This document shows, one piece after another, positions 1 to 64,000 of a DNA stretch of 64,000 bases. The stretch spans positions 8,680,001 to 8,744,000 of the forward strand of contig CM119373.1 of NCBI GenBank assembly GCA_051294905.1. The letters are read 5' to 3'. Source of the stretch: Botryllus schlosseri (Eukaryota). Made by a program: the position numbers and the translations under genes. Positions within the stretch are counted from its first letter, which is position 1; the number at the start of each line of letters is the position of its first letter. Under the pieces are notes generated by a model. That model ran no database searches. It saw only the letters and a list, made by a program, of their open reading frames with translations, and was not told where the DNA came from.

Positions 1-1276
1 CATAGCCATTTTTCGCGACAACACCTAAGACATAAGCCATCTCTCGCGACTTGCCATTACATACATTCCAATCGCCACAGTGTAATATGTTGGTGGTTTT
101 TTGCTATTAAGTAATAAGTAACGAATAACAGAACCGTCGCAGACTCGAAAACCAACAATTTGCCACTTACCCGCGATCGCTATATGTTTTCACACCTCCG
201 GAATAGTGGTTGACTTTAGTTGCATGATAAGAATCATGAGAATATTCAATCAATGTGTTAATTTGTCAACTTGAAATGAAACTCACTACACAGCTCAAGT
301 TGATTCGTATCTGAATGTTATAATTCGGTACAACTCTAATCCTTTGAGAAATCTTTTTAACGCGATCTGTTGAATCGAACGTAACGTGAATATTACTGAC
401 GCCAACATTCAGCCGCATCGGATTATTCACACGTGTCACGCCGCTGTTTTTCACACCTATAGAATCAATACCAACTATCTCTTTACCGAAAATATTCAAT
501 CATTTTGTTAATTTGTCAACTTGAAATCAAACTCTTGACAAATACACACATCCTATCATTTACCAACTCAAATAATCCAGGTGTCGGAATCCGTTCGTCA
601 GATGTACTAAAGGTGAATTTAGATAATCCAGAATGAAATATTTGGACTTTGACATAGTCTGAATTGAAATAGATTGACAAACATGACTACCAGTCTGAAT
701 TGAAATAGATTGACAAACATGACTACCAACTTTCAACTCAGTCATATTTAGAGATTATACGCATATTGATTTGAAACAAGTAATGAAACCTTACAACTCT
801 ATTCACGACTGAGTTTTCCGTTTGTCAAATAGAGTTTCAGTAAATATTTCAAAATTGACAACCACTTGCGCATACCACGATCGAGTTCCGACGCGATGAG
901 TTAAATCGGAATATTTCAATCTATTTGTCGCAACCTTGAACAAGCTATCTGGTTATTTTTTGTTGCAATTGAGTTAACAGAAATAGTATTACGTTATTAC
1001 GTCTCGACATTTTAACATCTCACCATACTCGAAAGAGTCAACAAGGAAAAACCTTGTCAAGTCAATCCGTTTGTAACTTACCAGACCAACTCAACAGTAT
1101 CCATATGAAAAGTAAACAAGATTACGCTAGTACATACAACCCACAAACATATCAAGTTCGGTTGTATTCGTGTTGCGACGACGCATCTTTTTTTATTCAA
1201 TTTTAAAGTCGTTACTATTTTGTAAGACAAAAGTAATTAGTACACAGCGCACGCGACTTGACATTAACATATATTA

Positions 1277-1473
1277 GTTATGGCATCAGAATTCTTTGTT
1301 TTGAACAGAGGGGGCTCAAAATTGAATTTTTTTAAAATTAGCGATATTTCACCTCAAAAACGTGATGTCATGGAGAAAATCGGAGGCCATTTTCGGATTC
1401 AGCGCCCCAAAATTAGCCAAAATCAGTTGTCAAAACTCAAACCTGAAAAAAAGTTGAAATTTGTAGACCAGTG
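1277..1473 (-). mobile_element. Chapaev3-like (CMC) DNA transposon 5' terminal fragment
   Basis: The minus strand begins CACTGGTCTACAAATTTCAAC at 1473, flanked by TAA (TWA-type target). Near-identical to 9204-9402, which adjoins a Chapaev-like transposase remnant. Confidence 0.6.
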
Positions 1474-1542
1474 TTATTCATCGTTGCAGCGGATAAGTTG
1501 TCGCCATTAACGACCACACTCTTCCAGTGTCCCGTACGGCTT

Positions 1543-2094
1543 TTATGCTTTCTTCCAACAGCCATTGCTGCTTTCTTCCAACAGCCATTGCTTGTCTATG
1601 TCTAATTCTTCCATATTATTGGTAGGGAGCGACAAATTAATGCCGCCGTATTCTTGCACATCATTCTTTTTCCTTTTATTAACACTTGAATTGTTCATAT
1701 TCTGGTCCCTTGATTTATTTTTTCGCCGTTCATTTTCCACAATATAGTTGACGCGCAAGTGAATTGTGACCACTGCCGATGCAACACCACTCGCGATATC
1801 TATTAAAGAGCTTGGATATTTCGAGATAATTGCGTGGGCAATCGTCCCCAGCTCTTTCTTCGTTGGGTTGTGTTTGAACTTCATTATTTTGTGCGCAAGA
1901 AGACGAACCACCACCCTGCGTTGATCATCTGGAGGAATCTTGTTATTCATACAGCATTTGATCAGTGGTGCGGTAAAGGACTGCCAGGGTACTTCAAACG
2001 AATAGCACCATGGCGCATCACATGTTCCAGAGTTAGTGGACGTGTTCGGTATACTTTCCTCGCAGGAGGCATCGGAATCTGCCGATTCGTTCAA
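1543..2094 (-). pseudogene. Fragment of CACTA/EnSpm accessory ORF2 (SAMD3-like protein), second copy
   Basis: The 183-aa ORF is a near-identical paralog of 9443-10030, which lies inside the TIR-bounded CACTA element. It lacks the N-terminal part present at 10008-10196. Confidence 0.55.
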
Positions 2095-3469
2095 ATCATC
2101 TTTGAGTCCAGAAATTAGTTAAGAGCTCTCCTCTTCAAGTTTATGTTTCGAGTATACGAGATCTGAATGTCTGTCCAACGTAGTTGAGAATTCATTTCTT
2201 ACAATCGAACGCAGGTGTTATATTGAAAATTATCATGATGTAAACATAAGGATTTACACATTAGTTTGACATACGAGATTTTGTAATAGTCGATCATGAC
2301 GTAATTGAACCGGCGTTGGTTATTGCGATATCAACAAACTTTTCAGAGATATTTTTAATAACGCATGAATTTGTAAAACGAGGACTTGCATGTGTGAAAT
2401 GTTTTTGATCGGGAAATTAATCCGGGGTCGTTCGAAGCGTGCGATCAATATTTAATCCTTTCACACTCACCATTGTACGTGCTAAATGTAAAAAACATTG
2501 TGAAGTCTATATAGATTTACACTTCAAAGCTTTGATCAGCGCAGAAGCAATTGTAATATCTTTACCGTTGCATCCTATTCAACCAACCTTGGTTAATGCA
2601 AAACTCATAACAATAAAATCGAAGTATGTACTACACTGAAATCTACAAAAATATGTTTGTATTGTTGCTCGTAGTAGTGATACCGATTTGAACCTCCGGA
2701 ATAATTGTCATCATCTAACCAAACTACTGAAAGTCGTTGTCAATTTGTCTGATGTTCACTGATTGCATTCTACAACTATTTGAGCAACGCACACGATCAG
2801 AGAAATTGGAAATTTTCCCATTGTCATTCGTCAAAGTAAATGTCGTCACAATACTCAGTCACTAAAAGACCATATACTTGTATGTGATTGAATCGCCGGT
2901 AATTAACTCGCTAAATCAAACCCCAAGGAAATTTCACTCACTCATTGGATATTAAACAGCGTCGCTTAATCGGTGTAGATCGTTTTTTCTAAATGCAAAT
3001 CATACCTGAAAACAATTTTCACTCTCCTGGTAATGAAACCAAGTAAGTGGTGGGTCTTCGTTCAATATTTTGTTTGTGTCAAATACTTTGCAATAAACAC
3101 GATGGAGTGGTCGGGCTTTACATCATCAAGCTGTCATTTGTATCGTTTAATTAACCGATATTTAGCGATTGGTGAACATACCGAACGATACACATCCACT
3201 TCCGAAATACTGCGTTGATCTAATTTCCACCATAGTGATAATCGAAGTACATTTGTTTCGAATTCGTAACAACCGGCTTTTCTATGACATGATGAATTTT
3301 TGACAAATTATGCTTAGAAGATTGGTTACATATCGCAAAAAATAATATACCGCTCATATTGATACTGTTACTCCAGTGACCGGCATTACTCCAGTGCCGG
3401 CATTTTCCCCGTTGTCGGTTTTCAACGAGTAAAAGTTATTACTTGAGTTACACCTCTTACTATATTTAA

Positions 3470-4325
3470 CCCTTTTAAAGGGAGGGGGGTCACTGGTGAC
3501 CCAAGTTCAAGTTCATCTCTCAATTCCTCCAAAGATATAGGTCGTAGCGGACTGCTTTTGGTTTCTACGGAAAGCCTGCTATCTTCTGATTTATGTGATA
3601 CCTAATTTGAAGGCATAGGGCATGAACATTTTTGAATACCGACGATCTTACACATGAAGAGTTCGGCTGAAAATACCCATGCCTAAAATTTCCAGATATT
3701 TTCCAAGTGGGAAATTCTGCCAGAACATAAGTTGACTTGTATGGTATTCTGTGTTATTTATCACCGTTTCGAACATCAAACTTTGTTCTGGGGAGTTTTC
3801 TGAGGGGGTTTGTTAATTGTGGTCACGCTTCGGTGATTTTCAAGAACATAGCCAAGTTCAAGTCGAAGTTCATGACGGAATATGAGTCATAAACTGGTTT
3901 ACTATGCCTGCAAATTGTGGGATCTGGCAAGAGAAAGTATACCACGTTGTTTCATGCCATTAACTGGGCGGTAGGGGGTCGATTCGGTATTGATCTTGAA
4001 CTTGACCATTATTGTTTTACCATTGCTTGTTTGAAACCAGGCAACGGTGGCTACGTACTGTGGCATCATTTTGACTCTCTTGACGCTATCCTGGGGGTCA
4101 GTCTGAAAAAATGAGAGAGAAAGACATTTTTCAGAGAAAAAGTTTGTTTATTTAGTCTTATAAAGAACCCTAGACATGGGGTGTCGATCGAGGGTGGAAA
4201 CGGTAGGGGGCTATACTCCGGCCACTTTTAAACTGGAACAGCTCAGATTAAGGTATTGGTGAGGTCATGGTATGAATTTGAAAAGTGATGGTCAATTCTG
4301 CAAAATCTGACCCCCATTAAAAGGG
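3470..4325. mobile_element. piggyBac-type non-autonomous element (MITE)
   Basis: TTAA at 3466-3469 and 4326-4329. Termini CCCTTTTAA...TTAAAAGGG, with subterminal GGGGGTCA/TGACCCCC. No transposase ORF. Confidence 0.85.
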
Positions 4326-5306
4326 TTAAATGTAAACTCATCCGTCTTTCAATATCGCAAAGACATCGATAAAAAGTATGCAATCAAACGCGACAAGTTT
4401 TACTTTTGTTGACTGTGTATGATTATACAACGCAACTCATTTCTTACCAAAGACATACGAAATATATTCATGGCACACAAAAATACTCTACATTCCCATT
4501 CTACGAACCCGTGCAATGATTGGCGGCGCTTTCAAACTGTTTCGATATCTCAAGAACTTCATTGTATGAATGGATGCTCGTGCGTCTCAATATTCAAATA
4601 GTTCAACACAGAACTAGTACTTACAGAAACATCTGAGTTGTTTACACAAAAGTTTGTATGTGTACAGTATGTGATAACCATGTGTAAGTCCTGCACAACC
4701 ACGGTATCTCTCTGAGTTTGGTTAACACGGTTTATGACACCGGTGTCGCATCATCATTCGTAAGACAAACAAACCAACCACGCCTGCAGGATATGTCCAC
4801 ATCATAGCAATAAATCAGCTACTCCTAAAAAAGAGCACGTATGTTTTCTCGACACGACCCTTACATCTTACACACGAAACAATCTACTTTGTTAATGAAA
4901 AATGCTAGTCATCAAATGCTTACCTTCGCAACAGATGAAAGATATTTTCATACAAAAATGCGCCTAACCCTTTACACACCGGTGACAAATTTTGCAATGG
5001 TTATGTTTATTTAGTGAGTCGAGCTGTTGTTCAGCGTCAAGTCTCCACGTTGAAGCGAAGCGTACATTAAAAGAGTGCAATTCAATTAAAACAACGAATC
5101 TATTTTCATTCAACGAATCTATTTTCATTCAAACTGTCACGACAAATAAAATCTACATACAACAATCTTCTGACAATCATAATAGCAATTTCATTCTCTC
5201 CCTTCGTAATTGTATACTCTCGACAACTACGTTTAACAAGACCAATGACACTGAACTCACGACGGTTACCTGTGTAAAATTACCACTTTCACTTGGAGGT
5301 CCGCCG

Positions 5307-5923
5307 TTACCTAAGTAAAATGAGCAACAATACATTTTCACTTGGAAATCTGTCATTTACATGAGCAACAACACCATTTTCACTTGGAGATGCGGTGTTT
5401 ACCTGATAAAAATACCATTTTCGTGTTGAAATCTGACAACCACACCCAGCAATTTGGTAATCGTTGTATTGATGACAGTTGGAAATTGATTGCAACGAAC
5501 AGTGACAGAATATACACGGACTACCGGTTTCAGAGTATACCAGCGTCAGTCGAATCACATCAATATCATCGGTTAGCCGCATGAAATAACAATATGCTCT
5601 TGTACATCGAAATGTGTGTTTTGGAAATTGGACAATAGGTTTCGATATGTGCGTGATGTCCGGGTTCGTGCTTTGGATTGTCCAGAGTCAAAATGTCTGA
5701 ATCAAACACCCCCCATCTCGACTTTGACACCTGGTTGGTACGTGGATAACGGTGTTCGGAAAACGGTTGAATTTGTGTTCCCCATCGCGCTAACGATTCC
5801 GGGTTGAGTTTTCTCGCGCATGTTTACTATATTATGTCTTTATTGGTCAATATACGTCGCTACATTCGGGTTGAAATCGGAAACCCTGATAAAGTATGTA
5901 ACCGGATCCGGATATTCACTCAT
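5307..5923 (-). pseudogene. Two overlapping decayed ORFs of unknown function (MSEYPDP... and MRLTDDIDVI...)
   Basis: Inverted paralog at about 15083-15560 (roughly 80% identity by eye) with several synonymous third-position differences. Both copies keep the same start codons and the same stop/start overlap. Confidence 0.5.
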
Positions 5924-6337
5924 GACCCAACAATCAATATTCAAGTAAACATGTTACACCCTGTGTTTCCACGAAAAAATACCAATGCGCCATCCACACA
6001 TACGTCACGATTTATCACGTAAATAGAGATGAGTGATATTGCATGCAATGTATCGGTATACAAAGATCAAGGAATAAACCTTCGATCCACACCCCTGACT
6101 CACTTCCCTTTTTCTGTGTACCTCCTCATCTCGATATCTCCGGTATGTTCAATTAGACACAGGAGTATACACAAGCACAAAAAACTTTATTCATGCGATC
6201 ACATAAAACATAACAAGAGCGCAATAACGTTAAGTGGGTAACCATGTGTTTACCTACGTTGCATTTATGCGCGAAAATCTTCCCACAGATCCCTCACTAA
6301 TATTTTTCTAGCCCTATGTGGGTAGCGATATGCATTT

Positions 6338-6688
6338 TCAAAGTACTTTTACGAGTGAACGCCTTGCCGTAGATCTGACATTCGTGGTTTTCCCGCCAAG
6401 GTGTTGTTCGATATGCATTTTGAGGTTCCATTTTCTGGCGAAATGACACCCACATATCTCGCAGCCGTGGTTCTTGATGCCAGCATGCAGTCGCAGGTGC
6501 TCGTTGAGACGACCTCTGTTGGTGAATCTCCTCTCACATATCCAACATTCTTGGAGAGTAACCTCGGCGTTTTCCATTATTAACCACGTAACGATATTTC
6601 TGAAATGATAACAGGATAAGTATAAACACATTCTAAACTCTCGAAGTCTGAACGAGCGAGATAAGGCTGGTTTTCTCAATATACGCAA
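6338..6688 (-). CDS. Small protein with two tandem C2H2 zinc fingers
   Basis: CWICERRFTNRGRLNEHLRLH-AGIKNHG-CEICGCHFARKWNLKMHIEQH: two C-x2-C-x12-H-x3-H fingers with a TGEKP-like linker. The likely start is the internal Met (MENAEV). Confidence 0.7.
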   Translation of the reverse strand: MRILRKPALSRSFRLREFRMCLYLSCYHFRNIVTWLIMENAEVTLQECWICERRFTNRGRLNEHLRLHAGIKNHGCEICGCHFARKWNLKMHIEQHLGGKTTNVRSTARRSLVKVL

Positions 6689-6790
6689 TAATATAATTAC
6701 CCTAACCGCTTAGGTTTGTTATTTACCTATTTCCTTCAAATTTTACTGTGTATTCGATGTAATTGTTAGCTTAGCTATAAACACTGCACA

Positions 6791-7758
6791 TAGGGTTGTG
6801 TTTAAAACAAAAATCAATTTAAAACACACATGTTTAAAACATGGCCCTTGTTTAAAACATGTTTTTTATTGTTTTATTTGTTTTTTTTTCTACCCATGAT
6901 ATCCTAATGATGACGAATACCTTCTACAATGACGATACAGTGATTACTGCGACTGCACGGCATGGAATGCTCGAAGAAAATCCTTGTATTCAACGAATAT
7001 TTTATTGAAAAAAAAATTACTGAGTGGCTTCCACGGCACACTGAGCAGCATAGAGCCACAACTGCTTTACTTTTACGATATCATCGTCAATATTGTCCAT
7101 AAATAAGTCATCCTGCATCATGGACGGAGTTTTGAAATCGTCCCGCCCTTCAAGTCGACTGAATATACCATTTACATGACTCAAAAGAGTCGTAGGGTGT
7201 GCATCATCATGGTCAGTTCCGCTGCGTACTTCCTCGGCTTCGCTGATTTCATCGATAACCTTCTCAGATTCTTCTTCCTCCGCAAGTATTCTATTAAACT
7301 TCCCTAATAAGTCTTTCGATTTCTGACAGTCGGGATTTGCTGTAATGCAGGGTGCCCAAACTGAGCTATCTCCATGAAAGACACCCGTTTTCATATCATA
7401 GGCCATCCATTGCTTGACAAATTCGTGAGAAGTCGATCGCAAAGGATACAAATCATTGAATAGTTGAAGCGCAAGGTCTCTTATCTTTCGCCTCCCTGGC
7501 CGATTTAAGCCGCATTCCCGCGCTCTTGGATCCAAAATCCACGACACGAATTGGTGTGGCTCAATGTAATTGGCATTCCTACCATATTGTATGCGTCGAC
7601 GATTTTGTGTGCAAATCGTCCGAGGGTTCATGCTATATGATTTTTGAAAATATCATGACAGGTTACGATATAATTATAAATACTTTGAAAAAAAAAACAC
7701 AATTGTTTTTTTTTTCTAAATGGCATTTAAACAACCGTTTGTTTTAAATGCAACCCTA
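6791..7758. mobile_element. Non-autonomous hAT-type element carrying a cargo ORF
   Basis: TIRs TAGGGTTGTGTTTAAAACAAA / TTTGTTTTAAATGCAACCCTA. 8-bp flanks actgcaca (6783-6790) and actgcacg (7759-7766) match at 7/8. Confidence 0.7.
7017..7631 (-). CDS. Hypothetical 204-aa protein with acidic C-terminal half, inside hAT TIRs
   Basis: Uninterrupted ATG-to-TAA ORF in AT-rich DNA, with AATAAA about 8 nt after the stop. No recognisable transposase motif. Confidence 0.55.
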   Translation of the reverse strand: MNPRTICTQNRRRIQYGRNANYIEPHQFVSWILDPRARECGLNRPGRRKIRDLALQLFNDLYPLRSTSHEFVKQWMAYDMKTGVFHGDSSVWAPCITANPDCQKSKDLLGKFNRILAEEEESEKVIDEISEAEEVRSGTDHDDAHPTTLLSHVNGIFSRLEGRDDFKTPSMMQDDLFMDNIDDDIVKVKQLWLYAAQCAVEATQ

Positions 7759-8399
7759 ACTGCACGCCAAATTTGGCTCAATTCAGAACTGTGGAAGCGG
7801 GGTTACACTACAAAAAAATACACAAATTTGGTCTCGAATTTGAGACACGAGGATGATTTGGTTTCATTTTCAGCAATCTATGTCTTGCTGATAAATTGAG
7901 TCATATCCTGACTTACAATCGTAAACACAGCATTTGTTGACCATTATCGATTATGAGTCACCAAGTATACAGTCAGTCACCGTGAGAAAGGCCACATGAA
8001 CTACCATGGCAAATTTTTGAAATATTGTGGTGTGCGTGCTGAATATCACAACATCAATTATTTACCAACTGCATTAAGGCATACTAATACCTCATGCTAT
8101 AAGCTGTTCAAAACGGCTGCTAAACCTATCTCCACTACAATAAGGAAACAGTCGTCCCTGTAGTATTAGTTAGGCACAGTATCATTCTATCCCGATTCAA
8201 ACTCGTCCACTAGTTCAGAAACTAATGGGACTGCTTCATAGTAGCACAATCGCATAACGGTAGCCTACCTAATACTATAGGATGGTCTACTCTTGAGAGG
8301 GTTTGGGGAACATTTGTGCAGTATCCGTATAGAGGGCGGTTAATCATGTATGGGAATGATAAAGAAATCGGTAACAGTATTAGAGGGTAAATTATAGGA

Positions 8400-9402
8400 C
8401 CTAATGGGGCAAAACGGCATTTGGACTAACAAGGATGAATCAAAATTTTACGACTGATTAACAATACGTGAGCTTCTCATACATTCGTCATTGATTGGGT
8501 ACGAGACATCTCGAGTTCAGTATGAATTCAGACCGACTCGAATAGGACGGCGGATTTTATGGTATTTCTCCTTTGAGAGGCGTTCTGCCCCACCCTCTAT
8601 CCTACTGCGAGTTTGGCTATACCCGTCGGAGAAAATCATTCCGATTCTTATTTCTCTTCACTCTGACCAGAAAATTCTCTTCACTGAGACCAGAACATAT
8701 ATCATTTAAAACACTCCCCTTCACGATCCAAAGCTTCTACATATTGTTTCATGAGACCAAGTTTGATGTGAAGAGGAGGCAAAAAGATCTTTTTGATATC
8801 AACAAACTGATCACATTTTATATTTTTGTCTCTAGGCGTTAAGGTGAGCCTGGGAGGCCACTCTTCTTTGTTCCAGTGCTGATCCTTGACCCTGTCTCCC
8901 GGTAGCATAGGAAACATGGGTATTCGGTGTAGCCACTTTGTTGCCCCAGCAAAAAAAGTTCACCATTTTCAAATCTATACAGATCAGCTAGCCATGGTCA
9001 TGGTACTACAACCTTTCGAAAACCGTTTTGATGTTCTGATACTCTTCTTTCATTGTCCATAGCGATAAAATGTCACGCTTGTACCAGCTTTGGGAGTTGC
9101 TCTTTTGCATGACTATTTTCTATTGCAAAGGCGTGAAATTTCAATAAAGACAACGCAAATTTGTTTGAATATAACAGAATGCTTGTGCAGATAAAACAGT
9201 GTTTATGGCATCAGAATTCTTTGTTTTGAACAGAGGGGGGTCAAAATTGATTTTTTTTTTTTTGAAATTAGCGATATTTCACCTCAAACGTGGTGTCATG
9301 GAGAAAATCGGAGGCCATTTTCGGATTCAGCGCCCCAAAATTAGCCAAAATCAGTTGTCAAAACTCAAACCTGAAAAAAAGTTGAAATTTGTAGACCAGT
9401 TG
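8400..9402 (-). mobile_element. Chapaev3-like transposon, internally deleted, with transposase remnant
   Basis: Frameshifted motifs HGWLICIDLKMVNF, GQQSGYTEYPCFLC, LPPLHIKLGLMKQYVEALDREGECFK and SGLSEE. 5' terminus CA(A)CTGGTCTACAAA at 9402. Left boundary approximate; no 3' TIR found. Confidence 0.65.
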
Positions 9403-9442
9403 TTATTCATCGCTGCAGCGGATAAGTTGTCGTCATTAACGA

Positions 9443-10196
9443 TCACACTCTTCCAGTATCCCGTACGGCTTTCCTGCTTTCTTCCAACAGCCATTGCTGG
9501 TCTATATCTAATTCTTCCATATTATTGGTAGGGAGCGACAAATTAATGCCGCCGTATCCTTGCACATCATTCTTTTTCCTTTTATTAACACTTGAATTGT
9601 TCATATTCTGGACCCTTGATTTATTTTTTCGATGTTCATTTTCCACTCTATAATATAGTTGACACGCAAGTGAATTGTGACCACTGCCGATGCAACACCA
9701 CTCGCGATATCTAGGAAAGAGCTTGGATATTTCGAGATAATTGCGTCGGCAATCGTCCCCAGCTCTTTCTTCGTTGGGTTGTGTTTAAACTTCATTATTT
9801 TGTGCGCAAGAAGACGAACCACCACCCTGCGTTGATCATCTGGGAGGAATCTTGTTATTCATACAGCATTTGATCAGTGGTGCGGGAAAGGACTGCCAGG
9901 GTACTTCAAACGAATAGCACCATGACGCATCACAGGTTCCAGAGTTAGTGGACGTGTTCGGTATACTTTCCACGCAGGAGGCATCAGAATCTGCCGATTC
10001 GTTCAAATCATCTTTCAGTCCAGAAATTAGTTAAGAGGAGAGCTCTTAAGTCTTCTTCTTTTAGAAAACGGGCTTGTTTGGCATTTTCCACACCGAGTTC
10101 ATGAAGGCGAGCTTTGATATTTTCGTATACATCACTAGGTTGAGCGGGTAGCATTCTACCGATATCTGACAAATCCATTTTGCACTTGCCTGTCAA
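9443..10196 (-). pseudogene. CACTA accessory ORF2 (SAM-like N-terminus, SAMD3-like), frameshifted
   Basis: RLHELGVENAKQARFLKEEDL SAM-like segment followed by EVPW...HNPTKKELGTIA..IISKYP. Located downstream of the transposase inside the CACTA TIRs. Confidence 0.55.
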
Positions 10197-10498
10197 GAAG
10201 AGTATGTTGATGTTATGACTTATAACATCAACATATGATCTGCTGAAAATTTGACATATTCATGAAAACATACATATGGCATATCCCAAAGCATGAAAAA
10301 GCCAATAACCATAGTGTAATTATACGCAATTAGACTGCAACTGATACACGTTCGGGCTTGTTGAATTCAAGCCTTGTGCTCAAGTACTGTATACAGCGAC
10401 ATTCCAACAAAATATCCAACAGCTGCGAAAAATCAACAAACCTTCGTACAGTAGCATAAGGCCCATGAATCTGAAAACAGCTACGATGCGGCAAAAAC

Positions 10499-12112
10499 TC
10501 AGCTTTGCAAGGAGCAACAATAAGAGTCCCGCATCTTTATGTTGTACCAACATTCCGATTTTTCGAATTTCCAAATCAATACTATCACGACTCGTATAAC
10601 ATAGCAGTTCTCCAGTCTGTACTGCTTTCCTTTATAAGGTGCTTCGCGCAACAATTGGTAATGCTCAAAGAATCGGTACAAGCCACTCAGGACATGGATA
10701 TGTATAGGCCTTTTGATTACTCATTTTCGTTGGAAATAAGGTGAAGTTGGAAATGAGATAAGCCTGGAGAAACTGATGATTCTCACAGAGTGTTTTAGTA
10801 ATATACATGAAGTTTTATTTGGTTCTTACCACATTTTTGAAATAAGAATGCTTACTCTCAAAACGGAGAGTCCAAACATGTACCAGTGGCCCAAACTGGG
10901 TGATCAACCACGGGTAGTGAGATAAGAAGTGATGCTTTGCAAGAAATGTCAAGTTACGGTCACACAGCATGAGGAATGGTGAATTAATATAGCGATATTT
11001 TCAGTTGTGATACGCGGAGAGCAAACAGTCTCGATAATGATACGGATAACTAATATTGCCCTCCAAGCCGGGTCCTCATAATCATCAATTTTACCCATGA
11101 GATATAACGGTATAAATCGAACGAAACACCAATTCTGGCTGGCATTTCCGAACAATTTACGACATTCTTCTCTTATTGGTATTGGACGAGACGTCGAACT
11201 TTCAATATCATTACGGAAAATTCATTATCTTTGAATTCAAATAATGAAATGTAAACCACCCACGTCGAACCAAGCATTTTATGAATACCATCATATCTCG
11301 TGCCACGAGGCCTTCAAACAGATCATGATCTAAACAGGAAGGAAGACCAGGATTACAAACATGGAAATGCTCGAGTTCGTTCAACGGGGGTAAGAAAATT
11401 TTATTCCACAGTGGCTGTCAACAGATTGATTATATGTCTCAATGGTTCCGAGTGAGCATTCAGTTCTGTAGTCCGGCCATTTATCTCTTGGTGTCACACA
11501 ATATCTACATGAAAACTTGCCGGTTGAAAGATTAGTGATGAACCCGCCAATCCAATGACTACCGAGATTGTCGCCACGCCACATATTCTTTTCCGAGAGA
11601 CCAATATCTAATCCTTCTGTTTCGAGGATTTTGAGGTCTCTCATTAGCGGGTGGGGCAGTTCATAAAAGTTCGAGTCGGTAATGTATTTCTCTTTGCACA
11701 TCAAAACAAGCTAAATTTGAGCAACTTTGGATCGAGCATAGGTAGGACCGTTAGCAAACGTTACATAAAAAGCCAACATTTTGTGCTTTTTTCGACCCGA
11801 ACCAAGTGGATTTGAAATAGTGGATTTGATATTTCAAAGAAATCTTGATACAATATCAATTGGCGTTCTTTTTCGAAAAAAGGGGGTTCGATTTAAAAAC
11901 TTCTCCGTCAAAAATGCTGAACGAACCTTCAGTAGTTGTCTCATAAAACCAGTACAACATACAGTTTTTATGGTTTCCAAAATTGGCACGTAATAAAAAA
12001 GTTTTAGTTCTTCAAATGAACTTTCGATGAAATAAGGAACTGGAGCCACACAGCACGATAAATTTGCAATAGCAGTTCTACGAGAATATTCTGACAATAA
12101 TGGATGATGCAA
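10499..12112 (-). pseudogene. CACTA/EnSpm transposase, multiple stops and frameshifts
   Basis: Motifs FYYVPILETIK, GDNLGSHWIGGF...FSCRYC and GNASQNWCFVRFIPL...DPAW are typical of animal EnSpm transposases. Confidence 0.75.
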
Positions 12113-12922
12113 GTTAATACCTTTTCATTGACGTAGTGAAGTTAGACAGGAAGTTATAAGTAGAAAATGTACCATTAACCCTTTAAGATTGCTTCAAGCT
12201 GCTTCTCAACTTCTTTACCATGGGAAGCTAATAACTTATGAAGTTCCGACATTATGTCCTCGACGACTGACGACGGAACGAGGCTTTTATATTCCAACCT
12301 TGTTGCAAACATTAGGCTTGGGTTACTAATTCTCTGATTGTAGCATTGGTATCAAGCACCGGGTCGTCAGCAATTGAACTATTTAACGCATTTTCAGTAG
12401 TAAGCTGAACCAGATTCACTAGGGTTGTTCAGATTTGGACATTTTTTCTGGAAACTTGTTTTGCGAAGTTCCAAATGATAGTTTAGTACATAAAAACACT
12501 TTAACACGCGATTTTGGTCATCTTCCTTGCCCGCAAAGCCCACAAAGACCCACTGGTCAATTCTCCACCAGAGTGTTTAAGTCAAACCTTTTTCTGTAGT
12601 GTTGACCGTGTCACTGGTTCGTACCTTTTGTGAAGTTATCAGTTCAAAACGGCTGTGTAGGGATGGCAAATATATCTGTTTTCATAATTGTACTGAAATA
12701 CAGTCCTATTAATGCCAGATGTATCTTCGTTTCACCATGTACAACCATATGATTCGTGTTCATGGGAAACATTTATTGGTCACACGTTTGTTATGGATAG
12801 TATAACGAAGAAGCACAATCGTGTTGAGTCGATAACAGATGCGCGGATACTTTCAGCTGGTGTTAAGCTGCTAGTTAATTTTACTGAAAGGTATGTAATA
12901 TATTTGTTATGTCAGTAATGCC

Positions 12923-24052: not shown

Positions 24053-25117
24053 TCTATATCGAAGAAGCGACGATGATGAAGTTAAAATATTGGCGATGAT
24101 ATGAAGTTAATGTTTTGGCAAGGACTTTTCAAAATATAACAGGTCTTTATTGCAATGCTGAACATAATGGAGCGACGTACAAGAAAACGTAATATTTACC
24201 CGTCGGTGAAATGACTTCCTTCCACCATAGCAATTTACAACGTAGCTGGCATGGAGACTCCGCTTTGAGAACTAGCGATGTTGTGACCGACAGCACTACT
24301 AGCGGATAGGTAACATACTCATTACTCAACTCACTAGTCAGTACCCACTCAGTTAGGCTATCACTAGGTCTTAGCGAATAAATTAACAATATGAAGTTAT
24401 TGTTTCGCGTTATTCTGAAGTTATGTGCTCCAAATGGCATGTTCAAATACTCGGGTAACCAGCGGCCTCTTTCACCTCTATTATTATAATGCCATATATG
24501 TGTTGGTCGTCATAAGGTGGTAGCTGGTAAGTATAGGGGTTGGCAGACCATTTCTGAGTTGAAAAATCTAGTTGAAACACAAGAACGCGGCGCATCTCTG
24601 TTCATTTAGCGCAAGAGAGGCAGAAATGGTAGATATGGTGCTGACTTTAATTTTGCAACTGCTATAGTGCAGGCAATGACAGGTTTATACAAGATTCCGT
24701 CCCAACTGCAAGCATAACAAGAATGGTTTTAGCCTTTTAGGGATGCCGACTAAACATTGGTCGCGGAAATATTTTAATGGAATGTTTTGTAGGCCTATGT
24801 GCTGAGTGACGTAGTGAAGATTAGTTATGGTAGTAGGAAGGTACCGTTGCTATAATCAACTGTTGCTATGCTATCACTGTTGTATTTCATCTACAGATAA
24901 TAATAATTAATTTCCGACACGACGTTGGGCTCAATAACAAATTTTGGTAACGGTATTATATATGCTGTGATCATACCCAAAGGTGTTGTTGGAAGTGTTT
25001 CGCGTTATTACTGCATTCACCACTACATTATTAGTACATTCACCCTAACCGGTAACCCTAGGGTACCGTATCTCAACATTACAGGCTCACCCTAACCCTA
25101 ATATTACGGTAACCTAC

Positions 25118-25517
25118 CAGAGATGAGCATGGATTAGGATTAGGTTTTGAAAAAACAGGATTTGTGAAATTTTGTCGGATTTGGATTAGACATTTTTTTC
25201 GGAACGGATTAGGATTTGGATTGGATTTACCTATTTTCTGGGAGATTGAAATGTCGTGTGGCGAATGGCGACAAACTTTATTCAGATCAGTTATTAATGT
25301 ACTTATGGTTGCTAAGTTATCTTGAATCAAGTGAATCGTTGGTTGTGAAAGAAAATTTTCGAATCCCTCCATTGTATTTTTTCTGAATTTCCAGTTGGAA
25401 TCGGATTAGGATTGGACATGGACTTGAATATGAAAAAGTTATGGATTAGGATTTGGATTTGAAGGTTCGGATTTGGATTGGATTAGGATATAGAAATTTC
25501 AAATCCGCTCATCTCTG
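25118..25517. mobile_element. hAT MITE with GGATT(A/T)GGATT subterminal repeats
   Basis: TIR CAGAGATGAGC/GCTCATCTCTG and perfect 8-bp TSD taacctac. Confidence 0.9.
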
Positions 25518-25537
25518 TAACCTACCCACCTTCAAAA

Positions 25538-26108
25538 GGGCAAGTTTTTGCAACTTTTTTTACAGCATCTGGAAGCTTTGTAAATACTCATAATGTATAT
25601 GAAGTATGGTGTTTTAATCTGTTTGGAGGAGTTTTATGTTGCAACTTTTTTCAACTTTTGTCTATATTTTTCATGCAACTTTTATCAAGTATTGCGCAAA
25701 ATATGCTATAAAACTAGAATAAAGACTAAATTAATGGAATTCAAGTGACAATGCGGCCCACCATACGCGCCGGACGCAGGTATACTGGGTGTGCCGTGTT
25801 TACCTAGCAATTTTTTCGGGTATGCGGCATCCCCACTATTCCGTTAGTTCAGTTAAGTGAGTTTCATGACTAACTGGTAAATTGTGCAAACCCTATGTAA
25901 ATAAAAATGTAAACATGAGCGATTGAATAGCGAAGGTAGAAACGGAACAAGCAGACACCATGCAAATTTTAAACTGCTGGAACCTTTCGAGTATCTCATA
26001 CCCTCATGACTTCAAAAAATTGTATAAATGCAACTTCTGTAACTTTTGTTAAAATTTAAAAAAATAAATGCAACTTTTTCAGGTTTTTAGTGCATCAAAA
26101 ACTTGCCC
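25538..26108. mobile_element. Unclassified TIR element
   Basis: GGGCAAGTTTTTG...CAAAAACTTGCCC inverted termini and repeated GCAACTTTT motifs. No clear TSD. Confidence 0.45.
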
Positions 26109-27699
26109 ATATAACCGTCTCCTTAAACGCTAATCTTACGTTACCCTAACCACAGCCCTCTCCCCAACGCACCTACAACCCCAATCTTACGATTCCCTAA
26201 CCCGCCTCCAACCTAACCAGACGCGAAAAATAATCTATTTTGAAGTTTATAAATTTTGAAATGTTTAAGGGAATCATTTATTGTTGATTATGGTGAACAT
26301 TGTTTGATGTGTGGCCACTATCAAAGAAGCGCCGTTATTTTCAATAAAAGTCATTTTCTCGCTGTTTATCACTAGCCTACAGTTAATAATTATAGATGAC
26401 GATGACGGAGCTTAATTTGAACTGGTGGCGGGACGGTCTAAAAGTGGTTCACGAAGACAAAAAGGTTGAGAAACACTGCTCCAGACAGTTCAAGGATTCT
26501 GCTTTTTTTTAAATGACTCTCAGAGTTGTCTGAAATTTGGATACAATGATGCAGATGGCAATACGAAATTCCACATTGCACAATTTTGCATCTTCGCGTA
26601 TAATGTGAAATTTTCTACATATCTATAGTTGGATCTGTTTGTTTTGTGAAGAAGCTTCGCTCATGTACCTGGCTGAATTGGTAAGCATTAAAACGAAATT
26701 ATTTCTTTCAATTTCCAGCTTCTTCAGTGCGTCGTCAATCTACGTGCTGGATCACTGTCTCCACTATACTGGTCTGGTGTCCAAGATGTAGGACTATACG
26801 TCTTTTCATGCACAGAGATGTCGCCAATGAGTATATAGAAGTAGTTTTCCCTCTCTTCAACTACGAGAAATGTGCTTGCCATAGAGGAGCTCCTATACGA
26901 CACCAACGAAATGCAGTTAGCAAAAAAACTTTTCACACCGGTAACAAATTTGACTAAAGGTCAACGCAACAATTAATTTTGATAAAATTTTTGACTCTTT
27001 TGACATGTCAAAAAATATTCGCCCTAACAGTGTAACAGTGTAATAAAAAATATTCGCCCTAACAGTGTAATATTGACATATTCTCCAGTGAAAATTGTTA
27101 CGTAGATATGTAATGCGAAACAAGTATTTATACTTCCTGTATGGCCTTGCATGTGAAATTCATTGATAATCTTGAACGAAAATAGAAAAGGAAGGAACAT
27201 ACACATAATTTCCTATTTTTATTGCTGAGAAATTGCATCATTTATATTAAATAAATATCACCAGAGCAACAATAATGACTTGTGCAAATCCTAAATCAGA
27301 CTTTGATTTGTCTAGGAAAGCAGATTTGCGATTTGGAATTTCTGCTGTCCTTACGTGCATATGTAATCATGTACGAATGAAATGGATGTTCAGTAATTGC
27401 ATGGTGAGTTTCAACTGTCAATATAGTACATTGATAATTTGCTGTTTGTTGACAGATTTGGAAGTCATACGTCCTCGAAGTAGGGATTCTGTCCCAACCA
27501 TCAGCCAGAAGAACGACTCCTTTGGGCGCAAGCAAATATCTCCTGTCTATTCTTGAGGATTCGTGAAGATCTATTGGAGGATATGTCCGATTGAATTCAA
27601 TTTACATATATAGTCGTACTATTCTGCGATCTGCATGTTAATAGTGAACCAGTCATGTACATTAGAATATTTCGTCATCATTGGTAATAAAAATACCTC

Positions 27700-28300
27700 C
27701 ACTGGAGGATCTTGAAGGAATGAATCTTTTGATTTTTTCATACGTAGTTGGAGGAAGGTGGTTCCACAATATGATTAGCGGGCATTCAGTATTATCATCG
27801 CGACATTTCCAATTTTAGCCCATAAAAATTTGATTGAAGTCTTGTAGTATTTCCTCCTGGATGCAATTCACTATTGATAAGCACAGGTAGATAATGCTGG
27901 TCGCCGAAATGTTTTTGATTTCTGAAATTTTAGTGTCTCCGGGACACCACAACCATAACCCACAGCCCTGCACGGTGAACGCTGTTTTTTGCCCCTGGAG
28001 ACTTTCAAAACAGCAGGCTCTTGATGTGCAGTGAGCTTATCATCAATCCAGGAATATATAAATCCATGCCAAGAGTTTCTAAGCGTAATATTCGTATCAG
28101 ACTAAATTCACCGCGGAGAACTGGATGTCAAACTTTACTTGAAATGTCTGCTGGAAATATCCCAATATCACTGCATAGACGTTCTACGAAGCGATAGAAA
28201 ATACTTTCCCTGAGGGAGATACTACCGTTGTCTAAAATTCTTAGCAATTACTCCTCATTGAATACCATATCCAAGAATTATCCGAACTCCAAATGAGTTC
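27700..28300 (-). pseudogene. Possible L1/Tx1-clade LINE RT C-terminal fragment
   Basis: Degenerate LGI..., WLW..GDTKISEIKNISATSIIYL...LQDFNQIF resembles the post-RT W..R.L..GKI..IK...SKL.Y...F.W pattern. Many stops. Confidence 0.3.
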
Positions 28301-28326
28301 AATTTACAGCAAAAACCAGCACAATC

Positions 28327-28475
28327 CGCACTACAGCAACGGCATCGTCATATTTGGTTACCTACCCACTAGGGCAGTGGTTCTCAACCTTTTTGTCTTC
28401 GCACTACAGCAACGGCATCGTCATATTTGGTTACCTACCCACTAGGGCAGTGGTTCTCAACCTTTTTGTCTTCGC
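28327..28475. repeat. 73-bp tandem duplication spanning a hAT insertion junction
   Basis: cgcactacagc...cactagggcagtggttctcaacctttttgtcttcgc occurs twice, at 28327 and 28400. Confidence 0.9.
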
Positions 28476-29651
28476 GGACCCCTTCCGGACCGTCACGGAG
28501 CCCGCGGACCCCCACGATGCTTTAGATCAAATTTAGCGCAATTATCATGCAATCGCCATTTGACTTGTGCAAGTGATAGCTGTAGGCTTAGTTATAAAGA
28601 GCAACGAAATGACTTTTCTTGAAAATAAGATCATACTCTTCGTGTTGAAATTGGGATGACTTTTAATATTTCAAAGTAAATTCTGCAACTGCATATCCTT
28701 AAATACGGGGTGGTGTCTTGAAAATACGCGCCTTCGGTTTGATATGTACGAGTGCCGAAAATTCATTCCCACAATTTTAGGTTATGGCGAATGTAATAAT
28801 AACGCGTAACGCTTCCGACGACACATTTGGGTATGATCGCAACAAATATGGCACCAAAATTGAAAAGCGATTTTTTCAATGTATATACAACGTCAAGCCT
28901 GGTCATTTCTATCTAGCACAGGGGTGTCAAACATACGGCCTGCGGGCTGCATCCGGCTCGTCAGACCACTTCATCCGGCCCGCGAGGCCATTCTGAGTAG
29001 ATCGAAAAAAATTAATCTCATTATCCGACAGATTTTTAACAGAAGTTGAGATTTTACTACTAAATAATTCAACGCAAATAATTCAGCATATTTTTCACCA
29101 CGAATAGGTCGGACCAACGACGCATATCCGTTGTCCAGTGACATTGTCCACTAAAACGGGCACAGAAATATTTCAACGATATCCTCGTTACAGCCACTCT
29201 TATAGTAGGTAATAAATGTATTCAATCGGCCAATTATCGTATTTTTGATAATTCCATTGTTTGCGAATAACGTTGTTGTTGGAATAAAGTGGGCCCACAT
29301 ATTCCGTGATATCAATAAAGCATTCCAGTGAAAAGCAAAGATATGAATGTCGACATAGCATATTGAAATTATTTGACTGGTCCGGTCCGCGAGTGACTAA
29401 AACTCCACAAAACATCTTCAAACAGCATAATGTTTGTATCAGCAGGCTATTGGCAATTTTGGGATTAAAATGAGCCCGCACAGTACGATATTGCATCTCA
29501 GACGGCCATACTGTTGATGTGAGCTCTGGAGTTTTACTAGTAATGAAGCGAAACTGTGCCACGTGATTTCATGATTAAAAAAAATACAAATTAGGTTATT
29601 AAATATTTTGAGACCCCCAGGGGTCCGCGGACCCCCGGTTGAGAACCACTG
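28448..29651. mobile_element. Charlie-like hAT non-autonomous element (contains another hAT left end at about 28919)
   Basis: CAGTGGTTCTCAACC...GGTTGAGAACCACTG with perfect 8-bp TSD cactaggg. Confidence 0.9.
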
Positions 29652-30231
29652 CACTAGGGGGAGCTGCAAACCACAAGTTACCAGATCGAGTCTCCATGCC
29701 AGCTATGTTGTAAATTGCTATGCTTCCACACACTCCAATCACCCAAGCTGCTCACCGCACGGCCACCGCCAAGAAGAATGACATGTGCGAGCGATTTCTC
29801 TCACTTCCATCGCGATGATTCGAGCGTGACCGTATAATTAAATTATGAATACGAGTTCTATCTCTACACTTCGATATTTTAAGATTTCTTCAATCTTTCG
29901 ATCCATCTCTCTCTCTCGCAACTCAATCTGCTCCTCCACCCAGTGCCTAATCTATCTCCACTCAATTCTGCTGCCTTCAATTTATCCGTTATGTACGAAT
30001 ATTAGCACCTTATTGAAGTAGACATATTTTAGGAGTCTTGTAATTTTTCAATTTTCAATTTCAAGTATACCATTTTTAGCCTAAGTTCTTCTTTTCTCAG
30101 TTCACTCTCCTCCTCCATCATTTTGCTTTCTCTCATTCTCAGTTCTTTCAGCCACATTGCTTCCTTCATTTTTTCCTGTAGGTATTGAGTTTAACATGGA
30201 AGAAAAAACCTGGTGTATATTATCATAGTAG

Positions 30232-30665
30232 TTCCTGAAACTATAGAAATCCAGTTATAAAGGTATGTTGGGAGGGTTGGTATTCAAGTGTTGGGAGGGT
30301 TGGGTAGTTAAGTATTATATCGGCGAAATATATTTTGATTATTGTCTGCATTTATTGCAAAAATATTTACTTCGGACAGTTTTCGCATTTTTGATTTTGG
30401 GAGGGATTCCTGAAACTACAGAAATCCAGTTATAAAGGTATGTTGGGAGGGTTGGTATTCAAGTGTTGGGAGGGTTGGGTAGTTAAGTATTATATCGGCG
30501 AAATATATTTTGATTATTGTCTGCATTTATTGCAAAAATATTTACTTCGGACAGTTTTCGCATTTTTGATTTTGGGAGGGATTCCTGAAACTACAGAAAT
30601 CCAGTTATAAAGGTATGTTGGGAGGGTTGGTATTCAAGTGTTGGGAGGGTTGGTATTCAAGTATT
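30232..30665. repeat. 175-bp tandem repeat, about 2.5 units
   Basis: ttcctgaaacta recurs at 30232, 30407 and 30582 with near-identical intervening sequence. Confidence 0.9.
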
Positions 30666-31958
30666 ATATTGGCGTAATATATTTTCTGTTGTAAACTGGA
30701 GGGCGATCCTGAATCTGTATAGGTCTGCGGTAGGCCTAGACGTGTCTTGTTGAAATAACGTCCGTATCTATTCTTGTTGTATCCATTTTGTCTCGTGATG
30801 CTTGGGTGGCGGAATTGGTATAGAATACATTTTGTTGCATTAGTAATGCTGTTGACTTGAGAATGAAGCCAGCCGAATTGCAGATAGGATTGATTGTGAA
30901 TTTTGTTATTTTTACTAGTTATATTGGCGTGATCCCACATTGAGAAGTTTGGGTTGCTAATGGTTTTATTAGTGTTGCGCTGCTGTTCTGTGATTTTGAA
31001 ATATATGTTTGCGTTGTTTGTTCTGTGATTGTGAAATATATGTTTGAGTGACAGGTAGCAAAACGTTACCTGGGATTTCTTGAAGAAAATCCACTCTGGA
31101 ATGGGATGTGCTGCGATCAATGCAAAAAGCATATAAAACAACTCTGGAATGGTATGTACTGCGATCATATGCAAAAAGGTGAAACGCTATAGGGGATGGA
31201 GTTGTAGGATTTGTCACATCAGCACGGCATAGCCGCAACGAAAACTGACCTATTACTCGAGAGTTTGCTTCGAGTGGTTCTCCTGATGCGCCCTATAGTC
31301 AGTCTACTATTACGAAAATCCGACAACCTAGAATTATCTGTGCACTACTATTACAAAAATCCGACAACCTAGAATTATCTGAACATTGCACATTGAGTTT
31401 GACCCATCTGCTTGTCTTGAGTTTGTGAATTTTCAGTGATTCTAAAACTTTTTTGGCTTGCAGCACACTGGGAAAGTTATAAAACACTCACAGCTCACGA
31501 TGAGTTCACGATTTTTTATGAGTATGCCTATCGATACGCCGATACGCGTAACTGAACGAAACAACTGAAGCAAGGTTTACAGTGTGGACAAAAATACCAG
31601 CATATCTCCGTCAGTTCCAAGCATCTTCTCTGCTGTACAGCTCTTCATCAGTGAAGACATAAAAGCTGTGTTCACGTAGTCACAGAGATGCACTTAGACA
31701 GTAAGATGCTGATTTTGTTGGTTGATACAATGGTTATCATGAATATTATCATTATGACTAACGGCGAAAATGATAGGATGTGGAGGGAGACACGAGACAG
31801 TCATGTCACTCATTAATATATCAAATTTGACGCGTTTTAATGTCATGCTTCAGTGATTTACATCAAATTTGCATTGTAACTGTAACATCTTCCGTTGTGT
31901 TGTTTCAATATCGCTAAAACTTCTTGTACCTCTATGCAAATTTTGCTAAATATACCAC

Positions 31959-32179
31959 ATGAAGTCCAATGTTACTGAGGCTTGATAGTAGAGGCTTCTC
32001 ATTTTTTGACGACTTGCCTTGAATGTGGTATGTTAAAAAACTGGAAGTAAAACGGAAAGTGAAATAATATGAAGTCCAATGCTACTGAGGCTTGTTAGTA
32101 GAGGCTTCTCATTTTTCGACAACTTGCCTTGAATGTGGTATGTTAAAAAACTGGAAGTAAAACGGAAAGGGAAATAATA
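31959..32179. repeat. 110-bp tandem duplication
   Basis: atgaagtccaat...gaaataat at 31959 and 32069. Confidence 0.9.
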
Positions 32180-32668
32180 TTCGCTACGCGAACACAATCA
32201 ATTCATGTTACTCTTCCACATTGATTCCAAGTGCGGACATTTTAGGAAGTTGAAAATTGATAATAAATTGAAATTGTGGCAATTATATGGTATACTATAA
32301 CGATGTGCCTAAGTACTGTAAATCTACATCAGATGCACTTCAGCCAGTCTTCACACCGCTTTCATCGGCATACGACGCAGGACACTGCCAGAATACTTAT
32401 AAACTGCCCGTTATTATATAATCTAACTTCTTTCGTTGCTGTTGGCCTTCGTTGCTGTTGGCCTATTATATAATCGAATTGCTTTTCGTTGCTGTTGGCC
32501 TATAAGTTGTCGCAGCTGGGGAATAGCCGCCGTTTCCCTTCTCTTTTTCGACTTGTACACTGTGACTCCATACGTGCCACTACACCCCATCAGAGTCGGA
32601 TGAAAAACTATGTAGCATACCCTCAATTCGATAACAAAATATATTTTTGAATATATATGAACATAACT

Positions 32669-32979
32669 TAGGGGTACCATGTTTATTTTCAGACTTGCAA
32701 AACCGGAATTTTCAAAACCGGAGAAGAATTCGCAAGAACTGGTACATTTTTCCCACTTCGTGGTCGGCTGACTGAAAAAAACGTTTTTCCTTCACGTTAT
32801 CGGGTGGTGAACTTGAAAGGTCAACTTTCCACACTGCTCCTGAAATACCCGCCGGAGCGTCACTTCGTTGCTAATTCATGGCGTCTCGGTCGAATTTTGC
32901 TTTAAATATGACCAAAATTCTCAAAAAAGAGGACAAATCCTCCAGGAAGTAGGTTAAAAGAGGACGTACGGTAACCCTG
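32669..32979. mobile_element. hAT-type MITE
   Basis: TAGGGGTACCATG...GTACGGTAACCCTG imperfect TIRs; homologous to 20500-20833; TSD degenerate. Confidence 0.5.
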
Positions 32980-35589
32980 TATATAGCTGTCATCGGTTCA
33001 TAAATCAGATCCGGTTCACCCCATGCGAGTGGTACACCCTAGGGGCTAGGGTGTACGAAACACCCGGTTGAAAAGCATACCGTAGATAATGTGCGACGAC
33101 GTGGATCATATGACAATGCGCCCATTGCGGTGCCGAAAGTGTGGTATCTGGGGAGGCAAAACCTACATTTTGGAGATCGGGCACTCAGAGTCGAAGGGCA
33201 GACCAAACAAAATATAGTGAAAAAGACCCGGAAAAGCACGGTCGCATCCCTGCCGACGGAGTATTTCTTGTCTCGGCTCGTCTAATTCAATCTATCCGCA
33301 GATGCCGACTCGGAGAAGTTATATATAAGCGAAATATCGCAAATTTCTCTTCCCGATGGGACGGCAAACGCATTGTCCGAATGGAACTGAAAAAATCGTC
33401 AGATATCGGAATTATTTGGATTGGTGACGGGTCCAATAGGTTCTCGGCGAGAAATTCGACTAGTCCGAATATAGTCGTCAGGGTTCGTAAGGTGGCTTCG
33501 GCGATCGTCGGGGCGACTTTTATCCGTCCGGAATGACATACTTGGAAGAAAAGACGATAAAATCGTCGAACTATAAATGTCTGTCTCTGACTCTAATATA
33601 GTTGAGAACAATTCCACAGACGAGGCATGCGGGCCGAGAACGCAATACCGCGTAAAATGCTAATCGCAAGCACGTCAGAAACGAGTGCTGACGTGTCTGG
33701 TAACGTAACGCGGATATATTTTATAACGTCTGGGCGGATATTGTGCGACGTGAAAAAGTGGCGCAGGAGCCCATCAGCTGCGACAGCTAAGGCTTGTCAT
33801 ACCTGACCCGGAAGTTGTTGCGAATCGAGAAATTCGACGACTCGTTTAGAAGCTTCTCACCCATGTGCAGCGAGGCAGGTTATACGTTCAATTCACACAC
33901 ACAGTGCCCTCGAATTTACTATTAGGTTAGTTCGAATTATTTTGCTTCACACGTCAGAAAAAATAACAATTATTCACGATTTTCATTCGCACCACACTGC
34001 AACGTTTATCATTAGCACTAGTGCGAAACCGTCACACAGGTTGAAAAGCACTGATCAAGAGAATGGAACTCGATGAAGAAACGGGCCGCAAACTGCAGTG
34101 CCATGTGACTGGGCGATTATCTAAGGAGTGCACTGTAAATCAGACCAGTGAACTTCACCCGGGTGTATTGAGTACAATAGTTCAGTGCCATAAATTTCAA
34201 AGGTTGCATCGTATCGCACATCGCGTGTCTTGCTCAGGTAATTAATGATAGAACCATGTGTACTATATGTATTTGTGGTATTCATGGTGTTCGTTTCTGT
34301 AACTGCTGTATTATAGCACGGTCCACTTCCAGGCGTTTTAGAAGGCAACGTTTACGCGGATGAGGTGACCTGTAATATGCCACACTCGGTAAGAAATTTG
34401 GCACACTTATTATTTTGTTGTACGGCGATTTTGTTCACCGCATCTTCTCGCGGCACCCCGGAGCTGTCCAATTGGTACACTGGTTGAGAGCCACTGGCAT
34501 ATAGAGTTGGAAATATGCAAGCAAGTACACAATACATAAAGAGATCGAGGATGCGGCACGCGACAGTAGGGACGGTCGGCAGGCCATGGCGTGTACAATG
34601 CTAATGCGGGCTAGTGCAATAGTGCATAATAGCACGCTAGGAAGCCTCTCGTAGGAAGTAATATAGTCGAGGGATCTCAGATGTTTGCACGCTAATATAT
34701 GAACGGGCGGGTGGCCAGAGACGTTCCAGAGAGCGCGTAAGGTAGTATATAAATTAATAACAGATAGAAGACGTAGCCACAGGTATCAACGGCAGGTAAC
34801 ACATTCTTGCAAACTACAATACAGATAAGGATCAAGATTCCGAAGTTCTGGACCAGAAATGAAAACATGTTGGAGGTATATTCATGTTCAGCAAACGAGA
34901 CAATCCGCTTTTACCCGTTAGAAGAACCGAGCTGTCTAGCAAACATGTCCCACCGCCAACACTTCCTGTAAGCGAATGAACGCGAATCAAGGTTTAGAAG
35001 ACTCTCGCAATGAACCGGTGTTTACCCCAATTGTCCGTAATCAACGAAATAACACTCATGACTACTCGTAAACTACTCGTAACTCAGCAGTGGTGCTAAT
35101 TGGCGCATTTGCGAACCAAATTCCGGAATTGTGACTTATTTTCATGTTAGTTGGCACCTGATTTTTCAGTTTGGCGCGTAAGCACTATTTAGGTACTTTC
35201 CACATTCTTCAACTTCAACAGCGCAACGAAACACAAGCTCATTGTCCATTGCTGCGACGCCAGCTGATCACTCACTCTCGCCGTGCAGCCGCCCATTTGC
35301 TCCTAAGCTACGCATGTTCCAGCACTAGTACGACTGAGAACAGAGCAGCGTAACGCTCGACAATGTTGGAAATTTGGTTCTAATAATTGATGTGTCCTTA
35401 ACAGGTTTTGTCTCACATTTGCTATGAAAAGCAGTGGTGCATACGAACAGCTTTGTGATGCTGGTTTGCTGCTGCTACCTAGTAGAAGGACTCTTTTTAA
35501 CTACAGGTTCGTTTTCTACTCATGAAAACTTGGGCCGGCCCGAACCCGGATCCAATTTAATATCTCACTTTTGTTGTAATAGAAGCGTC

Positions 35590-36510
35590 CATAGCTCGTC
35601 ACCCGGATTTCTGGACACCACTATACAAGAGCTAAAGGAGAAATCAAGATCAATGGAGGAGCATGAACGTCTTGTACTATCAATGGATGAGATAAAAGGT
35701 ACTATAAGGTGTGTTAGGTCAATCGATAATGGATATATTTTGTTATCATTGCTTTGTAGCAGTGCTCTGCACCAGACTTTACAGTTAATCTTTTTGCACT
35801 GCTATCCAATGTAATCTTCCACGTGCCTGATTACATCTGATTATTGTATTTTCAGTGAAAGAAAATATATTTTATTCCGCAAGCCTCAACACATAATGGT
35901 AGGATTCGTCGATCTTGGGAGTCAAGACCTGCAAATGATGGCGAAGCAGCTACACACGCTTTTCAACTTTATGTCAGGGGCCTTGTAACGTCATTTTCCA
36001 AGCTCTTGGCATACTACGCTACAAAGTCTGTGACTTCATTTCAACTCTCCTGTATATTTTGGGAATGTGTCGGCATGTTGGAGGATTGTGGATTTCGAGT
36101 AGCTGCATTTGTTGCTGATGGACTAAGTGCGAATCGCAAAATGTTCCAAGAGCTCAATAACATGAATTTGGAGTATACATACAAATGCAGAAATATATTC
36201 AACCCCGGAATATGAAACATTTCTGATTTTTGACCCTCCTGATTTATTGAAAACCGTACGCAACAACCTATACGCCAGTCGCAGTGGTGGTACTAAAATT
36301 ATCGCCAAATATGACAAAGTTATACGTTGGCGGCATTTTACAGCTGTTCCAAAACTGTTTAAAACAACATAATTGAGATGCTGCGAATTGACAGATGCAC
36401 AATTGCACATTTACGTATGCAAAGCTTTGCGAAGATGCGTGGGATTTTTGCTGCTCAGCTTCTGTCTAATAGTGTTGCACGTATCATGAGAGCGCGGGGA
36501 GGTGACGAGC
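35590..36510 (+). pseudogene. P-element/THAP9-like transposase remnant
   Basis: LKEKSRSMEEHERLVLSMDEI, VGFVDLG, FVADGLSANRKMF, FDPPDLLKTVRNN and FAKMRGIFAAQLLSNSVA. Interrupted by a hAT end at 36511. Confidence 0.75.
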
Positions 36511-36700
36511 AGGGTTGTAACCAAGTCACATGGTTCCGAGTCACGAGTCAATCATACTTTTGTGGTTTTGACTCGAGTCGAGTCATTTTCAATTCATCAC
36601 AGACTCGAGTCCGAGTCCAAGTCACCGTTTAAAGGGTCAAGTCCGATTCATGGTGTTATGACTCGAGTCGAGTTCAAGTCACAGTATTGAAGTCATGTTC
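36511..36700. mobile_element. Left part of the GACTCGAGTC hAT MITE family
   Basis: CAGGGTTGTAACCAAGTCAC start; homologous to 12923-13100. Confidence 0.75.
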
Positions 36701-37779
36701 AACTCATGTTTTCAATCCTGCTTGGGTGATATCGAATTCCTTGTTTGCGAAACATGCTCATTTTGTCCCTATCAGAGTCTTGGCACGTGTTTATTTAGGC
36801 AGATAACGGACAGTTCCTGGCCTCATTTACCGATGCTAAAGATAACTTTACTATTCGCAGAACTTAAAATCAAATAACTTTACTATTCGTAGAACTTAAA
36901 ATCAAATATCTTTCTTGTCAGTCTAATACATCACCCATACAAGCATTCACTTTTTATTATGAGCACATCGACGATAGCTCACGAATAGCTGATAGAGAAC
37001 CAACGAATTCACGTGTACATAGTATCTGATAGAGAACCAACAAATTCACGTCAAGATACTAGTTGATAGAGAATCAATAGATGCATGTTTATGTAGAGGT
37101 ATTTACAACAGGCCAGCATGCTGTAATATCGTGCATGCAACTATGTGCATTGTGCAGTGACAACAGAACAGATACCTTTTGATTATACTAAACGTTTTCC
37201 CAATTGCATTACAGACTACATCGCAGTTACAGCATTGGAGAAATAATTGTGGAATGGGGCTGTTCAAAAACATTTTTTCAAATTTTCCGGCTACTTCTTA
37301 AAATTGCTAGATAGCCTAAAAAATCAAATTTGGCTCAATTCCAACCAGTAGAAAGCAATGCTATAAAAGAAAATTTTAGACTAATTACAAATAGAGATTT
37401 TCGAATTTTACCGGCTATCTCATGATATTGTTACATTGTGTAAAAATATGATTCATAGCAAATTTGACTCAATTCCAACTAGAAAAAGTGAAGTTATTAG
37501 AGTAGAATGTTTTGGATATGAAAAAATAGTCGGCTTACTACTGTGTAATTATATTATATGAAAGAATTTCTCACTAAAATACTCCATTTATTTTCAAATC
37601 CAAAATATTCTCCTCTCACATCATTGATTCCACTTTTTTCAAATGAGAGGGTTAACTGCGGTCACCACTTGGTGGGATCGAGAGCTACTGGTCCTTTCAG
37701 TCGCGTTGCAGTCGCGTGTGACTCAATACATCAGCAGTACCCGAGCGACGTTCGCAGTTATTGTATGACTTCCTGTAAT

Positions 37780-39752
37780 GGGTAAAATTGCTGGAAAGAC
37801 TTTACAAGAACTCCGTTAAGAATTGAAAAAACGTGGAGCAAAGACATCTGGCCGGAAAAGTCAACTATTGGAAAGGTAAGTAGGGCGTGTTGCTGCGGTA
37901 TGCGCACCACTATAATTAAGCTGGGTTTTATATAAACAATTGCAAGGCAGTCGGCCATCTGTGTGTCTGTCTCGTAGCAAATTTATGAGCTACTCCATTG
38001 TTGTTACATAGACTCGAAGCTTATGACCGAAACAAAGATTTCCGGGGACCTCAAATTATCTTGCCAGCACCAGACCCTGTGGAGTGGCCAAAAGAAGGAT
38101 TTAGCCAAATATGTGAGGATCACCAGCACTCAGTACCTCCAGTGAATAAGGATTTGATCGACGGATACTTCCGGTACAGAGTAGTTTCAGACAAATCATG
38201 CTGTGCAGATCTCAAAGGCATTGAGAAAGGGGCAAATCTTTTAGAAAGTGAAAGAGTAGTGGTGGCCAGCTTCGTTGAGAACAACCGCAAGTTTTTTGTC
38301 TCGGGCTTGGTGTGCGCAACCATGCGAAGTGATGTTAGTCATTGTGTTGGAATACTAATGAAGGGCCAAGAATACTTGGGTCTGTTTTTTTCAGCTCACC
38401 TATAATGTGAAAGTTGCAACTTCCAGAATAGTGCGTGTGAATGCCCAGCAGGAGCCGGTCTTCACAGTACGTACAAGCATGTTGCAGCCATTCTCTTAAT
38501 GCTTGCATGTTTCAAGGAGTCAGGCGCACTTAAGGTTGCGAACGGCTGTACTGACGCTCTTCAGACTTTGAACAGGCCTCGCAAGTTTCGTTTAGGTAAG
38601 ACAAGGATGATCAAAAACAGGTTTATTATCTAAGATTCAGAGTAGGTTATTTATATATATATATAATTTGATCAAAACTTAATGTAACAATTCTTGGATT
38701 TACAGCTTCCCCGGTTAAATGCCAAGACCTGTTGGTCCAAAAGAACGATGAGGATCCACGACCTTCGAAATTTCAAAACTGGCCTGGCTACAATGATTAT
38801 GTCAGAAATCAAGTCATTGGTTTCTGCTTTTCTTCTGGCAAAGACCTTCCGATGCGGCACATGTACGAAAAAGCAGATTTGTTTGAAGCCACTCATGATC
38901 ATAATTATTTTGGTATTGACTGGAGGCAGTACTGGGTGGACTATTCTTTAAAGGTGGGATGCTTCTTTTCCTAGTAGGCCTAGTGGTAGTTGTTCGTAAC
39001 CATGTACTTCCATTGCACCTCATCATCACTCTGCACCACTGTAGACTGTTTCTTTTTAATGAAATTGTCTATTTTGTTCCCAGATTACAGAAAAAGAAGC
39101 CGAACAGATTCAGTCTGCTACAAGACAACAAAGCCACAGCAGTTAGTGGTTTCGTCACAGAGAATGGCGATTAATAGCAAGTCACTTCGGCACCATTCTC
39201 CATCTAACAGCCCCACGTGATCTCCATTCCCTGTGTAACACCATCCTTAATCCCCAAAAACTCAATGTTCAGCCAATTATTGATGGAAAGACCTATGAGC
39301 CAATAGCGAGGCGGGCATTTGAGGAGATGTGTGTTACTGTAGACTCGTCAGGTCTCTGGATATTGCCATCGTTTCCCAACCTTGGGGCTACTCCAGATGG
39401 GTTAGTAGGGTCTACCCACACCATACAAATAAAATGCCCATACACTGCCCGTGAAAACCATATTGCACCAGGGAAGGGCTTCTCATTCCTCGAGTTCAGG
39501 TCTGATGGGAGAATGGCATTACGTAGGTCGCACCCATACTACTTTCAGGTACAAGGAGGCCTGGCACTAAGCAAGAGGGATGCTTGCTACTTCATTGTGT
39601 ATACCCCCTGTAATGGAAAACCGTGCATATTGATCGAGGAAGTGCAGTATGATGACAAATTTTGGAAGGAGTACCTTTTGCCTAAGCTCAGAGACTTTTA
39701 CTTCAACCACTTTCGGGGATACATTGCTGCAAACGCTGCAGCACTGAATTAA
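37780..39752 (+). pseudogene. ISL2EU-type transposon accessory gene: SAP - SWIM - YqaJ (lambda-exonuclease-like) nuclease, 5 exons, copy 1
   Basis: SAP-like LQELR.ELKKRGAKTSGRKSQLLER. GT-AG introns at 37876-38011, 38334-38394, 38596-38705 and 38954-39083. SWIM CECPAGAG..ST.KHVAA. YqaJ RL.ASHFG, GATPDG and IKCPY. Stops and frameshifts present. Tail-to-tail with a DDE_Tnp_4 transposase. Confidence 0.8.
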
Positions 39753-40173
39753 TGCCAAATTTCATCTACTTCCAATGCTAATTGTTCTTTGTATAAAAGT
39801 TTCTGTAATTATACAGCAAATTCTCAGGCCTCAACTCTAGAAACAGTATGACTATAGTAATTGCGGCAACTTGATCAGAAGTGGGCTGGCATATACAACT
39901 GTAAGGGCTTCTGGGTAATCGGCACAACCCGGAGAGCATAATCATATATAATATAGCCTGGACTTTCTTGCGCGCATTCATACTCCCAAGGAATCAAAAA
40001 TTCATTTTTTTTGCAAGGAGGGTATCAGAATACAGAAGTACACAGTCATACCACAATGGCTCACCTCGGTTAGTCCTGAAAAATTAAAGCAAAATATGTA
40101 ACTATAAGCTACATACCATCAAATGGTAGAAGAAACTTCCGTCATAACAAAACACAGCCTAATATTTATAAAT

Positions 40174-40970
40174 CTATGCGTATTTGTCAACTATACGCCT
40201 ACGGAAGTTCCTTATCATGAAGCACACGAAAATCAGTTTGTGTCCGATGCCAACTTTGTTCCATTGAAGTTCATTCTTTAAAATTTTGTAGGTGTTACTT
40301 AGACCTATGATGCGCTCGATGTGTATCCTTTTCGAGGCAACTCGGCGGTCGTGAATTAATACTTCCTCATCAAATTGGTTTTTGTCCCCAAGCAAATGTG
40401 GAGTTACAAAGACGTCCCGATTTGCAAATAAATCCTGCACCAATAATCCACGATCAGCCATGATGCTGTCCCGTCGCTGGAGCTTGCTTTAATCTGTCAT
40501 TAGCACAGATCTCTCCATAATTTGTCTATCGGTCGTCCTACCACCATAAGTATCGGACACATAAGAGACAAGGCCGTAGGGAGAACAGCCAATGATGGTT
40601 TTCAAGGTGTTGCGGTTCTTATGAGAAGAACATGTGGCTGATTGTGCGTTCACATTAGAGGGCTTTTCAATGGGAACTTCGATCGCATCTAATATTACTC
40701 CCGTAGAAGGAAAATTCTTGCTAAAATCTTGTGGCATGTGTTCTTGCGTCAGCTCATACGATGGCCAGGTGTTCAACTCTTTCAACTGGTGGTACGTGAA
40801 ATTGACCCACATGTTGAACAACTGACCTACTCGAACTTGGCTGATGTTGAATATGAGTGAAAGTTCAAAGTCGTCTTTTGCCTGGCGAAGTTTCATGTGA
40901 GTGAGATAGAGTTGCTCTTGGGGAGACAGACGGCTGCATTGAATTTTTAAGTAATGGGCAGCTGCAGCAG
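40174..40970 (-). pseudogene. ISL2EU-type (DDE_Tnp_4/HTH_Tnp_4) transposase, N-terminally truncated, copy 1
   Basis: LSPQEQLYLTHMKLRQ, VILDAIEVPIEKP, KNRNTLK, MADRG and HIERIIG. One nonsense change at about 40490. Confidence 0.85.
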
Positions 40971-43965
40971 TGCTTGCCAGTTCGGGCACATCTAAGCCGC
41001 CTTTCTTCGCGGACGTATGAAAGAACGGTATCGCCGTGTCTTTCGGTAGGTGCAACCACTTCCTAATTTTAGCCCGTATTTTCAAATCGAACACCTTTAG
41101 TAGGCTTGGCTTTACGTTTCCCAACGTTCCCCCGTAGATTAGTCTGGGGATTAGGTGTTTCCTGAGCAGAAACATCTTTTGCTAAGGTTTCAACGGGGAC
41201 TCAGTTATTTCTTTTTAAGTCCTCTTTCCAATATATGCCCAATCGATGACAGAGCGCCACCTCTTGATGACACACGACGAAATCTCAGTGTAGAAAGAGT
41301 GTGAACTTCATCTCTGGACTGCCTGTCAATGTTGCACGGACTTGACACAACAGCCTGTGGACGCGAGGAGTCATTCGCATCAATACTGCTCCCTTTGGAA
41401 GAGCCTTGGACTTCTTGGACTGGACTTGCAGTGCCCAGATACTTGAAGGTTTCATTGATATGAAATCTTGCTCGTCCACTCCGAAGGTGGTATCCAAGTC
41501 GACAAAGGTTCGCCGACGTTTGCCGTCTACTCTGAAGGTGAGCGATCTGCACTTTAGTGCGTTAGCATTCAAACCTGATTCTTTGAGGCTCGAAAGTAGC
41601 GTCGTCAACTGCCTCTCCATGCCTTCTGGGGTTTCGGTTTATAAGGCTATATCGTCCGCCAAACCCAGTGCGGATATCGTTTTTCCATTGATTCTCGGGC
41701 CCATAACGGCCAGCTCGCAGAAAGCTTCATCGAGTACTGCGTTGAATAGAATCGGTGACATTGGGTCACCTTGTCGGACTCCTCCCGAAACGGTGATATT
41801 ACACCCGTAGAGATTGGTAGTTGCCTCTTGATAGCAACTTTCGATGTATCTTGTGATGGGCTCAGGAGTCCCCAATCTTTTCGCCGCTCTCAGTATGCTT
41901 TCATGTTTTACGGAATCGAAAGCTTTTTTGAGGTCAAGGAAGACCACACATAGTCCTTGATTCCTTTTCCTCGCTTGCGCGATCACAGCGTCAAGCATAG
42001 TAATATTTTCCCCACAGCCATCTGTCGGCATGAAGGCACGCTGGATATTGTTCAGCTTGAAGCTGTCGCTTAATCGCTGTGCCATTATTTTATGAAATGT
42101 CCTTACCAGAATAGAGCCAATCGTTATTGGCCGGTATTGCCCCGGCTTCCTTGGGTTGATGACTTTTGGAATCAGCACCGTTCTTGCCTGTTGTAGGTGC
42201 TTAGGCAGACAACCGCCAAGGAGCCAAAGGCTAAAAAGTTTGATTAGGCAGGTAGTTCTTAACCGCTTAACTGCCGCCAACTTGATTCCATCCGGCCCAG
42301 TTGCCGAAGGTCTTGAGGAGGTCAGCGCTCCTTCGATTTCCTCTTTGGAGATAGCTTGCAATAGTTCCCAATCCATAGGACGTTCATTCGCAATTGTCCT
42401 TTTATCGGAGCCCTTCTCGGTTTGCAATATGCTGCTCCAGAATTTGATAATGTCTTTGTGAGATGGTTCTCGATCAATTCTTCTGATTCTCCACCCACCA
42501 TTGATAACTAGCCCAGCGCAGGCTGTTCTGTCCTTTTTGTACAGTTCTTGTAACTTAGCGTATTGTTCCCTTTTCAATTTCTTAGTCGTCGACCGCCCCG
42601 TTTGGGCATGTTGATGCTGAGGTCGCGCCTTCCACTTCCGGATAGGGCAACTTCGGCCCAGTCTCTTTGCGAAACTTTTCGCGTGCGTTTCCAGTGCCGC
42701 AATGAGTTCATCCCCGGTAATTCGTTCAGTAATTAGCCGGTCAGATAGGCTTCGTCTCCAATGTCCTTCTCCGATGATAACGTTGTAGGTTCGAGTTTTT
42801 CCAATTCGCATCTTAGCTTTATACACCAATTCAGTGCGTTGATGTATCTTGGTTCGTTTTCTGGCCTTGGAGATCCAGTTTCTTTCTTTTGCCGGCTCCG
42901 GGTGGACCGTCTAGGCCGCTGCATGCCTCTTAACCGACTTACCATTTCGGTGTATCTTGCCTTCTTTCTCTCGCATTTGATTGAGTCCAGCGATCTTCTG
43001 CCGCCTTTAAATGCCCTATGCAAGTCCTCGCTTGTCACTGCTCCCTGTTCATTTTCGAGGGATATTTCGGTCATAGCCAGGGCCTATTCTTCCTCTGGCT
43101 GCTATCGCCGCTTCCTTTTAGCAGATTTCGCCGTGGCCTCGGCGTGCAATATGACCGGATGCTGGGTTTTCTTATGTAACCCCAGTCCGGTTGCTGTAGT
43201 GAACATTCTGTCACAATGACTGCACGCATGAACAGAAGATCCCAATCGAGATGGTAATCGCGTGAGTTTGATTCTGGCTGCTTGCCAACCATGAGGAATG
43301 TGTCTCGGTAGCATTTCACAATCAAAGCAGATGAGTATTTTAACATATGCCGTATACTATATCTGCAAAAAGGAAGTCCGTGTTATATTCGTTCCGATTC
43401 CTTCATTTGGTTTCCCTTAAGCGGGATACTTGTCCGAGGGGTGTATCTATGTCCCTCATCGTGGGCTCAGCCTCACGACCCGCTGCCCCTTAAGCGGGAT
43501 AAGTCCACCTTGCTTGTCTGTCCTTATCGCCATCATTTCCGGTCCCATTTGTCCAAGATGCCCCCGGCTTCACACGCTTCACATTGTACACAATATTGTC
43601 CTTTGTTGCGTTATATGACCTGACATGGCTTGCTCAGGGCCACTGTCGCGACGACCATTGCTGGCCGTCATATTGAATCTCGTTAACTTTTCGAGGGGTG
43701 TATCAAGTCCTCGACTTGCTCAATCTCACGACGCGCTGTCCCTTAAGCGGGATAGGTCCACATTGCTTGTCTGAACGTCTCACGACCCGCTGCCCCTTAA
43801 GCGGGATCAGCCCACATTGCTTGTCTGTTCGCTTGCCCAGCATTCTCAGTCCCATTTCCGAGATGCCCCTGGCTTCACACACATCACCTTGTACGCAATA
43901 TCGCCCTTGCTCGCTACGTGGTCTATTGCCTCACATAGCCTTGTATCTCTATCTGAGTAGACCGT
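40970..43965 (-). mobile_element. R2 non-LTR retrotransposon family A, copy 1 (5'UTR part, ZF-Myb-RT; 3' end lost)
   Basis: C2H2 CSHCDRMFTTATGLGLHKKTQH; Myb-like KRRxQPEEE...RSLDSIKC; RT motifs YRPITI, QRAF, LDLKKAFDSV, GVRQGDPMSP, LGLADD and FKYLG; thumb GGLDVP. Frameshifted. Confidence 0.88.
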
Positions 43966-43973
43966 CAGACCGT

Positions 43974-46900
43974 CAATCCCTCGAACCTTAGGCTGACCAA
44001 GCCTCGTGAGCACCTTCGACACGAACCGACCATGCCCTAGTGCACTCACCAAAGGTTCGATGGAGTCCTTCATCCGGGTAAGACGCGCTCTCTGCAAGAG
44101 GACTAGTCGAGACGCCAGGGAGGGCACTCCGAGACCACCATCCGTAACGTCGGCATGAATGAAGGCCACCGTCGTGTCCTTCGGAAGATGGAGCCATTTT
44201 CTCACATACCCTCGTACTCCAATGTCATATGTCGCCAGCATCCCGTGCGTGAGCCTCCCTGTGGAGCCACCGTAGATCAACTTGGGAATCTGATGGTTGC
44301 GTAACAAGTATAGCCTCTGTTGGGGCTTCAGGGGAGCCTCGTATAGCTCGCGCAGACCCCGGCGGAGAGTATCCCCCAGTGGTGCCCGGCAACCACCCGC
44401 GCCCACCTCCAGCCCCAGGGAACGGTAGCCTTCGTCCGCACCCAATGAAGGGACCGGCGCTCCAGAAATCCGCAACGCAGCTGCCACACCTACACAACTC
44501 CGCTTTCGCTTACCGTCTGCACGGATAAGCAAGGACCTGCATTTGGCCGCGTTTGCTTCCAGGCCGGTCGGGGCAAGGGCGTCGAAGAATCGCTTCAACT
44601 GCGCAAACATACCCAGCTCGGTCTCAGTCACTAGCGCGACGTCATCAGCGAACCCCAAAGCACTGACCAGGTGACCCTCGACGGTCGGACCAATAGGCTC
44701 TAGACTACACAAGGCCTCGTCGATCACCGCGTTGAACAACACCGGCGATAGGGGGTCGCCCTGCCGAACACCTCGCTTGACGACAATGCGCTCCCCGTAC
44801 AGGTCGGTCGCTGCCCCCTCATAGCAGCTGCTTATGCACTCCACGAGGGGCTCCGGAACTCCCATTCGTCTGACCGCCCTTAGAATGCTGTCGTGCTTGA
44901 CGGAATCGAACGCCTTCTTCAGGTCGAGAAAGACAACACACAGGTTGGACCCCTTGGTCTTGGCTTGAGTGATCGTCGCATCGAGCAGCGTCACATTTTC
45001 CGCGCAGCCGTCAGTAGGAAGAAAAGCCCGCTGCATGGGATTAAGCTTAAAGCTCATGCTGAGACGCTTAGCCAACAACTTGTGGAACACCCGAACTAGC
45101 ACCGGACCAATGGTAATCGGCCGGTACTCGCCAGGCGACTTTATCCTATTGACTTTTGGAACCAACACGGTTCGGGCTGAGCGGAGCGGCAAAGGCAGGG
45201 CACGGTTCAGGATCCAAAGGTTGAATAGCTTGACCAGGTAGTTCACGGATAGTTTCTTGACGCATCCGAGTGTCATCCCATCCGGGCCTGCTGCCGAAGG
45301 GCGAGAGGCTCGCAAAGCATAGGTCACCTCCTCTGCTGTCACCCGGGATAACAGATCCCAGTCGACGGGCCCTTTCGGGGTCGCCTGTCTATCATCCGCT
45401 CCAGCCTCGACACTCATTATCCTGCGCCAGAAAGCGATCATCTCTGACCAGGACGGTTGCCCAAGGGCCCCCGAACTCCGCCAACTACCCCCCAGGACTA
45501 AGCTCGCGCACGACTTCCTAGACTTGGCGTACAAGCGTTGTACCACCGCGTACCTATCCCTTCGTAGGGATCGCTCCGATCGGAATCCCCCTCACGGGGG
45601 TTTCACAACAGTCCAGGAGTTCGATGGGGTGCTGATCCCGAGGCGATCTACCAGACCACCAGCGTGCGCCGTTAGTGCTTCCGCCAGGGCCGCCCCCAAG
45701 GAGCGTTCAGCAATTAACTGATCCAGGAAGCCTTCCTCTCCAGGGTCCACGGAATCCAAGGGATCCCGAGGCTCCAGCGGGGATAGGGTCTGCTCTGTTC
45801 TAAGTTGAGAGCCCTCTCAAAGATTTTGTAGTCAATCTTCCTGCCAGAAGATTTGAGGTGCAGCTCCGCACCGCCCAGAACTCGCTCCTCTTCCAGGCAC
45901 CACTGCCGCCTTTTGGTCGCGATTTTCGCAATCGCTTCCGCCGCAAACGCCACCGAGTGACTCCGTTTGCGGTGTTGCCCTCTGCCTTGGGGCGAACTGA
46001 ATGGACCGGACCGGTCACAGGTCCCACACGGGAATCTATTCCGAGATCCACCCCCTGGGGTACAGCTCCCTGGAGTCTCATCGGCCATCGCTAACTTCTT
46101 GATACTTGCTGTACTTCTTCTTCGCTGAACTTCGCTTTCTCGTCTTTGAATAGTCTCACAGTCACAGATACAACTAGCTAGAGCACTGCAAAGGAGAGAA
46201 TACTCGGTTAGTATCCGGCGTCAGGAGACGATCAGCAGGGACAGCCATCAACCCCTAGTGGTCTGCACCGTTGGAACCAGGGACCCACCCCTTGCGGACC
46301 TTTCGCAGTGAGTGGTCCCTCCGGAACCAGGTCGGCCCTTAGGGGCAGATAGGTTGGGGGAGGTCTCAGGAGTTTGCGCACTGGGCCGTCCCTCCTTCGA
46401 CTAAAGGGCGTTCCAGGTAGAACCCTCCTTTCTGCAACAGTTAACCGGTGTTTAGCCGGAACCCAAGCCGAGTGGCAGGGACTACTAGGCAGAGGAACTA
46501 CCCAAATTTAAGCAACAGTTTGCTAAGGGGGGCTTTTCAGGGCCCTACCTTCGGGTCCTAACGCTGGGTGTTAGAGGACAGACCTAGAGACGTTTGGTCT
46601 GGCCCAAAGACGAGGCTAGTGACCGAGATGCAGGCGTCCTTATGGAGTGCACGTACGTTAACACATAACCAAGGGTAGGCGACCATCACCAAAAGCCGAC
46701 CTGCCAGTTATCTCTTCAAGCCACACCGCCGCTATTCTCGTTCACTGAACGTCCACACTCGGACCACTATAAGCTTTCTTGCCTTGGGGGGTCTTCTATC
46801 CGATGTACCTCATGGCGTTTGACTGGTGTAGGGTCACTATCAGCCAAGTCCCGCCGTCAGCAGTACACCGGGTAAGCTCGCCCTTCCTAGGGCGCCGGAC

Positions 46901-47069
46901 CTTTGGGGAGGCCGGCATAATCACGAGGCAATTTATGCGTTTTGTGGAGCTATAGCAGCCTCCGGCTTGTCCCTTGTCCGTTTCGCCCGTTCTATGTTCC
47001 GCCTATTGGAGGGTCCGTTACTCGCAGCGAGCATGGAACCCCAGGGTCCGGCTTACGCAGGTCTCCAAC
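43974..47069 (-). mobile_element. R2 family B, copy 1: 5' end at the 28S target through RT/thumb; endonuclease deleted
   Basis: 5' junction directly after 28S ...TAACTATGACACTCTTA. About 980-nt 5'UTR. ZF CGTCDRSGPFSSPQGRGQHRKRSH plus Myb KRRQWCLEEE. 566-aa RT ORF (43846-45546) with QGDPLSP and LGFADD. Confidence 0.92.
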
Positions 47070-47551
47070 TAAGAGTGTCATAGTTACTCCTGCCGTTTAC
47101 CCGCGCTTGGTTGAATTTCTTCACTACCCGCGCTTGGTTGAATTTCTTCACTATGACATTCAGAACACTGGGCAGAAATCACGTAGCGTCAACACCGGGT
47201 TGCGACCGTCGCTACGCTTTGTTTTTATTAAACAGTCCGATTCCCCGGGTCCGTACCAGTTCTAAGTCGGCCGCTCGACGCCGGCCGAGGCGGGTCTCGC
47301 GACCCGCGCAGGTCAGACACCTGCGTTACTCTTTTACAGATGTACCGCCCCAGTCAAACTCCCCGCCTGACACTGTCTTCAGAGCGGATTGCCCGCGGCT
47401 CCGAGGCCGCGGGCTTGAGACCAAAATCGTACGCCGGCTTCGCGCCGGCTCGGTCCGTCTCACTGAATAAGCGAAAAAACCACCAGAGTAGTGGTATTTC
47501 ACCGGCGGCACCTCCCACTTATCCTACGCCTCTCGTGTCTCTTCACAAAGT

Positions 47552-47592
<41 letters not shown>

Positions 47593-47640
47593 ATTCCGCC
47601 AAGTCCGTTCCCTTGGCTGTGGTTTCGCCAGATAGCAGAC

Positions 47641-47672
<32 letters not shown>

Positions 47673-47675
47673 CCA

Positions 47676-47707
<32 letters not shown>
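47070..47707 (-). rRNA. 28S rRNA fragments flanking the R2 target site, permuted (pseudogenic)
   Basis: TAGCCAAATGCCTCGTCATCTAATTAG...GAGTTTGACTGGGGCGGTACA...AACGCAGGTGTC (downstream of the target) is joined to ...GACTTAGAACTGG...GGGTAAACGGCAGGAGTAACTATGAC (upstream of the target). A 27-bp tandem duplication lies at 47098-47151. Confidence 0.95.
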
Positions 47708-48716
47708 TTTCGAACATTTATTGCCGTTATATAAACCTAGTGCAGATAGTCACAGTGCTGCGCTAGTTGGGTCGCAGGCCCCCCTGTCACACACTCTAGT
47801 CCTACCGCTCGTAGGCCTACCGCTTTTTAGGCCTAAAATAGGCCTATCGCGACGCGCAAAATAATGTTTTCACTTTTTAGGCACCGTTGGGCCGGGTTCA
47901 AGTTTAACCAGTCTCTTCGTTGCACCTTCAGGTCCGTCGGCACCGTCTTTCAGATGCGTCATCGTTAACGTCTTCTTCCTCTTCGGCTTCGCGACCGTTA
48001 GGGTTAGCATCGAACGGCCGACTTAGAACTGGTACGGACCCGGGGAATCGGACTGTTTAATAAAAACAAAGCGTAGCGACGGTCGCAACCCGGTGTTGAC
48101 GCTACGTGATTTCTGCCCAGTGCTCTGAATGTCATAGTGAAGAAATTCAACCAAGCGCGGGTAAACAGCGGCGGACACGGCCTGCAATTCATACGTTGCT
48201 GCATGCACTTTTGCGATCAGCTCTTCGGCGCTTTTGATAGACCATGCGCCACGCCAGTTCAAGACGATTCCAATCGCCTCTGCACTCTTTACTGTCGCAC
48301 GAGTGGTCACCCACTCTAGGACTTCTTCACCACCGTATTTGGCTTTCTTCGCTTCGAATTCGCAGTTGAGGTCTGCGTTGTCGGCAACTATAGTTACATC
48401 AGCAACTATAGCGGAGTCCGTGTTCTTATCAATAAGGACTAGATCCGGTTTCAGGAGACCTTTGTCGGTCTTGATCTTAGGTTCCCACCAGATCTCTTTA
48501 CCTTCTTCTTCTGCAATTCTCACCACATGCCGTGCAACCTTGTTTTGCCGGCGGGTCCTTTCAGCATGTGTCCGGGGGGCATAATTGCAAAATATGCCCC
48601 AACGCCCCGAATCTTCCGCAGGCTTCACACGCTGTGTTCTTTTCAGGTCTCCATCTCGCCGTTCTTGCGGGCGTCGTCATCAGGTTTCCTCGGATCTTAA
48701 TAGCGCCGATGTAATT
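47708..48716 (-). mobile_element. R2 3' fragment (family C; could be the missing 3' end of family A): CCHC + restriction-like endonuclease + 3'UTR
   Basis: AIKIRGNL, CEACGRFGALGHILQLC, R(Q)NKV, EP...KPDLV...DVTIV...K..KY and NWRGAW. The 3' end AATAAATGTTCGAAA joins precisely to 28S TAGCC, the canonical R2 site. Confidence 0.92.
48015..48170 (+). rRNA. Inverted 28S rRNA fragment (upstream-of-target segment) embedded in R2-C
   Basis: CGGCCGACTTAGAACTGG...GAAGAAATTCAACCAAGCGCGGGTAAAC in sense orientation on +, nearly identical to the reverse complement of 47098-47276. Confidence 0.93.
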
Positions 48717-49460
48717 ACGCCCGTTGAGAGTATTCTGGTATATCCAGCACGCCCGTTGAGAGTATTCTGGTATATCCAGCTATAGAAATGGCAAGAAAAC
48801 ATGGATTGAGGATTCTTACATTTCCGCCGCATTGCAGCCACAGATTACAGCCTCTTGATATAGGAGTGTATGGGCCATTTAAAAAATACTATTCATCAAT
48901 TTGTGACTACTGGATGTCAACTAATCCCGGTAAGAGCCTGAAGATATATATGATGCTGCTGGGCTCTCAGGACAGGCATTTGTAAAATCATTCACAATGG
49001 ACAACATTAATTATTCCTTCAAGTCAAGTGATATACACCCCTACAATCCATGCATATTTGGTGATGACTCATTTCTGCCTGCAAGTGTTACAGACAGGCC
49101 CCTGCAAGTGTTACAGACAGGCCCATTTCCACAGACTATGGCATAGAATCCGGGACGGGTATCGAGCCGATATCGATACGCCAAGAAAATGTCGAAGTAG
49201 CAAGTCCGTTGACTCTGAATTCACTGGTAAACTTGGATCATGGTGAATCGGACGAACCCTCATCTTCATTCAGCTTTGGCAGCCCAATCTATGCATCAAG
49301 TCCAGCATGCTCCGATTTGAGTCAAATATCATCTGACATAAGTACAGCGCTACAGCATGTTTCACCCTATCCCAAGACTAATACCGTGAGGAGGCCTTCA
49401 AATAGGAAAAGGCGCAAATCTGCTGTCATAACCGATACTCCCGAGACAGATATCTTAGAG

Positions 49461-50927
49461 CAGGGGTGGGCAACATACGGCCCGCGAAGGGATTTTGTCC
49501 GGCCCGCGGACAGTTTTCCGTCTTACATGATGGTGTGGCCCGCGGCCCAAGTCATCATCCAAGATTCCCCACTACTTGCTTACATACGTCAAATGTTAGT
49601 GACTGTATGTCATTATACGCATGTATGCGCACTAGGGTTGTTCAAAAAAAACTTTTTTTTCCAAATCTCACTCGCCTAGTGACTAAATCGTCAGGTTGTC
49701 CAAGAAAACGATGCACACCAAATTTGACTCAATTCCAACCAGTAAAGGCCGTGCAATCTTGAATTGAAATTTTTAATTTCATAATAAAAATTTAAAAAAA
49801 AAATCTCATATTTTTCTGTCAACCCCGTGAAATTGTGAGCAGTCTTCAAAGACGATGCAAACCAAATTTGAGTCAATTCCGACTTGTAGAAGCGGAGTTA
49901 TTCGAGTTTTTCGTTGATAATTCTCGGATTATCAACGAAAAACTCAAATAGTTCTGCTTCTACTAGTCGGAATTGACTCAAATTTGAATTACATCGTCTT
50001 TGAAGACAGCTCAACAATTTCATGGGGTTGGAAGCAAAATTTGAGATTTTTTTTTAAAATTCATAATAATAAATTAAAAATTTCAATTCAAGATTGCACG
50101 GCCTTTACTGGTTGGAATTGAGTAAAATTTGGTGTGCATCGTTTTCTTGGACAACCTGACGATTTAGTCATTAGGCGAGTGAGATTTGGAAAAAAAGTTT
50201 TTTTTGAACAACCCTAATGCGCACTAGCGCGGCGAGCGAGGGTGGAGCTTATGCGTAAATCCGTCGAAGCGAGAAGACTTGTTGAATTATCAGCATTTAC
50301 GATGTACTCAGGCCTAATGTCATTTGTGGTAATCATGATGGTGTTCGTCGACTAAAATGGTCATTTACACTAGGCCGATATTTCTTATTTTTGATTCCGT
50401 AACCGTCGACTTGTAGCACGGCACACTTCAAGGCTTCTGTAAGACACCGCTTATGCCAGGAGTCGCCTACTAAAAATGGGTCGGGGGCCACTTTTAAATT
50501 TCGTGGAAGCCGCGGGCCGCAAGAATTCACTATCGAGGTAATATAGGCCACATAGCTGAACAGTGAACAACCACGCTATCTAAAGACTATAAGGACTTGA
50601 TATCTTGGTAAACTTGGGGCATCAGGCTTATCGAACGCCTTGAAATCTTAATTAGGAATTGCACCGAGTGTTGATTGATCAGAGAGAAGCAGATATAGTG
50701 GTGCATGTATGACAATGCTGTTCTTAAATCCACATTGTCTTCGACATTATTGGCGAGAAATGGCTTTGAAGTTACATTGCTGTCGTTAAATTACATTCAA
50801 TAAATACGATTTATTCCTTTTATATGTGGATAAATGGGCGAATAATGTATCGATTCAGCAATCCGGCCCGCCAAGGTCCTAATTTTCCTATATCCGGCCC
50901 GTCGACTGGAGAAGTTGCCCGCCCCTG
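49461..50927. mobile_element. Charlie-like hAT non-autonomous element
   Basis: TIR CAGGGG(T/C)GGGCAAC and perfect 8-bp TSD tcttagag (49453-49460, 50928-50935). Confidence 0.92.
49633..50216. mobile_element. Almost fully palindromic 584-bp hAT-type MITE
   Basis: TAGGGTTGTTCAAAAAAAAC... arms of about 290 bp meet at about 49925. Perfect 8-bp TSD atgcgcac. A related sequence occurs at about 37255-37480. Confidence 0.92.
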
Positions 50928-53110
50928 TCTTAGAGAGAAGTCAAAATCCCAAAGCTCAACCTAAACGTCGCAAATTTATGCTTCCTGTCTCGTGTGACAA
51001 GCTGCGCACTAAGACACAGTCGTAGCTCAGTCTAAACAAAAATAATCAACACTTTCCGCCTTATGTGACAGGCCGAGCAGAAAAAAAACTGCCAACCGTA
51101 ACTCAGTCGAAACAAAGAAAATCAATCCTTCATGGCGAACCTGGCAAAAAAAAAATCAATCCTTCATGGCGAACCTGGCAAAACAAAAGGAACCAAACAA
51201 GCAGTCGACGGGGACGTTGTTATTGTCAAAGTCTTTTCTGAAGTTGAAGGCCACAAAAATTTTCTTGAAAAAATCACATGGGGCCCAGATGTTGATGGAG
51301 ATTTTGAAGTCAGCTTCATGAGGCGATCTCGTACTATCAAGGATGCGTTCCTGTTCCCAGATGAACCCGATGAGGCATCCATATCTGAGATGGATGTAAT
51401 TTTGGTCCTGCCATCTCCAACCCTATTTGATAAAAGCAAACGGTTATGCAGTGTTTACAAATTTAGCATAAATCTTGCACGCTATGGAATATAGCGCGGT
51501 AGAGCTGGAAAGAGGAAGAAGCACTCTTGCTTCCAAACAAACTTTGAATTCAGAACTTGTTGACCTTGTTAGCCAACATCATTTCGTTGTTCAAGTTCTA
51601 TTTTCATTTTGGTAAAGCGTTCCTAAGCATACTGTAAGCTTCTCATGCAGCCTTGTTTGTTCATTCATTCTTTTGTCGAACAAAAGAAATCGACATGCAG
51701 TTCTTTCCATTTTTAAAAAATTCGGCAGCATAATACTATGCTAAATTATACTTTGAGAAAAGAGTATTGGCAAATACAATCAAGAAGCTAGTAAATGTAA
51801 GCGACTGCAGTGCTCTGTAGGCCTAAACGCTTCATATTATGGGAACAGAAATATGAAGAAAAAAAATTGTTCCATCGGTCATATGTATGTGACCGGATAC
51901 ACATTTGACCAGCCAACTTTGAACGCTTCTTGATATTCATTGATATATCAGAGTTACTCGCGGTATGGTGGATTGAGTAGCACTAGGGCCCGAGTGTTGG
52001 AAAAACAAAAGATCGTAAGACCAGTGGAAAACTGCTTGGATGTAGAGCACCAAGTCTGTTTTTTGATCCATAGGTACCACATCTCCCCTACAACAGACCT
52101 ATAAAAATTGGGTGTTCTCTGGTATCTGCACTGATAAGATTCATATTTTTAAATAATGCAGCAGTCGCATATACGTTTCCTAAATCGAATGTCTTATCAA
52201 ATCCGACACTACCTTGCCCGTTAAGCATTGATTTTTGATATCCAAAATTTGTTCGTTGCTATGCAAAATTTATGTTTAGAGGATTGTCATGAGAATGAAT
52301 GATTTTTTTTACGAAATTGGACGTATGTGCCATATCAATGACTTGAAGCATATCGTCGGCAAACCCTCCCTTGGCCGGAATCTTGATATCATGCGGCTGA
52401 TGTCCATCGTTTTTCCTGTATTTCGTTTGGTGTATTTGGTGGTGGTTTCGTGGCATGTTGGTGATGTCTGACGCTTCTGTTTGTAAATTGGTGCAAAGTC
52501 TTTTGGCGGGAACGTAGAAGCATGTGGCGGGAACGTATGAGAATTTCTTTCTTATTTCATCCATAACCGCTGGTCGTAGAGTCATGATATATAGCTCAAA
52601 ATCTGCGGAAGCATCATGTTTCTATCTGTTATCAGAAGAAAGTTTTCTCTATTGTGAACACAAAATGAGTTCGCACATTTTCTTGAAATTCAGCATTTGT
52701 TCTGACGAATTGTGATCTGTCATCAGTTTTTTTGAAACTGAAAGTAACACACCGACAATACCGAATATTGGGCATATTCACAAGTCTTTTTAAAATCGGT
52801 TCAAAATATCATAATCACATTTAACGGCTTATTGAAAATGCATTTTTGTGTCCTATAGCCTACCTATTGAACACAGGCGATCATCAATTCATCAACCTCG
52901 CACCTTCAACCAACTTATTCGAGCGATATCCAAAATAATACACAAATGCTAACTTTGCATATGAATTCTTTGACTATAATCTGAAATTTATTTTTGGTAC
53001 ACGGCCGTAGTCTATAGAAAGTATTCGAAAGGCGACATCATTCTGGAATGCTTTTTGATTTGTCATGAATCAACTATTGAGATTAGTGATAACTTTTAAT
53101 ATATTATAAT

Positions 53111-54100
53111 TAGAGCCCGACCGATTATCGGCTAGCCGATAATATCGAGTCAATATCACACTTGGAAAGAAATATTGGTATCGGCCTTTCTGGGTAAAAA
53201 TATCGGCCATTTTCGTGACGTCACAACATGGTCGTAGGGAGTCAGAGAGACGCGAAGTCTTCACTGAATGTCCGTAAATTATAAAGATAAATGGCCAAGC
53301 TGCAATGCACGCAGGCCAGTAGCCCAATGTGAAAAATATACTTTCACCGAAATCCCCTTGCGGTGGTCGAACACCAGAGACAGAGAGCATACATCGAGTG
53401 AATGGAAAGTTGTATGCTGAAGATTTCAGTCGATTCATTTGAGAAATGAGAACTTCATTCGTGCTGGACTGACCGTCGAGATGACAGAGAAAAGGGTCGC
53501 GTGTAAACAGTTACCTGTAGATAGTGCTGTTGGTGTCTGTGTAGGAAGCTCATTAGCCAAGGCTCGGTATCAACAAAGTGAAAAATACCAGTAACGTATG
53601 GAGTCATCTGACTGAAGGGCCGGGCCATCATGAGAAGAAATATTCGGGCACAGAGTGCAAGAAATCAAGCAAAAAGGGAATAGAGCCAACAATTCATACG
53701 AACATTTTTGATTCCATAATGACATGGGCCAACTCTGACAAAAGTGTGTAAAAGATCGATCAACTGATTGTTGAAATGCTGGTCATAGTCAAGGGGATGG
53801 GTGGAGCGGACGTGAACAATTTGAGTTTTTGCATATCCTCTTCAGCTGTTAATGATATTCTGAAGGCTCCAGGTGCACTGCAAGAAGAATATCAATATTT
53901 GTTGGACCCAATGAAGAAGAAATACCCTGCAGTCGTGGAACCAAAATAAAAAAAGATTCCCAGTTCTTGCTGTTCTACCAACTACGGCACCAATACTGTT
54001 CACTGTATTTAGTACTGTGAAGCCTACTTCATTTATGAATACCACACAATTTCACTCCCTGAAGAAACCGCCGAGAAATGATGCTTCGTGAACTGTAAAT
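53111..54100 (+). mobile_element. 5' part of a hAT element with BED-finger transposase remnant
   Basis: TAGAGCCCGACCGAT terminus; degenerate LIS.G...KNTSNVWSHL...H and W...D...KIDQLIVEML, ZBED-like. Confidence 0.5.
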
Positions 54101-54248
54101 CTGCAACTGCTAGACCGGTGCTACTGATATATTTTTATTGCCCCCCAGATCATTCATTTCATGTGAAGTATAACCATGGCTGTAAACATGTTCAATTAAA
54201 TACTCTCGAGGTGTTGAATCTATTGGAAAGGTTCGAGGTGTTGAATCT

Positions 54249-56494
54249 ATTGGAAAGGTAAGTGGGGCGACAAGGGCGTGTTGCTGCGGTATGCGCACCA
54301 CTATATTTAAGCTGGGTTTTATATAAACAATTGCAGGGCAGTCGGCCATCTGTCCATCTGTGTGTCTGTCTCGTAGCAAATTCATGAGCTACTTCATTGT
54401 TGTTACATAGACTCGAAGCTTATGACCGAAACGAAGATTTCCAGGGACCTCAAATTGTCTTGCCAGCACCAGACCCTGTGGAGTGGCCAAAAGAAGGATT
54501 TAGCCAAATATGTGAGGATCACCAGTACTCAGTACCTCCAATGAATAAGGATTTGATCGACGGATACTTCCGGTACAGACTAGTTTCAGACAAATCATGC
54601 TGTGCAGATCTCAAAGGCATTGAGAAAGGAACAAATCATTTAGAAAGTGAATGAGTAGTGGTGGCTAGCTTCGTTGAGAACAAACGCAAGTTTTTTGTCT
54701 CGGGCTTGGTGTGCGCAACCATGCGTAGTGATGTTAGTCATTGTGTTGGAATACTAATGAAGGGCCAAGAATACTTGGGTCTGTTTTTTCAGCTCACCTA
54801 TTATGTGAAAGTTGCGTTACTGCCAAGTGGTGAAATCCAGAATAGTGCGCGTGAATGCCCAGCAGGAGCCGGTCTTCGCAGTACGTGCAAGTATATTGCA
54901 GCCATTCTCTTAATGCTTCCATGTTTCAAGGAGTCTGCAGACTTTTCACAGGCCTCGCAAGTGTAGTTTAGGTAAGACAAGATTATTATTAATATTATAC
55001 AACATACAACAGTGGTGCTTATAGCCCGATTAGGGCTTTGTGCTCCACGACATCACATTTTTATAACAAAGTTCAATGTCATTTCTTCGTGCTCATTGCT
55101 CGTGCGCTCGCAGTCTTTGCAGCTTCAAGGCTTTTATTAGGATCTTCCTTTACCGTCGACTTATAGCTCGACCCACTGTCGTATCTGGGCCTTTTTAAGT
55201 AACCGCAATTGCAGTGAGGTCGGCGATGAGGAGCCCATATAACCGCCGACACATAGAAGTTAGTCCGAACCGGGATTCGAACCACGGCCGACCATGGGAG
55301 TCGTGACGCTGGTGCTTAACGAACTGCGCCACTCGCTTCCCAGGTAAGACAAGATGATCAAAAACAGGTTTATTATCTAAGATTCAGAGTAGGTTATTTA
55401 TATATATATATATATATAGTTTGATCAAAACTTAATACAACAATTCTTTGATTTACAGCTTCTCCGGTTAAATGCCAAGACTTGTTTGTCCAAAAGAACG
55501 ATGAGGATCCACGACCTTCAAAATTTCAAAACTGGCCTGGTTATAATGATGATGTCTGAAATCAAGTCATTGGTTTCTGCTTTTCTTCTGGCAAAGACCT
55601 TCCGATGCGGCACATGTACGAAAAAGCAAATTTGTTTGAAGCCACTCATGATCATAATTATTTTGGTATGGACTGGAGACAGTACTGGGTGGACAATTCT
55701 TTAAAGGCGGGAAGCTTCTTTTCCTAGTAGGCCTAGTGGTAGTTATTCGTAACCATGTACTTCCATTCCACCTCATCATCACTCTGTAGACTGTTTCTTT
55801 TTACTGAAATTGTCTATTTTTTTCCCAGATTACATACAAAGAAGCCGAACAGATTCAGTCTGCTACAAGACAACAAAGCCACAGCAGTTTGTGGTTACGT
55901 CACCGAGAATGGCGATTAACAGCAAGTCACTTCGGCACCATTTTCCGTCTCACAGTCCGACGTGATCTCCATTCTCTGTGTAACACCATCCTTAATCCCC
56001 AAAAACTCAATGTTCAGCCAATTATTCATGGAAAGACCTATGAGCCAATAGCGAGGCGGGCATTTGAGGAGATGTGTGTTACTGTAGAATCGTCAGGTCT
56101 CTGATATTGCCATCTTTTCCCTACCTTGGGGCTACTCCAGATGGGTTACTGGGGTCTACCCACACCATAGAAATTGAATGCCCATACACTGCCCGTCAAA
56201 ACCATATTGCACCAGGGAAGGACTTCTCATTCCTCGAGTTCAGGTCTGATGGGAGAATGGCATTACGTAGTTCGCACCCATACTACTGTCACATACAAGG
56301 AGGCCTGGCACTAAACAAGAGGGATGCTTGCTACTTCATTGTGTACACCCCCCTGTAATGGAAAACCGTGCATATCGATCGAGGAAGTGCAGTATGATGA
56401 CAAATTTTGGGAGGAGTACCTTTTGCCTAAGCTCAGAGACTTTTACTTCAACCACTACCGGGGATACATTGCTGCAAACGCTGCAGCACTGAAT
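54249..56494 (+). pseudogene. ISL2EU SAP-SWIM-YqaJ gene, copy 2 (SAP exon mostly missing, SINE in intron 3)
   Basis: Colinear with 37866-39752, about 95% identical by eye, with independent stops. Confidence 0.8.
54984..55341 (-). mobile_element. tRNA-derived SINE, full length
   Basis: A box TGGCGCAGTTCG and B box GGTTCGAATCC; AT-rich tail; 14-bp TSD aggtaagacaagat (54970-54983, 55342-55355). Empty site at about 38595 in copy 1. Confidence 0.9.
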
Positions 56495-56972
56495 AAGTGC
56501 CAAATTTCATCTACTTCCAATGCTAATTGTTCTTAGTATCAAAGTTTCTGTAATTATACAGCAAATTCTCAGGCCTCAACTCTAGACACAGTATGACTAT
56601 AGTAATTGCGGCAACTTGATCAGGAGTGGGCTGGCATATACAACTGCAGGAGTGGGCTGGCATATACAACTGTAAGGGCTTCTGCGTAATCGGCACAACC
56701 CGGAGAGCATAATTATATATAATATAGCCTGGACTTTCTTGCGCGCATTCATACTCCCAAGGAATCAAAAATTCAATTTTTTTTTGCAAGGAGGGTATCA
56801 AAATACAGAAGTACAGTCATACCACAATGGCTCACCTCGGTTATTCCTGAAAAATTAAGGCAAAATATGTAACCATAAGCTACATACCATCAAGTGGTAC
56901 AAGAAAATTCCGTCGTAACAAAACACAGCCAACTGTGAAGCACGTTCAAGAGTATATCTAATATTTATAAAT

Positions 56973-58001
56973 CTATGCGTATTTGTCAACTATACGCCTA
57001 CGGAAGTTGCTTATCATGAAGCACGCAAAAATAAGTTTGTGTCCGATGGCAACTTTGTTCCATTGAAGTTCATTCTTTAAAATTTTGAAGGTCTTACTTA
57101 GACCTATGATACGCTCGATGTGTATCCTTTTCGAGGCAACTCGGCGGTCGTGAATTAATGCTTCCTCATCAAATTGGTTTTGGTTTTTGTCCCAGAGCAA
57201 ATGTGGAGTATTTACAAAGACGTCCCGATTTACAAATGAATCCTGCACCAATAATCCACGATCAGCCATCATGCTGTCCCGCCGCTGGAGCTTGCTTTTA
57301 TCTGTCATTAGCACAGATCTCTCCATAATTTGTCTATCGGTCGTCCTACCACCATAAGTATCGGACACATAAGAGACAAGGCCGGAGGGAGAACAGCCAA
57401 TGATGGTTTTCAAGGTGTTGCGGTTCTTATGAGAAGAAAATGTGGCTGATTGTGCGTTCACATTAGAGGGCTTTTCAATGGGAACTTCGATCGCATCTAA
57501 TATTACTCTAGTAGAAGGAAAATTCTTGCTAAAATCTTGTGGCATGTGTTCTTGCGTCAGCTCATACGATGGCCAGGTGTTCAACTCTTTCAACTGGTGG
57601 TACGTGAAATTGACCCACATGTTGAACAACTGACCTACTCGAACTTGGCTGATGTTGAATATGAGTGAAAGTTCAAAGTCGTCTTTTGCCTGGCGAAGTT
57701 TCATGTGAGTGAGATAGAGTTGCTCTTGGAGAGACAGACGGCTGCATTGAATTTTTAAGTAATGGGCAGCTGCAGCAGTGCTTGCCAGTTCGGGCACATC
57801 TAAGCCGCCTTTCTTCGCGGACGTATGAAAGAACGGTATCGCCGTGTCTTTCGGTAGGTGCAACCACTTCCTAATTTTAGCCCGTATTTTCAAATCGAAC
57901 ACCTTTAGTAGGCTTGGCTTTACGTTTCCCAACGTTCCCCCGTAGATTAGTCTGGGGATTAGGTGTTTCCTGAGCAGAAACATGTTTTGCCAAGGTTTCA
58001 A
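56973..58001 (-). CDS. Chimeric ORF: R2-A thumb fused in frame to ISL2EU DDE transposase (342 aa)
   Basis: The R2 segment FLLRKHLIPRLIYG...GGLDVPELAS reads into LSLQEQLYL...VILDAIE...MADRG...HIERIIG...DKYA* with no stop. Junction at about 57778. Confidence 0.7.
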   Translation of the reverse strand: MKPWQNMFLLRKHLIPRLIYGGTLGNVKPSLLKVFDLKIRAKIRKWLHLPKDTAIPFFHTSAKKGGLDVPELASTAAAAHYLKIQCSRLSLQEQLYLTHMKLRQAKDDFELSLIFNISQVRVGQLFNMWVNFTYHQLKELNTWPSYELTQEHMPQDFSKNFPSTRVILDAIEVPIEKPSNVNAQSATFSSHKNRNTLKTIIGCSPSGLVSYVSDTYGGRTTDRQIMERSVLMTDKSKLQRRDSMMADRGLLVQDSFVNRDVFVNTPHLLWDKNQNQFDEEALIHDRRVASKRIHIERIIGLSKTFKILKNELQWNKVAIGHKLIFACFMISNFRRRIVDKYA

Positions 58002-61000
58002 CGGGGACTCAGTTATTTCTTTTTAAGTCCTCTTTCCAATATATGCCCAATCGATGACAGAGCGCCACCTCTTGATGACACACGACGAAATCTCAGTGTA
58101 GAAAGAGTGTGAACTTCATCTCTGGACTGCCTGTCAATGTTGCACGGACTTGACACAACAGCCTGTGGACGCGAGGAGTCATTCGCATCAATACTGCTCC
58201 CTTTGGAAGAGCCTTGGACTTCTTGGACTGGACTTGCAGTGCCCAGATACTTGAAGGTTTCATTGATATGAAATCTTGCTCGTCCACTCCGAAGGTGGTA
58301 TCCAAGTCGACAAAGGTTCGCCGACGTTTGCCGTCTACTCTGAAGGTGAGCGATCTGCACTTTAGTGCGTTAGCATTCAAACCTGATTCTTTGAGGCTCG
58401 AAAGTAGCGTCGTCAACTGCCTCTCCATGCCTTCCGGGGTTTCGGTTTATAAGGCTATATCGTCCGCCAAACCCAGTGCGGATATCGTTTTTCCATTGAT
58501 TCTCGGGCCCATAACGGCCAGCTCGCAGAAAGCTTCATCGAGTACTGCGTTGAATAGAATCGGTGACATTGGGTCACCTTGTCGGACTCATCCCGAAACG
58601 GTGATATTACACCCGTAGAGATTGGTAGTTGCCTCTTGATAGCAACTTTCGATGTATCTTGTGATGGGCTCAGGAGTCCCCAATCTTTTCGCCGCTCTCA
58701 GTATGCTTTCATGTTTTACGGAATCGAAAGCTTTTTTGAGGTCAAGGAAGACCACACATAGTCCTTGATTCCTTTTCCTCGCTTGCGCGATCACAGCGTC
58801 AAGCATAGTAATATTTTCCCCACAGCCATCTGTCGGCATGAAGGCACGCTGGATATTGTTCAGCTTGAAGCTGTCGCTTAATCGCTGTGCCATTATTTTA
58901 TGAAATGTCCTTACCAGAATAGAGCCAATCGTTATTGGCCGGTATTGCCCCGGCTCCCTTGGGTTGATGACTTTTGGAATCAGCACCGTTCTTGCCTGTT
59001 GTAGGTGCTTAGGCAGACAACCGCCAAGGAGCCAAAGGCTAAAAGGTTTGATTAGGCAGGTAGTTCTTAACCGCTTAACTGCCGCCAACTTGATTCCATC
59101 CGGCCCAGTTGCCGAAGGTCTCGAGGAGGTCAGCGCTCCTTCGATTTCCTCTTTGGAGATAGCTTGCAATAGTTCCCAATCCATAGGACGTTCATTCGCA
59201 ATTGTCCTTTTATCGGAGCCCTTCTCGGTTTGAAATATGCTGCTCCAGAATTTGATAATGTCTTTGTGAGATGGTTCTCGATCAATTCTTTTGATTCTCC
59301 ACCCACCATTGATAACTAGCCCAGCGCAGGCTGTTCTGTCCTTTTTGTACAGTTCTTGTACCTTAGCGTATTGTTCATTTTTCAATTTCTTAGTCGTCGA
59401 CCGCCCCGTTTGGGCATGTTGATGCTGAGGTCGCGCCTTCCACTTCCGGATAGGGCAACTTCGGCCCAGTCTCTTTGCGAGACTTTTCGCGTGCGTTTCC
59501 AGTGCCGCAATGAGTTCATCCCCGGTAATTCGTTCAGTAATTAGCCGGTCAGATAGGCTTCGTCTCCAATGTCCTTCTCCGATGATAACGTTGTAGGTTC
59601 GAGTTTTTCCAATTCGCATCTTAGCTTTATACACCAATTCAGTGCGTTGATGTATCTTGGTTCGTTTTCTGGCCTTGGAGATCCAGTTTCTTTCTTTTGC
59701 CGGCTCCGGGTGGACCGTCTAGGCCGCTGCATGCCTCTTAACCGACTTACCATTTCGGTGTATCCTGCCTTCTTTCTCTCGCATTTGATTGAGTCCAGCG
59801 ATCTTCTGCCGCCTTTAAATGCCCTATGCAAGTCCTCGCTTGTCACTGCTCCCTGTTCATTTTCGAGGGATATTTCGGTCATAGCCAGGGCCTATTCTTC
59901 CTCTGGCTGCTATCGCCGCTTCCTTTTAGCAGATTTCGCCGTGGCCTCGGCGTGGAATATGACCGGATGCTGGGTTTTCTTATGTAACCCCAGTCCGGTT
60001 GCTGTAGTGAACATTCTGTCACAATGACTGCACGCATGAACAGAAGATCCCAATCGAGATGGTAATCGCGTGAGTTTGATTCTGGCTGCTTGCCAACCAT
60101 GAGGAATGTGTCTCGGTAGCATTTCACAATCAAAGCAGATGAGTATTTTAACATATGCCGTATACTATATCTGCGAAAAGGAAGTCCGTGTTATATTCGT
60201 TCCGATTCCTTCATTTGGTTTCCCTTAAGCGGGATACTTGTCCGAGGGGTGTATCTATGTCCCTCATCGTGGGCTCAGCCTCACGACCCGCTGCCCCTTG
60301 AGCGGGATAAGTCCACCTTGCTTGTCTGTCCTTATCGCCATCATTTCCGGTCCCATTTGTCCAAGATGCCCCCGGCTTCACACGCTTCACATTGTACACA
60401 ATATTGTCCTTTGTTGCGTTATATGACCTGACATGGCTTGCTCAGGGCCACTGTCGCGACGTCCATTGCTGGCCGTCATATTGAATCTCGTTAACTTTTC
60501 GAGGGGTGTATCAAGTCCCTCGACTTGCTCAATCTCACGACGCGCTGTCCCTTAAGCGGGATAGGTCCACATTGCTTGTCTGAACGTCTCACGACCCGCT
60601 GCCCCTTAAGCGGGATCAGCCCACATTGCTTGTCTGTTCGCTTGCCCATCATTCTCAGTCCCATTTCCGAGATGCCCCTGGCTTCACACACATCACCTTG
60701 TACGCAATATCGCCCTTGCTCGCTACGTGGTCTGTTGCCTCACATAGCCTTGTATCTCCTATCTGAGTACTTACGTGCTTACCTTGACGTAGACCGCAGA
60801 TCGTGCCGTAAAGGAGACTTACTTGCCTTGCATTTCGTTCCTTCCGTCCATTTGATACTGCCCCAGTTTGGAGCCTTCCGGCCTCCGGCTTGCCCCTTGT
60901 TCGTTAGCCCGTTCTAAACCGCTTTGGGTGGAGCCTCCCGGCCTCCGGCTTGCCCCTTGTCCGTACGCCCGTTCTAGACCGCCTTTTGAGTGGAGCCTTC

Positions 61001-61035
61001 CGGCCTCCGGATTGCCCTTTGTCCGTTAGCCGGAG
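57778..61035 (-). mobile_element. R2 family A, copy 2, with a longer putative 5'UTR
   Basis: About 99% identical to 40970-43959. The extra 60770-61035 segment includes three ~62-bp tandem units homologous to the R2-B 5'UTR. Confidence 0.85.
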
Positions 61036-62216
61036 GCCATCCTTCTTCCAGCAGATGAGGTCAGGGATGTGCAGTCCGCTGGGCAGGCGGATGCGGGGTT
61101 CCGTAAGCGTCCGAAACCCGGACCTCTTGATCATCTCGGTCAAAATCTTCAGGACCGCGTTATGACGCTTTATCCGAAGGTGATAACTCTCGGGGCAGGT
61201 CTGGCTTATATGAGACAATGTCTCCGGGCGTCCACGAGACCTACACCCGGGAGCAGGGCACCCTGGGTCCACATCATTTCTTCCCCTGGCGCCTCTCGCA
61301 CGGGATTTTACCAAGTTACCACGGATTCTGATCGCTTCGATGAACCCGCGACCGCTGAGCAACTTCGTGCCTTCTGTTACCCAACGGTGAACCGCGGGGA
61401 CTTCTCGTGCTTCCGCCAGGCCCTTGCCGTCAAGCGAACGGTAGAGCAGCCTGGCGTACTCCGACTTCTCGTCGTCCAAGGCATCGACTCCAATCCCTTG
61501 AACCTTAGGCTGACCAAACCTCGTGAGCACCTTCGACACGAACCAACCATGCCCTAGTGCACTCACAAAAGGTTCGATGGAGTCCTTCATCCGGGTAAGA
61601 CGCGCTCTCTGCAAGAGGACTAGTCGAGACGCCAGGGAGGGAACTCCGAGACCACCATCCGTAACGTCGGCATGAATGAAGGCCACCGTCGTGTCCTTCG
61701 GAAGATGGAGCCATTTCCTCACATACCCTCGTACTTCAATGTCATATGTCGCCAGCATCCCGTGCGTGAGCCTCCCTTTGGAGCCACCGTAGATCAACTT
61801 GGGAATCAGATGGTTGCGTAACAAGTATAGCCTCAGTTGGGGCTTCAGGGGAGCCTCGGATAGCTCGCGCAGACCCCGGCGGAGAGTATCCCCCAGGGGT
61901 GCCCGGCAACCACCCGCGCCCACCTCCAGCCCCAGGTAACGGAACCCTTCGTCCGCACCCAATGAAGGGACCGGCGCTCCAGAAATCCGCAACGCAGCTG
62001 CCACACCTACACAACTTCGCTTACCGTCTGCACGGATAAGCAGGGACCTGCATTTGGCCGCGTTTGCTTCCAGGCCGGTCGGGGCAAGGGCGTCGAAGAA
62101 TCGCTTCAACTGCGCAAACATACCCAGCTCGGTCTCAGTCACTAGCGCGACGTCATCAGCGAACCCCAAAGCACTGACCAGGTGACCCTCGACGGTCGGA
62201 CCAATAGGCTCTAGAC
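61036..62216 (-). mobile_element. R2 family B, copy 2: RT C-terminus, thumb, CCHC and start of the REL endonuclease
   Basis: LGFADD, RYLG, GGLGVP, AIRIRGNL, CPAPGC...ETLSHISQTC, RHNAV and EP...PDLICW. Truncated at both ends. Confidence 0.9.
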
Positions 62217-62400
62217 CAGTGGTTTTCAACCGCCGGTCCGCGGACCGGTGCCGGTCCGCGACGACATTCCTGCCGGTCCGCCGAGCATATTACAATTTTA
62301 TATCTTAAATTCAAGATGCAATGTAAAAGGCTTGTCCATTGATAAAATAAATAAAACATCAAATTTAAACTGATTCAGAACTTCGTGAGGTAACATTAGG
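62217..62400. mobile_element. Charlie-like hAT left end inserted into R2-B
   Basis: CAGTGGTTTTCAACC immediately after ctctagac (NTCTAGAN-type target, also present unbroken at about 44698). The right end was not found, so the end coordinate is approximate. Confidence 0.6.
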
Positions 62401-62599
62401 GCTGGAAACATGTTCGATTTGACTTGAAGCTCGAGACGTGTTTTTGACGACATGCGAGCGACATAAGTACAGAACAGGTACGAGCTGACTCATCGCTAAA
62501 CAGCGCAGTTTGCGCGAGCAATCGCCTTCGATTCATTCATTTGTGCAGGACCATAGCCGGGGCACCCTAAAACAGCCCAATTGGAGAGGGGCTGAGCTT

Positions 62600-63067
62600 G
62601 AAAAGAGTCCGGAAGTCAATCTCACTTTTATAGTTTTGACTCAAGTCAAGTCGAGTCATTTTCAATTCACCACCGAGTCAAGTCCGAGTACAAGTCATTG
62701 TGTGGACTGATCAGTTTCGAGTTAATGTCATGTGAAACCCACTTTTCAAACCCACTTTTCACAACTCTACTCGGTGATATTGAATGCTTCTCATTCATAA
62801 TATCCTCATTTTCCTCACTTTCAATAGTTTCTGGTAGCATTTTCAATTACCAGTACTGATAGATGAAATAATATCAGTGTGATAACTTTGCTATTCTTCG
62901 AAATTACAATGAAATGCCTGTCTTGGTAGACCCAGTCTCGAGTCATATTACTTGGTTCGAGTCACGCGCAATGACTCGAGTAGGCTACAAGTCGAGTCAA
63001 TGCACAAATTGACTCGAGTCGAGTCATTTTTCATTTTTTTCAAATGAATCGAGTCATTACAACGCTG
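62600..63067. mobile_element. GACTCGAGTC hAT MITE family copy lacking its left TIR
   Basis: Homologous to 12960-13474; ends ...GAGTCATTACAACGCTG. Confidence 0.75.
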
Positions 63068-64000
63068 ATGAACATAAATCATAGCGTAATTTTTTGAAAC
63101 TTTTTCTAACATTTTTCAATTTCTTTTCGTGCTTTGCACGATTTAGGGTCACTGAATGTATTGCTTATTAGGTGCCATTCTCCGAGAAATTCGCATGATT
63201 TATAGAAATAGGCATTTTGGTCGTCAGCCATTACCGCGCGATGACGTACCAACACATAATAATGGAGCTTAGGCTGACATGGCACTACGAAAGACGTGCC
63301 AATAATTCGGCAGCGAGAAAACCGATTGAGTCATGAATGATGGAGAATTTTTGCTATTGGCGCGATTAAGCTACCCAAATTCTTTGCACACACTGAGTAC
63401 AATGAATGTGCACACAAGTACAGGTGAAAACATCCTCCCAACTGTAGGGTCTGGGGGCGAAGCCCCCAGAAGTTTGGCTTATTGCCATGTGGGACCCACC
63501 AAGACCAACGCTTTTGAGGCTGGGCTGACGAAATGCTTTTCAGGCAGGTATGTCTGGTATAGTTGCTGTATAGTGTTTTCTTGCGTCACGCATTGTATTC
63601 GTAGTTGCCAGAGTAGCCTCTGTGTCCTGTGGCAGTGGGCAAGGAGCAAGGTAGCACGACAAGGTGCTTGGTTCGACTTCGATATTGTCGAATAGAAGAA
63701 TATAATTCGAGTTGCCGTGGTCGATTAAACCCACAGCCTTCGGCGCGAAAGACTGTAAACGATTCTCGACGGTAGCACGTTTATCTGGACAAGGCAATTT
63801 TACCTCGACTCAGCAGACTAACTACCATAAAATCACATGGATGGCATCATGAAGACTGACTACCATAAAATCACATGGATGGCATCATGAAGATAATTAA
63901 TTACGATCAAGACCTTCTAAATGTCGCTCTCTAGCACCATAGAATTTCAAAAAAAAAAACGGTTGCTTGCTTTACATTCTAACTTCATTTCAATTTTGAA

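Follow-up and report, generated by a model that had tools for sequence, protein, structure and literature searches.

R2 elements are expressed as co-transcripts of 28S rRNA and normally work inside the rDNA. In members of the R2 clade with a single N-terminal zinc finger, such as R2Bm of Bombyx (8gh6), the protein is built of a C2H2 finger, a Myb-like part, the reverse transcriptase (RT), the thumb, a CCHC motif and the restriction-like endonuclease (RLE), in this order; the 3' end abuts TAGCC of the 28S without poly(A), and the 5' end is located at this 28S site too. Incomplete R2 copies outside the rDNA are known from other animals, in particular from Drosophila, where they are diverged, lie outside functional 28S and represent dead ends of the element, and where an R1/R2 fusion also forms an extra-rDNA tandem array (Stage and Eickbush 2009, PMC2718515). 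Tandem arrays of R1 itself, in which rDNA-specific LINEs follow each other head to tail with a short 28S spacer, are found inside the rDNA and arise by re-insertion into a 14-bp target-site duplication, which R2 does not produce (PMC2718515, PMC3414825). Duplications of the upstream 28S (13-28 nt, up to 113 nt) that abut the 5' junction have been described for R2 (Eickbush et al. 2013, PMC3774820). Decayed rRNA-derived DNA off the array is also known in the form of rDNA orphons and rRNA pseudogene fragments.

Here we describe pieces of three R2 elements, A, B and C, in a window of 64,000 nucleotides of the Botryllus schlosseri genome (contig CM119373.1, positions 8,680,001 to 8,744,000). They resemble R2Bm in the order of their domains and in the structure of their ends; however, unlike a typical R2, all three are broken, truncated and located outside the rDNA. 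The locus shares with the Drosophila extra-rDNA copies the incomplete and diverged state of its elements, but here three lineages are strung together, two of them linked by a permuted scrap of 28S. It also recalls the R1 arrays in its head-to-tail order and 28S spacer, except that the spacer is 638 bp long and permuted. Unlike in rDNA orphons, what is left of the 28S corresponds exactly to the two flanks of the R2 site, and both flanks remain joined to an R2 end. A 27-bp tandem duplication near the full-length 5' junction is similar to the published duplications of upstream 28S, but it ends about 30 nt before the junction.

Organization of the locus

The following features, given in coordinates of the window, make up the locus and its flanks:

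40174-40970 (-): left flank, N-terminally truncated fragment of a PIF/Harbinger-ISL2EU-type transposase with HTH_Tnp_4 and DDE_Tnp_4 (Pfam)
40971-43346 (-): remains of the R2-A ORF (PDB match to R2Bm; Pfam RVT_1 and zf-C2H2; ORF translations; tblastn 42760-40969)
43347-43959 (-): retained part of the R2-A 5'UTR, with internal 54-bp and ~132-bp repeats (TRF, self-BLAST)
43960-43973 (-): filler at a deletion junction, an 8-nt local duplication (comparison of copies 1 and 2 of the duplicated block)
43974-46088 (-): remains of the R2-B ORF (PDB matches to R2Bm and R2Tg; Pfam RVT_1; tblastn 45843-43906)
46089-47068 (-): R2-B 5'UTR, 980 nt (sequence reading, ORF list)
47070-47306 (-): upstream part of the 28S, from about -237 to -1/-3 with respect to the R2 site (sequence reading, TRF, Rfam)
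47307-47707 (-): downstream part of the 28S, from +1 to about +400 with respect to the R2 site (Rfam alignment)
47708-48006 (-): R2 3'UTR, assigned to C (sequence reading)
48007-48169 (+): inverted copy of upstream 28S, covering about -190 to -25 with respect to the R2 site (self-BLAST; Rfam model 2200-2254)
48175-48780 (-): 5'-truncated endonuclease part of R2-C with a CCHC motif and a PD..D..K core (ORF translations, tblastn, TRF, RLE tree)
48788-48985 (+): right flank, fragment of a pogo-type DDE_1 transposase (Pfam, E=2e-05)

On the minus strand the locus thus reads from the endonuclease part and 3'UTR of R2-C through 638 bp of 28S into R2-B, starting from its 5' end, and on into R2-A. This is the head-to-tail order C, 28S, B, A of the first-pass annotation, in which several R2 lineages had been placed outside an rDNA unit and two R2/28S junctions had been recognised as exact, and we confirm it in both respects. 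By reading of the sequence, only two junctions are canonical, 47707/47708 at the 3' end of C and 47069/47070 at the 5' end of B. As claimed before, C ends exactly at TAGCC and B starts at the upstream half-site. The end of C has no poly(A), the 28S in front of B breaks off 1-3 nt before the canonical nick, and the full R2 copy L002 has the same junctions. For both C and B, which belong to different lineages, these junctions prove an entry into the canonical 28S site. They had accordingly been called genuine insertions, which holds for their entry into 28S; the junctions do not show that the target was an orphan mini-28S, as had further been proposed, rather than a normal rDNA unit.

The remaining junctions, at all of five sites, set one truncated piece against another: C is joined in mid-ORF to DDE_1, the C ORF to the inverted 28S, position +400 of the 28S to -237, the middle of the B RLE to nt ~60 of the A 5'UTR, and the A thumb to the transposase fragment. 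There is no complete R2 copy at the locus, and the ORF translations of A, B and C are broken in 3 of 3 cases. The features of the R2 clade occur piecewise: A and B have the zinc finger and RT, C and a second copy of B the CCHC motif together with the PD..D..K core. All three pieces have tandem duplications at or near their 5' edge (TRF). The truncated transposase genes on both sides (the HTH_Tnp_4/DDE_Tnp_4 match spans 40174-41175 on the minus strand) agree with the earlier description of the flanks as DNA-transposon debris.

R2-C has one frameshift near 48570, and its 5' edge is formed by a 32-bp x2 tandem duplication (48717-48780, TRF), which is itself C coding sequence. Homology to R2 proteins covers 48776-48164 (tblastn), and the element therefore reaches about 48780 instead of ending at 48716, where the feature had previously been closed. 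Truncation of C by a plain transposon insertion can be rejected, as tblastn reveals no further R2 coding sequence past the DDE_1 fragment. The last ~25 codons of the C ORF are replaced by the 163-bp inverted 28S copy, a feature absent from the first-pass annotation, which is 98% identical to 47125-47281, 850 bp away, in reverse orientation (self-BLAST). Twin priming can be rejected as the origin of this patch, because, given how the RLE and the patch are oriented, it would demand one more inversion.

The 28S block between C and B (47070-47707) has the reported length of 638 bp; however, it is not one colinear segment, but a permuted one, with 401 bp of downstream sequence joined directly to 237 bp of upstream sequence. 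The downstream piece has 7-8 mismatches at upper-case Rfam consensus positions in its first ~165 nt, and, judged against the conserved positions of the Rfam model, the scrap looks decayed. The 27-bp duplication of the upstream piece (x2.1, TRF) lies at 47098-47153. Rfam matches to eukaryotic LSU rRNA are confined to 47.1-48.2 kb, with no other rRNA piece at E<=1 in 30000-47060 or 48200-64000. No SSU or 5.8S match was obtained, and the 28S amounts to 638 plus 163 bp only, so that a functional rDNA unit is absent; the earlier statement that 18S, 5.8S and further 28S are missing is borne out for 30-64 kb (Rfam). It had also been suggested that mini-targets were regenerated and reused at this locus. 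This we do not find: between 30 and 64 kb there is a single permuted scrap, its downstream-to-upstream join does not recreate the TTAAGG/TAGCC site, and no intact, empty or re-formed R2 target exists.

R2-B appears to have a full-length 5'UTR, to judge by its 28S junction, followed by one C2H2 finger and a Myb-like part (46088-45714), a frameshift, and the RT and thumb (45546-43974); the RT ORF (45546-43846) matches Bombyx R2 8gh6 at E=8e-82. R2-A comprises one C2H2 finger, the RT up to the ADD motif and the thumb, with several frameshifts, and its RT ORF (42829-41639) matches 8gh6 at E=6e-51. It is 3'-truncated in the thumb, runs in frame into the transposase fragment and retains no 28S junction. 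A single C2H2 motif is seen in A (Pfam zf-C2H2) and in B, in agreement with the R2-D type, which has one finger ahead of the Myb motif, with the frameshifted upstream frames covered by the search in part. A 70-nt block of the 5'UTR is conserved between A and B and is compatible with a ribozyme, which in the R2 clade is HDV-like, self-cleaving and placed at the 5' end; the minimum free energy fold of 47068-46850, computed without pseudoknots, is no better than those of shuffled sequences (z=-0.44), and Rfam reports no ribozyme match in 46089-47060.

The duplicated block and the R2 lineages

Part of the locus is present twice in the window, as a block of 7-8 kb that takes in A and the 3' half of B:

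37865-44705 (strand not assigned): copy 1, with its partner at 54247-62216 (self-BLAST, windowed identity)
57779-60868 (-): second copy of the A 5'UTR and of what remains of the A ORF, 99.3-99.7% identical to copy 1 (self-BLAST, tblastn)
60869-61031 (-): 60-bp x2.7 units homologous to nt 61-132 of the B 5'UTR (TRF, BLAST)
61036-62216 (-): copy 2 of B, which starts in mid-RT, continues across the thumb and breaks off halfway into the RLE, with the CCHC and PD motifs of the endonuclease (ORF 62229-60904, tblastn)

The copies lie 16 kb apart; they are about 95% identical in the transposon part, 99.5% identical across A and about 97.5% identical across the part of B. Copy 2 of B is 97% identical to 43974-44705 (self-BLAST). 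Copy 1 lost the 3' part of B through a 721-bp deletion, at whose junction the filler is found, and a second deletion of 22 bp with TAC microhomology adjoins the filler. Copy 1 of B is thus left without an endonuclease, and the sole B endonuclease of the window is the one in copy 2. The 566-aa B ORF has no exact match on record in public contigs. The homology of the 60-bp units to the B 5'UTR (78-82% identity, E=9e-10), already remarked upon in the first-pass annotation for 60870-61035, leads us to regard them as the beginning of the A 5'UTR, slightly shortened at its 5' end and deleted in copy 1. The B/A junction deletion proposed there is plausible, as A begins ~60 nt inside a B-like 5'UTR and B stops in mid-endonuclease.

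With 57% amino acid and about 65% nucleotide identity between their RTs, which confirms the difference noted before, A and B are sister R2 lineages. C is probably a third one. Its endonuclease is about 32-45% identical in amino acid sequence to that of B (taken from the duplicate at 62229-60904), in line with the earlier claim that the two differ, and it groups with P0017 (SH-aLRT 97); the AU test does not reject a grouping of B, C and P0001 (p=0.28). Hence the C/B pair is not a duplicated single insertion, and tandem duplication of one occupied target can be set aside. The suggestion that C could be the missing 3' end of A is unlikely on tree distances (C-B 2.2 and C-P0017 1.45 for the RLE; A-B 0.96 and A-P0017 2.97 for the RT; RLE/RT distance ratio 0.9). 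However, the GC content of C (0.51) is nearer to that of A (0.48) than to that of B (0.585). The best outside relative in the RT is P0001 (44-47% identity), and the UTRs have no nucleotide similarity to the nearest full R2 copies, L001 and L002.

Origin of the composite

The locus is most likely a collapsed leftover of R2-occupied rDNA rather than a working trap. In the fuller form of this reading, to which we assign a probability of about one half, it is a dead composite relic without present function, i.e. an R2-occupied rDNA fragment that was collapsed by deletions and repair patches and then partly duplicated. C, B and A would have resided in neighbouring units of the rDNA array, or of an rDNA fragment that had left the array; when one rDNA houses several R2 lineages, adjacent units are expected to carry a mixture of them (PMC3581529). 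The DNA between them would have collapsed through non-homologous deletions. One of these may have begun at about +400 in one 28S and ended at about -237 in the following one, so that the permuted scrap was left; a second may have taken the 3' end of B together with its 28S and the initial ~60 nt of A. The outer ends of the composite would have been broken against DNA-transposon fragments, and a templated inverted repair patch would have taken over the end of the C ORF. Later, the block of A plus half of B with its transposon flank would have been duplicated, after which copy 1 would have suffered its microhomology/filler deletion and the A part may have been homogenised between the copies. This scenario is suggested by the presence of only two canonical junctions among joins between truncated pieces, by the DNA-level deletion with filler and microhomology visible between the copies, by the nearby source and high identity of the inverted patch, as templated repair would give, by the broken ORFs and the 7-8 changes at conserved 28S positions, and by the lack of other rRNA within 34 kb. 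On the other hand, two separate deletions must each have removed the whole remainder of an rDNA unit (many kb) and yet have left the R2 bodies in place, IGS, ETS, ITS and 18S have left no trace that can be recognised at the locus, and the tandem duplications at the 5' edges of all three pieces are not predicted by random deletion.

These duplications count in favour of a rival origin, a chimeric cDNA made in one aberrant retrotransposition, in which the R2 RT would have started on A RNA at a non-rDNA break, jumped to a 3'-shortened B RNA, copied it through an uncleaved 237-nt upstream 28S leader, and jumped again, to a read-through C transcript with its end 400 nt into the downstream 28S, to stop inside C. 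The three R2 pieces and both 28S pieces indeed share one orientation. Followed from 3' to 5', every piece continues to a 5' end or close to one, after which the next piece sets in with an arbitrary 3' end; the 28S pieces match exactly the flanks that co-transcripts should carry, and the location outside the rDNA would be explained without large deletions. End-to-end template jumping is established in vitro for the R2 RT (Bibillo and Eickbush 2004) and chimeric retrocopies are known from LINE RTs (Buzdin 2003), both as cited in PMC3414825. Nonetheless, we consider this origin unlikely: it requires three jumps and an integration away from the target site, and DNA-level events are needed all the same for the inverted 28S patch and the 721-bp deletion. 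Moreover, A has no 3'UTR, which the R2 protein normally needs to start TPRT, and we know of no natural RNA ends at +400 or -237.

Ranking below it in our estimate is the model of the first-pass annotation, an ectopic tandem array of 638-bp mini-28S units (-237 to +400) hit independently by different R2 lineages and thereby acting as a trap or graveyard. The scrap corresponds to a single down-to-up boundary between units of such an array, the different lineages of C and B speak for independent insertions, and the B/A junction would then need just a ~1.6-kb deletion; but the boundary is the only one, neither an empty unit nor another copy of the junction occurs in 64 kb, target regeneration has left no trace in the sequence, normal R2 activity lies inside the rDNA, and ordinary rDNA insertions followed by deletion yield the same picture. 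That a remnant of such an array repeatedly captured R2 lineages as a natural decoy target, possibly feeding small-RNA defence, is more doubtful still. An assembly artefact, in the form of a collapsed or mis-joined rDNA edge and/or a second block that is a falsely duplicated haplotype, seems highly improbable. Repeats and rDNA are error-prone in assemblies, and the two blocks are 95-99.7% alike at a short distance; however, the window has zero assembly gaps, the junction sequences are complex and specific, unlike simple repeat collapses, the blocks differ by several indels and in their outer flanks, and four runs from one sample contain 66-71% of the sampled words, a run from another study 35%.

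Fate of R2-occupied 28S outside the rDNA

As it stands, the locus is an ordinary decaying relic. It documents at least three R2 lineages in one genome, the third (C) being probable, and shows the fate and decay of R2-occupied 28S DNA outside the rDNA. If serial template jumping in vivo or ectopic mini-targets proved true, the locus would constitute a natural record of the side-reactions of R2 integration, which are now relevant to R2-based tools for gene insertion.

Structure of the composite R2 locus

The region contains three broken R2 elements (R2-A, R2-B and R2-C), with the R2 sense on the minus strand of the window. Sequence reading and translation gave the order along that strand already proposed in the first-pass annotation, namely the end of R2-C, a 28S segment, R2-B and R2-A, so that this map proved essentially right and the feature is real. 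Its parts, in R2 sense, are the following.

Components of the composite locus
48788-48985, strand opposite to R2: truncated pogo-type DDE_1 fragment adjoining R2-C
48780->48175, minus: R2-C ORF, endonuclease part only
48169->48007, inverted: 28S piece, 163 bp
48006->47708, minus: 3'UTR, 299 nt, stopping exactly at TAGCC
47707->47307, minus: 28S downstream of the R2 site, 401 bp
47306->47070, minus: 28S upstream of the R2 site, 237 bp, fused directly to the downstream 401 bp
from the R2-B 5' end, minus: R2-B 5'UTR, 980 nt
46088-45714, minus: R2-B zinc-finger/Myb ORF, separated by a frameshift from the next
45546-43846, minus: R2-B RT-thumb ORF
down to 40971, minus: R2-A, internally repetitive 5'UTR followed by zinc finger, RT and thumb

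The ORFs of all three elements are interrupted. On translation, the C piece shows a CCHC motif, a PD..D..K core and one frameshift (its coding homology extends to about 48776 according to tblastn), and the coding part of A contains several frameshifts. At 40971 the A frame stays open across the join to an HTH_Tnp_4/DDE_Tnp_4 transposase whose N-terminal part is missing; a 228-aa open frame (40489-41175, minus strand, copied near 57300-58000) joins about 68 residues of the A thumb to this fragment, and looks like a chance in-frame fusion of two truncated elements.

Only two junctions are canonical for R2: that of the C 3'UTR with TAGCC, and that of the upstream 28S, which stops 1-3 nt before the nick, with the 5' end of B. 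Both types are also present in L002, a Logan contig of 3454 bp that contains a complete R2 copy together with its two 28S junctions. The two canonical junctions of the locus show that both C and B had inserted normally into a 28S target. All other junctions bring one truncated piece against another: the DDE_1 fragment against the middle of the C ORF, the C ORF (lacking about 25 codons) against the inverted 28S, 28S +400 against 28S -237, the middle of the B endonuclease against the A 5'UTR (visible in the second copy of the duplicated block, see below), and the A thumb against the transposase fragment. Since the downstream +400 end meets the upstream -237 end, the 638-bp "28S" is a permuted join without a re-formed target site.

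Each R2 piece also has a tandem duplication at or near its 5' edge: a 32-bp unit is present twice at the edge of C, a 27-bp unit 2.1 times in the upstream 28S, and a 60-bp unit 2.7 times where A begins. Duplications of upstream 28S are known at R2 5' junctions (PMC3774820); however, the published ones abut the junction, whereas the 27-bp repeat ends about 30 nt ahead of B. These duplications may be a coincidence or a by-product of 5'-junction formation.

In the Rfam search, eukaryotic LSU rRNA in the window was confined to 47.1-48.2 kb, and 18S, 5.8S and additional 28S gave no match at E<=1 in 30000-47060 or 48200-64000. The downstream 28S piece is probably a pseudogene, because its first ~165 nt depart from the Rfam consensus at 7-8 strongly conserved positions. 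The inverted patch and its source, 850 bp apart, share 98% identity, and the 27-bp duplication of the source is missing from the patch. CpG depletion was observed nowhere.

Elsewhere in the window, a U6 snRNA match (23997-24067, plus strand; 48.4 bits against the Rfam gathering score of 44) is likely a shortened pseudogene or retrocopy, because it covers only 71 nt of the 105-nt model. Diverged tandem arrays occupy 19533-20482 (units about 70% identical) and 30232-30685 (~175-bp unit, 94-98% identity), and a palindrome of ~600 bp, 87% self-complementary, lies at 16167-16771.

Relationships of the three elements

The RT ORFs of B and A match the solved R2 protein (R2Bm, 8gh6) with E=8e-82 and E=6e-51, respectively, in both cases far better than LINE-1. 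A and B share 57% identity in the RT and 50% in the thumb, and in an RT tree that included 55 near-full-length R2 proteins retrieved by a word search they are sisters (SH-aLRT 98), followed by the outside R2 protein P0001 (95). C overlaps neither A nor the first copy of B, but it does overlap the B endonuclease kept in the duplicate (ORF 62229-60904), with 45% identity in the CCHC part and only 32% beyond it. For the endonuclease, the tree joins C with P0017 (97), which is encoded by L002 and is the closest relative of C in this domain. Path lengths in the tree of the restriction-like endonuclease (RLE) are 2.2 for C-B and 1.45 for C-P0017, those in the RT tree 0.96 for A-B and 2.97 for A-P0017, and the RLE/RT distance ratio is in general 0.9. 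These path lengths argue for C as a third lineage and against C as the 3' end that A lacks, with the caveats that a B+C+P0001 clade is not rejected by the AU test (p=0.28) and that the GC content of C (0.51) is nearer to that of A (0.48) than of B (0.585). Several R2 lineages within one genome are already known, including in an ascidian (PMC3581529).

The duplicated block

The block 37865-44705 (copy 1) recurs at 54247-62216 (copy 2), which begins abruptly within the middle of the B RT. Copy 2 retains 721 bp that are gone from copy 1, comprising the remaining B linker, half of the B endonuclease and 2.7 of the 60-bp units. The homology of these units to the B 5'UTR, suggested in the first-pass annotation, was borne out (nt 61-132, 78-82% identity, E=9e-10), so that A lacks about the first 60 nt of a 5'UTR that is homologous to the one of B. 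At the deletion junction in copy 1 there are an 8-nt local duplication and another deletion of 22 bp with 3-nt microhomology, scars which show directly that error-prone repair acted on the DNA of this locus. The copies are about 95% identical in the transposon part (38031-40480), 99.3-99.7% in A (40781-43780) and 96.7-98.7% in B (43781-44686), and this stepwise pattern suggests that, after an older duplication, a recent conversion tract formed over R2-A.

Beside the outer edge of copy 2 (62217-62290) there are GC-rich motifs of the CGCGGACCGG / CGCGGGCC type, which are also found at 49500-49570, beside a near-perfect 600-bp palindrome (49626-50223, 91% self-complementary). Such motifs may be the ends of one transposon family. 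The palindrome, probably a foldback or MITE-like element, gives sub-threshold matches to unrelated plant miRNA hairpin families.

Origin of the locus

We regard a collapsed rDNA fragment as the most economical origin, with a probability of about 0.5. According to this scenario, R2 elements of different lineages would have inserted normally, either in adjacent rDNA units or in a piece of rDNA detached from the array, and non-homologous deletions would have taken out the DNA separating them; a templated inverted patch, breakage against DNA transposons, the segmental duplication and one more deletion would have followed. Its weak points are that two large deletions must both have spared the R2 bodies, and that no trace of spacer or 18S is left. 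The shared orientation of the pieces, the co-transcript-like 28S flanks and the site outside rDNA would also be accounted for by a chimeric cDNA made through serial template jumps of the R2 RT, an activity known in vitro (Bibillo and Eickbush 2004, cited in PMC3414825); however, this route would take three jumps as well as initiation off target with no 3'UTR, and we consider this origin unlikely.

Slightly less probable is the array of ectopic miniature targets envisaged in the first-pass annotation, of which there is no positive trace: a trap with regenerated targets is not demonstrated by a single permuted scrap, with neither an empty nor a repeated unit. An assembly artefact is improbable. 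Words of the locus occur in raw data, with shares of 0.66-0.71 (four runs, all of one sample) and 0.35 (a run of another study), values that show presence of the sequence rather than contiguity. In Drosophila, R2 copies that are incomplete and lie outside rDNA have been described (PMC2718515), and tandemly arrayed rDNA-specific elements separated by short 28S spacers have been documented as well (PMC2718515, PMC3414825). The locus of B. schlosseri is best filed as a further case of this known kind of relic, and not as a demonstrated R2 trap.
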